IMG/VR virus record: IMGVR_UViG_3300042988_001200
DNA from: a virus
Taxonomy: Duplodnaviria > Caudoviricetes
Length of the DNA stretch: 64,000 bases
Strand: one strand, 5' to 3'
The position numbers and the translations under genes were made by a program. This document shows, one piece after another, positions 1 through 64,000 of the stretch (positions are counted from its first letter, which is position 1; every line of letters starts with the position of its first letter). Under the pieces are notes generated by a model, which saw nothing but the letters and a program-made list of their open reading frames with translations, made no database searches and had not been told where the DNA came from.

Positions 1-437
1 GGGTCGGTAATCTTAGTACATATGGTAATCCTAATGTTGGTACAGGAGGAAAGGCTCTTCCTTATTACTCTAGTCTTATAATAGAGACTAGAAAGGGAGC
101 TTATACTGAGGATAAATCTATCAAACTAGGTCATCAATGTCATATTAAGATTACAAAAAGTAAACTTTTATCATGTTTACCATTTACAGAGTTTGATTTA
201 CCTCTTAAATACTTTGATTCTAATACAGAAGAAGCAGGTATTGATTTTATAGAGGATTTATTTAAGGTAGCAATTCAATTAGGAGCTATAAGTAAAGCAG
301 GTTCTTACTTTTCCTTTAAAGATAAGAAAGCTCAGGGGACCTCCTCCTTTATTGAATTAATTAAAAGTGATAATCAACTATTTGAATCTATATTTAATAC
401 AACTTTAGAATTATATGCCAAGAAAGAAAGAGATTAA
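1..437 (+). CDS. recA: RecA/UvsX recombinase, C-terminal part (5' truncated by window)
   Basis: Frame +3 translated by hand (absent from ORF track): YGNPNVGTGGKALPYYSSLIIETRK...LGHQCHIKITKSK...ISKAGSYFSFKDKKAQG, ending TAA at 435-437. Matches RecA FGNPETTTGGNALKFY and IEKAGAWYSY. Confidence 0.85.
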   Translation, partial: VGNLSTYGNPNVGTGGKALPYYSSLIIETRKGAYTEDKSIKLGHQCHIKITKSKLLSCLPFTEFDLPLKYFDSNTEEAGIDFIEDLFKVAIQLGAISKAGSYFSFKDKKAQGTSSFIELIKSDNQLFESIFNTTLELYAKKERD

Positions 438-723
438 AAATCTATCAGTACAAGAACTTATAGAAGAGAAACAAAAAGCTATAGCTGTTTTATCCGAACT
501 AAAACAATGGGCTATATCTACTATTAAAGATATAGAATCTATATCTTACCAACTGGGCTTAAGACCAATGGATAGTAACCCTGTTGTTAATAGTTCTTTA
601 TCTATCACTAACCCTTCTTTGGCTCCTTTACCTAATAACTCAGACCTACATGATTACTCTCCTATAAATATAACCACTGAATCTGTACAAATAAAACAAA
701 TATCTATAGAAGATTCTTTATAA
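415..723 (+). CDS. hypothetical protein
   Basis: 102-aa ORF overlapping the recA stop. Confidence 0.5.
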   Translation: MPRKKEIKNLSVQELIEEKQKAIAVLSELKQWAISTIKDIESISYQLGLRPMDSNPVVNSSLSITNPSLAPLPNNSDLHDYSPINITTESVQIKQISIEDSL

Positions 724-1833
724 TGATTTTATATAACTAAGATTAAAATCTAGACCTATATAACTTTGGCTAATATAACCTATATCAGATATTCCACTAA
801 CTATAGGAGCTCTACAATCATCTTCACTGTAGATTTCTATAGTTTTTATTAATTTAGGGGGAATAGGTATTGTACTAGGAGGTCTGTAATTAATAGAAAA
901 TTTAGATAAACTAAAGGGATTGTCTCTTAGAAAAATATCTAGTTTATAAGAGTTACCTATAGTCTCTATAAAAGCATAACCTCCTAGACTTCTAACTAAG
1001 AAATATATGTCTTTCATTAACTTTTCACTCTTTACTTTTATACTTATACCACCCCCATTATGAACATTTATATATCCTCCACTATCTATAATTCCTCTTA
1101 ATATTTCTAATCTATTATTAAAAGAAGTAAATAAGTAACTTTTATGGATATATCTATAACAAGGATTAGAATATAGTAAACCTAAATTCTCTAAATCAAT
1201 GCTTAATTGACTTCTTTTATTTATATTAAATAGACTTCTAAAAGAGTATATTTCTTCCTCTAAAGAACTTGGTTTATCAATTATAAAATGTTGTCTTTCT
1301 CCTACACATCTATTATTCATAGAATTCTTTAGTTCTTCTGTTAGTTTAATTAAAGGTTCCTTCTGTTCTAAGATTCCTTTAATAGTTATTACTCCTATCC
1401 AGTATGGGGGTAAAGAACAAAGATTATTACTTTGTAGTTCAAATGGAAAATCTACAGCTCTTACTTCTAAAGCTCCATTAAAAGAAGTTGTATTAATAGA
1501 ACAAGAGTTATAACAACATACATAATTTAAATCTCTTACATAATAGTCAGACCTTTGTACTACACTTCTTAAGTATTCAATAGATTTAAGTTCATAATTA
1601 TTATTAGAGTTATAGATTCTAGTAGGTAATAGATGAGAGTCTGATACTATAAGCTGAGTCCCATCAGAGAATGTTACTTTATATAAAGGATTAATAGAAT
1701 TAGAAAACTTAGTTATGCTATATGTGGAAGTTCTATTGTTCTGATATATAAGAACTTTATTACTAATAGCCAAATCACTCACTTTATATAAAGAGGAAGG
1801 AGTTAATAAAATAGTATCTTTATAAAAACACAT
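718..1833 (-). mobile_element. free-standing intein-like protein (HINT + LAGLIDADG homing endonuclease)
   Basis: M-C-F start (block A CFYKDTILLT), block B FSDGTQLIVSDSH, LAGLIDADG block LRGIIDSGG, block H KLMKDIYFLVRSLG, block F-like IKTIEIY. Canonical HN terminus absent. Confidence 0.8.
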
Positions 1834-1894
1834 AATAGATATAAATAAGAATTATATCTAGTATAAGTAAATTAAATTATAAGAAAGTAAACAT

Positions 1895-2611
1895 ATGCCT
1901 AGACCTTTAAAGGTATCAGAAAAAGGGGCGCCCTTAACCTGTGCTGAGCATGATGAAAACATAAATAGGTTATTAGATAGAAGTAACCATACTGGCACTC
2001 AATCAGCTAGCACTATACATGATTTAGCTGTATATCTAGCTAACTCCAGTTCCTTATCTGGATTAACCACTCAATTAACTAATCTACAAAGTTTAGTCTC
2101 TTCTTTACAGGATGATGTACTAGCTCCTGGGGGTCATGTAAATTCTTTAATATCTCAATTACAATCAGCTTACACCTCGGCTGATAATCTTATTAATAAT
2201 AGACTTAATAGTTATGAAGCTAGAATCACAGGTCTAGAGACAGGTCATAGTAATCAACAAGGATTAATAGATAATCTTAATCAAAGAGTTAATACTCTAA
2301 CTACTGACACAGCCACTAATACTCAGGCTATTGATGCTTTGGATACTCAAGTATCTACTCTATCTTCCTTATTGGGAGGTAATGATGTCTCTGGAATGAT
2401 AGGGGATATTTCAGCTATTATGGATATACTTCAACCTGTTATAGATGGAGACTCATTTATAGTTCCATCCCCTCCTAATAATAATGATGGTCTTATATTT
2501 GGATGGGACTCTACCTCCTCTACTCCTATATGGAGATTCCCTGATAATATTAATGGAGGAGATTTAGTAGACCCAACAGGTACTGTTAGATTAAACCTAA
2601 GTTCTAATTAA
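1895..2611 (+). CDS. coiled-coil virion fibre protein
   Basis: N-terminal KGAPLTCAEHDEN and DRSNHTGTQSAS motifs typical of phage fibres; long heptad region. Confidence 0.6.
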   Translation: MPRPLKVSEKGAPLTCAEHDENINRLLDRSNHTGTQSASTIHDLAVYLANSSSLSGLTTQLTNLQSLVSSLQDDVLAPGGHVNSLISQLQSAYTSADNLINNRLNSYEARITGLETGHSNQQGLIDNLNQRVNTLTTDTATNTQAIDALDTQVSTLSSLLGGNDVSGMIGDISAIMDILQPVIDGDSFIVPSPPNNNDGLIFGWDSTSSTPIWRFPDNINGGDLVDPTGTVRLNLSSN

Positions 2612-2632
2612 CACTCTTTTATATAAATATAT

Positions 2633-5131
2633 ATGCCAGTTTATTCTTATCAAATGAGACATGGACTACAGGGTGATATCCCTGGAATTCCAGCTCTAGA
2701 CGCTTATGAACCTCTATTCACTACTGATAGTAAACAGCTATGGATTGGTCTACCAGGCGGTAATACGCCTCCTTACACAGGAGCTATAGTTCCTAGATTC
2801 TATGATGCAGACCTTAATACTTCTAGTGGTACAACTGCAGGACCTACTGACCATCTAGGTAGACCAGCTACTACTAAATGGGTACAAGACCTTCTATCAG
2901 CTACCTCTACTACACCCCCAGCAGGTATAGCCTGGAGGACTCAACCTAACACCTTTAGTGATGATAATACATTCCAGAAGTGGCCTACTATAACAGATAC
3001 TCTATTACCTGTTACTGACTCATCTACTAAGGTTCCTACTACTCAATGGGTTAAGAATGCTATTACAAGTGCTATAGGTACTGTTGGTAATGTAGCTTAT
3101 AGAGACCAGAATAATACCTTCTCTTTAATTAATACCTTTAACTCCACAGCTCTATTTAATGGAGCTTCTACTTTTAATGGTCCTTTAGTCTCTACTTCTA
3201 CTGTTGACCTAACTAATGCTATATGGACTAAGGTTAAGACTATACCCACTAGCACTATCCCAGCAGAGGATGCAGCTTCTACTTTATATGTATGGAACTC
3301 CCATACTGATGATTCTAAACTTAAGAAGGCGACTACTCCACCAGCTAGTAGTAATGATACTCATATAGCTACTACTGAATGGGTAAGGGCTAATGTATCA
3401 GGTTCTAACCTATTAACCTCTAATAACACTTGGACAGGTACTAATACTTATGACAATCTAGTAACCTTTAACCAAGTTCCTTTATCAGTAGAACCTCCTT
3501 TATCAGATAATTCTAATAAAGTACCTACTACCTCCTGGGTAAGAAATACTATTAACTCTTTAGCTACTGGAGGGGCCCCTGTTCTAACTAAGAGTTTGAT
3601 TAGTAATGAATATAACACCCTTCTATGGAGTTCTGGAACTGTATCTATAGGTGGAGTTAATTATCCAGTAACTGCTGGTAGTTATGCCTTTACAGCAGCT
3701 TCTACAGCTACTACTACTGGTACTACTTATTATGTAAAAGCTAGTCTATCCGGGGGTACAGTCTCAGTACCAGCTCCTACTACCTCTCCTACAATATCAG
3801 CTACAGAGGTGTTACTAGGCTCTTTAACCTTAGTAGATGTAACAGCTTCTCCCCCAGTAGCAGGTGGTCCAGTAAGGGAGATTAATGGAGTTATTAATAG
3901 TCCCCCTAACTATGCTAGAAGAGATTTAGATAATGTATTTACAGCAGGTAATACATTTAATGGTACTAATGTACTAGCAGGACCTACTACAGCTTCTTAT
4001 TCTATCCCTTCAACTAGTAATGATACAACTGTTCCTACTACAGCCTGGGTTAAATCAGCTCTAAGTAATGTAGGTAACTCCTTCTTCCAATTAGATGGTA
4101 GTAGTAATTTAGTTCCTATCCCTGGTTCATTCACTGGTTGTGTTGATTTAAGTAGTGTATGTGTGAAAGCTAGGACCCCTATTGACCCCTCATCTAGTGA
4201 TGATTCAGTAGCTACTACAGCCTGGGTACAAGCTGTATTATCTAATCAACCAGTTAATCCAGTAGTATCTCTAGTAGGAACTCCCTCTAGTACCAGCTTC
4301 CAAGTTACATGGACTTCTGGTTCTGTTGCTCTACCTTCTGGACTTAATTGTGCTGGAGCTAATTGTGATGCTGGAGCTGGTCCCGGAGGTACAGATTTAT
4401 GTAATGTTAGTCCCCCTACTTCACCGGTTACAGTAGCTATGCCTGCTCCTGGTACATCCATTAGAAGGTATTTCTATGTAGCTTATGGAGATTGTCAGGT
4501 TCTTAATGATACAGTGGCACCAGACCCAGATACAGTAGGTAAGGTTATAGCTATAGCTGATGTTAATAATACTAGTCCCTCTTCTGTAGTAATCACTCCT
4601 ATACAATCAGGTGGATGGGCTCCTATAGATAGTCCTTTCTTTACTGGCAATCCCCAGGCTCCTACTCCAGCTACAGGAGATTGTGATAACTCTATAGCTA
4701 CCACTGAGTTTGTATGTGAGATGGTTAATAATCTATTAACAGCTCCTTGCTCTGGAACTATAACATATCCTGATATTATTCAAGTAGGTAATCCCTCTTT
4801 ACTTATCAATGTAACTAGTGGACAGGTTCCTAAACCCGGAACTAGTGCGGGTAACTGTGTTGTAGTACCATTATCAGCTCCAGTAGCTGTAGTAGCCAAC
4901 TCCACTGAGTATTGTTGGATAAGATTCTCTGATTGTAAATTAGTAGCCTCTACTCAACCTCCAGCTTCTAATATTGGTTTCCTATTAGCAACTGTAGTTA
5001 CTAATGCTACTAATATTGTTTCTATAACTAAAGCAGCTAATACAGTAGTGGAAACTAAAATATCTACTTGTTATAAGGTAGGATTTGGTGGGAGACTTAT
5101 ATATGTTCCAGGTCCTAATTGTTGTGTTTAA
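2633..5131 (+). CDS. tail fibre protein with repeated D(S/N)xxxATTxWV/FV motifs
   Basis: About 8 copies of the tail-fibre repeat (e.g. DNSNKVPTTSWV, SNDTHIATTEWV, DCDNSIATTEFV); Thr/Ser/Pro-rich. Confidence 0.8.
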   Translation: MPVYSYQMRHGLQGDIPGIPALDAYEPLFTTDSKQLWIGLPGGNTPPYTGAIVPRFYDADLNTSSGTTAGPTDHLGRPATTKWVQDLLSATSTTPPAGIAWRTQPNTFSDDNTFQKWPTITDTLLPVTDSSTKVPTTQWVKNAITSAIGTVGNVAYRDQNNTFSLINTFNSTALFNGASTFNGPLVSTSTVDLTNAIWTKVKTIPTSTIPAEDAASTLYVWNSHTDDSKLKKATTPPASSNDTHIATTEWVRANVSGSNLLTSNNTWTGTNTYDNLVTFNQVPLSVEPPLSDNSNKVPTTSWVRNTINSLATGGAPVLTKSLISNEYNTLLWSSGTVSIGGVNYPVTAGSYAFTAASTATTTGTTYYVKASLSGGTVSVPAPTTSPTISATEVLLGSLTLVDVTASPPVAGGPVREINGVINSPPNYARRDLDNVFTAGNTFNGTNVLAGPTTASYSIPSTSNDTTVPTTAWVKSALSNVGNSFFQLDGSSNLVPIPGSFTGCVDLSSVCVKARTPIDPSSSDDSVATTAWVQAVLSNQPVNPVVSLVGTPSSTSFQVTWTSGSVALPSGLNCAGANCDAGAGPGGTDLCNVSPPTSPVTVAMPAPGTSIRRYFYVAYGDCQVLNDTVAPDPDTVGKVIAIADVNNTSPSSVVITPIQSGGWAPIDSPFFTGNPQAPTPATGDCDNSIATTEFVCEMVNNLLTAPCSGTITYPDIIQVGNPSLLINVTSGQVPKPGTSAGNCVVVPLSAPVAVVANSTEYCWIRFSDCKLVASTQPPASNIGFLLATVVTNATNIVSITKAANTVVETKISTCYKVGFGGRLIYVPGPNCCV

Positions 5132-5170
5132 TGGTAATAGATATAGTTCTTTTTTTTATTGTAATTTAAT

Positions 5171-6202
5171 ATGAGTAATTTCCCCTCTCAGGCTCCCCCT
5201 AATCAATATAATGCTATAACTGGTGAAACTTATAAGTTTCAATCAGCTACTTTAGAAGCAGACCACCCACCTATTAATGATAGTAGTAATAAAGTAGCTA
5301 CTACTGGATGGATACAGAGCTTAATATCTGGAATTCCAATGTGGCCTACTACTTCAGATGCTACAGGAGGTACTGGTCTCCTTATTACTGTTAGTGATGG
5401 TGTAGTTAATAACTTATCAGGGGGCGCTTGTAATATTTCAGCTTCTGTAGCTCCTATAGCTGTTAATGCTAACTCTCAGGAGTATGTCTATGTTAGATTT
5501 AGTGATTGTCAAATTGTTGTATCCACAACACTTCCAAATCCTTCTATAGGTTATGTTATTTCATTGGTTACTACTAATGCTAATAAAATAATAAGTATAA
5601 TTAATTATTCTTCTATTAATTCATTTGCATCTACTATAAGCCCTATATTTACTGGTAATCCACAGGCTCCTACCCCTCCTCTCGGAGACTGTGATAACTC
5701 TATAGCTACTACAGAGTTTGTATGTCAGGCTATACAAGAATTCACTTCTAGTAGTCCTACTTTTACTGGAGACCCTAAAGCTCCTACAGCTCCCCCAGGT
5801 GATTGTGATAACTCTATAGCTACTACAGAATTTGTATGTCAAGCTATATCAAACCTCACCAATCAAATCTCTTATCCTCAGATAATAGATAAAGGGGGAT
5901 TAAATATAAATGTGACTGCTGGGGAGGTTCCTAAACCAGGGGGTTCTATGTGTAATATTACACCTCTACCCTCGGATTTAGGTATTAACCCTTCAACTAT
6001 TGAATACATTTATGTTAGATATAGTGATTGTAGAGTGGTAGCTAGTACATCTCAACCCCTTAATACAGTAGGTTTTATTCTAGGGACTATAGCAACAAAT
6101 GCTACTTCTATTACTCAAATAAGTCAACATGCACCCACTCTCCAATCCTCTTTACTCTCTAAGTTTAAAGTAGGTTTTGGAGGTAATCTAATAATGATTT
6201 AA
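5171..6202 (+). CDS. tail fibre protein, paralogue of the 2633-5131 C-terminal half
   Basis: Shares SPxFTGNPQAPT-GDCDNSIATTEFVC repeats, YxxVRFSDC modules and the C-terminal KVGFGG motif. Confidence 0.75.
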   Translation: MSNFPSQAPPNQYNAITGETYKFQSATLEADHPPINDSSNKVATTGWIQSLISGIPMWPTTSDATGGTGLLITVSDGVVNNLSGGACNISASVAPIAVNANSQEYVYVRFSDCQIVVSTTLPNPSIGYVISLVTTNANKIISIINYSSINSFASTISPIFTGNPQAPTPPLGDCDNSIATTEFVCQAIQEFTSSSPTFTGDPKAPTAPPGDCDNSIATTEFVCQAISNLTNQISYPQIIDKGGLNINVTAGEVPKPGGSMCNITPLPSDLGINPSTIEYIYVRYSDCRVVASTSQPLNTVGFILGTIATNATSITQISQHAPTLQSSLLSKFKVGFGGNLIMI

Positions 6203-6209
6203 TTACTAT

Positions 6210-7337
6210 ATGAGTAAAGAAATATGGCCTATAGTTGTTCAATCTGGGGATTTAGGCGTTGTATCTACAGAAGGTAGATTAAATCCTACTATAGAAGTTC
6301 CTTCTAATATCTATCCTCTAGCTCTAAAGGAAGGGACCTCCTCCTCTAATAATATTGAATATTTATATATAAGATTCTCTGATGGTAAACTTGTAGCTTC
6401 TTCCTATGAACCTGATACTAATGCTGGTAAGGTTGTAGCTATAGCTGAGACTGATACTGATTCTATTGTTAGGATTACTAGTACAGAACCCTCTTTTGAA
6501 TTAGAACCAGAAGTAAAGGTCCTGGCCTTATGTGATACTGTATACAATAGACAAGTAGCTACTCAAGGGTGGGTTAGAAATGAGATAGGCAAGTATATAG
6601 ATAAGAACACACTATTCCCTCAATTACTAAGTTATGATGGATTATATGATAACCAATTAGCTACTACTGAATGGGTTAGAAGTGAGATTATTAAGTTCCT
6701 GGGTTATACCTTTACTGTAATAATTGATACCCCATCTTCCTTATTTTGGAATGAAGGGGAGGTTATTATTAACAATCAACCTTATATAGTACCTCAAGGA
6801 ACCCACTCCTTTGATTTATCCTATAATGGAACCTACTATATTTATGTAACTCTAGACTCTAATACTGTGTCAGTAGAGATAACTTCAGACCCAGAACCAT
6901 CATTTGTTGGTACTAGAATAGGGACTTTAGTTATTAATTTAGGGGTAATTCATTCCTACCAAACTCATCCTAAAGAGGTGCAATCCCCCCCAGTTATACC
7001 TTTAGGGGACTGTAGTTCTACTAATATGACTACTGAATGGATGATTAATACTTGGTTTAGAATGGCATTTGGTATAGAATCTCCTTTAATATCAGTCTCA
7101 GATTATAAGACTATTCTTCATTGGAATAATGGTAGAGTTAGATATCAGGCTTATAGTCAACTAATTAATAGTGGTAGTGCTAATGTAGTTACCTTAGCTG
7201 ATGGAGTTTATAAACTAGTAAGTAGATTAAATGAAACAAACCTATTCTTAGTATCTAATAAACAATATAATGAAATAGAACTAGCTTCTATCATTATAGA
7301 AAATCAACAATTGAAATCAATTTATCCAATAATATAA
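6210..7337 (+). CDS. tail fibre-related protein, divergent paralogue
   Basis: YLYIRFSDGKLVAS module and three ATxxW repeats. Confidence 0.65.
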   Translation: MSKEIWPIVVQSGDLGVVSTEGRLNPTIEVPSNIYPLALKEGTSSSNNIEYLYIRFSDGKLVASSYEPDTNAGKVVAIAETDTDSIVRITSTEPSFELEPEVKVLALCDTVYNRQVATQGWVRNEIGKYIDKNTLFPQLLSYDGLYDNQLATTEWVRSEIIKFLGYTFTVIIDTPSSLFWNEGEVIINNQPYIVPQGTHSFDLSYNGTYYIYVTLDSNTVSVEITSDPEPSFVGTRIGTLVINLGVIHSYQTHPKEVQSPPVIPLGDCSSTNMTTEWMINTWFRMAFGIESPLISVSDYKTILHWNNGRVRYQAYSQLINSGSANVVTLADGVYKLVSRLNETNLFLVSNKQYNEIELASIIIENQQLKSIYPII

Positions 7338-7346
7338 TAAATATTT

Positions 7347-9659
7347 ATGCCTTTTCCTATTCCTAATACTGATGAACTTGATTGGTCTATTCCTTTAAAG
7401 AATCATTTAGGACAACTAAATGACCCTGATACTGGGGGTTTTAATGTATGGACTATTACTACTAGACCAACTAATTTAAGCTCTGATAATGTAAATTACA
7501 CAGGGTTTAATTCTCAAACTGGTAAATTTGAGAGATGGGATGGAAGTAAATGGGAAGAGTTTTCTACTCTTTCTTCCTATCCAGATAATTTATTTAGAAC
7601 TGGTACAGGTACTGTTACAGTTAATGATTATATAGTTACAGGTACTGGCACTCTCTTTACTACTGAACTAAAACCTGGGTGTTCTATTGTTATAAATACT
7701 CATAAAAGAATAGTAGCTAAAATAAACTCTAATACTGAATTAGAAATAAACCAACCTATTCTTTTTAATACTATAACTGCTACTTCTACTATTACTACAG
7801 ATGGAGTAAAAATAACTTCTTCAGCTTTACCTTCTATAACTGTTGGTTCCTTTTTAATTATTAGAAATCAATATGTTCAACTAATTAGTAAAAATGGAAC
7901 TACAGGGATTATAAGTCAACCTTTAGTACAGGCTGGGGCTGTTGGAGTAAATCCAATATTAAATGTAGTAAATGAGTCTTTCTCTTATATTTCTGTTTCT
8001 ACTAACACCCCCCAAACCTTTAAATATGATTTACCTATTCTTTCTTTAAAAGGAAGTAATACTAGCGTTACTAGTTCAGATAGAGGTAACTTATCAATTG
8101 GTACTCCTTTATCCTCTAATTTATTAGAGATAAACCAACCTATATTTGTAGCAGGAACTGGTACAATAACTTCCCAGCATTGTTTATTAAGCGGAGTTGG
8201 TACTCAATTTCTTACTCAATTAAATGTAGGAGATACTATCTATACAACTATAAATACTGATGTTCAACCTCTTTATTCTTCAACTCTTAAATACACTAAT
8301 AGAGGGGTTGTAACAGCTTCTTCTATAGTAGTTTCTGTTATTAATAATACTTCTTGTATTATATCTAGACCTTTTAATGCTCATGTACCCTTAGCCACTT
8401 CTAGTTTCTTTATAAAAAAAAGAAATGCTAGTTTTACTATTTGGGACTCTGAAATTGGTTTAAACTCTTCTACAGAGGAACTTTTACCTATAGGAGAAGA
8501 CGCCTCTATAGAGGATTTTACTTCTTCTATAAGGGGTAGAACGGCTCTAGTAGAATTAAATAATACTACATACACTCCCGCTAGAACTTTTTTTATTACA
8601 GACTCTAGTAAGGATTTAGGTGAACAAATAAGAGCATATCTATTACTATATCCCTCAGTAAATATTATCCTTCTTAAGGATACTACTTATACTTGGAATA
8701 CCCAAGTAACTGTAAGTCAAAGCCAAAGTTTAGTTATTAGAACCCAAGATTATTCTAATGGATGGACTCCTACTAATGCAGCTACTATTAATATGAATAG
8801 AAATAGCACTATGGAGTATGTTCTTGGGGGTTCATATCCAGGAACAAGAAAAGTAGTAAGGAAATTAAATTTAGAAGGACCCTGTTATCTACTAGGAGTA
8901 AAAATAAATGAGTCCTCTAATGATAGTATGGCTGTGGGATTCTATACTGGAGACAATGCCATTATTAGTATTGGTAATGGTGGTAGTTTATTTATTAATG
9001 GTTTATCTATTTCCAGTACACAAACTATTATTAATTTCTACTCTAGAAATGAACCAGGGAGTGTTTATATTCTCTGGTCTACTATTGATAAATCCTTACT
9101 AGCTTCTTCTGATATATATGCTGTTGATAGCTATACTGGGTGGAGCGGCTTTAACCTAGGAGGTTCTTATACAGAAGGTACTTCTTTAAGAATTGGTACA
9201 GGATTAGCTGGAGGTACTACTGGAGGTGTCCTATTTAGAGATGCTTCTAATATTATTTATAATAATGTTAGACCTCTTATTACTAAAACAGGTTCATTTG
9301 GTATAGGAATAACTCCTACACAAAGATTACATGTTAATGGTAATGCTCTTATTAGTGGTACTGTTACTTCTGGTTCTGATATTAGATGGAAAGAAAATAT
9401 TAAGGAGATAAACAGTGCTATAGAAGAAATTAATAAAATTAAGACTTATACTTTTAATTGGAAAGATAAAGAGAATAAAGGGAAGGAACTACAAGCTGGA
9501 GTGATAGCTCAAGAGCTAGAGAATACAGCTTTATCCCATCTAGTTTTAGAAGATAACGAAGGATATAAAAGTGTGTCTTATACTGGTATAATTGCTTATT
9601 TAGTTCAAGCTATTAAGGAACTAAATGAAAAACTAACAAACCTAGAGAATAATAAATAA
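7347..9659 (+). CDS. tail fibre/spike with C-terminal peptidase S74 intramolecular chaperone
   Basis: GTGT...GTLFTTEL repeats; C-terminal SDIRWKENIKEI...GVIAQELE...VSYTGIIAYLVQAIKEL. Confidence 0.85.
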   Translation: MPFPIPNTDELDWSIPLKNHLGQLNDPDTGGFNVWTITTRPTNLSSDNVNYTGFNSQTGKFERWDGSKWEEFSTLSSYPDNLFRTGTGTVTVNDYIVTGTGTLFTTELKPGCSIVINTHKRIVAKINSNTELEINQPILFNTITATSTITTDGVKITSSALPSITVGSFLIIRNQYVQLISKNGTTGIISQPLVQAGAVGVNPILNVVNESFSYISVSTNTPQTFKYDLPILSLKGSNTSVTSSDRGNLSIGTPLSSNLLEINQPIFVAGTGTITSQHCLLSGVGTQFLTQLNVGDTIYTTINTDVQPLYSSTLKYTNRGVVTASSIVVSVINNTSCIISRPFNAHVPLATSSFFIKKRNASFTIWDSEIGLNSSTEELLPIGEDASIEDFTSSIRGRTALVELNNTTYTPARTFFITDSSKDLGEQIRAYLLLYPSVNIILLKDTTYTWNTQVTVSQSQSLVIRTQDYSNGWTPTNAATINMNRNSTMEYVLGGSYPGTRKVVRKLNLEGPCYLLGVKINESSNDSMAVGFYTGDNAIISIGNGGSLFINGLSISSTQTIINFYSRNEPGSVYILWSTIDKSLLASSDIYAVDSYTGWSGFNLGGSYTEGTSLRIGTGLAGGTTGGVLFRDASNIIYNNVRPLITKTGSFGIGITPTQRLHVNGNALISGTVTSGSDIRWKENIKEINSAIEEINKIKTYTFNWKDKENKGKELQAGVIAQELENTALSHLVLEDNEGYKSVSYTGIIAYLVQAIKELNEKLTNLENNK

Positions 9660-10003
9660 TGAAGAAAAATATTAAAGATATATCTGAATTTGGTAATATC
9701 CTAGAATTTCTTAATTCCTTACAAGTAGAAAGTTTCTTTTATGAAAAGGAAGAAGTAAAGGGTTATACTCCTACTCATATGACTAAGGAACTACAAAATT
9801 TAGAAGATAAAAGTTCTAAGTATGTGGAAACTCCTAAAGGAATACAATTACAGATTTCTCCCTCTGAAACTTTGTATCCAGAACTTATGACTACAGACTT
9901 TAATGAGGAACCAACTGTTAGATTAGATTTGATGATACCTCTTCTTCTTCAGGGTATAAAAGAGTTAAATACTAAATTATCTACCTTAAATAAAAATGAG
10001 TAA
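9659..10003 (+). CDS. stand-alone S74-like fibre chaperone
   Basis: KKNIKDI...LEFLNSLQVESFFY...MIPLLLQGIKELNTKL; TAATG coupling to the upstream gene. Confidence 0.6.
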   Translation: MKKNIKDISEFGNILEFLNSLQVESFFYEKEEVKGYTPTHMTKELQNLEDKSSKYVETPKGIQLQISPSETLYPELMTTDFNEEPTVRLDLMIPLLLQGIKELNTKLSTLNKNE

Positions 10004-10229
10004 ACAAAAATCATCTATAAATGAAATCCTTGAGTTAAACTCTGGTCTATTTTTAAACCCCAATACTTTTCAAATGATAGAGAGTGTAAAAGATAGAGAC
10101 TTGGAAAGTATATTCTCTATAATTGAGAAACCTTCAAACTGGAAGGAGTTATCGTCTAGAGAAAAGGTTATTTATATTTCAAGAGGAAACAATGGATCTT
10201 ATCTAAGAGAAAGATTATTAAATGAATAA
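9996..10229 (+). CDS. hypothetical protein
   Basis: 77-aa ORF coupled to the upstream gene. Confidence 0.45.
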   Translation: MSKQKSSINEILELNSGLFLNPNTFQMIESVKDRDLESIFSIIEKPSNWKELSSREKVIYISRGNNGSYLRERLLNE

Positions 10230-10253
10230 TAATTCTACTTAATATCTTTTTAT

Positions 10254-10315
10254 TAGATAAAAAGAAATACTCTAGAAGGAAACATGATAAAACCTTCTAG
10301 AGTATTCTTTTATCT
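10254..10315. terminator. bidirectional terminator between convergent gene blocks
   Basis: AATACTCTAGAAGG (10266-10279) / CCTTCTAGAGTATT (10293-10306); stem extends through flanking A/T tracts. Confidence 0.75.
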
Positions 10316-10322
10316 ATTCTAT

Positions 10323-10649
10323 TTATTCTTCTACATTAGAATCACCACCTTCATTTCCTAATAATATTTCAATAGCCCTCTGAGTAATAAGGATAAAAGT
10401 ATTATCATTAAGAGCTAGGTACTTAGCCTTAGTCTCACTTAGAACTAAGTGTCTATTAGTCTTATACCCTACTACCTTAACCATACATTTGGTCTTACCA
10501 ATAAAAGTAACAAATCCTACCTCTACAGCCTTGTTATTACGACTCTCTAAAATAATTAGAGAACCCTTTAGTTTATTAAGAGCGGGGGTTAATTCCTCTC
10601 CAATAGAATTAGATAAAGCTAGTTTATTAAGAATTTCATTAAATATCAT
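10323..10649 (-). CDS. hypothetical protein
   Basis: 108-aa ORF in a tightly packed operon. Confidence 0.5.
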   Translation of the reverse strand: MIFNEILNKLALSNSIGEELTPALNKLKGSLIILESRNNKAVEVGFVTFIGKTKCMVKVVGYKTNRHLVLSETKAKYLALNDNTFILITQRAIEILLGNEGGDSNVEE

Positions 10650-10827
10650 ATATTAAACACTCCTGCATACTTGGATTCATTGTACATAAATATTCTAACC
10701 TATTTTGTTTGGGTAGTTTAGAGAGATATGCAGCATACTCCTCTACAATATCCCAGTCACATGCTAGATTAGATGCTCTAGCCTTCTCTAATAACATAGC
10801 CATCTTTGTATTCTTCATCTTCATCAT
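10639..10827 (-). CDS. hypothetical protein
   Basis: 62-aa ORF with AAGGAG RBS. Confidence 0.5.
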   Translation of the reverse strand: MMKMKNTKMAMLLEKARASNLACDWDIVEEYAAYLSKLPKQNRLEYLCTMNPSMQECLIYDI

Positions 10828-10857
10828 ATTTCTCCTTATTTGATTGAGTATAGCTTT

Positions 10858-11184
10858 TTACTTAAGTAAGAACTTAAGTATTCCTATAATAAGTTCTTTT
10901 TGAGTATTGAACTCTCCTTTTTCTATTAGTTTAGAGAGGGTAGGGTTATTAATAGAATAACTCTTTCTATCTCTATTAGGTATTATGGTGATAGAAAGAG
11001 TTAGATTCTTATTAGGGTTATGCCATTGGTATATAACTCTACTTGTATTAGAGTCTGTAAAACTAGTATCTGGTAATAAATATTCAGATAGAAGTTTAAT
11101 GAACTCTTGACAATCAATCATACTATCCGTCATATCAAGAGTTTCATTCTCTAATTCAGATAGTCTAGGAGATAAGTTATACAT
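10858..11184 (-). CDS. hypothetical protein
   Basis: 108-aa ORF. Confidence 0.5.
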   Translation of the reverse strand: MYNLSPRLSELENETLDMTDSMIDCQEFIKLLSEYLLPDTSFTDSNTSRVIYQWHNPNKNLTLSITIIPNRDRKSYSINNPTLSKLIEKGEFNTQKELIIGILKFLLK

Positions 11185-11188
11185 TAGA

Positions 11189-11872
11189 TTAATACTTTAA
11201 AGTTAGGTCTATAACTTTATTATATGGTTCTGAACTAGCTTGTTGAGAGATATTAAAAGAGAAACTACCCACTAATTCATACTTCTTTATTAGATTTATT
11301 AAGGACTCAGGAGTGGGAACTGGTTCATTATCTACTAGAATATCCACTTTATCTCCTCCGAATAGACTTCTAACTATAATGCTAGAACCTTTATATTCAT
11401 CACACAGTAATCCTCCTAATATAAAATCTAGAGGGCTAGAGTATATAGAACAGATAGAACTCTCTAGAATTAATGGGTATAAGTTACTAGTATTAGATAT
11501 TTGATAGAAGGGTAGAAGCCATTTAGGTGGTTCAAAGAAGACATCTTCTGCTATGAATATCTTATATTCAGGGTATTCAACATTTAAAATAGACATAGCT
11601 GAATCAATATCTACAGGTTCATCATAGAGATTTTCAATAGGAATTTTATTAGATAAAAGGTGTCCGAACGCTGGTAACTCATTGAATATAGATTTAGTTC
11701 CCTCTTTAATTAACCTATATTGAGCTACTAATTGAGAGTTGTAGTAGCTCAATAAATACGTTTCATAGGTAATGTGATTGTTCCTAGGTACTAGTTTTAT
11801 ATAGTATCTCCAAGTAGTTAAAGAGCTAAACAGAAGACTGGTTACTTGAACTATCTCTTTAGGTATATTCAT
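11189..11872 (-). CDS. hypothetical protein
   Basis: 227-aa ORF directly downstream of the vWA gene. Confidence 0.55.
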   Translation of the reverse strand: MNIPKEIVQVTSLLFSSLTTWRYYIKLVPRNNHITYETYLLSYYNSQLVAQYRLIKEGTKSIFNELPAFGHLLSNKIPIENLYDEPVDIDSAMSILNVEYPEYKIFIAEDVFFEPPKWLLPFYQISNTSNLYPLILESSICSIYSSPLDFILGGLLCDEYKGSSIIVRSLFGGDKVDILVDNEPVPTPESLINLIKKYELVGSFSFNISQQASSEPYNKVIDLTLKY

Positions 11873-11874
11873 TT

Positions 11875-13122
11875 CTACATATCCAATAAGTTCATATTAA
11901 TAGAATGACAGTAGGAGGGTAGATTCTCCTGTGTATGGTCCTTTGTAAATACTATTAGAAGGGGAGGTCCATTAAGTTTATAGTATTCAGAAGGAGATAA
12001 GAAGGGACCATAACCATCTGTGAATAAAACAATAACATTAGCTTTTAGTTCCATACAAGCTACTACTTGAGCAGGTATAAAGGAAGTTCCCCCTCTACCA
12101 TTAATAGCTAACTTACCAGAGGATAGAAAATTATCAATAGAATCCTCTGCTTTGATAGGATATACCCCTTGAACAACACAGTCACATACTACTATATGCA
12201 GAGAGCATTTGCAATCTAGTTGAATCTTTTTAATATGTCCTAGAGCTTCTCTAATAGAGATATCAGACATAGACCCACTAGAATCTATTATTACTACTAG
12301 ATTCTTAATAGAGGGGGATGGTTGTTTACCTGGTAGAACAAAGTTATAACTAGAGTTCCTTCTATTAGGTTTATTCCAAGTAGTAATTTTATCATCTCCC
12401 AACTTAGGAACTACAAAGTTGATTAGATGTTTATACCAAGGTTCCTTGGGTGTAGGGATGTTATTGGATAGAATACAATGTAGACTACCAGGAGTTTTAC
12501 CAGCCACCCTATTCTTAAGAGAGTTGGTTATAAATGCTAGGTTTATAGAATCTATAGCCTCTTCATCTTCTATAAACTCTAAGTCATTAGGTAAAAAGTA
12601 ATCAACATCCCCCATAGAATTTAATAGCTCTATTATGGGTTTACTAAGATTACTTTTAATAAGATGAAATAACCTCTCAAAGTTAAATTGAGAAGCTAGC
12701 TCCTCTCTATTTAGTAGGTTTAGAATATCTTTAATAGTAGGAGTTTTCTTATCATTTGGTAATTGAAAGAATTCCTGTCTATATATAAAGCCAGAAGTAG
12801 AGAACTCTAGTACACAAGAGTTAGATATTGCATGAGAAGCTAATAGAGCTATTTCTTTATCTATAGGTTCATTGATTAATTTAAACCCTCTAGAACTATG
12901 GTTAAATAAAATCTGGAAGAGCTCTCTTAAAATAACGGAGCCAATATCCTTAATATTATTAGTTATAAGCGTTTCTCTTTGGATATAGAGATTCTTACCT
13001 ATTACCTTAGTAGGTCCCTCTTGAATCTCTATATTAATAAAAGCTATGAGTTCTACTAATTCTTCTACGTTTGATAGTTCTAGTAGAACTCTACTTAAAT
13101 TAATCTCCTCTATATTCTTCAT
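11875..13122 (-). CDS. DUF2201-type metallopeptidase-like/vWA domain protein
   Basis: MIDAS VIIDSSGSMS, INGRGGTSF, VLFTDGYG; adjacent to the AAA ATPase. Confidence 0.85.
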   Translation of the reverse strand: MKNIEEINLSRVLLELSNVEELVELIAFINIEIQEGPTKVIGKNLYIQRETLITNNIKDIGSVILRELFQILFNHSSRGFKLINEPIDKEIALLASHAISNSCVLEFSTSGFIYRQEFFQLPNDKKTPTIKDILNLLNREELASQFNFERLFHLIKSNLSKPIIELLNSMGDVDYFLPNDLEFIEDEEAIDSINLAFITNSLKNRVAGKTPGSLHCILSNNIPTPKEPWYKHLINFVVPKLGDDKITTWNKPNRRNSSYNFVLPGKQPSPSIKNLVVIIDSSGSMSDISIREALGHIKKIQLDCKCSLHIVVCDCVVQGVYPIKAEDSIDNFLSSGKLAINGRGGTSFIPAQVVACMELKANVIVLFTDGYGPFLSPSEYYKLNGPPLLIVFTKDHTQENLPSYCHSINMNLLDM

Positions 13123-13151
13123 ATTTATAATCCTTTTGTAAGATAATGAAG

Positions 13152-13169
13152 CCCCCTTATATAAGGGGG
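13152..13169. terminator. GC-ended palindrome/hairpin
   Basis: CCCCCTTAT-ATAAGGGGG perfect 18-bp palindrome between the AAA and vWA genes. Confidence 0.5.
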
Positions 13170-13177
13170 ATTAGACT

Positions 13178-14581
13178 TTATTGATTTAGGTTTAATAAGG
13201 AACCTTTGTTATTAACTACATCCTTAGCCCTTTTTCCAATAGGACTATTATAGAATTCTAATAGTTTCTTATTAACCTCTTTAGAAGTAGGGTCTACTAG
13301 ATTAAATTTAGTAGCAACTAGTCTAATATAAAGAACTGTATACTTAGACCCTACTTCAATAGCTCTAGGATGTAAATCTTTATTACCTTCTAGACCCTGT
13401 TCAAAACAAATGATTGGTACAAGTAGAGCCTTAGTAAGAATCTCCTGAGTATCAATTATAGCTTGAATTCTATAAAAGAGACTGTAAAGAGTTCCTAAAT
13501 CTTTAATATTACTTAATAGTTTAAGAACCTTCTTCTCATCTCCACATAAGAACTCTTCTAATGGAGGGAGTTTACAAATCTTAGTTATATGAGAACTAAA
13601 CATTTGAGTAGTAAAAGTACCTAATCTACCTTCTACACTCTTAAAACACTTCTCAATATCTCCATTACAGTGAGTGATTAACTGACTAACCTTCTCCCAG
13701 CTTCTAGGGGTTGGGAAACAATTAGATTCACGAGTATCAAAGGGATAACCCTCTTCTTTACCATGAATATGATTAGGGTTAGCCATTAAGAAACTAATAA
13801 CTGTATCATGCCAATTATGCTCTGTAGCATAATCAATGACACTAGAGGTTCTACATTCTAGACTAAAATGAGTGACCCTATCTTTAATAGCAGCACTATT
13901 CTGATGAGTATTAGGGACATCATGCTCTACTAAGTTAGCTGCTGCCCACACTACCCATCCTGGTTTAAGCTCATATTCACCAATTCTACGTTCTTGTAAT
14001 AACTGTTGAATAGCTGCTTGAGTATCATAAGTAGCATTAAACAACTCATCAAAGAATAGAATACCCTCCTCTTTATCTAGGTTTAGTAGGTTTCTAATAG
14101 ATTTATTAGTGTTTAATTCTAACCAAACACCTAAATCTAATTCCTTAATATTAGTAAGAAGTGTGTTAATAACTGTAGAAGAGCCTTCTTTTAATACTTG
14201 TAAAGGTTCAATCTGTTCAATTGATTGAAGTAAAAGTTCCTTTATTGGAGTGTTAGTAACCTTATTAGCTAACTCAATAATGAACTTTTTACAGTTGGAT
14301 AAAGCTAGAGATTTGTTCTCTTGAAGGGGTAGGGAGTTAGGAGGACACCATTCTACAGCTCCATCTTTAATAGTAGGAATGCCTCTAAGGTCTAGAGCAT
14401 CTACCTGAGAGAGAATGAATACTTGTAAAGATATGCCCTTAGATAATGCAAAATCACTAATAATAGTAGTTTTACCAATACCAACTGGACCAGTAATTAA
14501 GATAGTTTCCTTTAATTGCCATAACAATTCTAGTTGTTTCTTTAGCTCTTCAACACTGATTTTAGTGATATTGTTATCCAT
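13178..14581 (-). CDS. MoxR-like AAA+ ATPase
   Basis: Walker A GPVGIGKT, DALDLRGIP, Walker B ILFFDE, QLLQERRIGEYEL, sensor AAN, FPTPRSWE. Confidence 0.88.
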   Translation of the reverse strand: MDNNITKISVEELKKQLELLWQLKETILITGPVGIGKTTIISDFALSKGISLQVFILSQVDALDLRGIPTIKDGAVEWCPPNSLPLQENKSLALSNCKKFIIELANKVTNTPIKELLLQSIEQIEPLQVLKEGSSTVINTLLTNIKELDLGVWLELNTNKSIRNLLNLDKEEGILFFDELFNATYDTQAAIQQLLQERRIGEYELKPGWVVWAAANLVEHDVPNTHQNSAAIKDRVTHFSLECRTSSVIDYATEHNWHDTVISFLMANPNHIHGKEEGYPFDTRESNCFPTPRSWEKVSQLITHCNGDIEKCFKSVEGRLGTFTTQMFSSHITKICKLPPLEEFLCGDEKKVLKLLSNIKDLGTLYSLFYRIQAIIDTQEILTKALLVPIICFEQGLEGNKDLHPRAIEVGSKYTVLYIRLVATKFNLVDPTSKEVNKKLLEFYNSPIGKRAKDVVNNKGSLLNLNQ

Positions 14582-14635
14582 TTTTAACCTTCTTTATTAC
14601 AACTTGTTTGCCTTTAACCCTAGCCAAACCCCCGT

Positions 14636-14675
14636 TAAAGCTCTAGGTATGTAAGAATATATACCTAGAGCTTTA
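14636..14675 (-). terminator. 15-bp stem-loop downstream of the RNR gene
   Basis: TAAAGCTCTAGGTAT-10 nt-ATACCTAGAGCTTTA. Confidence 0.65.
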
Positions 14676-14680
14676 GTTAT

Positions 14681-17008
14681 TTAACGAATGGGGCAACCTG
14701 ATTTACAAGTATCATCAACTACATCATCATTAGATACTCCATTAAGGATAAGTTCATGTTTATTAAGAATATCATAATCTACTAGAAATAGTATAGACTC
14801 TGATTCATTAGAACCCTTAACCTCTTTACAATAAGAGGGGATTTTACTAAGTAAAGATTCATAATCTTCTTTAGAACACTCTTCAAAAGGTAGAGTAGGG
14901 GTACTTACATAATAGGATAGGAAAGAAGCATTAGTAAATCCATTAGACCAATTAGACTCTAACCAATTAAGAACTCTTAACCACTCAGTATCATCCTTTA
15001 CAGTAATAGTACAACTAGGTAAATGCTCAACATACTCCTTAGTAAAAGCTAATAGATTATCTAATTGTTTAATAGCAGATACATCAAAACTACTTATATT
15101 AGTAGGAGCTTTAATAGGAAATGTAAATAACCAACTATCAACTTTACTTAATATTTCATCCTTTAAACCTTTATCTAATTGGTTATAACTATCTAGTATC
15201 TCTTTAATATCGTTAGTTTCTTTATCTAGATATTCATTTATAAGTTTACATGTATGGGAGTAAGGATAAGGTACTACTGGATATCCCATATCCTTTAAAG
15301 TAAGGGATAATGCGTTCTTAGCTCCCATCTGTACTCTTCTATAGTAATAGGGAGACCAGGACCAATGTAACCCAGCGGATGAACCAAATATAAGAGAAGT
15401 AGTACCTTCTGGTTTAATACAAGTAGTGGCTATAGGTCTATCAATCTTTAATATATCTGCATAAATATTAGCCTCCTCTCTTACCCATTCATATATCTTT
15501 TTCCTAATATCTTTTGCTTCCTCTGATAATGTATCTATATCTAATAAATACATAGCATCTTGCCAACCTGTTAGAGATACCCCTAATAATCTTTCATCTT
15601 GTTGAATAGAGTCCCAGTCTTCCCAAGGTATAGATACTAGAGTTTGTCTTACACTAGCTCTAGTAATAATTCTGGTAGATTGTTCTAGTTCTCTTAGATT
15701 AAGGGTTCCATTATAGATATGATTAGGAATATTAATAGAAGATAGATTACATAGACCTCCTCCTTTAGAAGGAGTTAGGATACCTTTAGTAGTATTAATA
15801 ATATCTTCATTACTCTTATGTCCTATAGATAGAATAATCTCATGGCAAGGATTGGTTCCACAATCTAAATATTTAAGACAATCTTTAGCTGGTCTAACCT
15901 TTCTAGCTGACTCATATCTCTTCCAACACATTAATAGATAATTATTAAACCCCGGTTCTCCAGCTTTCTTTAACGTATCTAATCTCTTTTCTAGTTCTGA
16001 ATAAGAGGGTTTATACTTATCAATTAAGGGTTTAACCTCTAAATAAGTAGCATTTGGCTTGTTATATAGATACAGAACTAGTTCATTCCAACCCTTAGAA
16101 CCTATACATTCTGTATTATTACTTTGAAACCTATAGCTTTTATTGGTAATAAAAGAGCCAATATCCTCTTTAGCTTTAGCACAAAGAATGTCTCCTTCTT
16201 CAAATAAACATATTAAAGCAGCTCTTCTAGTCCCACCTACAGCTATCTGAACTGCTATACAACAGCTAATATCCATACAATCAATGGACCTTAGTTGTTT
16301 ATTTGGACACTCTTTAATAATTAAATCTATATCTTTAATAGTTTTGATAAGAGCTTCAGGGCCAGATGCAGTACCCCCAAATGTCTTTAAGGGTTCTCCC
16401 CAAGGTCTAACATTATCTATATTAATACTAATAGACTTTCTTATACCACTATGAAGCTCTTCTAGAACATATAGAGTACAAGTAGTCCAACCTTCTTTAG
16501 AGTCCCCTACTACTAGTTCATCTCCATCCCAGTATGTATGTTCTTTCCTATTAACTTTAGATATAGGCTGATATTCTTTAAAGGAGATAGATAAATCTTT
16601 ATTTTTAATAAAAGGTAATTGAGATATATCTCTATCAAAGACTCTAAACCCTACACCAGCACCTAGCATAAGGTTAAACATAAGGTTAGAGAATTTATCT
16701 AGAGAATCTATAGCTAAACATGAACAGTTATAAGCACATATAGGATTATAATCAATTGTTTTACTACCAGCAGCCCATCTAGCTCTATTACTAGTAGATA
16801 CCTGTAGATTAGATAGTTTATCTAGAAGAAGGTTATACTCCCTATCTAAATGCTCCTTATTAATATAATCCTTGGCTAAATCAATATTATATCTAGTAAC
16901 CCTCTCTAAGGATTCATAACCAGTCTCTCTAGTTCCATCAGACTTTAACCTTCTATAAGTTCTACAATCAATAACTTCACCTAGTCTTGTATAATTAACT
17001 TCTTTCAT
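14681..17008 (-). CDS. nrdJ: class II (adenosylcobalamin-dependent, monomeric RTPR-type) ribonucleotide reductase
   Basis: YNCS, LMLGAGVGF, VGDSKEGW, VRPWGEPLKTFGGTASGP, GTNPCHEI, CNLS, TCIKPEGT and C-terminal CKSGCPIR redox pair. Confidence 0.92.
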   Translation of the reverse strand: MKEVNYTRLGEVIDCRTYRRLKSDGTRETGYESLERVTRYNIDLAKDYINKEHLDREYNLLLDKLSNLQVSTSNRARWAAGSKTIDYNPICAYNCSCLAIDSLDKFSNLMFNLMLGAGVGFRVFDRDISQLPFIKNKDLSISFKEYQPISKVNRKEHTYWDGDELVVGDSKEGWTTCTLYVLEELHSGIRKSISINIDNVRPWGEPLKTFGGTASGPEALIKTIKDIDLIIKECPNKQLRSIDCMDISCCIAVQIAVGGTRRAALICLFEEGDILCAKAKEDIGSFITNKSYRFQSNNTECIGSKGWNELVLYLYNKPNATYLEVKPLIDKYKPSYSELEKRLDTLKKAGEPGFNNYLLMCWKRYESARKVRPAKDCLKYLDCGTNPCHEIILSIGHKSNEDIINTTKGILTPSKGGGLCNLSSINIPNHIYNGTLNLRELEQSTRIITRASVRQTLVSIPWEDWDSIQQDERLLGVSLTGWQDAMYLLDIDTLSEEAKDIRKKIYEWVREEANIYADILKIDRPIATTCIKPEGTTSLIFGSSAGLHWSWSPYYYRRVQMGAKNALSLTLKDMGYPVVPYPYSHTCKLINEYLDKETNDIKEILDSYNQLDKGLKDEILSKVDSWLFTFPIKAPTNISSFDVSAIKQLDNLLAFTKEYVEHLPSCTITVKDDTEWLRVLNWLESNWSNGFTNASFLSYYVSTPTLPFEECSKEDYESLLSKIPSYCKEVKGSNESESILFLVDYDILNKHELILNGVSNDDVVDDTCKSGCPIR

Positions 17009-17027
17009 ATTTATCTATTTATTTATA

Positions 17028-17354
17028 TCAACATTGACAATCTACTGGAGGGTAATAACTAAAATCACATATTCTAGTTACCTTATTACTACACTCAATT
17101 ATACTGTTTACTTTATCTTCTATACCCGTCTTTATATCATTTATTATTGAGTTAATAAGAATTAACTTCTCTCCACTAGTTAATTCACTGGGAAAGGGTA
17201 TACATATCTCTTTCTCTATAGATAAATAAACTTTTATAACCTCATATGATGGATAATCATCTAACTTATGTCGGCACTTAAGTTCTTTATATATAGCAGA
17301 TTCAAGAGTTATACCCTCTGGTTTGGTGATAGAACAAGGATTATTACAAGACAT
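17028..17354 (-). CDS. Cys-rich hypothetical protein
   Basis: 108 aa; Cys clustered at both termini (MSCNNPC...DCQC). Confidence 0.55.
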   Translation of the reverse strand: MSCNNPCSITKPEGITLESAIYKELKCRHKLDDYPSYEVIKVYLSIEKEICIPFPSELTSGEKLILINSIINDIKTGIEDKVNSIIECSNKVTRICDFSYYPPVDCQC

Positions 17355-17422
17355 AATTAATATAAATAATAGATATATCTAATAGATAGACTAAAAGATA
17401 TATCTATTATTTATATTAATTA
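17354..17422. repeat. 27-bp perfect inverted repeat occupying the whole intergenic gap
   Basis: TAATTAATATAAATAATAGATATATCT (17354-17380), 15-nt loop, exact reverse complement at 17396-17422. Confidence 0.9.
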
Positions 17423-17893
17423 ACGGAGGAAAGTAGTTAATGGAGTAATAACATCCATATCTGAAAGGTAAGTATTACTATTCAAATAAGTAATATTACT
17501 ATCTTGTTTCTTTATGAGGAAAAGGTTAAACTCATTAATTAAAGGAAGAAGATGTTTATTCCAAGAATTAAGAGCTAACATAATAACTCCTTTAGAATCT
17601 AAAGTAAGAATAGCTCTAGAAGATTTGTCTGTTTTAATACTATAGGCTCTACCTTCAAAGTCATATCTTTTTGTAGTTATAATCATTGTTCTAACTGCAT
17701 ATTTATGATTAAATCTAAAGAAATCTGTCAAATCCCTTGTTGAATATAAACGTTCAGGGACTGGACTATCGTTATTTCTACTAGATGGAGAGATAAAAGG
17801 TAGTTTAGGAAAAGCCTTTTTAATTAATTCATGGGCTTCTTCATTACTAATATCATTGATTAGATTCTGACGCAGTGTATACTTTAATTCCAT
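17420..17893 (-). CDS. possible Rha/antirepressor-like DNA-binding protein
   Basis: YSTRDLTDFFRFNHKYAVRTMI resembles the Rha N-terminus; weak. Confidence 0.35.
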   Translation of the reverse strand: MELKYTLRQNLINDISNEEAHELIKKAFPKLPFISPSSRNNDSPVPERLYSTRDLTDFFRFNHKYAVRTMIITTKRYDFEGRAYSIKTDKSSRAILTLDSKGVIMLALNSWNKHLLPLINEFNLFLIKKQDSNITYLNSNTYLSDMDVITPLTTFLR

Positions 17894-17921
17894 GATTAAC
17901 CTCTTTGATTAGAAAAAACAA

Positions 17922-17947
17922 AGCTCTTAGATTTATATCTAAGAGCT
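17922..17947 (-). terminator. 11-bp stem-loop
   Basis: AGCTCTTAGAT-TTAT-ATCTAAGAGCT followed on the minus strand by TTGTTTTTT. Confidence 0.7.
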
Positions 17948-18440
17948 ATAACTGTAAGTTAAGACTATTTGGATGAATAGTTATAAAAGGAGAGAACTCT
18001 TCATATATCTTTTTACTCCTCCATTTTGCCTCCTTTGGTAATTGATTAACATACTCTAAATAAAGATTGTTAAATATAGATTCTATATCTAAGTAGTTAA
18101 CATTAGGTATTAGTTTAATAAGATTATTGGCTTTAGGGCTTATTCCTTTATCTTTAGGGGATGTAAATATAAAATAGATTTCTTTATTAAAGAACTTTTT
18201 GGCTAATTCAATATAATTTTTATCTCCTAAAGTAATAGATACTGTTTCTAAATCAATAGTATTCTTCTTTATTTCTATTACTAATACATAATTATTAAAT
18301 ATTTGAATAACATCAAATCTTCTAGATTTATTAACCTCTTCTATATTGGGTACAGAGAATTCTTGTATTAGTTTTATCCCTTTTATATGTGAACTTAGAA
18401 GAATGAGTTTGTTCTGTATCTGCTTTTCATTGAATTCCAT
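17946..18440 (-). CDS. PD-(D/E)XK nuclease-like protein
   Basis: SRRFDVI...VLVIEIKK motif. Confidence 0.65.
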   Translation of the reverse strand: MEFNEKQIQNKLILLSSHIKGIKLIQEFSVPNIEEVNKSRRFDVIQIFNNYVLVIEIKKNTIDLETVSITLGDKNYIELAKKFFNKEIYFIFTSPKDKGISPKANNLIKLIPNVNYLDIESIFNNLYLEYVNQLPKEAKWRSKKIYEEFSPFITIHPNSLNLQL

Positions 18441-18978
18441 AAGAGTAGATAAATTCTCTTACTAGGTTTTTGATATTATGCTTCTCTTCTTCTAATAGAA
18501 TCTCGGGCTTATTTATAAGAGAATAACTTAGGTTACAGTTATCTACCTCTCTTTTATATAAACAATTATTTATATCTACATAACTTAATTCACTATTAAA
18601 ATTGTCATAAAAACAATTGAACTCCTTATTTTCTCTAAATAAACTAAGGAGATAATTTAACATTTCTTTATATAAAGACTGATCTATTATCCATCTAGAA
18701 GGAAACCTATCATAAGTAAAGTATAAATGAATAAGTAAAAACATCACAGCTTGGTCATTATATTCTACTAGATATAAAACTGGAGTATAACAATAGCTAT
18801 ATAACGTATGAATTACTACCTTATTTTGTTGGTTATAAGCATTAATAGACTCTTTATTAAGAGGGAATATAGAGATTTCTGGAAGATAGACTTCTCTATC
18901 CTTTCTTAGAATAGAGAAGTCTAAGGTGGAACTCTCTACATTTAATTCAATTAAATTAAGGAGTTCTGATACTAGCAT
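18427..18978 (-). CDS. hypothetical protein
   Basis: 183-aa ORF. Confidence 0.5.
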   Translation of the reverse strand: MLVSELLNLIELNVESSTLDFSILRKDREVYLPEISIFPLNKESINAYNQQNKVVIHTLYSYCYTPVLYLVEYNDQAVMFLLIHLYFTYDRFPSRWIIDQSLYKEMLNYLLSLFRENKEFNCFYDNFNSELSYVDINNCLYKREVDNCNLSYSLINKPEILLEEEKHNIKNLVREFIYSYGIQ

Positions 18979-19295
18979 TTATTATTTATGGTTGTTTTTG
19001 TTATATAACCAAGGGCTTCTATCTCTAAACATATTTCCTTGTACCCTAAAAGCGCTATGGGTTTATCTAATAATGCTATATCCCCTGAGACTAAGGGTTT
19101 TATTCTAATAGCATTACTACCTTCTAATCTTATACTTTCTTTAATTTCTCCTTCTATATCTAAATAATAAAGGGTAGGTCCCCCACATAAGTATATATGG
19201 CTTATATCATTTATGTGGGCACATATATTATATAGTTGTGTACTTTCATTAGCACTATACTTAAGTAAATATTTGTATTCCTCTGGTAATGGCAT
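18972..19295 (-). CDS. hypothetical protein
   Basis: 107-aa ORF. Confidence 0.5.
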   Translation of the reverse strand: MPLPEEYKYLLKYSANESTQLYNICAHINDISHIYLCGGPTLYYLDIEGEIKESIRLEGSNAIRIKPLVSGDIALLDKPIALLGYKEICLEIEALGYITKTTINNKC

Positions 19296-19301
19296 ATAAA
19301 T

Positions 19302-19733
19302 CTAAAGAGGTAATTTAATAATGTAGTTAGTTATGCTAAGAGGAGTCTCTTTCTTTACAATAATAGAGCTCATCTCAATATCTACTGTTAATTTACCTAC
19401 TTTTGTTCCTTTAGTACCAGGACCCCCAACAGCTCCATAAAATACTGGTTGTTGATTCTTATTTAAAATGGCATACTCTTTAACAGTTCCATTATTTATA
19501 GCTATAGTAGATAAAGATTGATTAGAAGGTATAAGTAAATAAGTCTCTAGTTTTTCATTAGGTCTAGCGAAGGCTGGTGTTGGCAATTTAAAAGAAGCTA
19601 TTATGGTTCCTCCATCTATACCTCCCACTGAATATAAATTAAGGGTAGGGTAATTAATTAAAGAACCTTCCTCTACTTTCCTTGTTAAATAAATTAAATA
19701 GTCTGTAAGTATATTTACTGGTATAGAACTCAT
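19302..19733 (-). CDS. probable virion structural protein
   Basis: NNGTVKEYAILNKNQQPVFYGAVG...ITNYIIKLP resembles the small beta-rich tail-associated family. Confidence 0.4.
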   Translation of the reverse strand: MSSIPVNILTDYLIYLTRKVEEGSLINYPTLNLYSVGGIDGGTIIASFKLPTPAFARPNEKLETYLLIPSNQSLSTIAINNGTVKEYAILNKNQQPVFYGAVGGPGTKGTKVGKLTVDIEMSSIIVKKETPLSITNYIIKLPL

Positions 19734-19763
19734 TATAATGTTATAAGTATTTATAACATTATA
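19734..19763. terminator. 13-bp AT-rich stem-loop
   Basis: TATAATGTTATAA-GTAT-TTATAACATTATA. Confidence 0.5.
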
Positions 19764-19764
19764 T

Positions 19765-20391
19765 TTAGAATTTAAGGAGAGTAGTGTAACCTTTCCAATG
19801 AATTTCCTTCTTAGTATTCTCCTTTCTTAATAACCAAAAGAATAAGGTAGATATTCTATTTATTAGACTCTTTAAGGTTTTATCTTCTATGCTTTCTATA
19901 GATAAACACTCATTAAGATATAACTCCACAGTTCTAAGACTTATCCTTACTCGGTCTAATCTAGATAACCTCTCACTATTAAACATAAGGAAGTCCTGGC
20001 AATCCCCTATTTCTGACTTAAGTTTATATAATAAGGTCTCTACATTCCTTAGACTTTCTTCCTGTAATCTATGTCTATCACTATTACCTTTACATAAGAT
20101 AAATGCAGATATATTAAAGGAGTTCTCTCTTAACCAAAATAGAGATTTATATACTTCCTCACTATAGATATAAATACCTATCTTCTCTATTAGATCTTTA
20201 TACCGATATAAGGATTTATACTTATAATCCTTTAGACATAGACTAATATCATTTCTTAAATACTCAAGAGATTGGTCTAATAAAGTCTTAGAATTAATGT
20301 TCTTAGTACAGGAGTTATCTCCTTTACCTTCTTTGTAAGAAGTTACTATTCGAGCTGTAGAAGGTTTAGACATAATATTTAAATCCAACAT
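19765..20391 (-). CDS. pduO: PduO-type ATP:cob(I)alamin adenosyltransferase-like protein
   Basis: RIVT...GKGDNSCT; DFLMF; RLDRVRISLRTVEL; INRISTLFFWLLRKEN...EIHW, aligning with PduO IYTRTGD / HVARTVCRRAER / LNRLSDLLFVLAR. Confidence 0.7.
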   Translation of the reverse strand: MLDLNIMSKPSTARIVTSYKEGKGDNSCTKNINSKTLLDQSLEYLRNDISLCLKDYKYKSLYRYKDLIEKIGIYIYSEEVYKSLFWLRENSFNISAFILCKGNSDRHRLQEESLRNVETLLYKLKSEIGDCQDFLMFNSERLSRLDRVRISLRTVELYLNECLSIESIEDKTLKSLINRISTLFFWLLRKENTKKEIHWKGYTTLLKF

Positions 20392-20436
20392 TCTAAATAT
20401 AAATATAAGGGACTTTTATTAGTTTAACCATTATTT

Positions 20437-21018
20437 CTAAGGTTTATTACTTAATAATAAACTAATCCTGTCCAACTCTCTATACACTCTATTCATCTTT
20501 AATGACTTAAAAACCTCCTCTAACCTATCTATAAACAAGTACATCTTTAAATCATCCTTCCTTATTGATATATCCTCTTTACTAGATAATGTATAAAAGT
20601 TTTTTATAGTTCTAAATCTAACTGGTAGAAATAGACCTAGTTCTATATAAGAAGAGATTATAGATTTACTAATATTATTCTCACTAAGAAATAGTTCTAT
20701 AGTTATAGTATCTATAGAATTTCTAGGACTTAGATTGGTAGTAGGTAACTCCTTTATAAGTCTAATAGTAGCAACCACCTCTTTAGGGTTAAGTAAAAAA
20801 GATAAATATACAACTACTAATTCCTCTATAGCTGTACAACTATATTTATTAAGGTTAAGATAAAGTTCCCAAGGATATAAAGAAGGAGGTAAATAAGACT
20901 TCTCATATTTTAAATTTATATTTTCATATAGACTCCTTCTATTTATATCTTGACTACTTATATATAAATAGGTGCTATTAATATAATAATTAAAGTAATT
21001 AATAATAAAAAATAACAT
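20437..21018 (-). CDS. hypothetical protein
   Basis: 193-aa ORF. Confidence 0.5.
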   Translation of the reverse strand: MLFFIINYFNYYINSTYLYISSQDINRRSLYENINLKYEKSYLPPSLYPWELYLNLNKYSCTAIEELVVVYLSFLLNPKEVVATIRLIKELPTTNLSPRNSIDTITIELFLSENNISKSIISSYIELGLFLPVRFRTIKNFYTLSSKEDISIRKDDLKMYLFIDRLEEVFKSLKMNRVYRELDRISLLLSNKP

Positions 21019-21265
21019 GAGCTGCTGTGGTAAAAGTAAAGTAACTAGAGTCTATAACCCTAGTAGAAATAATCAATATACTCTAGATTTATCTTCTTAT
21101 AGAACTTATAGTAGTCAAATGAGTAGTCCTTTATGTACTAGATGTCAATCTCCTACTATTCATCAAGGTCCTATAATGTATTCCCCTAATGGTGCTCCTA
21201 GAGTTAATATTCAGTGTACTAATCCTCAATGTGGGGCTATAAGAACTATATATGTAACTACTTAG
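21017..21265 (+). CDS. small Cys-rich zinc-ribbon-like protein
   Basis: MSCCGK, CTRC, CTNPQC. Confidence 0.6.
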   Translation: MSCCGKSKVTRVYNPSRNNQYTLDLSSYRTYSSQMSSPLCTRCQSPTIHQGPIMYSPNGAPRVNIQCTNPQCGAIRTIYVTT

Positions 21266-21731
21266 GAAAATCTATATAATCAAAAGATAAACTCCTTCTA
21301 TAACATTCAACCACTATATTAGTAATATTAATAAGTAATATATAATAGAAACTTTTATAGAAACTTTTATAGAAGGATAACTTTTTTATTCTTAATAGTT
21401 TTTCACTATTTTTATTACTAATTAAATCTTTGTATGTAAGACCTAAAGTCTTTTTTATTACATATTCATTTAGAACTGGCGAATTAATTACTTTCTTTAT
21501 AGTTAATTGCCACTTAGTTGTATTCATATCAGTGGCAAAGACTTTAATTAACTGTAATAGACTATTGTTTATATGCGTTCTATTTATTTGAAAAGAGGAA
21601 TTATAATATTTAACTAAGTCTTTTTTCTTATGAAGATTTTGAATCCATCTAAAGAACATATCCTTTAGTTCAGGTAGTATTCTTAGTTCTATTAATATAT
21701 CTCTTTTTGGTTTAACAATAATAAGATTCAT
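21258..21731 (-). CDS. hypothetical protein
   Basis: 157-aa ORF. Confidence 0.45.
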   Translation of the reverse strand: MNLIIVKPKRDILIELRILPELKDMFFRWIQNLHKKKDLVKYYNSSFQINRTHINNSLLQLIKVFATDMNTTKWQLTIKKVINSPVLNEYVIKKTLGLTYKDLISNKNSEKLLRIKKLSFYKSFYKSFYYILLINITNIVVECYRRSLSFDYIDFPK

Positions 21732-22096
21732 TTTAATTGATTAAATAGATTATGCTTATATTTATCTTTTATAAAAATTTGATATTGGTTTAACCACTTA
21801 TCAGGTTCAATAAGAACATCTTTAGAATCTACTCTAGTATTATGAATAAGGGTAGGCGCTCCATGATTATAAACTAGAATATCTAAGTATGAGATAGATA
21901 AAGATTCCAGATGAGTAATTGGTAACATAGCTTTTAAGGATTCTTCTATATCCTTTTGTCTTATAAAGCCAGTAATCCACCAAGTTTTATCTTTGTATTC
22001 TAATTGTTCTCCTATAGATTTACTATAGTTAAGAAGAAGAAATGATAAAGAATCTTTCTTTATTAAATTAAAAACCATAGAGCATTTAGATTCCAT
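21728..22096 (-). CDS. hypothetical protein
   Basis: 122-aa ORF. Confidence 0.5.
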   Translation of the reverse strand: MESKCSMVFNLIKKDSLSFLLLNYSKSIGEQLEYKDKTWWITGFIRQKDIEESLKAMLPITHLESLSISYLDILVYNHGAPTLIHNTRVDSKDVLIEPDKWLNQYQIFIKDKYKHNLFNQLK

Positions 22097-22304
22097 ATCT
22101 TTTTTTTAGATTATTAATTTCTATATCTTCTGTTGGGTTATTAATAAGAGATTGGAATGCGGGTATAGGAATATTTCCCTTTTCGTAGTATTGACATATA
22201 CTAAGAGCGTTTACTTTACTATTAGTAGAAGTAATCTCATCTCCCCTTATAATATAGAAGATTCCACTGTTATATAATATCTCCGTTCCATATGTTAATC
22301 TCAT
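22086..22304 (-). CDS. hypothetical protein
   Basis: 72-aa ORF. Confidence 0.5.
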   Translation of the reverse strand: MRLTYGTEILYNSGIFYIIRGDEITSTNSKVNALSICQYYEKGNIPIPAFQSLINNPTEDIEINNLKKRYGI

Positions 22305-22639
22305 TATTTTCTTTTTTTATTAGAGTTCTAATTGTAGAAGCTATAGCTAATCTTACTACTAATACATATATATTTGAACCATATAGACAATGGATTGAAA
22401 GACTAGAGAGCTATATAAGTAAGTACACCGGTGATAAATTAACTTACTCTGTAAATTGTCACCTGTGTACTAGCACTCAGATTAGTTTAATAATTAATCT
22501 TACTTATTTATTAGATACTAATCTTTATATATATATAGGTCTATCTATCCTTATGGGTAGAATCTCTTATGTAATTCATAATCTATATGAAGTTTTACCT
22601 AAGTTAAATACTTTTTTATTAATAAAAATGAATAAGTAA
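22292..22639 (+). CDS. DUF1360-like membrane protein
   Basis: NLTTNTYIFEPYRQW...NCHLCTSTQI pattern with hydrophobic segments. Confidence 0.55.
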   Translation: MLISLFSFFIRVLIVEAIANLTTNTYIFEPYRQWIERLESYISKYTGDKLTYSVNCHLCTSTQISLIINLTYLLDTNLYIYIGLSILMGRISYVIHNLYEVLPKLNTFLLIKMNK

Positions 22640-22640
22640 A

Positions 22641-23216
22641 CTAGTATAGAATCTGTTGCTGAATGTTCAAGAATTTAAGGTTTTTGCCATTACCTATAGC
22701 CAAAACATAATCCTCCGGTTTATATTTCTCTATAAAAGATTCACTATTAGGATTATCATATTCGTCCTTTATCCTAGTTAAAGCAGCTTCAAAACTAGTT
22801 TCTGTTCCTAGAAATTTCATCTTAGGACCATAGAATATAGCAACTGGAGCCTCTTTTGTATTTTTATAATTTAATTTCCATTGATGTTTAGCTGGACTAA
22901 TACACCAATTATCCTCATCTGGGTCTATAGGTTGAATATACAGAGTATTATTTTTAAACCAGAAACTTTTTAATCTAATAGCAAAAGTATTAGTTTCTAT
23001 ACACAGTAACTCTTCTAATATTCTCTTCTGAGCTTTATTTAGACTTAAGAAACATCTAGTACCCTCCCATTGTTTACCTTTACCTTCAATATTTATAGCT
23101 CTTAATGTATTTTCTTGACTGGATATATAACATAACTTACTCTCAATAAACTCATCTTCAGCTTTGTAATATTCAAAAAAGAGTCTAACTAATACAATAG
23201 AATAAAAGGATTTCAT
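22641..23216 (-). CDS. hypothetical protein
   Basis: 191-aa ORF. Confidence 0.5.
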   Translation of the reverse strand: MKSFYSIVLVRLFFEYYKAEDEFIESKLCYISSQENTLRAINIEGKGKQWEGTRCFLSLNKAQKRILEELLCIETNTFAIRLKSFWFKNNTLYIQPIDPDEDNWCISPAKHQWKLNYKNTKEAPVAIFYGPKMKFLGTETSFEAALTRIKDEYDNPNSESFIEKYKPEDYVLAIGNGKNLKFLNIQQQILY

Positions 23217-23248
23217 GTTTCTTATCTCTTATAGTTTTTACTAATTTA

Positions 23249-23296
23249 ATAGATTTATTCTTTTCTTAATAAAAATATAGTAAAGAATAAATCTAT
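23249..23296. terminator. 15-bp stem-loop
   Basis: ATAGATTTATTCTTT-18 nt-AAAGAATAAATCTAT. Confidence 0.55.
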
Positions 23297-23301
23297 AATT
23301 T

Positions 23302-23541
23302 TTAATTACAACAAACAGAAAGAATATTAAACACTTGAGTTAATTCAATACTTTTAGTAGACAAAAGGTCTAGATTAATTCTGATAGCACTATCTTTTTT
23401 TAAAGATAAGTTCCCATATTGAGCTAATAACTCTACAAATTTATCCTCTTTAAAGTTATAAGGAGGATTGAACTCTACTTTTAAACTATTGATATCTCTA
23501 TTAACAGCATCTGGATAATTAATTGATATATTAATATTCAT
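23302..23541 (-). CDS. hypothetical protein
   Basis: 79-aa ORF. Confidence 0.45.
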   Translation of the reverse strand: MNINISINYPDAVNRDINSLKVEFNPPYNFKEDKFVELLAQYGNLSLKKDSAIRINLDLLSTKSIELTQVFNILSVCCN

Positions 23542-23542
23542 A

Positions 23543-24040
23543 TTATTTACTTAGATTTAACTCTTCTAATTTAACATTAAATTCTTTATTATAATCACTT
23601 AGGTCTTTACCAGTTTTATATAAAAGGGTAATTCCAATAGCTTTTATAATTTCATTTATTACCTCTTTTGTTATAAAACCTAACTCTTTTTCTATGTCCT
23701 CCTTATATTCTCTATATAAATTTTCTATCTCTTTTTTTAAATCTTCTATTTTCTCAATAGCTTTAACCCTTTTTCTATTCTTTAATAAAGGTACAAGGAT
23801 ATCATTACATAAAGAATAACAAATGATTACATACTCCTCTTTCTCTAATTCCTCTCTTTTATATATCCTCTTTCCTATATCTTTTAATAGTTCTTTATTC
23901 TTTACTAATGGAAACTTAAAGTTTAATTCCTTTTCTATATACTTATAAGTCTCAATAATTTGTAATGTTAAATATACATCATCCTTTATTGAACCTTTAT
24001 AATCTATATCTATCTTGTCATATATAAAACTACTTAACAT
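23543..24040 (-). CDS. hypothetical protein
   Basis: 165-aa ORF. Confidence 0.5.
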   Translation of the reverse strand: MLSSFIYDKIDIDYKGSIKDDVYLTLQIIETYKYIEKELNFKFPLVKNKELLKDIGKRIYKREELEKEEYVIICYSLCNDILVPLLKNRKRVKAIEKIEDLKKEIENLYREYKEDIEKELGFITKEVINEIIKAIGITLLYKTGKDLSDYNKEFNVKLEELNLSK

Positions 24041-24048
24041 AATGTCCG

Positions 24049-24091
24049 TAGGATAGATTCTTATTTATTCTATCATTCAGAATCTATCCTA
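24049..24091. terminator. 13-bp stem-loop downstream of the M23 gene
   Basis: TAGGATAGATTCT-17 nt-AGAATCTATCCTA. Confidence 0.55.
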
Positions 24092-24098
24092 GACACTA

Positions 24099-24755
24099 TC
24101 ATCTTAAAAGTCTCTCTAATAACTCTTTACTAGGAGGTACAAAGATTCTATTGTTGCTTCCTCTTTTTATAGTTATAGAAATATGAGCATGAGGACCTGT
24201 AGTAGCTGTACCTGTATTGCCAGATAAACCTATTAATTCCCCTTTATTGAAACATTTAGAAGCATGGGTTACTCCTATAGTAATAACAGCATCCTCTACT
24301 TTTGTAGATATCCTACAAGTTAAACCCCCTAGTACAGAATTAGAAAAAGAAAAAGACCATTTTACATTAGGAGTTTTAGGTACATAAATAGGGGTTCCTA
24401 TTGGAGTATTTATATCTACCCCTAAATGATTACTAGAAGCTCCAGTAATAGGGCTAACTCTTCTACCAAAAGGGGAAGTTATTATATAACTATTAATCCT
24501 TACCCCTTTTCTAGGACCAACTTTATCTGTGAATAAATCTATAACGCCTTTACTACTAAGAGTTATATCTTTTGAATTAACGCTTTTTTCTTCTTTAATA
24601 ACCTCTTTGCTAGAAGAGAATAATAAAGGTCTAAGACTATATTCTATTTGTTTATTTACACTGTCAAATAACAGATTACTTATAAGTAAAGTAAATAGTA
24701 GATAGAATATTAAATCAGAGGGAGATATTTTTAATAGATTCCATTTCTTTTCCAT
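24099..24755 (-). CDS. M23 family peptidoglycan endopeptidase with N-terminal membrane anchor
   Basis: ITSPFGRR...HLGVD (HxxxD)...SGNTGTATTGPHAH (HxH). Confidence 0.85.
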   Translation of the reverse strand: MEKKWNLLKISPSDLIFYLLFTLLISNLLFDSVNKQIEYSLRPLLFSSSKEVIKEEKSVNSKDITLSSKGVIDLFTDKVGPRKGVRINSYIITSPFGRRVSPITGASSNHLGVDINTPIGTPIYVPKTPNVKWSFSFSNSVLGGLTCRISTKVEDAVITIGVTHASKCFNKGELIGLSGNTGTATTGPHAHISITIKRGSNNRIFVPPSKELLERLLR

Positions 24756-25074
24756 TAGGTTTAGTTACCCCTTCAATAATACCTTTATAAGTCTCCCAGA
24801 TATAAGTATTTCCTTTTATAGAGCAGGGGGACCCTAGAATGGATTCTAATTCTTTAACTTCAATAGATTTCTTATGTCTAATAAAAGAGAACAGATGGTT
24901 AACCTGTTCTAGAGATAAGGTAAGACAAGATGAGGAATCACCTCCCTTATAAAAATAGCTAATAGATTGATTATAGAAAGAGGTAAGAAATCTATAAGAT
25001 AACTTACCCCTACCAGGAACTTGACTATCAGCTATTAATATAAGAATAATAAGAATATAGCTTATAACTCTCAT
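24715..25074 (-). CDS. exported/membrane hypothetical protein
   Basis: N-terminal hydrophobic signal; ESILGSPC motif. Confidence 0.5.
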   Translation of the reverse strand: MRVISYILIILILIADSQVPGRGKLSYRFLTSFYNQSISYFYKGGDSSSCLTLSLEQVNHLFSFIRHKKSIEVKELESILGSPCSIKGNTYIWETYKGIIEGVTKPNGKEMESIKNISL

Positions 25075-25075
25075 A

Positions 25076-25546
25076 TTATCTTTTTTTGTTTACTACTTCT
25101 ATAAATCTTTGTTTTATTATTTCTTGTTCCCTTTTATCTTTACCTACTCCAGACACTTGTCTCATGCCTATTTCTTTAATACCTTCTCTTAATAGTTCTC
25201 CACTATTAGAAGCAGTAGAGAGAGTAGGGGAAGAACTCTCTGGAACAAATCCACCAAATAGAAGGCTTAATCCAAATACTATAGTCATGGGTATAACCCA
25301 TACGTATATAACTATAATTGCACATATATCTTTCCAATTCCTTTTAGGGTTCTTTAAAGTATAAAGAATAAGAAGAATGGATAAATCAAAGGTTAAAGGC
25401 TCTGAAGATTCTTTAACTATCTTTCTAATTTGTTCAATACTGGTATTATTGGAATTACTCATATTACTCCTGTTCTTTTCTTTATTATTATCCTTATTTG
25501 AGCTATTCTCCAATGTCTGTATAGGTGTTATCGTTGGGTTTCCCAT
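25076..25546 (-). CDS. membrane hypothetical protein
   Basis: Hydrophobic segment ICAIIVIYVWVIPMTIVFGLSLLFGG. Confidence 0.5.
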   Translation of the reverse strand: MGNPTITPIQTLENSSNKDNNKEKNRSNMSNSNNTSIEQIRKIVKESSEPLTFDLSILLILYTLKNPKRNWKDICAIIVIYVWVIPMTIVFGLSLLFGGFVPESSSPTLSTASNSGELLREGIKEIGMRQVSGVGKDKREQEIIKQRFIEVVNKKR

Positions 25547-25772
25547 TAGTCTTTAATATAAGAAATAAAGTATAACTAAAGGATAAGAGAATAAGTCCAG
25601 GAGATAATATTCTACTATATGAAGGTGGACCTATTTTTACACTATTAATCTTAAGATTAGATGATACATCTTCTACTATAGGTAAAGGTTTATTAACTGT
25701 ATGTACAACTATAAGAACTAAAATAGCTAATAGAAAATTAAATAAACTACTAATCACTGCTCCACTCTTCAT
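25503..25772 (-). CDS. two-TM small membrane protein (holin candidate)
   Basis: 89 aa with two hydrophobic segments. Confidence 0.4.
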   Translation of the reverse strand: MKSGAVISSLFNFLLAILVLIVVHTVNKPLPIVEDVSSNLKINSVKIGPPSYSRILSPGLILLSFSYTLFLILKTNGKPNDNTYTDIGE

Positions 25773-26319
25773 CGTTTTTTAACTCTGTTAATTTACCTTC
25801 TAAATCTAATCTGTTTAATTCTACATTTAGTTTCTTTGTAGCCTCCAAATGTAATCTAATCTGCTCATTATTTAAATCTAAGCCAGAAGTGGAATTACTT
25901 CCCTTTACTAAAGCTCTAGACTTAAATAATATATTAAATAGACTCTCCTCTTCTTCTGTTTCTTTAGCCTCTTTTATAAGCCCTTCTAAAAATATTGAAT
26001 GACATTGATTAATAGAAAGTTTATAACAAGGACTCTTAGGATTTTTAGAGTTGTTTACAGCTATACTTATCGTACTTTGATATTTCTTAGCTTCTCTAGC
26101 TTTATTAAAATATTCATTCCAAAGATTAAACTGAGTTATAGCTTCTTTTATATTCTTCTTGGAATAGTTTGGATCTATTAACCAATTAGGGTCAAGTATC
26201 TTTGTTTCTTCTGGATAGTAATAAGTTACTTTGTTGAAGGCTCTTATAAAAAGAACAGCACTAATACTATTTATCAATAAAGAAATTACAATGGAAAATA
26301 TGAATAAATTTCTTTTCAT
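25750..26319 (-). CDS. membrane-anchored helical protein
   Basis: N-terminal TM followed by a charged helical region. Confidence 0.5.
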   Translation of the reverse strand: MKRNLFIFSIVISLLINSISAVLFIRAFNKVTYYYPEETKILDPNWLIDPNYSKKNIKEAITQFNLWNEYFNKAREAKKYQSTISIAVNNSKNPKSPCYKLSINQCHSIFLEGLIKEAKETEEEESLFNILFKSRALVKGSNSTSGLDLNNEQIRLHLEATKKLNVELNRLDLEGKLTELKNDEEWSSD

Positions 26320-26340
26320 TTATTTCACTTTATATGAAAC

Positions 26341-27330
26341 TTAAACAAAGTCAATAACACTAATATAAAGACTAGTTTTTAGAATAACTATAGCTCTGTT
26401 ATAAAGTCTCCTTACCTCTTCTATTCCTATATTAAGAGTTTTTGATATAACTCTATAGGATTTATTCTTATTAGTCTCATCTAACCCATAGAATAATTTA
26501 ATAACTTGTTTCATGTTCTCCTCTGGAAGTTTATCTATTAGTTTATCTATACACTCTCTTTTATTTACTTTTTCCATATAATTCTCTGGATTATATAAAT
26601 CATCTTCTGGATGTGGCACTTTAATAATATCTAATAAGAATATATTTTCATGTTCTGTATTATTTCTAGGAGTATTTAATGAGATTATATTTTCATCTCT
26701 TGGTAAACTTTGAATTTCATATAACTTATCTCTAGATAAAATAATGCCTCTTTTTTTACCCTCTTTTATTATCTCCTGTAATAAGGGTTCTCTGTTTAAT
26801 TCTTTTCTTAAATGTATTAATATAGCGTTTATTTGACTATTTAACTTCTTTATATGAACAGGTATTTTTATATTCTTATGTTTATCTATACTATATCTAA
26901 TACTCTGTTTAATCCAAGGAGTAGCATAAGTAGATAGTCTAGTCCCTTTATTAATATCAAACTTTTTTATAGCTTGTATTAACCCTATTACACCTTCTTG
27001 AATTAAATCCTCTATCCCTAATTCACTCTTAAATAAATATCTCTTGGCTATTGATGCTATAAGTCTCTTATTTTTTTCTATTAATTCAACTTTATACTTC
27101 TCCTTCTTCCTTATCTCTAATATACCCATCCTTAAGATTTCTTTATATAAACTAACTTGTTTTATAAGTATATCTAATCTATTATAAATTAGAATAGATT
27201 GATTTATTTCTTTTATAGATAGATAGAATATATTAGTTTTAATAGAAAGGTAGTTATCTATAAGTATTAAACTCTTTATTTCTTTTATATGGTTTAACTC
27301 CTCTTCAGCCGTTAGTAAAAATCTATTCAT
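26341..27330 (-). CDS. RpoD/sigma70-family RNA polymerase sigma factor
   Basis: LLTAEEE; LIASIAKRY; DLIQEGVIGLIQAIKKFDINKGTRLSTYATPWIKQSI; IKIPVH; region 4 HTH. Confidence 0.93.
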   Translation of the reverse strand: MNRFLLTAEEELNHIKEIKSLILIDNYLSIKTNIFYLSIKEINQSILIYNRLDILIKQVSLYKEILRMGILEIRKKEKYKVELIEKNKRLIASIAKRYLFKSELGIEDLIQEGVIGLIQAIKKFDINKGTRLSTYATPWIKQSIRYSIDKHKNIKIPVHIKKLNSQINAILIHLRKELNREPLLQEIIKEGKKRGIILSRDKLYEIQSLPRDENIISLNTPRNNTEHENIFLLDIIKVPHPEDDLYNPENYMEKVNKRECIDKLIDKLPEENMKQVIKLFYGLDETNKNKSYRVISKTLNIGIEEVRRLYNRAIVILKTSLYISVIDFV

Positions 27331-27380
27331 TTATTCATTTATATAGTTTATATTAGTTTTATATCATATGCTTAATTTAT

Positions 27381-27794
27381 ATGCTAAATAAAAAAGTGGT
27401 TACTCTTATTTGTTTTGATAAAGAAGGACAGGTTCTAGATGGTGAGCCTATTAATATAGAGGTCCAATCCTTTAATAAAAAGGAGATAGTAGATAAATCT
27501 AAGGATACTCTAGGAGATATGGGCCTACCTATAGAAAATGTTTATAGTCCATCTTTAACATATTACCAATATGAAACAAAAGAAAAAGCTATGTTAGAAA
27601 GAACAATTATGCCTATTGTTACTAAAGGCCAACCTCTTAAAGAAGGGTATAAATGGACTTTTATTAAAGATATGAGCACTGGTGATAAAGAAACTCTTAT
27701 TAGAGCCTTTGAAGAAGTTTATAAAGCTGGAGGTTTTCCTAATATGCTTAATCCGACTTTATATACAGATAAACTAATGCGTTCTAACTCTTAA
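27381..27794 (+). CDS. hypothetical protein
   Basis: 137-aa ORF upstream of groES. Confidence 0.55.
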   Translation: MLNKKVVTLICFDKEGQVLDGEPINIEVQSFNKKEIVDKSKDTLGDMGLPIENVYSPSLTYYQYETKEKAMLERTIMPIVTKGQPLKEGYKWTFIKDMSTGDKETLIRAFEEVYKAGGFPNMLNPTLYTDKLMRSNS

Positions 27795-27831
27795 TTTGTT
27801 ATAATTTATTACAATTAATATAGAGAATATT

Positions 27832-28155
27832 ATGCTAATAAAAACAAAAGAAGAGTTAGAATCAATGTCCTTAGTAGGAGAGTATATCCTTGTTAAGTTA
27901 AATAAAAAAGAAGGTAAGAGCCAGGGGGGTATATTTCTTCCTGATTCAGTAGTAGATAGAATTCCAATGGAGGAAGGTTTAGTAATCTCTATTGGTCCTG
28001 GATGGTTTAATGCTCAATCTAGTGCTTATGTACCAGTAGTATGTAATCCAGGGGATAATATAATCTTTAGCCCTTATGGTGAATTAAACTTTAAAACTCC
28101 AGAAGAAGAATTATATAAGATTATCCCAGATAAATGTGTAAGAGCTATCCTTTAA
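27832..28155 (+). CDS. groES: co-chaperonin GroES
   Basis: LVGEYILVK...KSQGGIFLPDS...EGLVISIGPG...PGDNIIFSPYG. Confidence 0.92.
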   Translation: MLIKTKEELESMSLVGEYILVKLNKKEGKSQGGIFLPDSVVDRIPMEEGLVISIGPGWFNAQSSAYVPVVCNPGDNIIFSPYGELNFKTPEEELYKIIPDKCVRAIL

Positions 28156-28159
28156 TATT

Positions 28160-29368
28160 ATGATTTATAAGTTAGAGAAGTATAAAGTTATTAAAGTTTT
28201 AGAATCTATATTGGAAATTGTTAGTTTAAACACTAAAGGCTGGAGTATTAGTACAACTCTTAAACCTTTAACTCAAACTTCAACTCTATTAAATTCTATG
28301 GAGGATACCTTTATATCTAAAGATTCAATATATTATTTTATTATTCCTTTACTTTTGGATAATATAAGTAATCTTTATGATAAGTCTAAACTTTATATTT
28401 CTCTACTTATATATCTATATAAGTATAAGGATAGTATTACTAATTGGGAGTTTAATGTAGAGACTTCTAGTAGTTTAAGAAGGTTAAATGGGGGTGATTT
28501 ATATAACTTTATTAATGAAAGTAATGATAAGGATATATATAATCAATACCTTAAGGATATTCCAAGAGATAGTTTTATTCAATTTATAGAGGATAAAGAG
28601 CTTAAAGTTAAGATAATAAAGGGTTCTTATATAAGTGGAGAAACTGGTAATACCAATTTAATGGGAGTCTATGTACTAGTTTCTTATAGTGAACTAAAGG
28701 ACTATAAAGGTCTATACCCTCTATGTGAGTATATAAAGAGTGTTAATAAATGCTTATTAATCATTAGTCCTGGTATTAGTAATGAAGTAAAAGACCTATT
28801 TGATAAGAACTTAAAGGGGGTTTGGACTTATATAAAGAACCAGGAAAACTATGATTTATATAAGGATTATGCTGCTATATGTGGCTCAGTTCTTATAGAT
28901 TTACATAATGAGGTTAGTATTAAACCCTATCATTTAGGTTATATAGAGGAGTTGAGTTGTAAGAGTTCATACTCTATAATTAAACCTTCTAGTAATGGTA
29001 ATATAACTACAATTAATAGATTAAATGATTTAGATAACTCTAATGAGAGTTTAAAAAGGAGAGCTAATATACTAGGACAGCTAGTATTCCTTTATGGAAA
29101 CTCTTCTATTATGGAATATAGAATAGTGAATGACCTTATTTGTCTATTAAATAAGAGTAAATCTAACCTTTATATATTAGATAACGAGGTAGTTATTAAG
29201 GATAAAGATATAGATTGGTGTATTCAAAAAGCCATTAAGTTTTTATCAATAACCAATAAAGAGGCATATAATCTTATAGTTGATAGAGATGAAATGGATA
29301 TTATAGTTAAGAAAGCTATTAGTTTAACTAATATGTTAGATTCTATAGAGTTTGTTATAAAGAAGTAA
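28160..29368 (+). CDS. groEL: highly degenerate, shortened GroEL-like chaperonin
   Basis: Apical-domain similarity (VLVSYSELKDYKGLYPLCEYIKSVNKCLLIISPGI; KDYAAICGSVLI; HLGYIEEL; ESLKRRANIL); follows groES; no GDGTTT. Confidence 0.65.
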   Translation: MIYKLEKYKVIKVLESILEIVSLNTKGWSISTTLKPLTQTSTLLNSMEDTFISKDSIYYFIIPLLLDNISNLYDKSKLYISLLIYLYKYKDSITNWEFNVETSSSLRRLNGGDLYNFINESNDKDIYNQYLKDIPRDSFIQFIEDKELKVKIIKGSYISGETGNTNLMGVYVLVSYSELKDYKGLYPLCEYIKSVNKCLLIISPGISNEVKDLFDKNLKGVWTYIKNQENYDLYKDYAAICGSVLIDLHNEVSIKPYHLGYIEELSCKSSYSIIKPSSNGNITTINRLNDLDNSNESLKRRANILGQLVFLYGNSSIMEYRIVNDLICLLNKSKSNLYILDNEVVIKDKDIDWCIQKAIKFLSITNKEAYNLIVDRDEMDIIVKKAISLTNMLDSIEFVIKK

Positions 29369-29777
29369 ATGTATTATTCTTATAATCTGATACGAAATAA
29401 ATACTTGTTATTGGTATATCCAATAAAGAAACGTTACTAGTATTTCCACATTTAGTAACATTTTCTTTTATAGATAGGAATAAAGACTGTTCTCTAATAT
29501 ATAGATTATCTATAACAAACTCTTGAATAGAGAAAGGAAAGTAACCTATTTTAATATTAAAAGGAGGTGGTAAATAGAATATAGAATATAAAAACTCTTG
29601 TATTGATATATATGAACCTAAATAAGACCCATATATTGTATTTATATAATCACCAATAATTATAGAATTAGGGTCATTCTGTCCTGTAATAAATAATAAA
29701 GAGGGTAATGACATAGCCTCTGAAATAAGAGGTTGACTATTAGATAATCCTAGTTTAATAGAAGAAATTACTGTCAT
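29355..29777 (-). CDS. hypothetical protein
   Basis: 140-aa ORF. Confidence 0.45.
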   Translation of the reverse strand: MTVISSIKLGLSNSQPLISEAMSLPSLLFITGQNDPNSIIIGDYINTIYGSYLGSYISIQEFLYSIFYLPPPFNIKIGYFPFSIQEFVIDNLYIREQSLFLSIKENVTKCGNTSNVSLLDIPITSIYFVSDYKNNTFTSL

Positions 29778-29778
29778 A

Positions 29779-30288
29779 TTAAATTAAAGTAGATAGCCTA
29801 GATAACGATTTAAACCCTATAACCTTTAGTTCATTCCGATAAGTAAGACCAATAAAGCAAACTATTGGGTAATCTGGAGCCCAGAACATATCTAAAGAGT
29901 TACAGAAACTTATTAGTTTAGGGTTATTAGTGCATCTATATACTTTTATTTCATTAAGAGAGTTGTAAGTATTTTTATATATTTTAGTAAGTTTACCTTC
30001 TATAAATGTAGCTAAGTATAGTTTATTCCATTTATAAGGTGGAGCTATAGAGAAAACTTTTTCATCTGGATATTTATTAATGAAATCTAATATCCCAGTA
30101 GTATGGATAATCTCTCCAATATTTATATCTTTAGAGGTTCTAATAAATATATAGTCTCTTATAGAAATGCTATTAACCTTAGATATAAATTTACTAGAAG
30201 ATACGTCTTGAGAATCAAAGTTCCATATTACTGGGTGTAACTTGTCCTTTATGTAATAGTAATAATCAAATATAGATAAAGATTGCAT
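29779..30288 (-). CDS. hypothetical protein
   Basis: 169-aa ORF. Confidence 0.5.
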   Translation of the reverse strand: MQSLSIFDYYYYIKDKLHPVIWNFDSQDVSSSKFISKVNSISIRDYIFIRTSKDINIGEIIHTTGILDFINKYPDEKVFSIAPPYKWNKLYLATFIEGKLTKIYKNTYNSLNEIKVYRCTNNPKLISFCNSLDMFWAPDYPIVCFIGLTYRNELKVIGFKSLSRLSTLI

Positions 30289-30298
30289 ATATATAATA

Positions 30299-30335
30299 AA
30301 TAAACCTTTTTATATTATAAATAAAAAGGTTTATT
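30299..30335. terminator. 15-bp stem-loop
   Basis: AATAAACCTTTTTAT-7 nt-ATAAAAAGGTTTATT. Confidence 0.6.
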
Positions 30336-30351
30336 AGAAGAGATTAAATAT

Positions 30352-30720
30352 TTATACTCTACCTATATATACTAATTTAGGGTTATTAAAAGTAGTAACT
30401 GGTAAGAATGAACTATAGGATTCCTTTCTTTTAAATAGTCTGGATACTACTAAATCTTCACCTAGTACAGCTTTAGCACTAAGTATTAAGGCTTCAATAA
30501 GAAATTCTATATCATTGATATGGTTAAAAGAGGTAGTTATAGCATACTCTTTTTTATTATTAAGGAATGGAAATTCTTCAATAGACTCTATATTAACTTT
30601 AAAGTATTCAGATAGATAATTAGCTATTTCCTTATCTTCAAATAGAGAGTTTAACGAAGGTTCAATCCAGGATAGCAATAGAATATTTGATTCAACGATA
30701 GTTTTAACAAAGAGTTTCAT
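30352..30720 (-). CDS. hypothetical protein
   Basis: 122-aa ORF. Confidence 0.5.
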   Translation of the reverse strand: MKLFVKTIVESNILLLSWIEPSLNSLFEDKEIANYLSEYFKVNIESIEEFPFLNNKKEYAITTSFNHINDIEFLIEALILSAKAVLGEDLVVSRLFKRKESYSSFLPVTTFNNPKLVYIGRV

Positions 30721-30741
30721 ATACTTATATTTGATTAAAGG

Positions 30742-31308
30742 TTAAAATGATTTCCATTGAATAGACAACTCCCCTACAGAATTATCTAAGGATAAGAAGT
30801 TACATAGCTTAATATCTAGAGTTTTCTTATAGCTAAAGGGCATTTTCCTATATGTAGGAAGACCTAATAACTCTAGAAGTCTACATTTATCATATTCTAT
30901 TAGGGAAGTCACTAAGACTTTGTTTACATGTATCTCAATAGGTATAGTTTTATCTTCTCCAATAACATCTCCTTTTTTATTAATAAAGTAACACCAATCT
31001 ATTTCATGGTCATCTAAAAAAGATACTTCAATAGTTGATTTATGTCTAGTAATAGCTTTACTACTAGAAGTATTTCTAATATGTCTCCCTTTAGGATAGG
31101 GGGATTCTATATTTATATGGTCCTCTAGTTTATAATAACACCACTCATCTATAGAATTACTATTAGAGATAAATCTAGTAGTTTTACTATCATCTGACCA
31201 TTTCCATATATCTAAAATATTATGAATAGTCTGTGAAGAGTTAGCCTTCACATAATGAGTTAGGACATCACCTCCAAGTAAGTTATAAGTTATTGATACA
31301 AATTTCAT
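30742..31308 (-). CDS. hypothetical protein
   Basis: 188-aa ORF coupled to the photolyase-like gene. Confidence 0.55.
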   Translation of the reverse strand: MKFVSITYNLLGGDVLTHYVKANSSQTIHNILDIWKWSDDSKTTRFISNSNSIDEWCYYKLEDHINIESPYPKGRHIRNTSSSKAITRHKSTIEVSFLDDHEIDWCYFINKKGDVIGEDKTIPIEIHVNKVLVTSLIEYDKCRLLELLGLPTYRKMPFSYKKTLDIKLCNFLSLDNSVGELSIQWKSF

Positions 31309-32351
31309 AAGTTTAGATATATAGAATAATCAGTAATAAAAGGATTATAGTCTAATAAATACACTTCAAATAAGATTTTAAGTAAGATTAAAGGTATTTC
31401 TTCTTGCTTAAAGAACTTAACTAGCTCTATTCTATCATCGTTAGATAAGAAATTGGTTGTTATAAGTTCCTCTAAAAGATAGTTGATAGAACTATATTGA
31501 GAGGTTAAGGAAATAATCTCTTTGATTTTAGATTCATAAGAAGGGGTATAACTCTCCTTTATGAACATACTCTTATTCTTAAGGATATGGATAGAGGATA
31601 AATCTCTCCTTAGAATATTATAAATAGAAGAGATTATCTCTTCATTTATTGACTTAGATAGAAGGATTAGTAACACTTCTCTAGGACTTATAACTCCAGT
31701 AGAAAGGTATTTACCTATATTTAAAGAGCAGTCTCCTCTATATAAAGATAGTTGTTTAAAGATTGTATCTCTAATATCCTCTACTAAAGGAACCTCTTCT
31801 TGAGGTAGTTCGATAAAGGAAAAGGATTTATATAGAGGTTTCTTAAAGATAATAGTAGAGGCTAAGATATCAGATAAAGAGTTATAAGGTATCTCTTTAG
31901 GTTTACTAGCCCCTATAGTATCTAATAACTTTACTAAATCTATAGAGTTCCAGGCCCCTGAGACCTCTATGTAATTAGACTTAAATATAGATTTATAGAC
32001 CTGTTCCCCTCTATTAGGTAAATGAATATTACTTTTAGTAATATATACATCTGGTTTATATTTCTCTACAAGGGAAGTAGATTCCTTATAGTTATTAAAT
32101 ATAAAAAGATTAGTTCCATATAATTTAAGAGTTTGTTTAAGGGATAAAGAGCAATCTTTTATAAAAGATTGTTTAGCCTTAGATAAACTTTTAAAACAAG
32201 GAACTTCCCAGTTGGTTACACAATAAGGTAATATCCTATATTGATTAGGATAACTATTATTGATAATATTAAACTCTCCTAGAGCTCTTTCTATTAGAGG
32301 ATTATCAATTAATCTAAGGACTCCTGTAAAGTTTACTAAGGCTAGTTTCAT
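31305..32351 (-). CDS. degenerate DNA photolyase/cryptochrome-like protein
   Basis: VNFTGVLRLIDNPLI (cf. WFRRDLRLHDNPAL), SFIKDCSLSLKQTLKLYGTNLFI, IGKYLSTGVISPREV, LEELITTNFLSNDDRIEL, FEVYLLDYNP. Confidence 0.7.
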   Translation of the reverse strand: MKLALVNFTGVLRLIDNPLIERALGEFNIINNSYPNQYRILPYCVTNWEVPCFKSLSKAKQSFIKDCSLSLKQTLKLYGTNLFIFNNYKESTSLVEKYKPDVYITKSNIHLPNRGEQVYKSIFKSNYIEVSGAWNSIDLVKLLDTIGASKPKEIPYNSLSDILASTIIFKKPLYKSFSFIELPQEEVPLVEDIRDTIFKQLSLYRGDCSLNIGKYLSTGVISPREVLLILLSKSINEEIISSIYNILRRDLSSIHILKNKSMFIKESYTPSYESKIKEIISLTSQYSSINYLLEELITTNFLSNDDRIELVKFFKQEEIPLILLKILFEVYLLDYNPFITDYSIYLNL

Positions 32352-32363
32352 CTTTTATCCTTT

Positions 32364-32612
32364 TTAATAACTAGGCATCTCTATATCTAAGGAGTTATCC
32401 TCCATTAGTTTCTGTTGTAATATAGCTCTTTTCCTCTCTATACTCTTAGCTTTAGTTAAAGTTCTTAGTTTCCTTTTTCTTTTATCTCTTTTATTCTCAA
32501 AGTAATCCTTTAGTTTACTAGTTTCTAATAATCTTTCATTATAAACCTTTTTGTTAAATCTATATAATAAAGAATCAATGGTTTCATCAGGATTCTTTCT
32601 TACTTGACACAT
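32364..32612 (-). CDS. rpsU: 30S ribosomal protein bS21
   Basis: VRKNPDETIDSLLYRFNKKV...LLETSKLKDYFENKRDKRKRK. Confidence 0.85.
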   Translation of the reverse strand: MCQVRKNPDETIDSLLYRFNKKVYNERLLETSKLKDYFENKRDKRKRKLRTLTKAKSIERKRAILQQKLMEDNSLDIEMPSY

Positions 32613-32650
32613 ATAATTAACCTTTGATATATATTACTAATAATTATATA

Positions 32651-32914
32651 TCAAAGTTTAAAGTCTTGTAGTAAACAATCTTCTAAATCTAGTATTCGTA
32701 TAGATAAAGGGTTTAATTTGTTATCTATAAGAACTTTATTTCTTTCATACGCTATATAAGTGGATACGTAATTGGGTCTTAATTCCTCTAATAATTCTTC
32801 TAAAAAACAATATTCTACAAACTTTATAGGATTAGAACCTGTAATAACAAGAGACCCATTGGAGAATTTAATTATCCAATGGGCTGTTTCTTCTAACCAA
32901 TTAGCTTTAGACAT
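32651..32914 (-). CDS. hypothetical protein
   Basis: 87-aa ORF. Confidence 0.45.
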   Translation of the reverse strand: MSKANWLEETAHWIIKFSNGSLVITGSNPIKFVEYCFLEELLEELRPNYVSTYIAYERNKVLIDNKLNPLSIRILDLEDCLLQDFKL

Positions 32915-32935
32915 ATAGATATCCTATATAAAGTA

Positions 32936-32972
32936 AGAGTTATATTAGGCTTTATATACCTATTATAACTCT
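32936..32972. terminator. stem-loop downstream of clpC
   Basis: AGAGTTATA-T-TAGG / CCTA-T-TATAACTCT with one mismatch. Confidence 0.5.
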
Positions 32973-32991
32973 ATATATGAACTATTCGTCC

Positions 32992-35250
32992 CTAATTGGA
33001 TGAATGATATATATGTATTTCTTTATCTTTTATGGTTATATATAAGGTAGATATATCTAAATGAGTAAGAATATAATCTACAAGTAGGTCTTTAATAGAA
33101 TTAACTATCCTTCCAATTTCTCTTGCTCCATAATTAAGGTTAATTTTACATGTTATTAAATGGGTGATAACCGAGGGTTCTATCTCTAATTTATACTTAA
33201 TAGCCTCCTTTAACTCTTCTAATCTAAGAGCCATAATAGAAGATAAGGATATTAGATTTAATGGATTAGCCGGTAGAATCTCATCTATTCTATTAAGGAA
33301 CTCTGGTGTAAAGTATTCTTTAAGAACACTTAACTTATTAGAACTAATATTGGAAGTAGATAGTTCAAACCCCAAAGATGCCGAGTTAGAATAAGAACTC
33401 CCTATATTAGTAGTTAAAAAGATGTATGAATTGTTAAAGTATATCTTTCTACCTACAGAATCTGTAACAAACCCCTCATCTAGTATTTGTAATAGAACAT
33501 TATAAATAGAGGGATGGGCCTTTTCTATCTCATCAAATAGGATGATACAGAAGGGGTAGTTCTTTACATTAGAGAAGATAAAAGATTGGTTTTCATAACC
33601 AATATACCCAGGAGGAGAGCCTATAAGTTTAGATATAGAGTGAGATTCCTGAAACTCTGACATATCTATTTGGATAAACTGAGCAGGGTTAGATAGTAAT
33701 AACTTAGATAATTCTTTAACTATATAAGTTTTACCTACCCCTGTATTACCACATAGTAGGAATGAGCCTCTAGGCTTAAGTTTGGAATAAAGGAAACTTC
33801 TTTTAATACAAGAGGAGATTTTATTAATAATATCCTCTTGACCTACTACTCTTTTCCTTAGATTAGACTCTATATCCTTAAACTTATTGTAGGTATCTAA
33901 AGGGTTTTTATTAATAGGAACTTGAGTTATAGATTCTATAGTTTCATAAACTAAGGACTCATCTAACTCTGGAAGATTAACTATAAACTTCTGTACCTCT
34001 TCATACTTATCTTCTTCAATAAGAGAATAATACTCCTTTAAATGTTTATTAGGGGTTTTATTCTTTATCTTTAACTTACTACCAGCCTCATCTAGTACAT
34101 CTATAGCTTTATCTGGATAGTTCCTATTTGTTATATATTGACTGCTATTAACTATTACCTTAAGGATAGAGTCAGGTACTATCATTCCATGATATCTCTC
34201 GTACTTAGTTCTATTTCCTCTAAGAATCTCTAGAGTCTCTTCCTTACTACATTCTTCTAGAGGGATAATATTAAACCTTCTAGTAAAGGCTTTATCCTTT
34301 TCTATATTTAATTTAAACTCCCTATAGGTAGTAGCACCTATACATTTTAATTCACCTCTACTAAGGGCAGGCTTAAGTAGATTAGATAAATCTAAGGAAC
34401 CCTCATAGTTACCTAGACCTACAATATTATGAATCTCATCTATAAAGAGAATAACGCTAGGATTAGACTTACAGTATTTAATAAGTAGAGCTACTCTCTC
34501 TTCTAACTCCCCTCTAAACTTAGTACCAGATATTAAAGCTCCAGTATCTAAAGATACAATTCTAGTATTGTCTAAAGGAGGGTATATTCCAGATACTACT
34601 AATTGAGCTAATCCCTCTACTAACTGAGTCTTACCAAAGCCAGCTTCCCCTAGTATAAGAATATTACTCTTAGTCTTTCTTAATAAAGATTTAACTATAG
34701 AGTCTAGTTCTTTAGTTCTACCTATTAGGGGATCTAGTTCATTCTTCTCAGCTTTTAGAGTTAAATCAATACAGAAGTCTTCAATAGATGTAGGAATAGA
34801 GCTAGATACAGTAGTAACTAATAAGCCTTCTTGTAGAAGAGTAACAATCTGTTCTTCTATAGCCTTAATATCTACATTAGAGGTAAAGGCTTTTTCAAAG
34901 AAGGATAGATTATTATTACTTTTAAGTACATGAACAAGGGCTAAGAATATAGACTCAGGTTCTATATGCTCTAGATTAAATCTGTTACTTATTTCCTCTG
35001 CTTGTTTTAGACATATATGTATATACTTAGAATATTGATTAGGGAAAGGATTAAAATTTATTCCTGGAATATTAATTAAATAATTAGTATCTAAGTTATT
35101 CTTCTTTAAAATGCTAGATATTTTAGAAGACCCTTCTTGTAATAATCCTATAAGTAAATGGTTAAAGCTAACAGAGGTGTTTTGACTATTAGCAATACTC
35201 TTAGCTATACTAAGAACCTTATCAGAACCTTGAGATAGATTTAGAGACAT
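32992..35250 (-). CDS. clpC: ClpC-like AAA+ unfoldase (start probably MSLNL at 35250)
   Basis: Clp N-domain; LDPLIGRTKE; GEAGFGKT/ILFIDEIH; PDKAIDVLDEAGS; GNTGVGKT/LFDEIEKAHP; LGF ClpP-docking loop; YGAREI. Confidence 0.93.
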   Translation of the reverse strand: MSLNLSQGSDKVLSIAKSIANSQNTSVSFNHLLIGLLQEGSSKISSILKKNNLDTNYLINIPGINFNPFPNQYSKYIHICLKQAEEISNRFNLEHIEPESIFLALVHVLKSNNNLSFFEKAFTSNVDIKAIEEQIVTLLQEGLLVTTVSSSIPTSIEDFCIDLTLKAEKNELDPLIGRTKELDSIVKSLLRKTKSNILILGEAGFGKTQLVEGLAQLVVSGIYPPLDNTRIVSLDTGALISGTKFRGELEERVALLIKYCKSNPSVILFIDEIHNIVGLGNYEGSLDLSNLLKPALSRGELKCIGATTYREFKLNIEKDKAFTRRFNIIPLEECSKEETLEILRGNRTKYERYHGMIVPDSILKVIVNSSQYITNRNYPDKAIDVLDEAGSKLKIKNKTPNKHLKEYYSLIEEDKYEEVQKFIVNLPELDESLVYETIESITQVPINKNPLDTYNKFKDIESNLRKRVVGQEDIINKISSCIKRSFLYSKLKPRGSFLLCGNTGVGKTYIVKELSKLLLSNPAQFIQIDMSEFQESHSISKLIGSPPGYIGYENQSFIFSNVKNYPFCIILFDEIEKAHPSIYNVLLQILDEGFVTDSVGRKIYFNNSYIFLTTNIGSSYSNSASLGFELSTSNISSNKLSVLKEYFTPEFLNRIDEILPANPLNLISLSSIMALRLEELKEAIKYKLEIEPSVITHLITCKINLNYGAREIGRIVNSIKDLLVDYILTHLDISTLYITIKDKEIHIYHSSN

Positions 35251-37298
35251 AGGGATAATAAATCTTCTGGATAGAAACAACTAGATAAACTTAGATTAAC
35301 CCCATATAGTTCATCACATAAAGGGATTAGTAATATAGAACCTGGCTTATGAATAGTATTAGTTATTTCATTTATTACTATTTTAATATTAAAACTATTA
35401 AGCACCCTTATGATTTCTGGATTGTTTATTTCTAATATGCAATATAAGAGTTGAGACATTACAGCTATCTCTATTATGAAATTTCTATTATTAGCCTCAT
35501 GGTTAGAAGTAATTATCTTAATGAAATCCACTTTAGATATATTTATAGAATTATTTATATTAGTAAAATCTTCTATATCTATATCTTGGTTATTTATAAA
35601 CTCATCTATATGCTCATATATAGATATAAGGGATAAAAGCCCTTCACAGATAGACTCTAACTCTTTGTATGAGTCTATATAGAGATTCTGTGTAGCTCTA
35701 GTTAAAGCTACATATATTAGATTTAGCTCCTGAATATGGTCATTATATTTATTAGTTGGTCTAAATAGAATATCTGCTGAAGGAACTATATACCAGACAT
35801 TCTTTGCTTCTGCTCCTTTAGCTCTATGGATAGAACTAAGAATAATAGCATTCTTACTTGGTTTACATAATTCCTCTACATATTTCTCTATATAGGAGAC
35901 ATCTATGTTCTCTTTTATGTATAAATATATATACTCTATTAAACTATTACAACAATTAAAGTAGTCTATTAAAGTATCTAAACTAATAGTAAATAGTTCT
36001 TTAGAACTTGTATTATTCTGTTTTATACAATCGTGATTATACTTATAGAAACCACTTAATAAGTTCTTATACTCATTTAAAGAGTACGTTTTATAGTCTT
36101 GTAACTTGTTATACTCTAAAGCTAGTCTAAAGAATCTACTAATAGAGATACTTAAATCTGTACATCTTATATATATCTTCTTACCTTTTGATAATAGTTC
36201 TAAGCCATATTCTACTAATGGATAGTTATATCTACTAACAATAAGGTCTTTACTCTTTACTTTATTAACTATAAATTCTTTATTAAAGCCTTTTACTACA
36301 CTCCCTTGTTTAGGGTTAGCGGGTAGCATTTCTATCTTAACTAGTTCTTTAACTAGTTCTATATGACTATCTGGACATCTATAACAATATGAAAGGGGGA
36401 GTTGAATAGTATTAAAGCTCTCTTTCATAATCTTCCAAATAGAAGGTTCAGCTCCTGCAAATGCAAATATAGACTGGTTATAGTCTCCTAATAATATGAT
36501 TTGACTACCATTATTAGTAAATTTCTTATATATCTCTAACATTAATAGAGAGGAATCCTGAGCTTCATCTACTATTAGATAGTCTGTGTGAGTTGGTTCT
36601 AGGTTTAAATCAATAGAAAGTTCTAGTAATTGAGTGAAGTCTAGGATTTTATTATTAGCTTGAGTCCTTCTTAATTGACTAATATATCTAATACATTTAC
36701 ATATAAATTTAATATAAGGATTTATATATTCTAACTTTAAGCCATATTTATATATAACAAAGTAGATGTTTTCATAGGTTATAGTTAATCTATTTATTCT
36801 TAGATAGTTATCTATTTGTTTAGTTGCTTGTTTAAATATATTAATATGAACATTAATATCCTTTCTTTCTTGTTTAGTTATATTAGAAGAAGGGTCTATT
36901 CTTTCCTTTGTATATATATAACTATAAAGTTCTTGATTTAAAGATTCATCTTTAAGGAAGGAATTAACGAACTCTGAAGTCCTATCTTGAATATCTATAT
37001 CACCTAATACCCTTTTTAATAACCCATAACATAGACTATGGATAGTATTTATCCTTACATTATTTAATCCTTTAATCCTTGTATCCTCTTTTAACTGTTC
37101 AGCTATATGTTTATTAAAAGCTAGAATCTGTATCTTTTTACCGCCTAAAGCTCCACATAGACCTATGATTTGAGTAGTTTTACCTACTCCTGCATTAGCA
37201 TTGACTTGAATATTATTGGTTAAAGCCTCTTGAAATATAGTTAATTGATGACTATTCCAATTAATAGCAGTTAGATAATTAGAAGTCCAATTATTCAT
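35241..37298 (-). CDS. UvrD/Rep-like superfamily 1 helicase
   Basis: ANAGVGKTT, LAFNK, TIHSL, IVDEAQD, GDYNQSIFAFAGA, LSYCYRCP, SSIHRAKGAE, YVALTRA. Confidence 0.92.
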   Translation of the reverse strand: MNNWTSNYLTAINWNSHQLTIFQEALTNNIQVNANAGVGKTTQIIGLCGALGGKKIQILAFNKHIAEQLKEDTRIKGLNNVRINTIHSLCYGLLKRVLGDIDIQDRTSEFVNSFLKDESLNQELYSYIYTKERIDPSSNITKQERKDINVHINIFKQATKQIDNYLRINRLTITYENIYFVIYKYGLKLEYINPYIKFICKCIRYISQLRRTQANNKILDFTQLLELSIDLNLEPTHTDYLIVDEAQDSSLLMLEIYKKFTNNGSQIILLGDYNQSIFAFAGAEPSIWKIMKESFNTIQLPLSYCYRCPDSHIELVKELVKIEMLPANPKQGSVVKGFNKEFIVNKVKSKDLIVSRYNYPLVEYGLELLSKGKKIYIRCTDLSISISRFFRLALEYNKLQDYKTYSLNEYKNLLSGFYKYNHDCIKQNNTSSKELFTISLDTLIDYFNCCNSLIEYIYLYIKENIDVSYIEKYVEELCKPSKNAIILSSIHRAKGAEAKNVWYIVPSADILFRPTNKYNDHIQELNLIYVALTRATQNLYIDSYKELESICEGLLSLISIYEHIDEFINNQDIDIEDFTNINNSINISKVDFIKIITSNHEANNRNFIIEIAVMSQLLYCILEINNPEIIRVLNSFNIKIVINEITNTIHKPGSILLIPLCDELYGVNLSLSSCFYPEDLLSLCL

Positions 37299-37309
37299 AT
37301 TAATTAATT

Positions 37310-37546
37310 ATGTATAGAACTAAGAAAGGTAATGTAACTTCTAAGACCAGAAAGCAATATGGCATAAAAGGTAAATATCCTATATTTGATATTAAATCTG
37401 CTATATCTGCTATTAAACTTAGACATCATAGTAAAGATATAAGTCCTAAAACTATTCTTAATAAAGTGGCAAGTAGTAAGTTCAGTTCTAGTAAAGAAGT
37501 AAAACGATTATTAGAACAAGCTAGATTAAAAGATAGGAGTAAATAA
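37310..37546 (+). CDS. small basic hypothetical protein
   Basis: 78 aa, Lys-rich, KYPIFDIKSAISAIKL. Confidence 0.55.
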   Translation: MYRTKKGNVTSKTRKQYGIKGKYPIFDIKSAISAIKLRHHSKDISPKTILNKVASSKFSSSKEVKRLLEQARLKDRSK

Positions 37547-37565
37547 TCTTTTAATCTAGCTTGTT

Positions 37566-37964
37566 TTAAATTAGGACTTCAATAATCTTAGTAGCTAATT
37601 TAACAGCATCGTAATTCCCTGTTTCAATCAAACAATTAATATTAGAAGGGTATACTTCTAAAGTTTTACATTGAAGAATGTAAACACTCTCTGATAAAAA
37701 CGTCTCTAAAGAATTTTTAAGCTCTTTTAAACATCTATTACAAAGTTCTTGTTTATCTAATTCAGAGTGCTCCTTTTTTAATATATGGTAATAAAGATTA
37801 TCTGTTTCTAATATATAATCTTTAAGATTATTCTGTGTATATAATATAGTTTTAGCATATGATTCTAAAGATTCTATATCTTTTACATCCCATATTCTAA
37901 ATAAAAGAGTGCATATATAAAAGTAATGGGCATCTCTATATTCTCCAATACTAAGAATCCACAT
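37566..37964 (-). CDS. hypothetical protein
   Basis: 132-aa ORF. Confidence 0.5.
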   Translation of the reverse strand: MWILSIGEYRDAHYFYICTLLFRIWDVKDIESLESYAKTILYTQNNLKDYILETDNLYYHILKKEHSELDKQELCNRCLKELKNSLETFLSESVYILQCKTLEVYPSNINCLIETGNYDAVKLATKIIEVLI

Positions 37965-37970
37965 AACTAT

Positions 37971-39347
37971 TTAACTCCTATCTAAGAATTCCTCTCTAGA
38001 ATCTATGTTTATCTCTTTATTCTCTATAAGGTTACTAAGACTATTAGCCCATTGTCTATAGGCTATATGCCCTCCAGGTCTACTTCTTAATCTACTAATA
38101 TATATAAGTTCCTTTAATCCTATATCAAATACGTAATAAGTTAAATGACCATTAGGTAATATAAACTTAGATTTATCTGTTATATTATCTTTAATAAAAT
38201 CATATTGAGAGTTAAATATCTCTGTATATAATTCCTTAACCTCTGGGATTAAATCTAAGTATGGACATAAAGAATACAGTTCATAGTTAGAACGATTTAG
38301 TTCATTATATATATTAAAGGTTTTATGTAATAAAGGTATAAACTTACCTATTGACCTATGTCTATTTATATCAATTAAGGACCCAATATCTAAATAACCA
38401 GTATATAGATCCTTACCAATTGTTAGTTCATTAGAACCCTCTTCATATTGATTATATAGATTTATATAAGATATACTCCTTTTAACCACCTCATTCTCAT
38501 TGTTTATACTTACTCTCTCTCCTATAGGGCTAATTAATTTAGCTATGTTATCTAATAAACCAATATTCTTTACTCTTATATTTCTATATACTGGCTTATT
38601 CACTATAACTAAATCTTTGTATATATCTTTTATTAGATTATTTAAATAATCTATATTAGAGTAACCAGTTGTATATTTGATACAAGTCTTAGCTTCTGGA
38701 GTATAAGAAGGAGAAGTAAGGATGGATTCTAGAGTATCTCCCCAAAGAGAAGTTCTATTATCAACCCTTAAGTATTTAATATATTTACTCCATTCTCTAG
38801 AAGATTGGATAGCTCCTATAGAAGTTTTAATAGATAAAGGTAATAGGTATCTAGTACAATCCAAAGTTCTAGCTCTAAGGGCAGAAACTTCCTTAGAGTT
38901 ATTTAAATCTATATTAAAGTATTTAGATAATCCCTCAAAGGTAGGCTGATATAGACGGGTATAGGCTTCTAACCATTTATCAATAATAAAGTTGTATTCA
39001 GGTATAGATATAGAGGTGAATATAGATTGATATCTAGTAGATCTTTCTTGTCCATCTTGTAGAGGATGATTATAAAAGAACTCAGCAGCATCTAATCTAG
39101 TTAACCCCTCTAGGAATATATATTGATGAGCTAACCCTCTTACAGAGGAATGACCATACTCATTAACTATCCTTTTTATAACCTCTATACTCTTCTCCTT
39201 ACTCCTTTCTTCTATAAGGTCTAATATACTCTTACTACTTCTAGAATAAGAGGCTATAAGAGAGGCATACTCCTCCCCCAACCCCTCTTCATTCTGTAAT
39301 AAAGTACCTATGATTACTTCATTACAAATATTATATTTAAACTTCAT
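37971..39347 (-). CDS. thyX: FAD-dependent thymidylate synthase, double-domain type
   Basis: YGHSSV, QERSTRY, DCTRYLLPL in the N-half; DINRHRS, LRSRPGGHIAY in the C-half. Confidence 0.88.
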   Translation of the reverse strand: MKFKYNICNEVIIGTLLQNEEGLGEEYASLIASYSRSSKSILDLIEERSKEKSIEVIKRIVNEYGHSSVRGLAHQYIFLEGLTRLDAAEFFYNHPLQDGQERSTRYQSIFTSISIPEYNFIIDKWLEAYTRLYQPTFEGLSKYFNIDLNNSKEVSALRARTLDCTRYLLPLSIKTSIGAIQSSREWSKYIKYLRVDNRTSLWGDTLESILTSPSYTPEAKTCIKYTTGYSNIDYLNNLIKDIYKDLVIVNKPVYRNIRVKNIGLLDNIAKLISPIGERVSINNENEVVKRSISYINLYNQYEEGSNELTIGKDLYTGYLDIGSLIDINRHRSIGKFIPLLHKTFNIYNELNRSNYELYSLCPYLDLIPEVKELYTEIFNSQYDFIKDNITDKSKFILPNGHLTYYVFDIGLKELIYISRLRSRPGGHIAYRQWANSLSNLIENKEINIDSREEFLDRS

Positions 39348-39751
39348 ATAATCAACTCCTTAATAGATAACTCATTAGAGGTTCTAGTTATATAAACCAC
39401 TCTCTTAATATTACTCTTATTAATCCAATTCATACAATGAGAACATGGCTGCGAACTAATAATTATATTTCCATTAATAGTAGCACCGGCTACATATAAA
39501 GTACATCCTTTTATAGACTTTTTTAATAGATAATTTTTTATAGTTCTTATTTCTGAGTGATATCCTATAGAACTATTCTCAATAATTACATTACCCCTAA
39601 AGGACTTTCTATAATTATTTATTCTAGGTGGGGTTATTATCCTATTTCCCTTAGTGATAAAGGAACATATCTTAACCCTACCTTGAGAATCTTTCTTCTT
39701 TGCTATCTCTATTGCTTTATAAATAAAATAGATGTCTCTTTTAGTTATCAC
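39344..39751 (-). CDS. zinc-dependent cytidine/dCMP deaminase-like protein
   Basis: HSE...QPCSHC motif, IKRVVY. Confidence 0.8.
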   Translation of the reverse strand: MITKRDIYFIYKAIEIAKKKDSQGRVKICSFITKGNRIITPPRINNYRKSFRGNVIIENSSIGYHSEIRTIKNYLLKKSIKGCTLYVAGATINGNIIISSQPCSHCMNWINKSNIKRVVYITRTSNELSIKELII

Positions 39752-40107
39752 TTAGGTTTCATTATATATTTCTCTATAAAAGATTCTTCTACTTTTAATA
39801 AAAATAAATTACCTAGTTGCTTAAACTCTATATCTGCAATAGATTCTTTATCTGTTACCTCTAATATAAAAGCATTTAGATAAAGGTCTTTTACACCAGG
39901 ATGTAAATAAGCTGGTATATAAACAGGCATAGGATTAAGTTCCTTTAATACACCCCCTGTTTTAATAACAGCTTGGGATAATCCTTCAAAGGAGGACCAT
40001 ACCATTAGAGATGGAGTGTTATTAGAACCATTACATAGAAGGTATTCCTCTGAGTCTACTGATAGTAAAAGTAGATATATATAATCAGGAGTTTCTATAT
40101 TAGTCAT
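39748..40107 (-). CDS. hypothetical protein
   Basis: 119-aa ORF. Confidence 0.5.
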   Translation of the reverse strand: MTNIETPDYIYLLLLSVDSEEYLLCNGSNNTPSLMVWSSFEGLSQAVIKTGGVLKELNPMPVYIPAYLHPGVKDLYLNAFILEVTDKESIADIEFKQLGNLFLLKVEESFIEKYIMKPK

Positions 40108-40210
40108 AATGTTTGGATGGGAAGAAATTACTAATTCTATTGTATAGTAGACCGAACCACTTGTATATAGAGATTCCTTATACTATAAGTAGTCTAAATA
40201 AATAAAGCCT

Positions 40211-40534
40211 ATGTACTATGAATTTATATACTCTGGGGTTAGAAGTTTTGGATTACCTATTAAATATGTGGAGAGTGAAGATAAATATGTAATAAATATA
40301 GATTTAATGGGAATAGACCCAAAGGACTGTGAAGTAGTAGTAGAGGAAAAGAGACTTAGTATAGGAATATCTCCTAATAAATATAAGATTTATGGAGATT
40401 TAAAGAAAGAGTTCCAATTTATAGAGTTTATAGATATAGATAAAAGTAAGGTAGAGATTAATGATGATAAATTAAAGATAATAGTCTATAAAAATAAATC
40501 TACATCTAAAAGGAAAGTATTACATCCTACATAA
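40211..40534 (+). CDS. small heat-shock protein (Hsp20/alpha-crystallin)
   Basis: ESEDKYVINIDLMGIDPKDCEVVVEEKRLSI...FQF...IDIDKSKVEINDDKLKIIV. Confidence 0.8.
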   Translation: MYYEFIYSGVRSFGLPIKYVESEDKYVINIDLMGIDPKDCEVVVEEKRLSIGISPNKYKIYGDLKKEFQFIEFIDIDKSKVEINDDKLKIIVYKNKSTSKRKVLHPT

Positions 40535-40541
40535 AGTATTT

Positions 40542-40571
40542 ATACCCTTTAGTAAAACTACTAAAGGGTAT
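40542..40571. terminator. bidirectional terminator
   Basis: ATACCCTTTAGTA-AAAC-TACTAAAGGGTAT between convergent genes. Confidence 0.75.
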
Positions 40572-40599
40572 TTTATTAGTTTATCTATTAGATATAACT

Positions 40600-40992
40600 C
40601 TAGTTATTCTCTATTACCATAGTCTCTTGCATGAATGGTAGAAACACTGGTAGGATAGATAACTTAGGCCCTTCATATAGGGAATTAACAGTAATCTTCC
40701 AATAGGTATTGTCTTTATATATAACTCTAGATAAGTTTCCTATAATTCTGTCTGGGACAATTTCTATATTAATAGGTACAAACACAGAGTATCTTAGATT
40801 ATATTGTTCAGAAGAATATACTCCATCTAGTTCAAATGATACATAAGAGGCTTTATCAAAGGGATAGATAGTAGATAAATCCTTTACTAAATTCTTTAAA
40901 TATCTTTCTAAAAGGTCATTCCCCCTCTCGTAAACCTTGGAATACAACTCCTCAAACTCATTGATTTCTTGCTGTAAATTAAAATCATCCAT
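40600..40992 (-). CDS. hypothetical protein
   Basis: 130-aa ORF. Confidence 0.5.
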   Translation of the reverse strand: MDDFNLQQEINEFEELYSKVYERGNDLLERYLKNLVKDLSTIYPFDKASYVSFELDGVYSSEQYNLRYSVFVPINIEIVPDRIIGNLSRVIYKDNTYWKITVNSLYEGPKLSILPVFLPFMQETMVIENN

Positions 40993-41050
40993 ATAATTAG
41001 ATATATACTTTCTTTAATATTGTTACTAAAATAGCACTTAAACTCTTATT

Positions 41051-41350
41051 TCACTTATCATAGATTGATACAACAAAGGTTAAACATTTAGTTAAGAGCT
41101 TAAGAATCTCTGTAGAATCCTTTTCATTTGATACTAAACCTTCAATAATCTTATCTAATTCACTGTTAATATAAGCCCAGTCTTGATGAAATATACGTTG
41201 TTCTAGAACTTTAACTTTAAGAAGAGCTAATAAATATTTACCAATTAGACCCTTGGAATAGATATTAGAACCATTTTCTATCTCTACAAGTATAGATTTA
41301 ATCTGTTCATTAATAGAAATAGTTAAATCATTATCATTATTAATTGACAT
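41051..41350 (-). CDS. hypothetical protein
   Basis: 99-aa ORF with GAGG RBS. Confidence 0.5.
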   Translation of the reverse strand: MSINNDNDLTISINEQIKSILVEIENGSNIYSKGLIGKYLLALLKVKVLEQRIFHQDWAYINSELDKIIEGLVSNEKDSTEILKLLTKCLTFVVSIYDK

Positions 41351-41389
41351 ATTGTTATTCCTCTTTATTTTCTTTTTATTAGTTTATCA

Positions 41390-41980
41390 CTATTTATATC
41401 TAAGGATAATGGGTTCTAATTGGTTATAGCAATCAGATAACCAATTATCTAGATTAGTATTAGTAGGTAGATTAATAGTGGGGTAGTTATATATATAGTT
41501 CCTACTATCACTATTAAAGTTATAAGGTTCATTAGTATTGGTATTAATCCTTTTCCATTGGCATATAAATAAATCTATATTAGGAAGATTAAGTATAGGT
41601 TGTATCTCCTCTGTAAATCCTCCATCTGTAACAATGTATATACCTCTTTCTTTTACTTCATTAGATAGAACTCTACCAAAGTAGTCTAACCCAAATGTAG
41701 GTTTAATCCACTCTTCACTTATTCTCATAAGTAGTTGTCTAGGAGATAAACCATTAAGTCTAGACCAAGGAGTATCTTTATTAGATTGATAATACTCATC
41801 CCATGTAGGTTTATCAATAGAAGAACAAGTAAGAGCTATATCTATTAATTTAGATTTAAACTCTCTATGGTTAATAGTTATTCCATGTTTAGTATAGAAC
41901 TCTTCATATAGATATTTAAATAATGTATCTTTACCACTACTAGGAGGGCAATTAAATATAAGAACAATAGACTTTTCCAT
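41390..41980 (-). CDS. deoxynucleoside monophosphate kinase
   Basis: P-loop CPPSSGKDT, SPRQLL...EEWIKP.FG...FG, IVTDGGF..E. Confidence 0.8.
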   Translation of the reverse strand: MEKSIVLIFNCPPSSGKDTLFKYLYEEFYTKHGITINHREFKSKLIDIALTCSSIDKPTWDEYYQSNKDTPWSRLNGLSPRQLLMRISEEWIKPTFGLDYFGRVLSNEVKERGIYIVTDGGFTEEIQPILNLPNIDLFICQWKRINTNTNEPYNFNSDSRNYIYNYPTINLPTNTNLDNWLSDCYNQLEPIILRYK

Positions 41981-42032
41981 TTTATTACTTTCTTAAGAGT
42001 AGTATAATAGACATAGTTTAAGTAACATAACT

Positions 42033-42767
42033 ATGTTTAAAGAACTTTTAATTGATGGGGACCAGATAGCACATATAATGGCATATAGGGCTCCTATTGA
42101 TATAGGAAGAGATATTCATTACTATATAAAGAACTTAAAAGAAGAGACTAACTGTAATAAGTCTAAACTCTTTATTCAAGGTCCTGGTAACTATAGACAT
42201 GAACTAGCTACATTAATGCCATATAAAGGTAATAGAAAAAGAGATAATAAAGAGCTAGTAGATGAAATAAGAACCTTAATGGTAAGTGAGTTTAATGCCA
42301 TTAGTGTTAAAGGAGTAGAAACAGATGATGCTCTAGGTCTTAATCAAAGAGATGACACTATTATATGCTCTAGTGATAAAGACCTTAATATGATACCTGG
42401 ATGGCACTTTAATATAAGCAAAGGTAATATCTATAAAGTTAATAAAGAAGAGGGTATAAAGAACTTCTATCTTCAATTATTAACAGGAGATAAAGTAGAT
42501 AACATCCCTGGATTATCAGAGAAGGCTCCTTTAAGAGGTATAGGGCCTAAGACAGCTCAGAAGATATTAAATGGTAAAGATAACGAAAAAGATATGTTTA
42601 ATACCATTAAGGAGTTATATAAGAATAAATATGGAGAGGTTTACTCTTATGAACACTGGAAATCTAAAGAAAGGATTGAGTGTAATTATTTAACAGTATT
42701 AAATGAAAACGCTCAATTATTATGGATTCAACAACGTTATAAAGAAAAATGGCATACACCTCTTTAA
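42033..42767 (+). CDS. 5'-3' exonuclease / RNase H (T7 gp6-like, FEN fold)
   Basis: LLIDGD, NYRHEL...YKGNR, ETDDALG, SSDKDL..IPG, QLLTGDKVDNIPG...GIGPKTA. Confidence 0.9.
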   Translation: MFKELLIDGDQIAHIMAYRAPIDIGRDIHYYIKNLKEETNCNKSKLFIQGPGNYRHELATLMPYKGNRKRDNKELVDEIRTLMVSEFNAISVKGVETDDALGLNQRDDTIICSSDKDLNMIPGWHFNISKGNIYKVNKEEGIKNFYLQLLTGDKVDNIPGLSEKAPLRGIGPKTAQKILNGKDNEKDMFNTIKELYKNKYGEVYSYEHWKSKERIECNYLTVLNENAQLLWIQQRYKEKWHTPL

Positions 42768-42946
42768 TTAAGAATATGACCAAGATTTTAACATCTATAA
42801 AGACTACTAATATCCTGTTGATTATTATCTTATTTCAACTTATATTAGAGAATGTAAGAAATTATGATCTAACTCCTACTACTAATTGTATGGCAGTAGA
42901 TTCTAAGGGTAATTGTTTACCACCAGACCAAGTGCATTCTCCTTAA
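42749..42946 (+). CDS. small membrane protein
   Basis: Single TM NILLIIILFQLIL. Confidence 0.4.
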   Translation: MAYTSLIKNMTKILTSIKTTNILLIIILFQLILENVRNYDLTPTTNCMAVDSKGNCLPPDQVHSP

Positions 42947-42954
42947 TAATCTAT

Positions 42955-42983
42955 ATAATGAAACTATAATCTAGTTTCATTAT
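42955..42983 (+). terminator. 12-bp stem-loop
   Basis: ATAATGAAACTA-TAATC-TAGTTTCATTAT then TTT. Confidence 0.55.
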
Positions 42984-42986
42984 TTT

Positions 42987-43715
42987 ATGATTTATATAAT
43001 TCCTATAGTCTTCTTTCTTATATATGTATGTACTTTTTATTTATTAGATAAAAGGGATAAGGAGCCAATATCTCTTGTGTTATCTATTTGTATATATGGA
43101 GCTTTTTCTGCTTTATTTGTATGTAGATATATACTTCCAGGAGCTAATTTATTTAATATCTCTTTTGTAGAAGAGACTATAAAGTTTATTATTGTTATAA
43201 TTCTATTTCACTCTCTGTCTAAATATGTAAATAACTCTTTTGATTTAATTGTTTATTCATGTTATTCCGCTTTAGGTTTTTCTATAGCGGAATCTCTTTA
43301 TTATTTATATCTAAACCCTAGTCTCTCATTGGCTTTATCTAGGTCTATATTTAGCGTTCTTCATTGTATATGGACAACTATATGTGCTTATGGTTTCTCT
43401 ATATCTGTATCTTTATCTAATCCTATATTCTCTATAGTAGGCATTACTCTTGCTATATTCCTTCATACTCTACATAACTACTTAGCCCTCTTTTCCTTTA
43501 ATTATATATATATCTTTTTCTTTATACTTCAAGTATTTGCTTTATTTATTATATTTAATAATCTAATAAGTAGAGAGATTAAAATTATATCTCTTTATAA
43601 ATCTAAGGACTTATCTAACTCACATATATTAGAAATATATGAGTTAGAACAAAAGAATAAATATATAACTTCTAGATTGAAATATCTATATGCCCTTACC
43701 AAATCCCTCCACTGA
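42987..43715 (+). CDS. PrsW-family intramembrane glutamic protease
   Basis: DKRDKEP, VEETIKF (EExxK), ALGFSIAES (FxxxE), SVLH, IFLHTLHN; multiple TMs. Confidence 0.85.
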   Translation: MIYIIPIVFFLIYVCTFYLLDKRDKEPISLVLSICIYGAFSALFVCRYILPGANLFNISFVEETIKFIIVIILFHSLSKYVNNSFDLIVYSCYSALGFSIAESLYYLYLNPSLSLALSRSIFSVLHCIWTTICAYGFSISVSLSNPIFSIVGITLAIFLHTLHNYLALFSFNYIYIFFFILQVFALFIIFNNLISREIKIISLYKSKDLSNSHILEIYELEQKNKYITSRLKYLYALTKSLH

Positions 43716-45702
43716 TAACTTTTATTTATTAGGTAATGAACAGGATGGTGCTGCCCTGGATATTATTAATAATAAACTTTATATTAGGTCTCATAATTTA
43801 AACCAAGCAGTACCTCTTATATATAATCTACCTACCAATTCCATTCCCTTTGGAGTAGATAATATCTCAGAGTATAGAATCCTTACATCTCCTAATAACT
43901 CTATTGATATAGATATAACCCCTACTGAAATACAGTTAAGGAGCTCTTATAGTGCTCCAGCTCTATCTAACGATAAGATATGGGTAGGTAAAGATAACTT
44001 ACCTACTGAAGTATCTCTTATTAGTTCGGATAATAGTGTAGTTATTACACATGGTCTTAATAGTATAGACCTACGTTCTGTTAGTAGTAGTGTTCCTATT
44101 CCTGCTCTTAGTTCTAATAAAGTATGGTTAGGGGTTCTAAATAACCCTACAGAAGTGGCATTTACTAGTGGGGATAACTCTATTTCAATAGGTCTATCCT
44201 CTACTTTTATAGATATACGAGCTGGTTCTTCTCTATCTCAACTTACTAGTCTAACTACTAATTCCCTATGGATGGGTAATAATAGTAATCAACCTATAGA
44301 GAAATCTATTACTAGTTCTGATAGTTCTATAGTATTTAACCATCTATCTAACTCTTTAGATGTAAGGGTTAGTACCTCTTTATCTCAACTTACTAATCTA
44401 ACTAGTAATAAGATATGGGTTGGTTCTACTAATCTACCTACTGAAATGTCTATAGTTAGTTCAGATTCTAGTATAGATATTAATATTGGAACTAATGAAA
44501 TAGACTTAATAGCTAATGTAAGTTCTGGATTACCTGCTTTAGAGAGTAATAAAGTATGGCTAGGCATTACTGATATTGCTACTCCAGTAACTCTTAATAG
44601 TTCAGATGGGACAGTAGATATAGCTCTAAGTCCTACTTCTATTGACTTTAAAGTAGATAATTCAATAGCTAAACTAGCAGGTCTCACTACTAATAAGGTA
44701 TGGATTGGAGCTTCTAATTTACCAGAAGAAAGGGCATTAAGTAGTTCAGATAGCTCTATTAGTATTACTGTAGGACCTACTTCTATTGACTTTACATCTA
44801 ATGTAAGTTCTGGATTACCCTCTTTAGATACTAATAAGATATGGCTAGGTGTTACTAATGAGGCTACTCCAGTATTTCTAACTAGCTCAGATGGAACTAT
44901 AGATATTACTTTAAGTCCTACTTCTATAGACTTTAAAGTAGATCCATCTATAATTGAATTAACTAGTTTAACTAATAATAAGTTATGGTTAGGGGTTACT
45001 AATCTACCTACAGAGGTAGGGTTAACTAGTTCAGATAACTCTATTATTATTACTATGGGAGCTACTGAAATAGATTTAGTAGCTAATATAACTCCTGAAC
45101 TACCTACTTTAGATACTGGAAAAGTATGGATTGGTGATATTAATGTACCAACTAGTAAGACTTTAACCAGCTCTGATGGGAGTCTAGATATAACTAATGG
45201 AGTTGATTTAGATATTAAAGTTAGTGATTCAATAGTTAGACTAGGTAGCTTAACTACTAATAAAATATGGGTTGGGGTCTCAGATTTACCAGAAGAAAGG
45301 TCCTTAATTAGTTCAGACAGTAGTGTTGATATAAGTATTGGGGCTAGTTCTATAGATATTAAGAGTAGAGATAAGGGTTTGTTATATAGAACTGTGATAT
45401 TTAGTGATACAGGTTCTATTAATCTAGGTACTTTACCCCCTAAATCTTCTATTAGTCATATAAGTATTCAGGTAACAGAGGCGTTTGATGGTACTACTAA
45501 CTTTGTATTAGGAGATACTATTAATAATAACTTATATCTAACAACTGATGACTTTGTTCTTAATACTATAGGAGTTCTATATCTATTTCCTAATAGTATT
45601 ATCCCTACTATAGTTAATACTGATTTAATACTTACTTACTCTAATACTGGTACTACTGAGGGCTCCTTTGTTATCTGTGTTTACTATAATACTAGTCTAT
45701 AA
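43690..45702 (+). CDS. virion fibre with ten ~47-48-aa tandem repeats
   Basis: Repeat consensus LxxNK(I/V)W(V/L)GxxxxPxExxLxSSDxS(I/V)xIxxxxxxIDxx; C-terminal LGTLP...VTEAFDG beta-sandwich typical of virion proteins. Confidence 0.75.
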   Translation: MPLPNPSTDNFYLLGNEQDGAALDIINNKLYIRSHNLNQAVPLIYNLPTNSIPFGVDNISEYRILTSPNNSIDIDITPTEIQLRSSYSAPALSNDKIWVGKDNLPTEVSLISSDNSVVITHGLNSIDLRSVSSSVPIPALSSNKVWLGVLNNPTEVAFTSGDNSISIGLSSTFIDIRAGSSLSQLTSLTTNSLWMGNNSNQPIEKSITSSDSSIVFNHLSNSLDVRVSTSLSQLTNLTSNKIWVGSTNLPTEMSIVSSDSSIDINIGTNEIDLIANVSSGLPALESNKVWLGITDIATPVTLNSSDGTVDIALSPTSIDFKVDNSIAKLAGLTTNKVWIGASNLPEERALSSSDSSISITVGPTSIDFTSNVSSGLPSLDTNKIWLGVTNEATPVFLTSSDGTIDITLSPTSIDFKVDPSIIELTSLTNNKLWLGVTNLPTEVGLTSSDNSIIITMGATEIDLVANITPELPTLDTGKVWIGDINVPTSKTLTSSDGSLDITNGVDLDIKVSDSIVRLGSLTTNKIWVGVSDLPEERSLISSDSSVDISIGASSIDIKSRDKGLLYRTVIFSDTGSINLGTLPPKSSISHISIQVTEAFDGTTNFVLGDTINNNLYLTTDDFVLNTIGVLYLFPNSIIPTIVNTDLILTYSNTGTTEGSFVICVYYNTSL

Positions 45703-45704
45703 AT

Positions 45705-48700
45705 ATGACAACTTATTATATCTCTCCCACTGGCTCTTCTAATGGTTTATCTATTAATAATCCCTCCTCATACTCGACTATCTATCCCTCTCTAATAGAA
45801 GGGGATGAACTTATATTTCTACCAGGTAAGTATAGATTAAATCTACTTATAGATAAACAAATAACTAGCAATAATACTTATATAACTTATAGTTCTCTAA
45901 GGAATCAGGCTAATACTCAGTTCCTAGAGACCTATACAGATATATCTCAGAAGGGTGTTATTGTATCTAAACCCTCTACTATCTATGAAGAGGCTATTAT
46001 TACTGGATGTGAAATTCTTAACCAAGTCTGGACTAATGTATCTGGATTCATATGGAAGACTAATATAACTCTTCCATATGCTAAGGGGTCTAATCAAATA
46101 TTCTATAAGGATGTTCCTCTAGTAGAAGCTAGATATCCCTCTATCTCTAATCTAGAAGAGGAAATATATCATACATCCTATCTAATATCTATAGCAGGCT
46201 CTATTAATGAATCAGATGTTAATGCTGATGGATATCTATGTACCTACTCTAATACCTCTCTATCTTCATTCCCTGATAACTTCTGGAATGGTCATAGTAT
46301 AACCCTTCTCCCTGGAAAGGAGTGGAGGGGTTATATCGGTAAGGTAATAAGTAATATAGGTAGTACCCTAACTTTTAGATTTCAATGGCCCTCTACCTCC
46401 CATTCAGCTCAAGCTGCTAAACCAGAGGCTGATGATTTATTCTATCTATGGGGCTCTTTAGATACATCTCTACTTACTCCTAATAGTTATATATATGACT
46501 CTAATACCCAAGAGTTATATATCTATCTCCCTGATAATAAAGATCCTAATACCTGTGCTATTGGGGAAATAGAGTATAAAGCTAGATTATATGGATTAGA
46601 GTATTCAGGGGTTGTTACAGGTACTAACTCTGCTATTAGATTGGAAGGGCTAAAGTTCTTTAGTTGTGCTCTTCGTACTACTAATGATAGTAGTGGTCTT
46701 AATACTAAATACTGTGACTTTAATTATCTGACTCTAGGTTATGAAGGTACTATAGCTGGATTTGTATTAAGAGGTTCCTCTGGACTTATAGAGAGTTGTA
46801 ACTGGTATGTAGCTGGTAGTAATGGATTAGAATTAAGGGGTAATGGGCATAAGGTTATTAATAATACATTCAATAAGATATCTATTAGACCTACCTCTAC
46901 GCATAGTATTATTTGTTATCCAGATGTATTAGATGACCAGGGTTATAGTCTATTTGCTAACTCTGTATGGGACTTTAGTGCGTGGGGTATTGAATGTAAA
47001 TATAAGCGTTCGGTCATTAATTATAACAACTCTAATCAAGGAGGGGTTTCCTTTAATAGAGTATGGAATGGAAGTAATTGTCTATCAGATACTTCCTTTA
47101 TAGGGTCCTGGGATGCAGGAGACCATAATGGTCTAGTTATCTCCTTTAATATATGCCATGACTCTAAGGATAGAAGGAATATTACTAGTCTATTTAGATT
47201 GGATTCAGGAGGGGGTAAAGGATGTTGGAATGCTGTATTCCACTCTAATATTGCCTATAACTGTAGGAACTTTAATAGTTCTATGTCTATATGGGGCCTT
47301 CTACCCTCTCAATATAATGGAGATTTAAATATAGATGTATATAACAATACAATCTGGGGTGGATTAACTATAGAAAAAGGTTCTGATACTACTAGACAAT
47401 TCACTGGTATAGATATACAAAGGAATATACTTGTAGACTTTGTACCTTTAGTTTCAACTACTCACACTCTTTTAGATAATGATATTCTTAAGGCTTCTTA
47501 TCTTAATAATGTACAAGTAGACCCAGATATAGGTCTTACCTATTGTGACTTTAGACCCTCATATACTAGCTCTATCACTAACACTAGTGCTATAGCTGGT
47601 AACTTTAGTACCTCATATAAGGGAGCTGTTGTTCCTACTATTGTATCTAGTAATTTAGAAAGTCTATACCAGGCTTACCCATTTATCAATGTACCCTTTG
47701 TATCAACAGGTGCTTATTGTGTAGAAGCTATTCACTGGAATGATATAGAAGTAGAACAACTAACTCAATATCCTAATGTAGTTAAAATAACAGGATTACC
47801 TAAAGGTAGGACCCTTCCTCCTCTATGTAACTTATATCTAGGTAGTTCTATATATCTAACTAGATATGAAACAGTAGATGATGATGGTTATTTCACTATA
47901 TGGTACGTTCTACCATTCTCTAGTACCTCCCAACCTTTATATCTATCTATAGGAGGTTTCTATGAGGGATGGAAGGATACTAAAGGGGCTTTAATAAACC
48001 TTAATCTATCTATAATCACTCAACCATCTATAACCTTTACTTCATATCTAGAGGGCACTCTAACTCTTAATACTAAGTCCCTATCTCTAGGGAATAAAAC
48101 AATTATTCCTTTAGCTGTATCAGCCCTCCAATGGGTAAATATAAACTCTAACCCTGTATATATACAAGTCCCTAAAAGCTCTATAGTAGGTTCTCTACAT
48201 AACTATTTAGTTAAGGACTATCAAGATAGAACTCTTAACTCCTGGATAGATAGAGAAACCTCTACTGATTATTACCTATGGATATCTCTAGTAGACACCT
48301 CTATAAGAAGAAATAATTCTCTTATAGACTATTCTCTATATCTAGAACTTTCTAATACTTATGTACCTCATAATAATGTAAATGAGATATTCCCCTCCTT
48401 TGGTCTATCTAGCTTTAAGATATGGCTATCCCCTGATTCTATAAATAGAACAGGTAACTCTATTACCTCTTGGACTAATAAAGGACTCGCTGGTGGTACT
48501 TTTAACCTATCCACTCCATCTACTCTTGATTATGTCTCTACTGGATTAAACTCTATACCAGGAGCCTCCTTCTCTGGAGATGATAGATTACTCCCATCTA
48601 ATATGGGACCTATAGATACAGATTTATATGTAGGTATAGTTGTATATAGAAACCCAGACCCAGGGGCTATTAGAAACCAAAGGATACTTTCTAGTGCTCT

Positions 48701-50663
48701 TACTGGTAATGACTACTCTAGTGGTATATATGTCATACCAGATAACACCTCTGGAGATGTAATAGCCTATCCCTCTGGTAAGTCTAAATTAGTTACATCT
48801 TCCTATGTGGCTAACCCCACTAATCTAACTCTAGGGGGTAACTATAGTAATACTAATGCTAACTATAAAGGAGAGTTATATGAGTTAATAATCTGGGATA
48901 AACCTATAACTCCCTCTCAAAGAAACCCTATCTTAGATAACTACATTCAACCTAAATACTTTAATAACAACATAACTCTAGACCCTGAACCTAATCCCTC
49001 ATTGGGCTCCTTTAACTTCCCTGTATATATAGATGGAGTTCTATATCCAGGGATTCATATAGTTCAGTCACCTATAACCAACTCTCAATCTACATTTACT
49101 CTTACTAACCTACCTCCTCTATCAGAGGGGAATCACTCAGTATCTATTAAAGCCCCTTCTGGCTTTATTAATAACTTCTCATCCTCCTACTCCTCCTATG
49201 ACTTCTCCTTTAACTACTCCTATCAAATATTTATTATGACTCGTATAACTAACCTTATAGGTACTATTACTGATAGATGGTCTATTAAATCTAAGGTTAT
49301 TAAAGATAATTCTACTAACCTCTCCTTTACTGACCTCTCTAACCAACCTACCCCTATTAACTCTAAGGTTACTAATAACCGTATAGTTATTGGTAATAGC
49401 AATAATGAAATGGTGGAGGTAGACCCTAGTACATTATTTATTACACCTAGTTCTACAGTAGATGGAGATATAGAGGGTACTTTATCTACACTTAGTATTA
49501 AGACTAATAGTGTTACAGATAATAAGCTGGGTAATAGAACATTAGACCAGAATATAGGGACTACAGCTTCTAATACTGGAACCCTTACTTCTTTATTATC
49601 CTGGTTAGTAAAGCATGTTAAGTCCATATTAGGGACTACTAACTGGTATGATGCTCCTCCTACTAATCTAACAACTGTATCCTCTCATTTATCTAATACT
49701 AGTAACCCACATGGAGTTACTGGGGCTCAATTAGGATTAGGTTCTATTAGTGTACAAAATAGTGATGCTGTAACTATTACAGGAGGTTCTATTACTGGAG
49801 TAACTTCATTCTTATCATCTTCTAATCCATTAGTATCTGGTACTGCTAGTGCAGGTACATCCAGTCTAGCTAGTAGAGAGGACCATGTTCACCCTGTACC
49901 CTCTGCTAGTTCTATTAATACTTATCTAGGACAGATAGCCGGGTTATCTCCATCTAGTAATAGTATTATCTACTTTAATGGTTCTTCCTGGGTTGTAGAT
50001 AGTATATTAAGTCATATGAATAGGGTTACAGCTACTAATATTATCTTTATAGATGACCATTTCATATGTGGGAGTGTTGCTAGTAATAATGGTTGGACTA
50101 CTACTAGTAGCGCTGGGAGTTCTAGTTTAATTAATAGTGAAGCTGGTCGACCAGGGTTAATACAAATATTTAATAATAGTGGGGGTACAGGTAGTGCTTG
50201 TTTAGGTACTAACTTCACGAATGGTACAGCTAGTGTATTCCTTAATACCACTTCTACTACTCTATCTATCACTAGTAGGATTCAGACCCTATCTGCTACA
50301 GGAGAAGAGTTTGAAGTTAGACTAGGGTTCTTTGATTCTGGTATAGGTTCTATTAATAATGGTGCTTACTTTATAGCTGACCCTACTAGTAACTTCTGGA
50401 GATGTATATATGCTATTGGTGGCTCTTCTACTACTTATACTACTACTGTAGCTCTAGGTACTATATGGAATAAGTTTACTATTAATATAACTAATGGGGG
50501 ATTAAACACTGATTGGTTAATTAATGATGTAGTAGTAGCTTCTCATACGGTAGGTAGTGGTCTATCTACTGGAGTAGGATTTGGTACTTGTATTAGAAAG
50601 ACTGTTGGTACTGCTCAAAGATATGTATATATTGATAGATATACTCTATATCAACTACCTTAA
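45705..50663 (+). CDS. 1652-aa tailspike/depolymerase: right-handed beta-helix + LamG-like domain + fibre segments
   Basis: YYISPTG...GDELIFLPGKY...LVEARYP (GH141-like beta-helix N-terminus); YKGELYELIIWD (LamG); HLSNTSNPHGVT and ASREDHVHP fibre motifs. Confidence 0.75.
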   Translation: MTTYYISPTGSSNGLSINNPSSYSTIYPSLIEGDELIFLPGKYRLNLLIDKQITSNNTYITYSSLRNQANTQFLETYTDISQKGVIVSKPSTIYEEAIITGCEILNQVWTNVSGFIWKTNITLPYAKGSNQIFYKDVPLVEARYPSISNLEEEIYHTSYLISIAGSINESDVNADGYLCTYSNTSLSSFPDNFWNGHSITLLPGKEWRGYIGKVISNIGSTLTFRFQWPSTSHSAQAAKPEADDLFYLWGSLDTSLLTPNSYIYDSNTQELYIYLPDNKDPNTCAIGEIEYKARLYGLEYSGVVTGTNSAIRLEGLKFFSCALRTTNDSSGLNTKYCDFNYLTLGYEGTIAGFVLRGSSGLIESCNWYVAGSNGLELRGNGHKVINNTFNKISIRPTSTHSIICYPDVLDDQGYSLFANSVWDFSAWGIECKYKRSVINYNNSNQGGVSFNRVWNGSNCLSDTSFIGSWDAGDHNGLVISFNICHDSKDRRNITSLFRLDSGGGKGCWNAVFHSNIAYNCRNFNSSMSIWGLLPSQYNGDLNIDVYNNTIWGGLTIEKGSDTTRQFTGIDIQRNILVDFVPLVSTTHTLLDNDILKASYLNNVQVDPDIGLTYCDFRPSYTSSITNTSAIAGNFSTSYKGAVVPTIVSSNLESLYQAYPFINVPFVSTGAYCVEAIHWNDIEVEQLTQYPNVVKITGLPKGRTLPPLCNLYLGSSIYLTRYETVDDDGYFTIWYVLPFSSTSQPLYLSIGGFYEGWKDTKGALINLNLSIITQPSITFTSYLEGTLTLNTKSLSLGNKTIIPLAVSALQWVNINSNPVYIQVPKSSIVGSLHNYLVKDYQDRTLNSWIDRETSTDYYLWISLVDTSIRRNNSLIDYSLYLELSNTYVPHNNVNEIFPSFGLSSFKIWLSPDSINRTGNSITSWTNKGLAGGTFNLSTPSTLDYVSTGLNSIPGASFSGDDRLLPSNMGPIDTDLYVGIVVYRNPDPGAIRNQRILSSALTGNDYSSGIYVIPDNTSGDVIAYPSGKSKLVTSSYVANPTNLTLGGNYSNTNANYKGELYELIIWDKPITPSQRNPILDNYIQPKYFNNNITLDPEPNPSLGSFNFPVYIDGVLYPGIHIVQSPITNSQSTFTLTNLPPLSEGNHSVSIKAPSGFINNFSSSYSSYDFSFNYSYQIFIMTRITNLIGTITDRWSIKSKVIKDNSTNLSFTDLSNQPTPINSKVTNNRIVIGNSNNEMVEVDPSTLFITPSSTVDGDIEGTLSTLSIKTNSVTDNKLGNRTLDQNIGTTASNTGTLTSLLSWLVKHVKSILGTTNWYDAPPTNLTTVSSHLSNTSNPHGVTGAQLGLGSISVQNSDAVTITGGSITGVTSFLSSSNPLVSGTASAGTSSLASREDHVHPVPSASSINTYLGQIAGLSPSSNSIIYFNGSSWVVDSILSHMNRVTATNIIFIDDHFICGSVASNNGWTTTSSAGSSSLINSEAGRPGLIQIFNNSGGTGSACLGTNFTNGTASVFLNTTSTTLSITSRIQTLSATGEEFEVRLGFFDSGIGSINNGAYFIADPTSNFWRCIYAIGGSSTTYTTTVALGTIWNKFTINITNGGLNTDWLINDVVVASHTVGSGLSTGVGFGTCIRKTVGTAQRYVYIDRYTLYQLP

Positions 50664-50713
50664 TATAAAGAAACCCTTCTATTATTTAATCTAGAAGGGT
50701 TTCTTTATATTAA
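50660..50713. terminator. 22-bp bidirectional terminator
   Basis: TTAATATAAAGAAACCCTTCTA-10 nt-TAGAAGGGTTTCTTTATATTAA between convergent blocks. Confidence 0.85.
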
Positions 50714-51142
50714 TTACATAGGGGGGAAGTATTCTTTATCTGCTTTAAATGCTACTTGTTTATTATCTAATGAGCAAAATTCATCATTACAACCTTCATT
50801 TTCATTTACCCAATTAGATATAAAAGTTACTTCTTCTGGAGAATTAATGTTAATTTCTTTACCTAAATACCACCACTTTCCCTCCACCTTAATAATAGTA
50901 ATGGTCTTTTTATCTAAGGATTCTTCATTAAATTCATAGCTATTTACTAGTTTAGAGTTCTTTAATATACTATCTAACCTATCTTTATATTTAGGTTCTA
51001 GAGAAAGTATTACTTCTTTACTTGTATGAAAAAGTTCATCTTTATTAATAAACTGTAAATTCTCTAATAGAATTATTAAAGAATATAAAGAGGAAATACC
51101 TCTTCTAGTCTTAATCTTTACTTGCATATGTCTATTCCTCAA
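50714..51142 (-). CDS. hypothetical protein (last gene of the Ubl cassette transcript)
   Basis: 142-aa ORF with CxxxxC near the C-terminus. Confidence 0.55.
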   Translation of the reverse strand: MRNRHMQVKIKTRRGISSLYSLIILLENLQFINKDELFHTSKEVILSLEPKYKDRLDSILKNSKLVNSYEFNEESLDKKTITIIKVEGKWWYLGKEININSPEEVTFISNWVNENEGCNDEFCSLDNKQVAFKADKEYFPPM

Positions 51143-51437
51143 TAGGGTTTACTTCAGATAAAGGAGTGGTTAACTCTTTATATACTTTATCAACTTTAGG
51201 GTTCTTATTATATTTAAAACCTTTAAGAGCTTTAGTTAAATTAATTATTTCCTCTTCTTGAAAACTCTTAATATTAACTGTCTTACCTCCAAATGTATAT
51301 TTACCTAACTTCCTATCCCAAGCATCCTCTAGAGCTTTATCTACTTTAGAGGATTCATTATTTAATTCCTTAACAGAGAACCTTTGTAAAGCCTTATTTT
51401 CTGCACTATTACTCTTAGATTTATTAGTCTTAGACAT
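51132..51437 (-). CDS. hypothetical protein
   Basis: 101 aa; strong AAAGGAG RBS inside the E1 3' end. Confidence 0.6.
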   Translation of the reverse strand: MSKTNKSKSNSAENKALQRFSVKELNNESSKVDKALEDAWDRKLGKYTFGGKTVNIKSFQEEEIINLTKALKGFKYNKNPKVDKVYKELTTPLSEVNPIEE

Positions 51438-51448
51438 CTATTTCTCCT

Positions 51449-52144
51449 TTATTTAATATCTAAATGAACTTTATCTAAACTATTAACTACTCCTTTATTA
51501 ATATCAAAAGACATTAGTTCATAGAAGTAACCATTAATAATATTATACAGAGTATTAAGCGTGAGGGAAGCTGCCATTAAATTAGCACAGATAATCTGAG
51601 TATTAGTCTCCTTTTGTAATGAACATCCCCTATCTCCAGGAATCCTATCTGTAGGTTTATTAAGACTAGGATATAACTCTAGGGGATTGGTTCCTATGGA
51701 TTTACCATTTATATAAGCCCAGGTTATTACTTGTCCATAATCTAACTCATTACCAGGAGTAATGAATATAACATCTCTATTAGACTCAGATATAGCTTCT
51801 ATAACAGCTTTTCTACTAGCCTGATTATCTACACAAGCTATACAAAGGGTTAAAACACCAGAGTCTCTATTACTTAGAATATTAGAGTATACCTTTTTAT
51901 TAACATAAGTTATATGTGAATAACAAGATATATCTAAATCTAATATCTCTTTTTGTAATGGATTAACTTTATTAAATGAAATGCTAGAAGGAAAGAAACC
52001 CTGTCTTTCTATATTATTCTCCTCTACTTTATCTGCATCATATAAATGAACTTCTATATAGTTCATGTACTTTTTTAATAGTTTAGCCATTGGTATAGCT
52101 AAATAAGAGCCGGTTCCACCACATCCAATAAGGTCTACAAACAT
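51449..52144 (-). CDS. ThiF/E1-like ubiquitin-like-protein activating enzyme
   Basis: GCGGTGS, DADKVEENNIERQ, NKV, CVDN, GNELDYGQV, catalytic Cys in RGCS, NLMAA. Confidence 0.9.
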   Translation of the reverse strand: MFVDLIGCGGTGSYLAIPMAKLLKKYMNYIEVHLYDADKVEENNIERQGFFPSSISFNKVNPLQKEILDLDISCYSHITYVNKKVYSNILSNRDSGVLTLCIACVDNQASRKAVIEAISESNRDVIFITPGNELDYGQVITWAYINGKSIGTNPLELYPSLNKPTDRIPGDRGCSLQKETNTQIICANLMAASLTLNTLYNIINGYFYELMSFDINKGVVNSLDKVHLDIK

Positions 52145-52171
52145 GTTTACTCTCTTAATATGAAAGGAAGA

Positions 52172-52209
52172 TAGAGTTTAGTATCTATAAAGGTAAATAC
52201 TAAACTCTA
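52172..52209 (-). terminator. 13-bp stem-loop between the Ubl and E1 genes
   Basis: TAGAGTTTAGTAT-12 nt-ATACTAAACTCTA, followed on the minus strand by TCTTCCTTTC. Confidence 0.65.
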
Positions 52210-52215
52210 GGTTCA

Positions 52216-52623
52216 TTAGGCTTTAACAGCTACTTTTGTATATAAAGTATAGGTAGCTCCCACTTTAACGGGTTGAGACTTGTCCTTTACAATGACTCCA
52301 TCCTCCTTTATATTGACAATATTATCCTCAAAGTAAAGAGATTCTGATGCTTTCTCAATTAAATCCTCAATGGTAAGACCCTCTACTTCTTCTATATCAT
52401 ATTGGATTTGTTCTCCTAATGAAAAGGTGACAGTAGTTACAGTAGTCTTAGAGGTAGATTCTTCCATTCTAGAGGAAGAAATATTATCAACCATTACCTC
52501 CATTTCTTCATTAGAAATAGGTTTATCTAATGAGATAACTTCTGGATTAGTGTCTTTTAAAGAAGAATCTAGTTTATTTAGTAGAGAAACGGTCTTTTGA
52601 ATAATAGTTTTAACGATGCTCAT
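52216..52623 (-). CDS. ubiquitin-like (beta-grasp) protein with N-terminal extension
   Basis: C-terminal ~75 aa: TTVTFSLGEQIQYDI...GLTIEDLIEKA...IVNIKEDG...VKVGATYTLYTKVAVKA; lies between JAB and E1; start MSIVK at 52623. Confidence 0.65.
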   Translation of the reverse strand: MSIVKTIIQKTVSLLNKLDSSLKDTNPEVISLDKPISNEEMEVMVDNISSSRMEESTSKTTVTTVTFSLGEQIQYDIEEVEGLTIEDLIEKASESLYFEDNIVNIKEDGVIVKDKSQPVKVGATYTLYTKVAVKA

Positions 52624-52624
52624 A

Positions 52625-53455
52625 TCAATACTCCACAAATTTATACTGGTTATCTAACAACAAATCTTCTATGTCAAATAAGGCTATACTTCCATATTTA
52701 TTCTCCATTAACTTAAGAAAAGTGTCTAAATCCTTCTTTAACTCTGGATTAATAGTCCTAGATTGAGTCTTAAAGATGAAGGTATTAATAGGTTTACTAG
52801 GCTTATTTCCTTTAATAAAAGTAGTTGTTAAAGGATTAACTAGCTGTTTATATAGAGGAGAAATGCTTATATTAGGAATATAAGTCTCTTCTATTGGTAA
52901 TAAAAGTAATGGATTAGATACAATAAACCTTCTATTGAACTTAGTAATAGAAGGTAGAACTGAATAATTATTGTCCTTTATAGAGTGGATAAGTATATGA
53001 AACCCGGGGGATTTAAGCTCTGAATCATCATCTATAGAAGAAAAATCTCCTTTAATACCAGTAGGATGTAGATGACTATCTCCTACCATTATATAATTAT
53101 CACTGGTGTAATCCTCTAATAAAGCCTCGGATTCTATATCAAATGCTTTAAAACTTAGTCTAGTAGTAGAAGAAAGAGTGACTTGCTGCTCTGGAATTAC
53201 AATTCTCCACTTATCTAACTCTTGATTATATAGAATAACTGAGCTTATTTCTAGACTTAAGGAGTTATATTCCTTAAAAATAGATACCATTCTATGCCAT
53301 AAATCTAGAGGAATCTTATTAATAGGAGGTACTAATGTAAAGAGTTCTACTACTTGGTCATCTAAACCATCAGGGTCTTCTATCTTTCTATAACAAGTTC
53401 CCCAATATGAACTATCTAATTTATAACTACCTAGAGTCTTAGTCTTTATATACAT
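52625..53455 (-). CDS. JAB/MPN+ metallopeptidase (deconjugase)
   Basis: LEISSVILY (Glu), WRIVIPEQQVT, GDSHLHP...FSSIDD (HxH-x7-SxxD). Confidence 0.88.
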   Translation of the reverse strand: MYIKTKTLGSYKLDSSYWGTCYRKIEDPDGLDDQVVELFTLVPPINKIPLDLWHRMVSIFKEYNSLSLEISSVILYNQELDKWRIVIPEQQVTLSSTTRLSFKAFDIESEALLEDYTSDNYIMVGDSHLHPTGIKGDFSSIDDDSELKSPGFHILIHSIKDNNYSVLPSITKFNRRFIVSNPLLLLPIEETYIPNISISPLYKQLVNPLTTTFIKGNKPSKPINTFIFKTQSRTINPELKKDLDTFLKLMENKYGSIALFDIEDLLLDNQYKFVEY

Positions 53456-54220
53456 CTATTCCTCTTCATCTTTATACTCATCTTCTGAATCATAGTCATC
53501 CTCTTCAGTATTTGTATAATCCTCTAACTTCTCCCATTCTATTGTTAAGGATTCATCAGACTTATATGCTTCATATTTAGTAAATATTTTCTCTAGAATA
53601 GCTTCTAAAGAGTCAATATCATTAAAGCCATCTAAATTAAATAGACTATCCCAGTAGATATCGTATAACTCTTTATGAGTGTATTCATCTATATCTATAT
53701 TATCACCAAAGCATATCTGATTATCTGCCATTCTATTGGGTAATGGAAGAAAGTAATATTCGCCTCTTATACAAGTAGTTATATAGAACTTACTTTCTCC
53801 AGATTCTTTATCATCTAAATACCAGAACTCATGTATAGGTAATCTAAATTCTATAGTTGTAATAATATCTTCTGGTTCTAGTTTTCTACATTTACCCTCT
53901 AATACAAATGAAATATCTCTCTCATAGGATTCCTCTAGAGAACATATATAACTCTCTTTTTTTAATAGAGAGAACCTTGTATTTAAATCCTTTATATAGG
54001 GTTCTAATTTATTGATTAAAATCTCATCAATCTCATTAATTCTACAATAATTTCTAATTATCTTTAAATTTAAATCATTTATACTCTCTTTAAAGTTAAA
54101 CCAATTATTGAACTTACAGTATTTACATTCTTTGTTTTTAATATCTCCAGTATCTCTATTAATTATTTTAATAGTTTTTACTTGCTCTCTATAAATTTCT
54201 ATTAACTCAGGATTTGACAT
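53456..54220 (-). CDS. prokaryotic E2-like conjugating enzyme with acidic tail
   Basis: FRLPIHEF...YFLPLPNRMADNQICFG (catalytic Cys)...YWDSLFNLD; start MSNPEL at 54220. Confidence 0.75.
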   Translation of the reverse strand: MSNPELIEIYREQVKTIKIINRDTGDIKNKECKYCKFNNWFNFKESINDLNLKIIRNYCRINEIDEILINKLEPYIKDLNTRFSLLKKESYICSLEESYERDISFVLEGKCRKLEPEDIITTIEFRLPIHEFWYLDDKESGESKFYITTCIRGEYYFLPLPNRMADNQICFGDNIDIDEYTHKELYDIYWDSLFNLDGFNDIDSLEAILEKIFTKYEAYKSDESLTIEWEKLEDYTNTEEDDYDSEDEYKDEEE

Positions 54221-54238
54221 CTTTATACCCCTTAAAAC

Positions 54239-54266
54239 AGTAGGAGTTAGGGGTCTAACTCCTACT
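54239..54266 (-). terminator. intrinsic terminator after hli
   Basis: AGTAGGAGTTAG-4 nt-CTAACTCCTACT followed by GTTTT on the minus strand. Confidence 0.8.
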
Positions 54267-54275
54267 TTATACAAT

Positions 54276-54428
54276 TTAATGAACAATTATTAGCTTAATA
54301 AGATTACCAAATGGACCAGATAGAGTTACTAATTCTAAGAATAGTAGACTAATAAACCCTATCATTGCTAATCTTCCATTCACTAATTCAGCAGTATTAT
54401 CAAATATAAATCTAGGTTTAATCTTCAT
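54276..54428 (-). CDS. hli: high-light-inducible protein (Hli/SCP), not in ORF track
   Basis: Hand translation MKIKPRFIFDNTAELVNGRLAMIGFISLLFLELVTLSGPFGNLIKLIIVH; contains the AExxNGRxAMIGF chlorophyll-binding motif. Confidence 0.92.
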   Translation of the reverse strand: MKIKPRFIFDNTAELVNGRLAMIGFISLLFLELVTLSGPFGNLIKLIIVH

Positions 54429-54563
54429 AATAAGCGTATAAATTTAATGCAATTGGATTTAAATATAGAGAGTTATTCATATAAACAGTATAAATCCTTT
54501 AGTTTATATAATACTTTGGAGGATTGAATTGTATTTTTACACCTTAAGTATATATTCATAGGT

Positions 54564-54992
54564 CTAAACTCCTAGTTTACAGATAATAGAGGAAGGAATC
54601 TGGTAATTAATAAGAGTCTTTACAGTATTCCAATTACCCCCTCCTAGACCACAACCTATTTTATAAGGGATATAAACTTTAAGATTTAACTCTTGGGCTA
54701 TTTCATTAACTAACCCTAATCCTTTAGATAGAGCTTTATAGTCTGTATGTATCCCTGTATTACCATAGGTATTTTGCCCAATTAGAGATACTATTACTAG
54801 GCTCTCTATTCTAGTAGTAATAATATCTCCCATTTCTAGATTACCTACTTGTGATTTATAATCTATTTCTACTTGAGGATATTTAGTTTTAATGGATAAA
54901 GCTAGACCTTTACCCATTACTCCTTGTTTATTAACCTGATGGACGATGATTCCTTCTTTAATGTCTAAGATATTCTTCTCTATGATTTCCAT
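54564..54992 (-). CDS. macrodomain (Poa1/OARD1-like ADP-ribose hydrolase)
   Basis: IVHQVNKQGVMGKGLALSIK...TDYKAL...IPYKIGCGLGGGNW. Confidence 0.9.
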   Translation of the reverse strand: MEIIEKNILDIKEGIIVHQVNKQGVMGKGLALSIKTKYPQVEIDYKSQVGNLEMGDIITTRIESLVIVSLIGQNTYGNTGIHTDYKALSKGLGLVNEIAQELNLKVYIPYKIGCGLGGGNWNTVKTLINYQIPSSIICKLGV

Positions 54993-55324
54993 TAAAGACC
55001 TTTTATTAATTGGATATAACCTTTATTTAATTGAATATAGTTGTTTAGAATTGTATTTAGTAACTCTATAAGTTGCTCTTTAGAGGCTCTATCTATACAA
55101 CTTTCAAAGGTTTCTTTTATATCTTTATCTTCAGTATTCTCATAGAATTTACCTATACTCTTAACAAAGTATATTATCTTTAGCTTCCTATTCTCTCTAT
55201 AATAGTTCTCTAAAGTCTCAATTACTAATTGTTTTAAATCCTCTCTATTAAGATTTCTGGCCTTTAAATTATATGAAGCAATCTTAAACTGCTCTTCTAA
55301 AGTGAGATTTAAGGTAGATTCCAT
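54992..55324 (-). CDS. nblA: phycobilisome degradation protein NblA, apparently two fused copies
   Basis: LNLTLEEQFKIASYNLKARNLNREDLKQLV matches NblA LSLEQQF...MSxEQ; the second half TFESCIDRASKEQLIELL...YIQLIK repeats the pattern. Confidence 0.75.
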   Translation of the reverse strand: MESTLNLTLEEQFKIASYNLKARNLNREDLKQLVIETLENYYRENRKLKIIYFVKSIGKFYENTEDKDIKETFESCIDRASKEQLIELLNTILNNYIQLNKGYIQLIKGL

Positions 55325-55332
55325 AATATTAA

Positions 55333-55830
55333 TTAAATATAACTAAGGATGTTCTGAACTTTAACAAGAGTTTTATAACTAATCTCTTCATTTATTAACT
55401 CATTAGACTTATCTATAAATATAAATGTGTGTAAAAAGTTGAATAAATACAGATTATAATCCTCTGTTAAAGTACCTAAACTGTTATAAATTAATGTAAC
55501 TAAGTCATCAAACTCCTCTTGTTCTGTCACCTTCTGCTCAATATATCTACTAGAAAAGAAGTTATTAAGCTCCTTTTTTTCTATATCATTTCCCTTTTCT
55601 ATGTCTTCTATAGCCTTTTCTATTAGACTAGTAAGAGTGTCTTTTTCGTTTAGATACTTAAGAGTAGATAACCTAGACTTCTCCTCTTTTAGAATACTAA
55701 TAACTATACTAATCCTTTCTTTTATATTAATACTCTTAATAAGAAAGTCAATAAATGTATCTAGTTTATTTATATCGTTCTGAATCTGGTTTCTCTTTTG
55801 TTGAAGACTAATGTACTTTTTATAGTCCAT
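55333..55830 (-). CDS. helical hypothetical protein
   Basis: 165-aa ORF. Confidence 0.5.
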   Translation of the reverse strand: MDYKKYISLQQKRNQIQNDINKLDTFIDFLIKSINIKERISIVISILKEEKSRLSTLKYLNEKDTLTSLIEKAIEDIEKGNDIEKKELNNFFSSRYIEQKVTEQEEFDDLVTLIYNSLGTLTEDYNLYLFNFLHTFIFIDKSNELINEEISYKTLVKVQNILSYI

Positions 55831-55935
55831 TTACTTAGATTCCTTATTCTTAATATCTTTAATCTCAACCATCTCAGAGGAGTTTCTAGATTTATAGTTT
55901 CTAGATTTATCTTTATTAGACTGTTCTTCTTTCAT
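55831..55935 (-). CDS. 34-aa small protein, not in ORF track
   Basis: MKEEQSNKDKSRNYKSRNSSEMVEIKDIKNKESK; ATGA overlap upstream and abuts the next ATG. Confidence 0.5.
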   Translation of the reverse strand: MKEEQSNKDKSRNYKSRNSSEMVEIKDIKNKESK

Positions 55936-56198
55936 TTTAGTAGATTAGATAATAGGTAATTAATATTGATTATATATTGGTCTATCTCTGGAGTAGTACC
56001 TACTGGAAGAATATACTCTTTACCATTAAGGGTCCAGCTACATGTATCTTTAGGTAAGTCTTTGTATTCTGCCATAAGAGGGTCTAACTCCTTAAATAAT
56101 AAAGAGGATTGAGTTACTATTATACCTATATTATTTAAGGTGAATTGTAAGTCTCTGGACCACTCTTCATAATCATACTTAGATTTATCTTTATTCAT
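55932..56198 (-). CDS. hypothetical protein
   Basis: 88-aa ORF. Confidence 0.5.
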   Translation of the reverse strand: MNKDKSKYDYEEWSRDLQFTLNNIGIIVTQSSLLFKELDPLMAEYKDLPKDTCSWTLNGKEYILPVGTTPEIDQYIININYLLSNLLK

Positions 56199-57618
56199 AA
56201 TATTCTATACAATCTTCTCCATATATGGTCTTAACAATTTCTATTTGAGTTATTGCTTGATTATTAAAAGGCCATGTATTATCTTTAATAATTACTATAA
56301 CAGGTCTCTTATTAGATAAACTATTCTTTCTTAAAGCTCTCCCTATCTGTTGAATAAGAGACCTACCTTCTTCTCCTCCCTTACCAGCTAAGGCTAATAT
56401 AATCCATTGAATACTAGGTATATTAGTCCCTTCTCTTATACTATTAGGTCCACTTATAACTACAGGGTTAGAACCTTTATTTAAACTATCTAATATCTTT
56501 AGATTAGTTTTACTTGTATTATTTCCTTTTAGAATAGGTATATCTAATGTAGGTATCCTATCATTAAGTTTCTTCTTTAGAATATCAGCATGGGACCCTT
56601 CTTTAACTCTACTTACAACTAATAATCCACTACCTAGAGAGATAAACTCTTCTACTAAATTACATATCAACTCATTTCTATCTGGATTTTTATTAATAAC
56701 TAAATCTAATAGATACTCATAATTAAAATGGTCAAAGGTCCCATCCTTCTTCTTTAGATTTCTATTAGCTATAAGTTGTAATAATCTTTTATTATTAGTC
56801 TTATAAGAACAGTTATAGACCCTAACTATGGGCTTTTCTATATGGTTTAAATCTATTAAATTCTTAACTTCTAAGTTATATATAAGGTTTCCAAATAGCC
56901 CAATGGATAAGTTATTAAGTGCTGGAGTAGCACTTAGACCTACTTTATAATATGTATTTACTAGATATTTAGACAGAACACATATAGTAGGGGTTATCAT
57001 TAAATGAACTTCATCAGCTATTAATACATTAACTCCTTTTAAATATTCTTTAAACTCCTCTAATCTTGTATATAAAGTATCTGGAATGGCTATGTTTACT
57101 CTCTTAATCTTTACCTTTCCATCACCTATTTGGCCTACTTCCTCTCCTATATATTTAGATATCTCATCTATAGTCTGATATAAAAGGGTAGTTGTAGGTA
57201 CTAATACTAGTAGTTTGGAGGTAGGGAAGTAGGTAATTAGTTCCCCTATAACAAAGGTTTTACCCCCTCCAGTAGGTATAGAAACTATACCTCTTTTATT
57301 AGTAAGTATCTCTTTAACTGCATCCTTCTGATAATCTCTTAGTTTATTATTAAGAGATTTGGATATAGGTTCTACTATATCTCCTTTAAATTCACCCTCT
57401 TCCTTAGTAATAAGAGGGGCTAAACCACTTAAACAGTAATAGAAATCTTTATTATCCTTATTCTTAATTTCATATAACTGTATTACTTCAGGGTCTTTAG
57501 TCTCTATATTAGGTATAAATTCCTTTACTTTATTATCTTTTATAGTAAAGGTTTTAAAGGGATAAGGTTCTTGTAAGCCCTCAATCCTACAGATATGCCC
57601 ATTATATTTATATTTCAT
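56191..57618 (-). CDS. superfamily 2 DEAD/H helicase (UvsW-like)
   Basis: LRDYQ, IPTGGGKT, IADEVH, GLSATP, REGTNIP, QQIGRALR. Confidence 0.9.
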   Translation of the reverse strand: MKYKYNGHICRIEGLQEPYPFKTFTIKDNKVKEFIPNIETKDPEVIQLYEIKNKDNKDFYYCLSGLAPLITKEEGEFKGDIVEPISKSLNNKLRDYQKDAVKEILTNKRGIVSIPTGGGKTFVIGELITYFPTSKLLVLVPTTTLLYQTIDEISKYIGEEVGQIGDGKVKIKRVNIAIPDTLYTRLEEFKEYLKGVNVLIADEVHLMITPTICVLSKYLVNTYYKVGLSATPALNNLSIGLFGNLIYNLEVKNLIDLNHIEKPIVRVYNCSYKTNNKRLLQLIANRNLKKKDGTFDHFNYEYLLDLVINKNPDRNELICNLVEEFISLGSGLLVVSRVKEGSHADILKKKLNDRIPTLDIPILKGNNTSKTNLKILDSLNKGSNPVVISGPNSIREGTNIPSIQWIILALAGKGGEEGRSLIQQIGRALRKNSLSNKRPVIVIIKDNTWPFNNQAITQIEIVKTIYGEDCIEYYE

Positions 57619-57645
57619 ATTCTCTATATAACCTATCTAAATGGG

Positions 57646-57691
57646 ATTTATATCAATTTATAATCTTTGGTTATTATAAATTGATATAAAT
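57646..57691. terminator. 19-bp AT-rich stem-loop
   Basis: ATTTATATCAATTTATAAT-8 nt-ATTATAAATTGATATAAAT. Confidence 0.6.
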
Positions 57692-57696
57692 TGATG

Positions 57697-58638
57697 TTAA
57701 CTAAAGAGTTTATTCATTGAAAGATTATCTCTATAAAACTCATTATTAGTTGTATATAAGACTTTATACTCGTTTTTAATAGGTATTATATCTACATCTA
57801 ATATAGAAAAATTATTCTGCTTGAGTATAGTAGGAGCTAAATTAGTAGATAAAGCCTCTTCTAGATATATAACACCATTGTTATCTGTAATAATAAATGT
57901 ATTTGTATTAGGTATGCTTTTAATACAGAGGATACTTTCAAGGGATAGGAATATAACTCTACCTTCACCTACTTCAAAGTTCTTATTGAAGGGGTATATA
58001 AAGATATACCCATTATTATCCCCTTTACAGATAAAGTTATTAGATACATCCATAGAAGTACATAAATATGGATGATTTTCTATTTCAAGAGCTATTTCTA
58101 GTTCATTAATAACATCCTCTGTACTAGAGATGTTCTGTAGGATAGTTAGATTAAGGTTAGAGGAGTTCAGATGATAGATTTCTACATAACCATCACAGAA
58201 TAGAATAAAGATTCTATCCTTATGGACTTTTAAATCAATAGCATCATTCTTACTAAGTTCATAAGAGATGGATTTATTAGATAGAACATTAAATATAGTT
58301 AATCTATCAAAGAACAAGATAAGAAGTAAATGGTCGTTAAACCATTGAATACTACAAGTAGTATTGTCAATAGAAATATTAGTTTGTTCTTCAATATCTC
58401 CATTACTTTTAACCTTAAGTAGAGGTAGAATGCTAGGTTGATTAATTGGTTCTAAACTAAATTGACCTACAGCGACTAATCCCCTTTCTTTATTTATTGC
58501 TAGATTACCAACAGAGAAGGGGGTTTCTACCTCTATACATTTAGAACCTTTATTAATAAATAGCTTATTTTCAAAGGCCCCAAAGATATTAATATCATTA
58601 ATAAACATCTTGCCACAGGAGAGGGTTCCCTTAAACAT
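57697..58638 (-). CDS. WD40-like beta-propeller protein
   Basis: Repeated blades such as CTSMDVSNNFICKGDNNGYIFIY, LCIKSIPNTNTFIITDNNGVIY, FCDGYVEIY. Confidence 0.65.
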   Translation of the reverse strand: MFKGTLSCGKMFINDINIFGAFENKLFINKGSKCIEVETPFSVGNLAINKERGLVAVGQFSLEPINQPSILPLLKVKSNGDIEEQTNISIDNTTCSIQWFNDHLLLILFFDRLTIFNVLSNKSISYELSKNDAIDLKVHKDRIFILFCDGYVEIYHLNSSNLNLTILQNISSTEDVINELEIALEIENHPYLCTSMDVSNNFICKGDNNGYIFIYPFNKNFEVGEGRVIFLSLESILCIKSIPNTNTFIITDNNGVIYLEEALSTNLAPTILKQNNFSILDVDIIPIKNEYKVLYTTNNEFYRDNLSMNKLFS

Positions 58639-58643
58639 ATCTA

Positions 58644-59279
58644 CTATCCTTTTTCTAATATTTGGTTAATCTTATTTAATCTTTGCTCTTGGTTCTTCTT
58701 AATACAATGGTTTCTCCTTGATAAAGAGCTGGAACTTGTAACATAATAACCATTGTTTCTACAATTAAAGAAGAGACCAGTAGCACTGCCCTCAAAACTA
58801 TTTACCCTTGCTAGTTTAATAGATTCATCATCTTTACCTTTAATAAACTTATAGAAGTTAGAAGCTGCACTGGGACTTTGATTATATAGGTCTAGATAAT
58901 TAAGAATAACCTTTTCATCTTTATACTTAATCTTATCTAAACCTTTATCTAGGGCTTTTCTTAAGAATGATAAACAGTATTTATCAGCCTCCTCTACACT
59001 ACCCTTAAACCCATTAGCAGAACAGAACCCTTTATTAAACTTACTATTACCAGGGTCTATATGACCCCCATAATGAATGGTTCTATTACCATTTATATCA
59101 AGAGTTCCTTCTGCATAGCCTATAGCTCTAATCCAATTAGACTTTACTTCTTTATCTAATACTAAAGAACTTTGTTCTACTTTTTCTTTGGGAGTAGGAA
59201 TTTCAATAGGCTCATTACTATTTGAATGAAATATTGTATATATAAATATAAGTATTGTTATTATATATAAAGAATTCAT
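58644..59279 (-). CDS. exported lysozyme-like protein of a cyanobacterial family
   Basis: N-terminal signal; AIGYAEGT...YGGHIDPGN...N.GFCS...EEAD...LDLYNQSP.AA. Confidence 0.55.
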   Translation of the reverse strand: MNSLYIITILIFIYTIFHSNSNEPIEIPTPKEKVEQSSLVLDKEVKSNWIRAIGYAEGTLDINGNRTIHYGGHIDPGNSKFNKGFCSANGFKGSVEEADKYCLSFLRKALDKGLDKIKYKDEKVILNYLDLYNQSPSAASNFYKFIKGKDDESIKLARVNSFEGSATGLFFNCRNNGYYVTSSSSLSRRNHCIKKNQEQRLNKINQILEKG

Positions 59280-59473
59280 TATACTTAATTATGTTATACA
59301 AACTTAATGTTGAATATCTTGTTTATGGAGAATTAGAAGTAGAAGCTGAGACAGAAGAGGAAGCAATTAGTTCTACTTATGATATGGAACCCTCTTTTTC
59401 TATCCCAGAGGGATTTAATTATGAGGTAAGTATTAATACTAACTACCCCTCTTCTTCCTCAGACTGTGAATAA
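59255..59473 (+). CDS. small acidic hypothetical protein
   Basis: EVEAETEEEA motif; start probably MLYKL. Confidence 0.5.
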   Translation: MLLYIKNSLYLIMLYKLNVEYLVYGELEVEAETEEEAISSTYDMEPSFSIPEGFNYEVSINTNYPSSSSDCE

Positions 59474-59474
59474 T

Positions 59475-60047
59475 TTATGGGTTTTTACATGTTGAAATAA
59501 AGAACTTGGGAGATACTTCTCTTGTTAACCATACGGTTTTAGGCTTTGTCTCCCAAAATAATAACCCCTCCTCTTGCATTAATTTACTGTTAATACTAAC
59601 TATATAACTAGGTAAATTAACTTTTCTACCATTTCTATCTCCTATTTGTCTGGCTGATTCTCTCTTAGTAGAAAGGTGAACTAGATATCTGGATATAGGT
59701 AATATACCTTTTTCTTTTATATCTTTAACTCTATCTTCGGTTAATCCGTGATATAAAATAGGGGGTGGAGTTTTAGGTTTATCTAATATTGGATAAGGAA
59801 AACTATGACCATAACAAGCTCTAATAATAGTGTTATTCCTTTCAAATCTCTTATTATTCTTAATGAAACTGGTTATATCCTCACTAGTTATATCTTCTAA
59901 ACCTATAATCTCATTAATTAATTTAGTAACTTCTTGTACATTAAACCACCCTCCCTCATTAGTTTTATTACCACAGTGTCTTAATATATAACATAAAGAT
60001 TTAGATAACTTAGTTAATTTAGTTTTAGTAGCATCTTTAATTGTCAT
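59475..60047 (-). CDS. kptA: RNA 2'-phosphotransferase (Tpt1/KptA)
   Basis: KLSKSLCYILRH, GGWF, KRFE, IRACYGHS, ILYHG, GILPISRYLVHLS. Confidence 0.92.
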   Translation of the reverse strand: MTIKDATKTKLTKLSKSLCYILRHCGNKTNEGGWFNVQEVTKLINEIIGLEDITSEDITSFIKNNKRFERNNTIIRACYGHSFPYPILDKPKTPPPILYHGLTEDRVKDIKEKGILPISRYLVHLSTKRESARQIGDRNGRKVNLPSYIVSINSKLMQEEGLLFWETKPKTVWLTREVSPKFFISTCKNP

Positions 60048-60426
60048 AAGGTTCTACCTTTATAGGAGAAAAATAAAGATTATCTTTTTCTATTGAACTA
60101 GGATATTTATTCTCTGTAACTACATAATTCTTACATTCAGGAATGTATTCTTCTAGAATGGTTAATTTCTCCTTTGAATTTAAAGGATTTATATAACTCT
60201 TTTTATCTATTAGAACTAATTCCTTTTCTACAAAGCATCCATTAATTAGATGAATAGTTCTATTCTCTAGGTTCTTATATAACTCATTTAACTTAAATTC
60301 ATTAAAAGAGTATATATCTAAAGGTTTAAAACTACTACATATAGACTTATTTCCTTTTATTAAACATATATTTTCTATATATTTAGAGCATCTTTTACAT
60401 CCATTATTCTTTGAGTTAAAGTTCAT
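60037..60426 (-). CDS. hypothetical protein with N-terminal Cys cluster
   Basis: CKRC...C...C. Confidence 0.5.
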   Translation of the reverse strand: MNFNSKNNGCKRCSKYIENICLIKGNKSICSSFKPLDIYSFNEFKLNELYKNLENRTIHLINGCFVEKELVLIDKKSYINPLNSKEKLTILEEYIPECKNYVVTENKYPSSIEKDNLYFSPIKVEPYDN

Positions 60427-60464
60427 ATTTATATACTTAGAGTCTTTTAATTCATTATATAACT

Positions 60465-60920
60465 CTAATGATAATTAAAGGATTCTATCCTTTTCTCTAA
60501 TAGAAATAGACTATAGTCCTCATCAGAGGGATTAAGATTAACTACATCCTTTATATTATTTATAAGTAAACCATCTCTAAATCTATATTTAGTAATGCCA
60601 AGAAGGACTTTAGTATTAGGTAACTTAAGATTTATATAGTCATTATCTATTAGAATCTCTACTTTTCCTTCTAATAACTTATCGAGAGCATTAATGTCCT
60701 CTTCTCTAAATATAAGACTTATTGTTTTATTTTTGTCTAATTCAATAAACTCATCTTTGTAATCTTTAATTAAAGTTCCTTTAATTACAAATTCTAATCT
60801 CTTACTTCTACTATTAAACTTCTTATCAGCTCTAATTCCTAATCCGTTTATATTACCTAACTTAATAATGTTGTTATCTGAATATCTCTTTACGGTTCTA
60901 ATAAGCTGAACTTTAATCAT
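60465..60920 (-). CDS. hypothetical protein
   Basis: 151-aa ORF. Confidence 0.5.
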   Translation of the reverse strand: MIKVQLIRTVKRYSDNNIIKLGNINGLGIRADKKFNSRSKRLEFVIKGTLIKDYKDEFIELDKNKTISLIFREEDINALDKLLEGKVEILIDNDYINLKLPNTKVLLGITKYRFRDGLLINNIKDVVNLNPSDEDYSLFLLEKRIESFNYH

Positions 60921-60921
60921 T

Positions 60922-61347
60922 TTAAATACATTTAAATGGTTCTATAGCTTTTAATAATCTAAGGGTTCTAATCTCCTCTTTTTGATTTATTAGTTCTTTT
61001 ACTATACTAAGGGTCAAGTTACTATAACTAATCTTAATACTAATAGTAAATATACCTACATCTTTTTCTTCTAAAATAACTCTATCATTAACTAAAAGAA
61101 CCTTATTATTTTCAAATAGTAGACTTAAGTTTTCTTCTAATTGTCTTCTTTTATCTAGACTAGGAGTAAATATTAGACTAGGATTAGTAAAATATTGAAT
61201 CTTTGGAGAGTAATATAGTCTAGATAGACTACTGTACTGTTCATAAATATAAGATTGCGTAGGTTCTATTTGAATATAACCTTCTAAAAGAATATATTTA
61301 TTACTATAAGTATCACTTGTAATCCTATATTTAATCTCTTTATTCAT
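60922..61347 (-). CDS. hypothetical protein
   Basis: 141-aa ORF with AGGAG RBS. Confidence 0.5.
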   Translation of the reverse strand: MNKEIKYRITSDTYSNKYILLEGYIQIEPTQSYIYEQYSSLSRLYYSPKIQYFTNPSLIFTPSLDKRRQLEENLSLLFENNKVLLVNDRVILEEKDVGIFTISIKISYSNLTLSIVKELINQKEEIRTLRLLKAIEPFKCI

Positions 61348-61371
61348 TACAGTTCGACTCCTATATAAGAA

Positions 61372-61400
61372 ATATCCCTCTCATTAATAGAGAGGGATAT
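61372..61400 (-). terminator. 11-bp stem-loop
   Basis: ATATCCCTCTC-7 nt-GAGAGGGATAT followed by TTCTT on the minus strand. Confidence 0.65.
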
Positions 61401-61405
61401 AACTA

Positions 61406-61534
61406 CTAACCACTATATTTTAAAGAACCTGGTTTAGTAAATCCACTAGAATCTTTACTTCTTTTAATGGTTAGTTCATATTCTTTAACTCTAGCTTCTA
61501 GAGTTTTCTTTACTTTTAATACTTTCTTATTCAT
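61406..61534 (-). CDS. 42-aa basic small protein, not in ORF track
   Basis: MNKKVLKVKKTLEARVKEYELTIKRSKDSSGFTKPGSLKYSG; overlaps the upstream stop; GGAGG RBS. Confidence 0.5.
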   Translation of the reverse strand: MNKKVLKVKKTLEARVKEYELTIKRSKDSSGFTKPGSLKYSG

Positions 61535-61841
61535 TGTAAGGTCCTCCATGTAGTTCAATAACACTTTCTATAACTTCTAAAGAAACATTTAAGTATACAT
61601 TATCTTTAGACTTATATGGATATAGCATAAAGCTAAAGGGGCCATTATAAATAACATTAGCTTTAAGATAATAAAAGTTCTCTAGATTCTTACTAGGATG
61701 GTTAAGATTCTTTTCTAGAGGATTAGCTTTTATTGTAATAGAAGTTCCATCCCGACATATAAACTCTGGATTACTCCAAGTAGTATAGTCTGTAAGTGAA
61801 GTATTATACTGTCTAGTTGTGTATAACCATTGTTTTAACAT
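61527..61841 (-). CDS. conserved phage hypothetical protein
   Basis: ICRDGTSITIKA...VYLNVSLEVIESVIELHGG, a recurrent phage family motif. Confidence 0.55.
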   Translation of the reverse strand: MLKQWLYTTRQYNTSLTDYTTWSNPEFICRDGTSITIKANPLEKNLNHPSKNLENFYYLKANVIYNGPFSFMLYPYKSKDNVYLNVSLEVIESVIELHGGPYNE

Positions 61842-61849
61842 ATATACCT

Positions 61850-62059
61850 CTATGAGAAATACTCATTATATAAATCTAAAAGAGCTTGTGGATTATATAA
61901 GTCTTGTCTAATATACCATTCATATGGAGACTTAGGATTAAATACTACTCCCTGAGCTCCTAGTAACTCACTCATACTCTGTCTCTCCTCTATAGTTTTA
62001 GATTGCTGTCGAAGAGTAATTAGACTATCTACAATGGTTCTTAAATCAAATTGACTCAT
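61850..62059 (-). CDS. hypothetical protein
   Basis: 69-aa ORF. Confidence 0.5.
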   Translation of the reverse strand: MSQFDLRTIVDSLITLRQQSKTIEERQSMSELLGAQGVVFNPKSPYEWYIRQDLYNPQALLDLYNEYFS

Positions 62060-62919
62060 TATCTTTTTAATAAATAAACGTATTTATCAGGGTTTTCTTC
62101 TTCTGGATTATATAGATATATATCATTATCTATATAGATACTGTCAGTGGATTTGTATTTTAAGCTCTGAATATTTCTCCTTATTAACTCTTTATAATAC
62201 TCTAATGCTAAACTATCATCATTAATCTGGTCTATTTCTATATCTTTAAATATATACTTAACTCTTGAATCTAGATGTTTAAACCTAGTTATACATATAA
62301 GAGTTTCCTGTTTACTTATATATTCGATTATAGATAGGACTTCTCTCTTATAATTACCCTTTCCTTCATATATAGAGACTAACCCAATGGGTCTTATCTT
62401 TAAGACTTCATTATAATTTAAATCCCCCTTTATTAATGTTTTATATAAACTTATATAATAAGCAGAGTTAATTATAGATAAAATACTGGGAAATATAGAT
62501 AAGTTCCAATACTTATTTATAATAATTAACTCATTACCTTTATATTTATACTCTATATACTCATCTTTAATAGGAGTAACAAAGTATTTAGGTATTATAA
62601 ATACATTCTTTTCTATAGATATATATCTATAAAAGGGTTCTTTAATAGGATAGAAATTGTATTTATCTGTATATAAAACCTTATCTTTATAAGAGGCAAT
62701 CCACTTAAGATTAAGGATATCTATATAGTTAATATAATTATCTAAACTACTAACCTCTTTATAATCCTTTATACCCTTCCTATTTTCTTGTACTTTCTCA
62801 TCTATAAAATGTAAGTATCTACAACCTAAAGGGTCTAGTTCTAATCTATTATCTATGAAGTAATGGGTCTCATTCTCTACTTTAATTACATATAAGGAGG
62901 TGCTTCCTAGCTTATTCAT
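62059..62919 (-). CDS. hypothetical protein
   Basis: 286-aa ORF. Confidence 0.5.
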   Translation of the reverse strand: MNKLGSTSLYVIKVENETHYFIDNRLELDPLGCRYLHFIDEKVQENRKGIKDYKEVSSLDNYINYIDILNLKWIASYKDKVLYTDKYNFYPIKEPFYRYISIEKNVFIIPKYFVTPIKDEYIEYKYKGNELIIINKYWNLSIFPSILSIINSAYYISLYKTLIKGDLNYNEVLKIRPIGLVSIYEGKGNYKREVLSIIEYISKQETLICITRFKHLDSRVKYIFKDIEIDQINDDSLALEYYKELIRRNIQSLKYKSTDSIYIDNDIYLYNPEEENPDKYVYLLKR

Positions 62920-62944
62920 ATATCTAATTAGTCATTAATCTAGT

Positions 62945-62968
62945 AGGGAGAGATGATTATCTCTCCCT
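62945..62968 (-). terminator. terminator after ileS
   Basis: AGGGAGAGAT-GATT-ATCTCTCCCT. Confidence 0.65.
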
Positions 62969-62976
62969 TAATGCTA

Positions 62977-64000
62977 TTAAGTCTCTAATTGTTTACATCT
63001 AGAACAGAGTTTAGTAGATTGATTATTAACAATAGTCTCATATAAATCCACCTTATTCCAACATCTAGGACATTTATTCTTCTCGCTTAAGGAGATTGAA
63101 AGTTCATTAATAGAGATAGAAAATAACAATTCACTTACTCCTAGATAGCAACTGATAAGTTCTTTAGAGAGGTTATCTAGAGATAAAGTCTGTACTAAAT
63201 CAATAGGGAACTCTACCTTTAAATCTAGTTTAGACTTAGCCTCTTTATTAGTTTTATACCTTTCAAAGGTAAGATTCACTTCATCTCTAGTGGGGTTAAG
63301 AGTATTAAAATCATAGACTTGTTCTAGAAGATTAAATTCTACAGGGTTCTCTAGAAGGTTAGAGTCTAGATAAATACTAGTTTCATTTACTAGACTAGGA
63401 CAAATGGGTTCTAATACTTTAATAAAACCCTGGAGTAAATAGAAAAGAACATATTGACATCCTACCCTTTCATTACTATTAATGCCATCAATATATAATC
63501 TATCCTTAGAAAGATTACTATAAGAAGACATAATCCTCTTTAATTCTTGTATTGAATTGATAACTAAATGAAAGTTATAGTAGTTATACTCCTCATTACA
63601 GGACTTTAATTCTTCATTAAACTGTTGAATAATGAAGTTATCTAGAGGAGTATAGAAACTAGAAGGATAATTAGAAGGTTTAAAGTCTTTAATATTACCC
63701 AGAATGAATTTAATAATGTTCCTAAAGTCATTATATAGAGACACCATTTGAGTTTCTACTGTCTCTGATAAGATAATATCTTTAGTGAAGTCTTGGTTTA
63801 GAACTAGTAATCTTAAGATATCAGAGGAATAAGTCTTTAATAAATCTAGGGGATTAGTAACATTACCCTTAGATTTACTCATCTTATTACCCCTTTCATC
63901 TAGAGTAAATCCATGTACTAGTAGTTTAGAGAAGGGAATCTGTTCCTTTAGTGCATAGGTGATAATTAAAGATGATTGGAACCATCCTCTATATTGGTCT
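62977..64000 (-). CDS. ileS: isoleucyl-tRNA synthetase (bacterial type 1), 5' truncated by window
   Basis: Frame stays open past the ORF-track start: DQYRGWFQSSL...VHGFTLDERGNKMSKSKGN (KMSKS); anticodon domain LSKDRLY; C-terminal zinc finger CPRCW...LCSRC. Confidence 0.93.
   Translation of the reverse strand, partial: DQYRGWFQSSLIITYALKEQIPFSKLLVHGFTLDERGNKMSKSKGNVTNPLDLLKTYSSDILRLLVLNQDFTKDIILSETVETQMVSLYNDFRNIIKFILGNIKDFKPSNYPSSFYTPLDNFIIQQFNEELKSCNEEYNYYNFHLVINSIQELKRIMSSYSNLSKDRLYIDGINSNERVGCQYVLFYLLQGFIKVLEPICPSLVNETSIYLDSNLLENPVEFNLLEQVYDFNTLNPTRDEVNLTFERYKTNKEAKSKLDLKVEFPIDLVQTLSLDNLSKELISCYLGVSELLFSISINELSISLSEKNKCPRCWNKVDLYETIVNNQSTKLCSRCKQLET

What the first reader, a model, noticed from the sequence alone, without database searches (positions are those of the whole stretch)
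32992..35250. Phage ClpC with an intact LGF loop: a possible self-contained degradation route with NblA and Ubl
Seen: two intact NBDs, an N-domain, a short degenerate M-domain and the SLGFE loop; no clpP in the window. Known: the IGF/LGF loop docks on ClpP, and NblA binds the ClpC N-domain in cyanobacteria. Inference: the phage supplies its own unfoldase to redirect host ClpP/ClpR toward phycobilisomes (via tandem NblA) and possibly toward Ubl-tagged proteins.
Basis: partly seen in the sequence, partly recalled or inferred. Interest (0 to 1): 0.65.

Follow-up and report, generated by a model that had tools for sequence, protein, structure and literature searches.

The report
Divergent ClpC-type unfoldase in a cyanophage
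A large phage of cyanobacteria carries its own, apparently active ClpC-like protein-unfolding motor that keeps the loop used to dock on a ClpP protease. It has lost most of the regulatory middle domain and the motif that cyanobacterial ClpC needs for its own protease core, so the proposed link to the phage's NblA and ubiquitin-like genes remains a guess.

Summary
Window 32992-35250 (minus strand) encodes a 752-residue class-I Clp/Hsp100 ATPase. Every ATPase and pore-loop motif is intact in both rings. The N-domain is predicted to fold but is very diverged. The middle domain is cut to a stub of about 24 residues. An S-L-G-F-E loop sits exactly where ClpC and ClpA carry their ClpP-docking tripeptide. 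No clpP lies in the 64-kb window.

The protein is not a captured cyanobacterial ClpC: it is about 37% identical overall and 19% in the N-domain. It sits on a long branch among non-cyanobacterial ClpC-like proteins, and an AU test rejects a clade with cyanobacterial ClpC (p = 0.012). It also lacks the conserved NRIRSL block just after the loop, which I take to be the published R-motif that makes cyanobacterial ClpC specific for the ClpP3/R core.

nblA and the Ubl cassette lie 16-20 kb away in a separate gene block. The NblA cyanophages Ma-LMM01 and My-WqHQDG have no Clp ATPase. Phage Hsp100 genes are a known kind (PHROG 4871), and two jumbo phages checked also carry their own ClpP.

Best reading: a deregulated, ClpP-coupled unfoldase for host takeover, with partner core and substrates unknown. 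Another window of this scan noted the same stretch.

The parts
32992..35250 (-). Phage ClpC-like class-I Hsp100 gene (752 aa, stop included)
   Evidence: ORF list and translation. Pfam domains. Best solved relatives are S. aureus and B. subtilis ClpC. Foldseek top hits are ClpC-ClpP models and complexes. PHROG 4871 matches end to end at 594.6 bits.
34816..35250 (-). N-domain (res 1-145): predicted Clp_N double repeat, very diverged
   Evidence: Pfam Clp_N hits one repeat only, 24.2 bits. AlphaFold gives 8 helices at pLDDT about 74-86. It is 19% identical to the cyanobacterial ClpC N-domain and 48% to its only close relative. An HMMER scan of 1.84 billion representatives finds only itself below E 1e-10. 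The near-universal MFE(R/K)FT start is replaced by MSLNLS.
34051..34755 (-). First AAA+ module (res 166-400): Walker A 34627-34650, pore loop KFRG 34510-34521, Walker B 34429-34452
   Evidence: Motif positions. Invariant columns in alignments A1 and A3.
33973..34050 (-). Middle-domain stub (res about 401-426): two short helices; the coiled-coil tip and UVR motif are deleted
   Evidence: Insert length is 53-55 against 82-93 in ClpC and 29-31 in ClpA. S. aureus ClpC residues 428-468 face only 8 phage residues. Model helices 402-412 and 416-421 have pLDDT 64-72. No PF02151 is on record for it.
33016..33888 (-). Second AAA+ module and C-terminal small domain (res 455-745): Walker A 33727-33750, pore loop GYIGY 33595-33609, Walker B 33514-33546
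   Evidence: AAA_2 at 183 bits and ClpB_D2-small. Motif positions.
33364..33378 (-). SLGFE, the ClpP-docking tripeptide loop (res 625-629)
   Evidence: Aligns with the VGF/AGF/LGF/IGF of ClpC proteins. Identical in the 66%-identical relative P0003 while its flanks differ. Lies in a disordered loop of the model.
33331..33354 (-). Position of the cyanobacterial R-motif block (res 633-640, SNISSNKL): motif absent
   Evidence: Eight cyanobacterial ClpC/ClpC2 proteins read YNR(I/V)R(S/N)LV here. The phage protein and P0003 have no arginine, and the segment from sensor-1 to FxPEF is 32-36 residues against 40-42.
35241..37298 (-). Upstream UvrD-like helicase gene; its stop overlaps the ClpC ATG by 10 nt
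   Evidence: Pfam UvrD-helicase. Sequence at the junction.
54992..55324 (-). nblA-like gene (110 aa), the proposed adaptor, about 20 kb away in another gene block
   Evidence: PF04485, 30.7 bits, above the cut-off of 25. Translation.

Best explanation
The gene encodes a functional two-ring AAA+ protein unfoldase of the ClpC lineage that has been resident in this phage lineage for a long time.

Shown:
- All ATP-binding, hydrolysis and substrate-gripping motifs are intact.
- The ClpP-docking LGF loop is kept and is conserved in the only close relative.
- The regulatory coiled-coil middle domain is reduced to a stub.
- The N-domain has diverged beyond recognition of any known adaptor surface.
- The cyanobacterial R-motif block is missing.

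Inferred:
- During infection the protein forms hexamers that dock through LGF on a ClpP-type peptidase ring. The ring most likely comes from the host, because none is encoded within 64 kb.
- The hexamer feeds proteins into that ring for degradation.
- Without the coiled-coil tip, which holds Firmicute ClpC in an inactive resting state and binds MecA, the protein is probably active all the time without an adaptor.
- Without the R-motif it is more likely to fit an ordinary ClpP ring (host ClpP1/P2, or a phage ClpP elsewhere in the genome) than the ClpP3/R core used by host ClpC.
- Substrates are chosen by the phage-specific N-domain. The phage's fused NblA is one possible adaptor, but nothing here shows it.
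For: - Motifs and domains.
- ClpC as best sequence and structure match.
- Placement inside the ClpC-like group, not with ClpA or ClpB, under LG+G4 and LG+C20.
- LGF homologous to known docking loops and conserved in P0003 while the flanks vary.
- Loop modelled as flexible.
- No ClpP in the window.
- Middle-domain truncation measured. The S. aureus residues F436, R443 and D444, which mediate resting-state contacts, fall in the deleted stretch.
- Middle-domain mutants of ClpC are constitutively active and toxic in a ClpP-dependent way: PMC5699869.
- Removing the R-motif abolishes delivery to ClpP3/R and permits use of E. coli ClpP: PMC7966870 and bioRxiv 10.64898/2026.05.10.723991.
- Gene G+C is 30.7% against 29.8% for the window, so it is not a recent import.
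- The host is a cyanobacterium: nblA and an hli gene with the ExxNGRxAMxGF motif.
Against: - No biochemical data exist.
- Conservation of LGF rests on two sequences only.
- Only 64 of about 204 kb of the genome could be read, so a phage clpP elsewhere is not excluded. The jumbo phages XaC1 and fHe-Yen9-04 carry both an Hsp100 and their own ClpP.
- The resting-state mechanism was shown for Firmicute ClpC. Cyanobacterial ClpC is described as adaptor-independent anyway (PMC6274998).
- The exact residues of the published R-motif were not available to me. I identified it as the only cyanobacteria-invariant, arginine-bearing block just downstream of the loop.
- The window also holds GroES, an Hsp20-like protein and a MoxR/VWA pair, which would equally fit a folding or assembly role.
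Confidence: 0.5

Rival explanations
1. First reader's model. The phage ClpC takes the phage's fused NblA as adaptor and drives phycobilisome degradation through host ClpP. It possibly also takes proteins tagged by the phage's ubiquitin-like cassette.
For: nblA and a ThiF-type E1 are in the same window. NblA is a known ClpC adaptor (PMC7966870). The docking loop is present.
Against: - The genes lie 16-20 kb apart in separate blocks divided by a plus-strand block.
- ClpC is coupled to a helicase and nucleotide-metabolism genes.
- The N-domain is 19% identical to that of cyanobacterial ClpC.
- The NblA phages Ma-LMM01 and My-WqHQDG have no Clp ATPase.
- Viral NblA acts when expressed alone in the host (PMC12695635).
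- The R-motif for ClpP3/R is absent.
- No known ClpC recognises ubiquitin-like tags (my own knowledge).
Confidence: 0.2
2. ClpP-independent chaperone. The protein works as a stand-alone unfoldase or disaggregase that helps fold, assemble or remodel phage or host proteins, and the LGF loop is a relic.
For: Other chaperone genes are nearby: GroES 27832-28155, Hsp20-like 40211-40534, and a MoxR-like AAA (weak hits only) with a VWA/DUF2201 partner at 11875-14581. In two jumbo phages the Hsp100 gene sits between virion structural genes.
Against: SLGFE is identical in the two phage proteins while the neighbouring residues differ. Known stand-alone disaggregases (ClpB here) lack the loop. Those same jumbo phages also encode ClpP.
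Confidence: 0.2
3. Self-contained phage protease. The partner is a phage-encoded ClpP lying in the unread about 140 kb of the genome, as in jumbo phages.
For: XaC1 and fHe-Yen9-04 carry both an Hsp100 and a bona fide ClpP, at 182 and 150 bits. Lack of the R-motif fits a plain ClpP ring.
Against: None in the 64-kb window. None of the earlier notes on the other windows of this genome mentions a ClpP (unchecked notes, weak evidence).
Confidence: 0.12
4. Decoy or cap. The protein occupies host ClpP rings, or mixes with host ClpC, to block host proteolysis of phage proteins rather than to degrade anything.
For: Only the docking loop and the absence of recognisable adaptor surfaces.
Against: Both motors and both pore loops are fully intact and conserved, which a passive cap would not need.
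Confidence: 0.04

Closest known systems
Bacterial ClpC (S. aureus 6EM8/9RAI, B. subtilis 3J3T/7ABR)
   Same: Same order of N-domain, AAA-1, insert in the AAA-1 small subdomain, AAA-2 and docking loop. These are the best sequence matches among solved structures (E 2e-131) and ClpC models and complexes top the Foldseek ranking. The tree places the phage protein in the ClpC-like group.
   Different: About 37% identity. The middle domain is about 35 residues shorter and has no UVR motif or coiled-coil tip. The N-domain lacks the conserved MFE(R/K)FT start and the first GTEH motif.
Cyanobacterial and plastid ClpC, partner of the ClpP3/R core and of NblA and ClpS
   Same: LGF/IGF tripeptide at the same place, the same overall architecture and the same cellular setting.
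   Different: 44-46% identity in the motors and 19% in the N-domain. The YNRIRSLV block (R-motif) is absent and the middle domain is truncated. A clade with cyanobacterial ClpC is rejected, p-AU 0.012.
Phage Hsp100 / 'ClpA-like' ATPases of jumbo phages (PHROG 4871; XaC1, fHe-Yen9-04, RaK2, 121Q, PA5oct and others)
   Same: Phage-encoded two-ring Clp ATPase with a docking tripeptide. The PHROG profile matches end to end.
   Different: In the tree the two jumbo proteins sampled (XaC1, fHe-Yen9-04) group with E. coli ClpA and have no middle-domain insert (29 residues). Those two phages also encode ClpP. The present protein is of ClpC descent, keeps a mini insert, and comes from a phage with cyanobacterial host markers (nblA, hli) and no clpP in the region read.
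Deregulated ClpC middle-domain mutants (F436A; Carroni et al. 2017, PMC5699869)
   Same: Loss of the coiled-coil tip that forms resting-state contacts and binds MecA.
   Different: Those are laboratory point mutants of Firmicute ClpC. Here it is a natural deletion in a diverged protein, and its activity state is untested.

Membership tests
Class-I Clp/Hsp100 ATPases | Two AAA+ modules, each with Walker A/B, pore loop, Arg finger and sensor residues | tested here: met
   Pfam AAA, AAA_lid_9, AAA_2 and ClpB_D2-small. All motif residues fall in invariant alignment columns.
Class-I Clp/Hsp100 ATPases | Clp_N double-repeat N-domain | tested here: met
   One repeat is above the Pfam cut-off (24.2 against 20.7 bits). 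The model has 8 helices in two sets. Very diverged.
ClpC subfamily | ClpP-docking (I/L/V)GF loop in AAA-2 | tested here: met
   LGF at res 626-628 aligns with the ClpC loops.
ClpC subfamily | Coiled-coil middle domain of ClpC length with a UVR motif | tested here: not met
   The insert is 53-55 residues against 82-93. No PF02151 is recorded. The tip residues are deleted.
ClpC subfamily | Groups with ClpC rather than ClpA or ClpB in a tree | tested here: met
   SH-aLRT 94 for the ClpC-like group under two models. Long stem branch and a composition-bias warning.
Cyanobacterial/plastid ClpC (ClpP3/R partner) | R-motif just downstream of the docking loop | tested here: not met
   YNRIRSLV is invariant in 8 cyanobacterial proteins. 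The phage reads SNISSNKL and P0003 reads KEAILANK. The motif is defined; its exact published boundaries were not available.
Cyanobacterial/plastid ClpC (ClpP3/R partner) | Clade membership and high identity (plastid to cyanobacterial more than 70%) | tested here: not met
   36-40% identity. AU test p = 0.012 against one clade.
ClpA | No middle-domain insert; groups with E. coli ClpA | tested here: not met
   The insert is 53-55 residues against 29-31. The ClpA and jumbo-phage clade is separate, 99-100 support.
ClpB | Long middle domain and no ClpP loop | tested here: not met
   ClpB inserts are 149-161 residues and the loop is absent.
PHROG 4871 (phage 'ATP-dependent protease' ATPases) | Full-length match to the family profile | tested here: met
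   E 6.3e-178, 594.6 bits, residues 8-747 on profile positions 11-754 of 764.
NblA-ClpC-ClpP phycobilisome degradation route encoded by the phage itself | All three parts encoded, and linked | tested here: not met
   nblA is present. ClpP is absent from the window. nblA and clpC lie in different gene blocks.
NblA-ClpC-ClpP phycobilisome degradation route encoded by the phage itself | Physical binding of NblA to this ClpC | not testable with these tools
   No complex prediction was on hand. The ClpC surface that binds NblA is not stated in the papers I could read.

The most novel reading that the evidence does not exclude
The phage deploys a naturally deregulated ClpC. Having lost the repressive coiled-coil tip and the R-motif, it would bypass host adaptor control and plug into a ClpP ring that host ClpC does not use, such as the ClpX-specific ClpP1/P2 core. 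That would create an orthogonal, always-on protease for host takeover, with the phage's fused NblA as one of its adaptors.
Probability: 0.12. Interest if true: 0.75.

Novelty: new variant of a known kind. Interest (0 to 1): 0.42.

Why it matters
Cyanophage NblA is now known to damage host photosynthesis on an ocean scale, yet it is assumed to rely wholly on the host's ClpC-ClpP machine. A cyanophage that brings its own ClpC raises a directly testable question: do some phages rewire which host protease core is used, and remove its regulation? The protein has the docking loop but lacks the cyanobacterial core-specificity motif and the regulatory domain.

The protein is also a natural minimal-middle-domain ClpC, useful for studying how that domain controls Hsp100 activity.

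If it turns out to be an ordinary housekeeping-type chaperone of a large phage, it adds a ClpC-lineage member to the phage Hsp100 genes, of which the two jumbo-phage examples placed in the tree are ClpA-like.

Tried and rejected
I could therefore read neither the rest of the 204-kb contig nor the 46-kb contig of the only close relative, P0003. Co-occurrence of ClpC with nblA, Ubl or clpP in that relative is untested.
- Pattern scans found no relative of the ClpC in IMG/VR, using the protein and using the two-sequence alignment, nor in JGI metagenome contigs, which gave only 34-36% bacterial hits.
- The neighbouring helicase has no close kin in IMG/VR.
- Megablast of the region against GenBank phages found nothing.
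- No whole genome is held for the window.
- NCBIfam gives no equivalog: the scores for ClpB, ClpA and ClpV are all far below their cut-offs.
- The promoter and terminator scan was uninformative in this AT-rich DNA: 47 promoter-like sites against 52 expected.
- Tryggvesson 2012 and Baier 2014 are not held. The R-motif is therefore taken from two papers that describe it, and its location from conservation.
- Rejected readings: recent capture of host ClpC, ClpA type and ClpB type.
- The sister grouping with N-domain-less 679-aa 'Glassbacteria'-type proteins has 99-100 support, but both sides have odd composition, so I do not take it as an origin.
Full report
**What is there.** Window 32992-35280 on the minus strand is one open frame. 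The ATG at 35250 gives a 752-residue protein. Its start overlaps the stop of the upstream UvrD-like helicase gene by 10 nt. Pfam finds Clp_N (weak, one repeat), AAA, AAA_lid_9, AAA_2 and ClpB_D2-small. The window has about 30% G+C and is phage DNA. It holds a tail-fibre chaperone domain, class II ribonucleotide reductase, ThyX, dCMP deaminase, a sigma factor, GroES, an Hsp20-like protein and PrsW. The nblA gene and an hli gene with the chlorophyll-binding motif point to a cyanobacterial host. The gene's G+C (30.7%) matches the window.

**Check of the observation.** All motor motifs are present and fall in columns that are invariant across 59 aligned ClpC-like proteins:
- Ring 1: Walker A GEAGFGKT, Walker B ILFIDE, pore loop KFRG, arginine fingers RR.
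- Ring 2: Walker A GNTGVGKT, Walker B LFDEIEKAH, pore loop GYIGY, sensor-1 N615, R654, sensor-2 GAR.

SLGFE (res 625-629, window 33364-33378) aligns with the VGF of B. subtilis ClpC and the AGF of S. aureus ClpC. It also aligns with the LGF/IGF of eight cyanobacterial ClpC proteins that I extracted from five genomes. All ten cyanobacterial ClpB proteins, E. coli ClpB and an S. aureus ClpB lack the loop.

An AlphaFold model built on a 59-sequence alignment has mean pLDDT 81.8. It shows an eight-helix N-domain, two short helices where the middle domain should be, and a disordered loop at 621-633 carrying LGF. Its best structural matches are ClpC and ClpC-ClpP complexes.

The middle domain is measurably intermediate. 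The insert between D387 and T442 is 53-55 residues in the two phage proteins, 29-31 in ClpA types, 82-93 (122 in Cyanobium) in ClpC and 149-161 in ClpB. No UVR domain is recorded for it.

No ClpP is encoded in the window: tblastn with 14 cyanobacterial ClpP sequences and an HMM built from them gave a best E of about 1.

**Descent.** Among 5.8 billion clustered proteins there is a single close relative, P0003 (66% identity, 753 aa, on a 46-kb contig). After it comes a drop to 34-43% identity with ClpC-like proteins; the named ones come from Planctomycetes, Acidobacteria, Aquificota, Nitrospirota and others. No cyanobacterial name appears among the 120 listed, most of which carry no name.

Against ClpC from Calothrix, Anabaena, Microcoleus, Thermosynechococcus and Cyanobium, identity is 44-46% in the two motors and 19% in the N-domain. 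That is no better than to other bacteria.

Trees under LG+G4 and under a site-heterogeneous model agree:
- The phage pair sits inside the ClpC-like group.
- It is apart from ClpB, and apart from ClpA, where the jumbo-phage proteins sit.
- Its stem is 1.3-2.6 substitutions per site.
- It lies outside the tight cyanobacterial ClpC/ClpC2 clade.

Forcing the phage pair together with cyanobacterial ClpC costs 33 log-likelihood units (p-AU 0.012). This carries the usual caveats for long branches and skewed composition. So the gene is not a recent copy of the host's gene.

The N-domain is the fastest-evolving part: 48% identity between the two phage proteins, against 75-78% for the motors. An exhaustive HMMER search finds nothing closer than weak multi-repeat Clp_N proteins.

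[quoted passage not shown] Removing it stops substrate delivery to ClpP3/R and lets the protein use E. coli ClpP instead (PMC7966870 and bioRxiv 10.64898/2026.05.10.723991, both citing Tryggvesson et al. 2012).

In all eight cyanobacterial proteins the only invariant arginine-bearing block at that place is YNR(I/V)R(S/N)LV. The phage protein reads SNISSNKL and P0003 reads KEAILANK, and the segment is 4-10 residues shorter. I could not read the original paper, so the motif boundaries are my inference.

It points instead to an ordinary ClpP ring: host ClpP1/P2, or a phage ClpP outside the window.

**Regulation.** In S. aureus ClpC the coiled-coil middle domains form head-to-head contacts that hold the protein in an inactive resting state and also bind MecA. 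Mutants at the tip (F436A) are constitutively active and toxic in a ClpP-dependent way (PMC5699869). In the pairwise alignment S. aureus residues 428-468 face only eight phage residues, so F436, R443 and D444 have no counterpart. I infer that the phage protein cannot use this brake. This is an inference from a Firmicute system, and cyanobacterial ClpC is described as adaptor-independent in any case.

**Link to NblA and Ubl.** The nblA-like gene (54992-55324) and the E1 gene (51449-52144) are real. They lie in a minus-strand block that is separated from the ClpC block (29355-40107) by plus-strand genes at 42033-50663.
- The papers I could read state that NblA binds ClpC but do not map the site to the N-domain.
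- Ma-LMM01 and My-WqHQDG have neither a Clp ATPase nor ClpP.
- Viral NblA works when expressed alone in a host (PMC12695635).

So NblA does not require a phage ClpC. A partnership is possible but unsupported, and nothing supports recognition of Ubl conjugates.

**What is known already.** Phage Hsp100 genes form PHROG 4871, which matches this protein end to end. They are annotated as ClpA-like proteins, ATP-dependent proteases and the like in many jumbo phages. The two I examined also carry a bona fide ClpP, and their Hsp100 gene sits between genes for virion structural or unannotated proteins. None of the 60 records sampled across the ranking is a cyanophage, and a literature search found no cyanophage ClpC.

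The present protein is therefore a new variant of a known kind: ClpC descent, a mini middle domain, an orphan N-domain, no R-motif, and only two sequences known.

**Verdict.** It is a real and probably active phage ClpC-type unfoldase that most likely works with a ClpP ring. The partner core, the substrates and any role of NblA are open. The 'self-contained degradation route' is not shown.

Noticed in passing
P0009 (894-aa bacterial metagenome protein): It has a ClpB-length middle domain (156-residue insert) yet carries an IGF tripeptide at the ClpP-loop position. In the tree it sits at the base between ClpB and the loop-bearing groups.
   Followed up: no
L123, L124, L130 (Calothrix, Microcoleus, Anabaena genomes): Filamentous cyanobacteria carry a second ClpC paralogue (827-836-aa open frames) that keeps LGF and the NR(I/V)R block and forms its own well-supported clade.
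   Followed up: partly
L144, L145, L168, L169 (Xanthomonas phage XaC1, Yersinia phage fHe-Yen9-04): The jumbo-phage ClpA-like gene lies between a roughly 490-aa and a roughly 3300-aa gene, annotated as virion structural proteins in XaC1 and as hypothetical proteins in fHe-Yen9-04. Both phages also encode a genuine ClpP elsewhere in the genome.
   Followed up: partly
window 32364-32612 (-): An 82-aa ORF two genes downstream of clpC matches ribosomal protein S21 at 26.1 bits, just under the Pfam cut-off of 27.
   Followed up: no
window 37971-39347 (-): The ThyX-like ORF is 458 aa, but the Thy1 domain covers only residues 32-198. About 260 C-terminal residues have no Pfam match.
   Followed up: no
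window 27832-29368 (+): A GroES gene (Cpn10, 54 bits) is followed 4 nt later by a 402-aa ORF with no Pfam or PHROG match. This is shorter than GroEL and unrecognisable by profile.
   Followed up: no
L139 (Microcoleus ClpB paralogue): It carries a lysine- and acid-rich insertion of about 60 residues exactly where ClpC proteins have the ClpP loop.
   Followed up: no
window 11875-14581 (-): A pair of an AAA-type protein (only weak AAA_5 hits, near or below the cut-offs) and a VWA/DUF2201 protein. The DUF2201_N metallopeptidase part scores only weakly.
   Followed up: no

Follow-up and report, generated by a model that had tools for sequence, protein, structure and literature searches.

A putative ubiquitin-like conjugation cassette on a phage contig from freshwater metagenomes

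Organization of the cassette

The window analyzed here, a 64,000-nucleotide stretch of the IMG/VR virus record IMGVR_UViG_3300042988_001200, carries four co-directional genes on its minus strand between positions 51449 and 54220. In the order in which they are read, these genes encode an E2-like conjugating enzyme (E2; 53456..54220, 254 aa), a JAB/JAMM metallopeptidase (JAB; 52625..53455, 276 aa), a beta-grasp, ubiquitin-like protein (Ubl; 52216..52623, 135 aa) and a compact E1 or ThiF-family adenylating enzyme (E1; 51449..52144, 231 aa). An initial annotation of the sequence had reported this arrangement, and we confirmed all four open reading frames at these minus-strand positions. The junctions were also as first described: the E2 stop codon (TAG) abuts the JAB start codon (ATG), and a single base separates the JAB stop codon (TGA) from the ATG of Ubl. 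The ATG used for E2, at 54220, agrees with the start of the homologue in the related contig L001. Alternatives for this gene are a TTG start (54286) and the 272-aa product of the gene caller.

Between Ubl and E1, immediately behind the stop codon of Ubl, lies a stem-loop with a 16-bp stem, a 6-nt loop and a T-rich tail (52172..52209, minus strand). It was matched in a terminator scan, and its RNA folds at -22.4 kcal/mol. A stable hairpin is found directly 3' of Ubl in four of four relatives as well, with unrelated sequences and different downstream genes. It is possible that the hairpin is an attenuator or a 3' stabilizer that raises Ubl relative to E1.

Directly behind E1 is a 101-aa gene without a family match (51132..51437, minus strand), which is kept at this place in L001 (jackhmmer 1e-47, local ORF set), was not found in the relatives L012, L013 and L014, and is possibly part of the cassette operon. 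The minus-strand block ends with a 142-aa ORF (50714..51142; 137 aa according to the gene caller) that is conserved in L001 (3e-73) and gave no credible family match; beyond it lies a convergent ORF of 1652 aa.

Distribution in other phages

The same four genes, in shuffled order, are present in at least four other phage-like contigs. The window order is E2-JAB-Ubl-E1, as opposed to JAB-Ubl-E2-E1 in L001, Ubl-JAB-E1-E2 in L012 and Ubl-JAB-E2-E1 in both L013 and L014. The gene set is linked, in that its order varies between loci while the set of four is retained. E2-JAB-E1 clusters were found in the cultured Salmonella phage Arash and Vibrio phage D69, and Ralstonia phage Dina (NC_055026) is annotated with a full PRTRC (ParB-Related, ThiF-Related Cassette; NCBIfam TIGR03735-03742), a system described as "operon type 6d" by Iyer, Burroughs & Aravind 2006 (PMC1779556). 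Prok-E2_D or Prok-JAB is also present in many Uroviricota clusters of the ESM Atlas. Given these occurrences, ownership of such a cassette by a phage is not unusual. At the nucleotide level, the cassette had no match among 50,697 phage records, and scans of IMG/VR with E1 alone and with E1 plus JAB alignments returned nothing. The initial annotation had known of no functional study of a cassette of this kind in a lytic cyanophage, and our literature search found none for a phage cassette of this kind: it yielded no paper on Arash or on E1-E2-JAB-Ubl cassettes encoded by phages, and no biochemical work on any PRTRC-type system.

Phage context

The owner of the cassette is a large, uncultured freshwater phage, probably of cyanobacteria. 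Its contig, recovered from freshwater metagenomes, is at least 204 kb in length, and the genes around the cassette include tail-fibre, terminase-like, sigma-factor, hli, nblA and macrodomain genes. The same neighbourhood is present in one related phage contig. This setting supports the earlier assignment of the cassette to the phage, as opposed to a chromosomal island. A ClpC-like unfoldase and an NblA adaptor are encoded in the same phage genome. No RNA run was found to contain this stretch.

The cassette had also been described as converging on a fibre cluster, which we could not substantiate, as the convergent 1652-aa ORF gave no match to a fibre family. This ORF had no Pfam family and one weak PHROG match, to a family of unknown function, and the large ORF that converges on the L012 cassette is not similar to it. 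The opposite-strand neighbours of the clusters in Arash and D69 likewise had no informative families. Because these convergent or opposite-strand neighbours lack informative or shared families, and no recurring link to a fibre or structural gene was seen among the cassettes compared, modification of the phage's own virion was dropped as an unsupported reading.

Sequence and predicted structure of the encoded proteins

E1 was the only one of the four proteins recognized directly by Pfam; relatives, profiles and structure models were required for E2, JAB and Ubl. E1 scored above the cut-off of the Pfam ThiF model (1.1e-8, 35 bits versus 28.1). Across 11 sequences its invariant positions are G7, G9, G10, D36, D38, R47, Q48, K59, D106 and C174, and it carries the Gly-rich loop (GCGGTGS), the Asp/Arg-Gln/Lys/Asp ATP-Mg site and the crossover Cys of ThiF/E1 enzymes, with Cys174 as the candidate catalytic residue. 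The best NCBIfam match was PRTRC_ThiF (7e-19, 68.1 bits), which is under the TIGR03736 cut-off of 144.75. When the E1 family profile was searched, the best full-length match was UBA5 (3.8e-14), extending across nearly the whole adenylation domain and aligning Cys174 to the UBA5 active-site Cys. E1 is a compact, UBA5-like enzyme, related to UBA5 at the level of the ThiF superfamily only. Both have this Cys within the adenylation domain and not in a separate Cys domain, whereas the 231-aa window E1 is shorter and is without the C-terminal UIS/UBS region of UBA5. In contrast to the UBA5-UFM1 pathway, the cassette has no UFC1-type E2, and its proteins have no sequence similarity to UFM1.

E1 also matched ThiF, MoeB, MccB and TcdA in the PDB as well as NCBIfam ThiF models, and weak ThiS-like signals were seen in the family Ubls. 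These matches could suit a chemistry of the ThiS/MoaD-ThiF or MccB type, limited to sulfur carriage or adenylation, in which E1 would activate the C-terminus of Ubl to make a thiocarboxylate or a modified peptide for, e.g., nucleoside or cofactor modification, and no protein would be tagged. We consider this very improbable, as a JAMM peptidase and an E2 whose Cys is invariant accompany E1 in every case, the adjacent genes include none for rhodanese, cysteine desulfurase or thiamine/MoCo, and UBA5, the best full-length match, is a true conjugation E1 with its catalytic Cys aligned.

E2 had no direct match in Pfam, PADLOC or NCBIfam. A word-based search of 5.8 billion proteins and a full HMMER search of 1.84 billion representatives recovered nothing beyond E2 itself, the L001 homologue (in the latter search) and one spurious repeat protein. 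E2 is nonetheless similar to the E2 of L012 (phmmer 4.7e-8; hhalign 92.9%, E 3.7e-7), which passes the Pfam Prok-E2_D model (PF14460; 27.8 bits, cut-off 25); E2 reaches Prok-E2_D only transitively, through this homologue. The E2 family profile matched PRTRC_B of phage Dina (E 1.3e-4, 53.8%), although BLASTP between E2 and this protein gave no alignment. In the Atlas, E2 features scored 0.94 to viral Prok-E2_D clusters, and Prok-E2_D was also the top match by shape.

The family alignment of E2 has an invariant Asn162 and Cys170 within the motif LPLPN-x7-C-FG. A UBC-like core is predicted at about residues 1-20 plus 115-235, and an N-terminal insert contains a CxxC...C...C cluster (C32, C35, C93 and C111). 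AF2 modelling with a nine-sequence alignment gave a core pLDDT of 80-89 (mean 62.8), versus a pLDDT of only 36 with two sequences. The best solved folds were UBC E2s such as UbcH5c (Z 5.1, rmsd 3.7 A over 102 residues). With Foldseek, about 45 of the top 50 rows against the PDB were E2s, none of them significant (E no better than 0.6), and the top PDB sequence match was Rad6, in which the HPN motif and Cys were aligned (E 0.6). N162 and C170 have the spacing of the HPN-like Asn and the catalytic Cys of E2s (about 8 residues), and a UBC fold is only moderately supported by the models.

The JAB motif (E69 ... H128-x-H130 ... S139-x-x-D142) is that of a JAMM/MPN+ zinc site; all five residues are invariant in six relatives, and they align with the HSH...FS..D of PRTRC_A and of the JABs from Arash and D69. 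Iterated searches with jackhmmer led from JAB to the Arash and D69 proteins, both of which pass Pfam Prok-JAB, and to PRTRC_A of Dina, with which hhalign gave 71% (E 3.6e-5) over the JAMM motif. Its N-terminus forms an alpha+beta, JAB-N-like domain. The Atlas model matched Prok-JAB and "PRTRC system protein A" clusters with a TM by hit of at most 0.73, and weak PDB matches to AMSH and Rpn11 were seen. JAB itself matched neither Pfam Prok-JAB nor DUF2016, scored 12.6 bits with TIGR03735 (cut-off 101.8), and gave nothing by tblastn against the 50,697 phage records. The catalytic motifs that the initial annotation had quoted for E1, E2 and JAB are real and coincide with invariant positions of the family alignments. 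Homology and these alignments thereby bear out that the E1/E2/JAB/Ubl set is complete and that its catalytic residues are intact.

Ubl consists of a helical, acidic extension (residues 1 to about 60) and a beta-grasp domain (about 61-135). In an Atlas model of low confidence (pLDDT 0.47 overall), residues 61-135 matched ubiquitin, SUMO, NEDD8 and ThiS models with a TM by hit of 0.65-0.79, and Ubl reached a pLDDT of 85 in a complex model with E1. The beta-grasp fold anticipated for 52216-52623 is therefore supported by structure models for this part of the protein. Ubl gave no match to Prok_Ub, and both BLASTP and profile comparison with PRTRC_C of Dina detected no relation.

In a model of the E1:Ubl complex, as suggested at the outset, the tail of Ubl lies in the adenylation site of E1. 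Ubl residues 130-135 contact the E1 G-loop (7, 9-12) and residues 103-108 and 129-133, with at least 98% of contacts agreeing between runs. The interface had an ipSAE of 0.63, as compared to 0.00 for the best control; in the benchmark, 58 of 80 solved complexes and 2 of 110 mismatched pairs attained the ipSAE mark. The model was built on shallow custom alignments, and its score may partly reflect memory of solved E1:Ubl complexes.

The C-terminus of Ubl (...VAVKA) ends in Lys-Ala and is without the terminal Gly of modifiers. Lys-Gly is kept in four of the five family Ubls, which end in KG (L001), KGV (L012), KGR (L013) and KGL (L014), and the Ala terminus is confined to the window. Since three of the four relatives have one extra residue after KG, JAB may have a trimming job. 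A G76A substitution makes ubiquitin a poorer E1 substrate, so the activity of the Ala-ended Ubl may be reduced or altered.

These features could also reflect decay or repurposing in the window phage, such that the Gly-to-Ala change blocks conjugation and Ubl takes on a non-conjugating role, e.g., as a non-covalent scaffold acting through its extension. The window Ubl stands alone in the family without this Gly, its Ala codon (GCC) is one base from GGC, and its extension of about 60 residues is the longest, being shorter in L001 and unalignable elsewhere. We nevertheless regard decay as unlikely. The catalytic residues of E1, E2 and JAB are all intact, the four frames are open and tightly coupled, the same 135-aa Ubl was called next to JAB in contigs of three samples, and the complex model still puts the Ala-ended tail in the adenylation site.

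Comparison with known systems

The cassette is a distant, minimal and highly diverged branch of the PRTRC, or operon-type-6d, kind. The two share a small E1 and a small Ubl as standalone proteins, a standalone E2 of the Prok-E2_D type (assigned transitively in the window) that keeps a Cys but lacks the HPN histidine, and a JAB with an extra N-terminal domain. Mobile elements and phages are the carriers in both cases. Among the genes neighbouring the cassette (hli, macrodomain, nblA and the 101-aa and 142-aa ORFs), we found no PRTRC ParB or D/E/F. All window proteins fall under the NCBIfam cut-offs, and Ubl differs from PRTRC_C in its 60-residue N-terminal extension and its terminal Ala. The window E2 has a Cys-rich insert that sets it apart from type 6d, and an invariant Asn in place of the conserved downstream His of that type. 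In addition, gene order is shuffled among the window's relatives. Strict membership in PRTRC was rejected on account of the absent ParB and D/E/F, the sub-cut-off scores and the Lys-Ala end of Ubl.

The initial annotation had named PRTRC, Bil, Bub and Cap2/Cap3 as settings of this gene set; by architecture, the last three do not fit. Bil (BilABCD) resembles the cassette in having separate Ubl, E2, JAB and E1 genes and predicted thioester chemistry through Cys (PMC11601596). It differs in that the window E1 is a single 231-aa domain, E2 is of the Prok-E2_D type and the owner is a phage and not its host. In PADLOC, Ubl, E2 and JAB had no match, and E1 matched weakly, to "E1-E2" models only. Bil membership was rejected on the single-domain E1 and the lack of PADLOC matches for the other three proteins. 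Cap2/Cap3 and Bub share E1, E2 and JAB-type modules of bacterial origin with the window, and E1 showed weak PADLOC and PDB matches to the Cap2 E1 domain. In Cap2, E2 and E1 are fused, and the protein conjugated is a CD-NTase and not a Ubl. Cap2 was rejected together with Cap3 since the window has separate genes, its E1 and E2 both keep their Cys, and a CD-NTase is absent. Bub (6E/DUF6527) uses Ser/Tyr oxyesters, with E1 and E2 that lack a catalytic Cys, and a DUF6527 protease (PMC11601596); it was rejected as the cassette and its neighbours contain no DUF6527 and the Cys of E1 and of E2 is invariant.

The Bil systems of hosts attach their tag to phage tail proteins, and E1-E2 conjugation is also part of CBASS (PMC11601596). 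The cassette could accordingly be a means of counter-defence, in which JAB removes conjugates made by the Bil or CBASS (Cap2) systems of the host and Ubl, E1 and E2 act as a decoy or competitor with no targets of their own. Its position among the host-takeover genes hli, nblA and macrodomain would suit such a role, and an Ala-terminated Ubl could serve as a poor, trapping substrate. The Ala terminus, however, is particular to the window phage and not family-wide. An eraser alone would need only JAB, yet the full E1-E2-Ubl set with its catalytic Cys residues is co-inherited in all relatives, and the window proteins have no specific similarity to Bil or Cap3. Counter-defence is accordingly an unlikely explanation.

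Proposed mechanism

We favour, with a probability of roughly 0.6, the reading that the four genes form a phage-owned, ubiquitin-like conjugation module from a minimal, diverged branch of PRTRC / type 6d. This reading draws on homology, on catalytic residues that are intact, on the inheritance of the four genes together in varying order and on a model of the E1:Ubl contact with controls; from these we infer each chemical step, along with the activity of the Ala-terminated Ubl and any biological role. The UBA5-like E1 would bind the beta-grasp of Ubl and thread the C-terminal tail into its ATP site, adenylate the terminal carboxylate of Ubl and then form a thioester on Cys174. Ubl would next be transferred to Cys170 of the Prok-E2_D-type E2, which would pass it to a lysine of one or more targets. 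The JAMM peptidase is predicted to trim Ubl precursors, strip conjugates, or both, and the hairpin after the Ubl gene probably holds Ubl mRNA above that of the enzymes.

As to targets, it is conceivable, at rather long odds, that the phage tags host proteins (e.g., of the photosynthetic apparatus or of defence) for removal by its own ClpC-like unfoldase and NblA adaptor, and that the Ala terminus makes the conjugates resist host erasers of the JAB/Cap3 type. If true, a virus would here be operating a ubiquitin-style degradation signal inside a bacterium.

Recent work has established ubiquitin-like conjugation as a bacterial weapon against phages (Bil, type II CBASS), and here a phage owns equivalent machinery. 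PRTRC-type cassettes are already on record in other phages, and the window cassette enriches this existing class without opening a new one. Its compact, four-gene version (231, 254, 276 and 135 aa) is suited to reconstitution in E. coli, and the natural variants of Ubl, which end in KG, KG plus one residue or KA, offer a means of probing the chemistry. As Arash and D69 are cultured, genetics is possible on the related E2-JAB-E1 clusters. The clade is variable in other respects, with E2s that have or lack the Cys-rich insert and with loci that carry duplicated E2s or two cassettes.

Results

A four-gene cassette in phage DNA

The cassette consists of four minus-strand ORFs in head-to-tail arrangement, encoding an E2-like conjugating enzyme (53456-54220), a JAB metallopeptidase (52625-53455), a ubiquitin-like protein (Ubl; 52216-52623) and an activating enzyme (E1; 51449-52144). 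The JAB ATG abuts the E2 stop codon TAG and the Ubl ATG lies one base past the JAB stop codon TGA, confirming the four co-directional genes and both tight junctions described in the initial annotation. Its overall observation of an E2-JAB-Ubl-E1 cassette likewise stands.

The window is phage DNA. It encodes several tail-fibre proteins, a terminase-like gene and a sigma factor, which bear out the phage context originally assigned to the cassette, along with a class II ribonucleotide reductase, ThyX, UvrD-type and DEAD-box helicases, a ClpC-like ATPase, NblA, a macrodomain and a high-light-inducible protein (hli; PF00504, 23.1 bits). A 204-kb contig carries the window's proteins. DNA matches came from freshwater, freshwater-sediment and subsurface metagenomes of three studies, and no RNA run was found among the sequencing runs matching the window DNA. 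The presence of hli and nblA points to a cyanobacterial host. Genes of host-takeover or stress type are gathered in this one phage: hli (54276-54428), the macrodomain (PHROG 'phosphatase'; 54564-54992), NblA (54992-55324), the ClpC-like AAA+ ATPase (32992-35280), a PrsW-family intramembrane protease (42987-43715) and a Tpt1/KptA RNA 2'-phosphotransferase (59475-60047).

Related cassettes

A 20-kb contig, L001, carries a JAB homologue 52% identical to that of the window and has the full four-gene set, arranged JAB-Ubl-E2-E1, with BLASTP identities of 60% (E1), 52% (JAB), 38% (Ubl) and 32% (E2). Both neighborhoods include a helicase, Tpt1, the macrodomain, hli and a large convergent ORF (1644 aa in L001). 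E1 relatives at 31-41% identity led to four further phage-like contigs, the partner genes of which were recovered by iterative search of their ORFs. The orders were Ubl-JAB-E2-E1 in L013, Ubl-JAB-E2-(E2-like)-E1 in L014 and E2-JAB-E1 in L011, where no Ubl was found among the ORFs; L012 has two cassettes, one being Ubl-JAB-E1-E2 plus a second E2-like gene. Retention of the gene set despite shuffled order is good evidence for joint function of the four genes.

The iterative search also reached three cultured phages: Salmonella phage Arash, with gp248c (E2-like), gp247c (Pfam Prok-JAB) and gp246c (E1; Pfam ThiF); Vibrio phage D69, with 0304 (weak Prok-E2_D) and 0303 (Prok-JAB), which also carries an E1; and Ralstonia phage Dina, in which proteins B and A of a ParB-Related, ThiF-Related Cassette (PRTRC) were reached and for which the database entry lists a complete PRTRC (E, C, F, B, A, ThiF).

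Several features of these loci were observed in passing. The 14-kb L012 contig has its two E1/E2/JAB cassettes at 36-1603 and 4786-8313, and an extra E2-like paralogue adjoins the first E2 in both L012 and L014 (region 3014-5998 of the latter). The end of L001 (85-1834) carries an IS605 OrfB/TnpB-like gene and a resolvase that are missing from the equivalent region of the window. In the 181-kb Arash genome (OQ632216; 1519-4539), gp246c and gp248c are annotated 'structural protein'; if this label rests on virion proteomics, the E1 and E2 may be packaged in the virion. No paper on phage Arash was found in the literature.

E1, JAB and E2

Of the four proteins, only E1 was recognized directly by database models. 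It matched Pfam ThiF above the cut-off (1.1e-8) and gave weak PADLOC matches to the E1 part of 'E1-E2' models; its best NCBIfam match was PRTRC_ThiF, which at 68 bits falls short of the cut-off of 144.75. The E1 family profile matched UBA5 over nearly its whole length (3.8e-14), with C174 aligned to the UBA5 active-site Cys. Invariant among 11 sequences were G7, G9, G10, D36, D38, N44, R47, Q48, K59, D106, R111 and C174; the glycine loop and the candidate catalytic Cys are intact, as had been proposed. The same applies to the JAB motif, in which E69, H128, H130, S139 and D142 are invariant. The JAB Atlas model matched Prok-JAB and 'PRTRC protein A' models, and hhalign aligned JAB with PRTRC_A over the zinc-site motif (E 3.6e-5).

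E2, JAB and Ubl had no notable match in Pfam, PADLOC, PHROG or NCBIfam, and E2 remained an orphan even when 1.84 billion representatives were searched in full with HMMER. The window E2 family was nevertheless linked to the L012 E2 (phmmer 4.7e-8; hhalign 92.9%, E 3.7e-7), which passes Pfam Prok-E2_D at 27.8 bits against a cut-off of 25, and a nine-sequence profile matched Dina PRTRC_B across the catalytic stretch (E 1.3e-4). N162, C170, F194 and N195 are invariant. Rad6 ranked first among 177,635 PDB sequences, with the HPN and catalytic Cys aligned at a weak E of 0.6, and an ESM Atlas feature search scored 0.94 to viral Prok-E2_D clusters. An AF2 model from nine sequences had a core pLDDT of 80-89 (mean 62.8). 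Its best solved folds were UBC enzymes (UbcH5c: Z 5.1, rmsd 3.7 A, 102 residues) and its top Atlas shape match was a Prok-E2_D cluster; among the 50 highest-ranked Foldseek matches about 45 were E2s, none of them significant. Taken together, the relatives, profile, invariant residues, Atlas and model-fold results lead us to accept the E2 identity originally claimed for 53456-54220, while the evidence for a UBC fold is moderate, given the Z of 5.1 and the non-significant Foldseek matches.

An N-terminal insert of E2 bears a CxxC...C...C cluster (residues 32, 35, 93 and 111) confined to the window/L001/L012 subclade; the E2s of L013, L014, L011, Arash, D69 and Dina lack it. The cluster may bind zinc, perhaps to help recognize substrates.

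The Ubl and its contact with E1

Residues 61-135 of the Ubl Atlas model matched ubiquitin, SUMO, NEDD8 and ThiS models (TM by hit, 0.65-0.79), supporting the predicted beta-grasp fold for 52216-52623. Sequence and profile comparison found no link to Prok_Ub. The window Ubl ends in Lys-Ala (Ala codon GCC), and the relatives end in KG (L001), KGV (L012), KGR (L013) and KGL (L014). As a rule, then, Ubls of this family terminate in Lys-Gly, in some members capped by a single residue that JAB would remove; the window phage departs from this rule. A 135-aa product occurs beside the JAB gene, in the same position, on contigs from three samples. In ubiquitin, E1 activation persists in the G76A mutant but is weaker; by this precedent, the Ala-ended window Ubl is likely, but not certain, to be active.

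In a controlled complex prediction, E1 and Ubl residues 58-135 gave an ipSAE of 0.63 versus 0.00 for the best control. Of 80 solved complexes 58 reached this ipSAE mark, as did 2 of 110 mismatched pairs; these calibration counts are only rough because the prediction was run on our own alignments. Partner pLDDT was 85, with at least 98% contact agreement between runs. The modelled Ubl tail (130-135) contacts the E1 glycine loop (7, 9-12), the 103-108 stretch including D106, and 129-133, a predicted geometry expected for adenylation of the C-terminus. Prior exposure of the predictor to solved E1:Ubl complexes may account for part of this result.

Relationship to known systems

In operon type 6d, which is PRTRC in NCBIfam terms, E1 stands alone, JAB has an N-terminal domain, the small Ubl ends in Gly and the E2-like protein combines a conserved Cys with a downstream His; a helical protein is also encoded (Iyer, Burroughs and Aravind 2006; PMC1779556). 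In Dina, the PRTRC domains are Prok-E2_D (B), DUF2016 with Prok-JAB (A) and Prok_Ub (C). The window cassette would work like this kind without being a member: its proteins score below NCBIfam cut-offs, it has no adjacent ParB, D, E or F genes, its Ubl is not Prok_Ub and lacks the terminal Gly, and its E2 has an invariant Asn instead of the conserved downstream His. The initial interpretation is borne out in part: a phage carries the four-member enzyme and Ubl set, but by its architecture the cassette is not Bil, Bub or Cap2/Cap3. Bil has a multi-domain E1, Bub combines DUF6527 with oxyester chemistry, and Cap2/Cap3 has a fused E2-E1 and a CD-NTase substrate (PMC11601596).

The most likely mechanism, with a probability of roughly 0.6, is an E1-E2 thioester cascade that would conjugate the beta-grasp Ubl to targets, with JAB serving as both maturase and eraser. 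Phage carriage of such cassettes is already on record in the Dina RefSeq annotation, and many Uroviricota clusters in the Atlas have Prok-E2_D or Prok-JAB. Literature searches turned up no functional work on phage-borne PRTRC-like cassettes, in agreement with the initial annotation, and the cassette is therefore a variant of a known, uncharacterized kind.

Possible transcriptional signals and flanking genes

The 71-nt Ubl-E1 spacer contains a 16-bp stem-loop with a T-rich tail (52172-52209). In each of the five related loci, a stable stem-loop immediately follows the Ubl gene, the other four being at about 10764-10790 (L001), about 5083-5104 (L012), 3530-3645 (L013) and 1680-1820 (L014). The sequences are unrelated among loci and the next gene varies (E1, E2 or JAB). 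This element may be a conserved attenuator or 3' stabilizer that sets the Ubl:enzyme ratio.

The minus-strand block ends against a convergent 1652-aa ORF. The proposed convergence on a fibre cluster is correct as to orientation, but the ORF itself matched no family in family searches, leaving its place in a fibre cluster putative. Downstream of E1 come two more small genes (50714-51437), with products of 101 aa and 142 aa. They are conserved in L001, match no family and were not recovered from the more distant cassettes; their products might act as accessory factors or as targets. A perfect 11-bp hairpin with TGTTTT after it (54240-54265, minus strand) separates the hli stop codon from the E2 ATG, which suggests either that hli and the cassette are transcribed separately or that attenuation limits read-through.

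Follow-up and report, generated by a model that had tools for sequence, protein, structure and literature searches.

A phage gene encoding a putative tandem of two diverged NblA units in one chain

Genome context and gene content of the locus

The window analysed here is a 64,000-nucleotide stretch of DNA from a tailed phage (Duplodnaviria, Caudoviricetes; IMG/VR record IMGVR_UViG_3300042988_001200) with a large, AT-rich genome (~29% GC). It encodes tail fibres, a class II RNR, helicases, a sigma factor and a PrsW protease. A tightly packed minus-strand operon in this window includes a gene for a protein resembling NblA, the adaptor through which the light-harvesting antenna is marked for breakdown (Table 1). 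This is the only NblA-like reading frame among the 420 six-frame ORFs of the window. The stop codon of its upstream neighbour, a gene for a 165-aa protein, lies 8 nt ahead of its ATG, and the last base of its TAA is also the first base of the ATG that opens the downstream macro-domain gene (TAATG at 54990-54994). From this one-base stop/start overlap, the NblA-like and macro-domain genes are probably translationally coupled. The hli gene follows two genes downstream, and its product carries the Hli motif E-x-x-N-G-R-x-A-M-x-G-F.

Table 1. Coordinates of the NblA-like gene, its parts and its neighbours in the window
Feature	Position	Strand	Details
Tandem NblA gene	54992..55324	minus	110 codons + TAA stop
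NblA unit 1 core, residues 2-38	55211..55321	minus	Matched or predicted by Pfam, NCBIfam, PDB, hhalign, local HMMs, AF2
Junction/linker, ~residues 53-65	55130..55168	minus	Low pLDDT; no HMM columns align
NblA unit 2 core, residues 71-108	55001..55114	minus	Matched or predicted by hhalign, local HMMs, Pfam second stretch, MAFFT, AF2
21-nt in-frame tandem duplication inside unit 2	54998..55039	minus	18/21 bases identical
Macro-domain gene	54564..54992	minus	Pfam Macro 30 bits; PHROG 335 E 1e-29
hli, 50-aa high-light-inducible protein	54276..54428	minus	Chloroa_b-bind 23.1 bits (cut-off 22.3); PHROG 178 E 7e-6

The macro-domain protein shares 39% identity with a protein of the Microcoleus phage My-WqHQDG, and the adjacent helicase is 38% identical to its counterpart in the same phage and 33% identical to that of the Microcystis phage Ma-LMM01; these two genes are the whole basis of the kinship. 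The hli gene is the main sign of a cyanobacterial host. Neither the class II RNR nor the Clp ATPase, also considered as host markers, was informative. Sequencing runs containing this DNA are labelled as freshwater, freshwater sediment and subsurface metagenomes, the last label, borne by one run, being odd for the phage of a phototroph and counting against the explanation favoured below. The hli gene, the helicase and macro-domain kinship and the freshwater runs together form the setting expected of NblA carriers, which are phycobilisome-bearing cyanobacteria, red-algal plastids and their viruses. Thus, this uncultured freshwater phage probably infects cyanobacteria, and a mat-forming benthic cyanobacterium such as Microcoleus would be a suitable host.

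The phage groups three gene types, nblA-like, macro and hli, pairs of which also occur side by side on cyanobacterial plasmids. An nblA gene adjoins a macro-domain gene on plasmid p057_G of Nostoc sp. C057, and another adjoins a chlorophyll a/b-binding (Hli-type) gene on plasmid pB of Chroococcidiopsis sp. CCNUC1. This grouping may be coincidental, or the block may have been acquired from a host.

Several other minus-strand genes were recognized in the window. A ThiF/E1-like protein is encoded just downstream of hli (51449-52144, Pfam 35 bits; neighbours at 51132-54286), and genes for protein tagging and degradation are abundant in the window, comprising this protein, the NblA-like adaptor and a Clp unfoldase. 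The minus-strand block of the macro-domain gene also contains a gene for a Tpt1/KptA RNA 2'-phosphotransferase (59475-60047, Pfam 79 bits). The ORF at 62977-63882, which runs off the edge of the window, matches Anticodon_1 (class I tRNA-synthetase anticodon-binding, 52 bits) and the end of the catalytic domain, and may represent a phage aminoacyl-tRNA synthetase.

A real and constrained coding sequence

The earlier note had described an ORF of about twice the normal NblA length at this locus. The ORF proved to be real, and its 110 residues correspond to 2 x 55. It contains a single Met codon and hence no internal start. Four contigs (Logan and JGI) from separate freshwater samples, the longest of 204 kb, encode an identical 110-aa protein. 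In contigs from other runs, the ORF is without indels and differs by eight SNPs, of which six are synonymous and two change a residue (R23I and the conservative L88I). With 19% synonymous changes expected from random single-base substitutions in this ORF, six of eight corresponds to P ~9e-4, or to P 0.024 when only transitions are counted, the contigs that gave these SNPs being of low depth. Because the protein is identical on four contigs, free of indels and altered by mostly synonymous SNPs, the fusion is no assembly artefact, and the gene is a real, constrained coding sequence. Among the sequencing runs that contain its DNA, no RNA run is listed.

A population length variant was seen just outside this gene, where run X4 carries a 15-nt insertion (AGTTTCTAGATTTAT) at window position 55880, in the region of a 34-aa ORF upstream of the 165-aa gene.

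Sequence evidence for two NblA-like units

The whole 110-aa protein matched the Pfam family PF04485 in two stretches with 30.7 bits (E 4.5e-7), above the cut-off of 25, and its precomputed annotation is likewise PF04485. The best stretch aligns residues 6-39 with profile positions 1-34 of 50, and the presence of the second stretch gives the whole protein ~7 bits more than the N-terminal half alone, which reached 23.3 bits. The NCBIfam model NF045916 matched residues 6-38, at 23.6 bits when the N-terminal half was searched and at 22 bits with the whole protein, far from its equivalog cut-off of 100 bits, which means that the protein is no orthologue-level NblA. A phmmer search of PDB sequences returned NblA of S. 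elongatus (3cs5, E 0.0023) and of Anabaena (1ojh, E 0.17). The N-terminal half was aligned by hhalign with an NblA alignment at a probability of 65% (E 6.2e-5) and scored 12-18 bits with local NblA HMMs, including 12.8 bits with a model of the 11 Nostoc-type plasmid NblAs alone. In this unit, the N-terminal signature reads L-T-L-E-E-Q-F and the loop N-L-N-R-E-D-L. Helix 1 is present, as is the first half of helix 2, the remainder of which (residues 39-52) has diverged, with only R-E and I-I kept.

The C-terminal half alone (residues 56-110 or 58-110) was reported neither by Pfam and NCBIfam nor by phmmer against PDB sequences, and the speed filters of HMMER would drop a weak single match of this kind. 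With hhalign, residues 58-110 matched an alignment of 14 NblAs at a probability of 83% (E 8.9e-6), pairing residues 71-108 with NblA positions 16-53 over 38 ungapped columns. MAFFT also places NblA helix 2 on this unit. In it, helix 1' is shortened and matched by its end, the loop reads A-S-K-E-Q-L and helix 2' has its full length; the family C-terminal signature Y-x-x-L-I-K is present and the N-terminal L-x-L-E-Q-x-F is missing.

Local HMMs were run with all filters off and were built from 16-21 NblAs of few clades, drawn from a set with 11 proteins of cyanobacterial plasmids, the NblA of phage S-TIP37, Ma-LMM01-type phage NblAs and four further viral NblAs from IMG/VR. The C-terminal half scored 15.5-21 bits with three mixed-set models and 10.8 bits with the Nostoc-type set alone. 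Composition-preserving shuffles (3000-5000) reached maxima of 9-11 bits for this half (9-13 bits across both halves), which leaves an excess of 5-11 bits with the mixed sets and of less than 2 bits with the Nostoc-type set alone. The best of 798 55-aa segments from other ORFs of the window gave 5.5 bits, and the C-terminal half lies 5-15 bits above all such segments from this AT-rich phage. By eye, this half most resembles the Ma-LMM01-type NblAs. It remained at 21 bits after these had been dropped from the HMM, and a model of the five Ma-LMM01-type NblAs alone gave ~2 bits for either half; hence, this clade is not the source of the C-terminal signal.

At the sequence level, an NblA-like character is thereby supported for both halves by custom-profile scores that are significant and above all shuffle maxima. 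The repeat of the S-x-E-Q...L-L...Y-x-x-L-I-K pattern that the earlier note had read in the second half is present and goes beyond chance, given its hhalign E-value and HMM scores above those of the shuffles. The same note had placed the two NblA-like regions at residues ~4-49 and ~68-110. Two such regions do exist, with the boundaries corrected to the matched residues 2-38 and 71-108. Its proposed search of each half with PF04485 gave a score just below the cut-off for the first half and no report for the second, and by itself would look negative because the curated libraries miss the C-terminal half alone.

Anatomy and origin of the tandem

Unit 1 matches NblA positions 2-38 and unit 2 positions 16-53, so that positions 16-37 are matched twice. 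This doubling implies a duplication and rules out a plain insertion into a single NblA. Of 22 aligned residues, 4 are the same in both units, and BLASTP of one half against the other produced no alignment; therefore, either the event is old or already different nblA genes were fused. The sequence thus points to an old internal duplication, or to two adjacent and unlike nblA genes that became joined, as the origin of the protein.

Sequence decay is centred on the junction and affects the second half of helix 2 in unit 1 and the first half of helix 1' in unit 2. The junction itself is the region least like NblA and least confidently modelled. Per chain, the N-terminal signature survives intact once, in unit 1, and the C-terminal signature once, in unit 2, a motif distribution that shows an apparent division of labour between the units.

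Unit 2 also contains a local repeat. A 21-nt segment is duplicated in frame and encodes Y-I-Q-L-N-K-G (residues 96-102) followed by Y-I-Q-L-I-K-G (residues 103-109), thereby doubling the C-terminal motif. Contigs from two other samples (runs X3 and X4) span this duplication without gaps, and by the similarity of its copies it is recent.

Predicted structure

AlphaFold2 was run on the single sequence and produced a best model of moderate confidence (pLDDT 67.6, pTM 0.60), with pLDDT values of 51-58 for the other four models. Using an NblA alignment as input was rejected, since MAFFT splits each NblA over both units and would create an artificial pairing. Helices were predicted at residues 9-23, 27-44, 50-57, 66-77 and 82-99, with pLDDT below 50 across residues 48-61, where the short helix 50-57 is located. 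The model predicts two helix-loop-helix hairpins connected by a linker of ~12 residues. The two-unit NblA layout proposed in the earlier note is supported for both halves at the level of sequence, and in the predicted secondary structure two helix-loop-helix units are seen.

The ESM Atlas model of the protein gave a TM score of 0.74 (by target) against a cluster of 57-aa NblAs. The fold searches, which compare single chains, produced no match at E 0.001 or better with Foldseek against the PDB, where no NblA chain was listed, and only generic helical matches (Z ≤6.4) in the wide VIA-align search, from which an NblA chain was also absent. Complex prediction of residues 1-57 with residues 58-110 gave a score of 0.15 (mark 0.34), a result that speaks neither for nor against binding.

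Comparison with known NblA proteins

NblA proteins have ~60 aa, take the form of four-helix bundles built from dimers in crystal structures and act as adaptors of phycobiliproteins to ClpC (PMC7966870). The homodimeric NblAs of Nostoc PCC 7120 (1OJH) and S. elongatus PCC 7942 (3CS5), both of PF04485, share with the two phage units parts of the NblA signature in the right order and, according to the model, similar helix-loop-helix units. In contrast to these proteins, which consist of two ~60-aa chains, the phage protein has two units in one 110-aa chain, each of them without one of the two terminal signatures.

Two different NblA units that are required together also occur in Synechocystis PCC 6803, whose NblA1 and NblA2 are asymmetric partners encoded by separate genes, whereas the phage units are covalently joined, which fixes their stoichiometry and excludes mixed dimers. 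Baier et al. are said to have described NblA1/NblA2 in 2014 as an obligate heterodimer.

Among phages, Ma-LMM01 gp005 (79 aa), the S-TIP37 NblA (78 aa) and the marine G1/G1b pairs are likewise phage-borne and accompany host-derived photosynthesis genes. These pairs come from some marine phage MAGs with two divergent nblA genes, one of which (G1b) is inactive alone (bioRxiv 10.1101/494369). The NblAs of Ma-LMM01, S-TIP37 and the other sampled phages have a single unit, in contrast to the two units per chain found here. The surroundings also differ, as the nblA of Ma-LMM01, an ordinary single one, is flanked by nrdA and nrdB and the present gene is part of a helicase-macro-hli block. Neither Ma-LMM01 nor My-WqHQDG, when searched, contained a relative of the tandem protein.

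All of the ~100 NblAs sampled from phages, plasmids and metagenomes have a single unit and 55-94 aa, in a sample that is small, skewed to few clades and represented on the cyanobacterial side by plasmid-borne members. This agrees with the statement of the earlier note that cyanophage NblAs are normally single-domain. Relatives of the 110-aa protein other than itself were found neither by a word search of 5.8 billion proteins at near and shorter lengths, nor by exhaustive phmmer against 1.8 billion representatives, nor in IMG/VR with the protein or the alignment as query. In INPHARED, tblastn gave only chance Felix-O1 matches (E 0.02 or worse), and megablast with a 5-kb query gave no relative. 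An IMG/VR search with the macro-domain neighbour returned itself or nothing. As the full protein is without a homologue in the databases searched, the tandem layout has no comparative support. The sole hint of similar proteins is a 113-aa viral cluster (score 0.76) found in an ESM Atlas search with the whole protein, 18% of whose members carry PF04485; the same feature search with residues 58-110 gave no usable match. A full-text literature search for tandem, fused or duplicated NblA retrieved nothing relevant. The tandem two-NblA layout was met in no other sequence or paper searched, and it is known from one orphan gene of one uncultured phage population.

Proposed function and alternative explanations

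The protein is likely to be a single-chain tandem NblA whose two diverged units act as an NblA "heterodimer" driving phycobilisome degradation. Its bundle within one molecule, the partners it would bind and its role in bleaching are inferred. The two units would pack against each other and so reproduce within one chain the four-helix arrangement of a normal NblA dimer, and the result would be an obligate 1:1 asymmetric "heterodimer", independent of concentration and unable to mix with host NblA. In an infected freshwater cyanobacterium with phycobilisomes, the tandem NblA would bind phycobiliproteins and deliver them to a ClpC-type unfoldase and ClpP. Dismantling of the antenna would then free amino acids for the phage, for which the single-unit phage NblA of S-TIP37 offers a precedent. 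Previously, phage NblA was found to shorten the infection cycle, and viral nblA to reduce oceanic light harvesting (PMC12695635). The rationale given in the earlier note, independence from host NblA partners, is weak, since the usual phage NblAs, being homodimers, need no host NblA either. The gain from the fusion would rather lie in its fixed 1:1 asymmetry and its insulation from mixed dimers.

It is unlikely that the tandem protein is derived from NblA and has acquired a new function, either as a decoy or dominant-negative on ClpC or phycobiliproteins that blocks chlorosis, or as an adaptor for non-phycobiliprotein substrates. As a decoy, it would block host-triggered chlorosis and let light harvesting continue during infection. 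Such a role would suit a phage that also has hli, which is commonly interpreted as a means of sustaining photosynthesis. The decay of half of each unit's signature and the distance from every functional NblA (22 bits with NCBIfam against the equivalog cut-off of 100) point in the same direction. However, the signatures that are retained form one complete set per chain, as expected of a working adaptor. Two precedents for altered activity are on record in viral NblAs, namely the inactivity of G1b alone (bioRxiv 10.1101/494369) and the cleavage of non-antenna proteins upon viral NblA expression (PMC12695635), yet all viral NblAs so far active in tests promote degradation. Inhibition itself has no direct support from any computed result.

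A single NblA domain (residues 1-50) followed by an unrelated amphipathic helical tail, with the resemblance of the C-terminal half due to chance or convergence, appears distinctly improbable. It would account for the failure of curated models, the PDB sequence search and the ESM Atlas feature search to recognize this half alone, and for the failure of the two halves to align to each other. It is difficult to reconcile with the 38 ungapped hhalign columns at E 8.9e-6, which run in the correct order (end of helix 1, loop, helix 2), with HMM scores above all shuffles and all background segments, with the persistence of the signal after removal of the most similar NblA clade, and with the ~7 bits that the second stretch adds to the Pfam score of the whole protein. 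Pairing of the tandem NblA between chains, as a domain-swapped dimer or higher oligomer forming a multivalent adaptor with no self-contained pseudo-dimer, is very unlikely: the short linker with its predicted helix 50-57 could keep the units apart and the five AlphaFold2 models disagree (pLDDT 51-68), but the pTM of 0.60 of the best model suggests one compact fold, with no direct counter-evidence to such pairing.

The window also encodes a ClpA/ClpC-type double-AAA+ unfoldase of 762 aa (32992-35280, minus strand) with two Walker A sites (residues 211 and 511) and a weak Clp_N match. Its residues 636-638 are L-G-F and directly follow T-T-N-I-G, the place of the ClpP-docking loop in ClpA and ClpC. 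No clpP gene was seen in the window. This unfoldase could be a partner of the NblA-like adaptor. It would be a long shot to assume that the single-chain NblA and the phage's own unfoldase, in place of host ClpC, make up a self-contained antenna-demolition module in which only ClpP is needed from the host, and that the fusion and the loss of one motif set are adaptations to this private partner.

Implications

The known layouts of viral nblA genes are extended by a new one in the tandem NblA. It could be used as a compact, stoichiometry-independent antenna off-switch in engineered cyanobacteria. Which subunit surfaces of an NblA dimer touch the antenna, which touch ClpC, and whether each site has to be present twice are questions that the phage protein could help to answer. 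It represents a natural, ready-made asymmetric mutant in this respect, with the N-terminal signature in one unit and the C-terminal signature in the other. If the tandem NblA bleaches cells, one copy of each site would suffice, and both sites could then be mutated independently.
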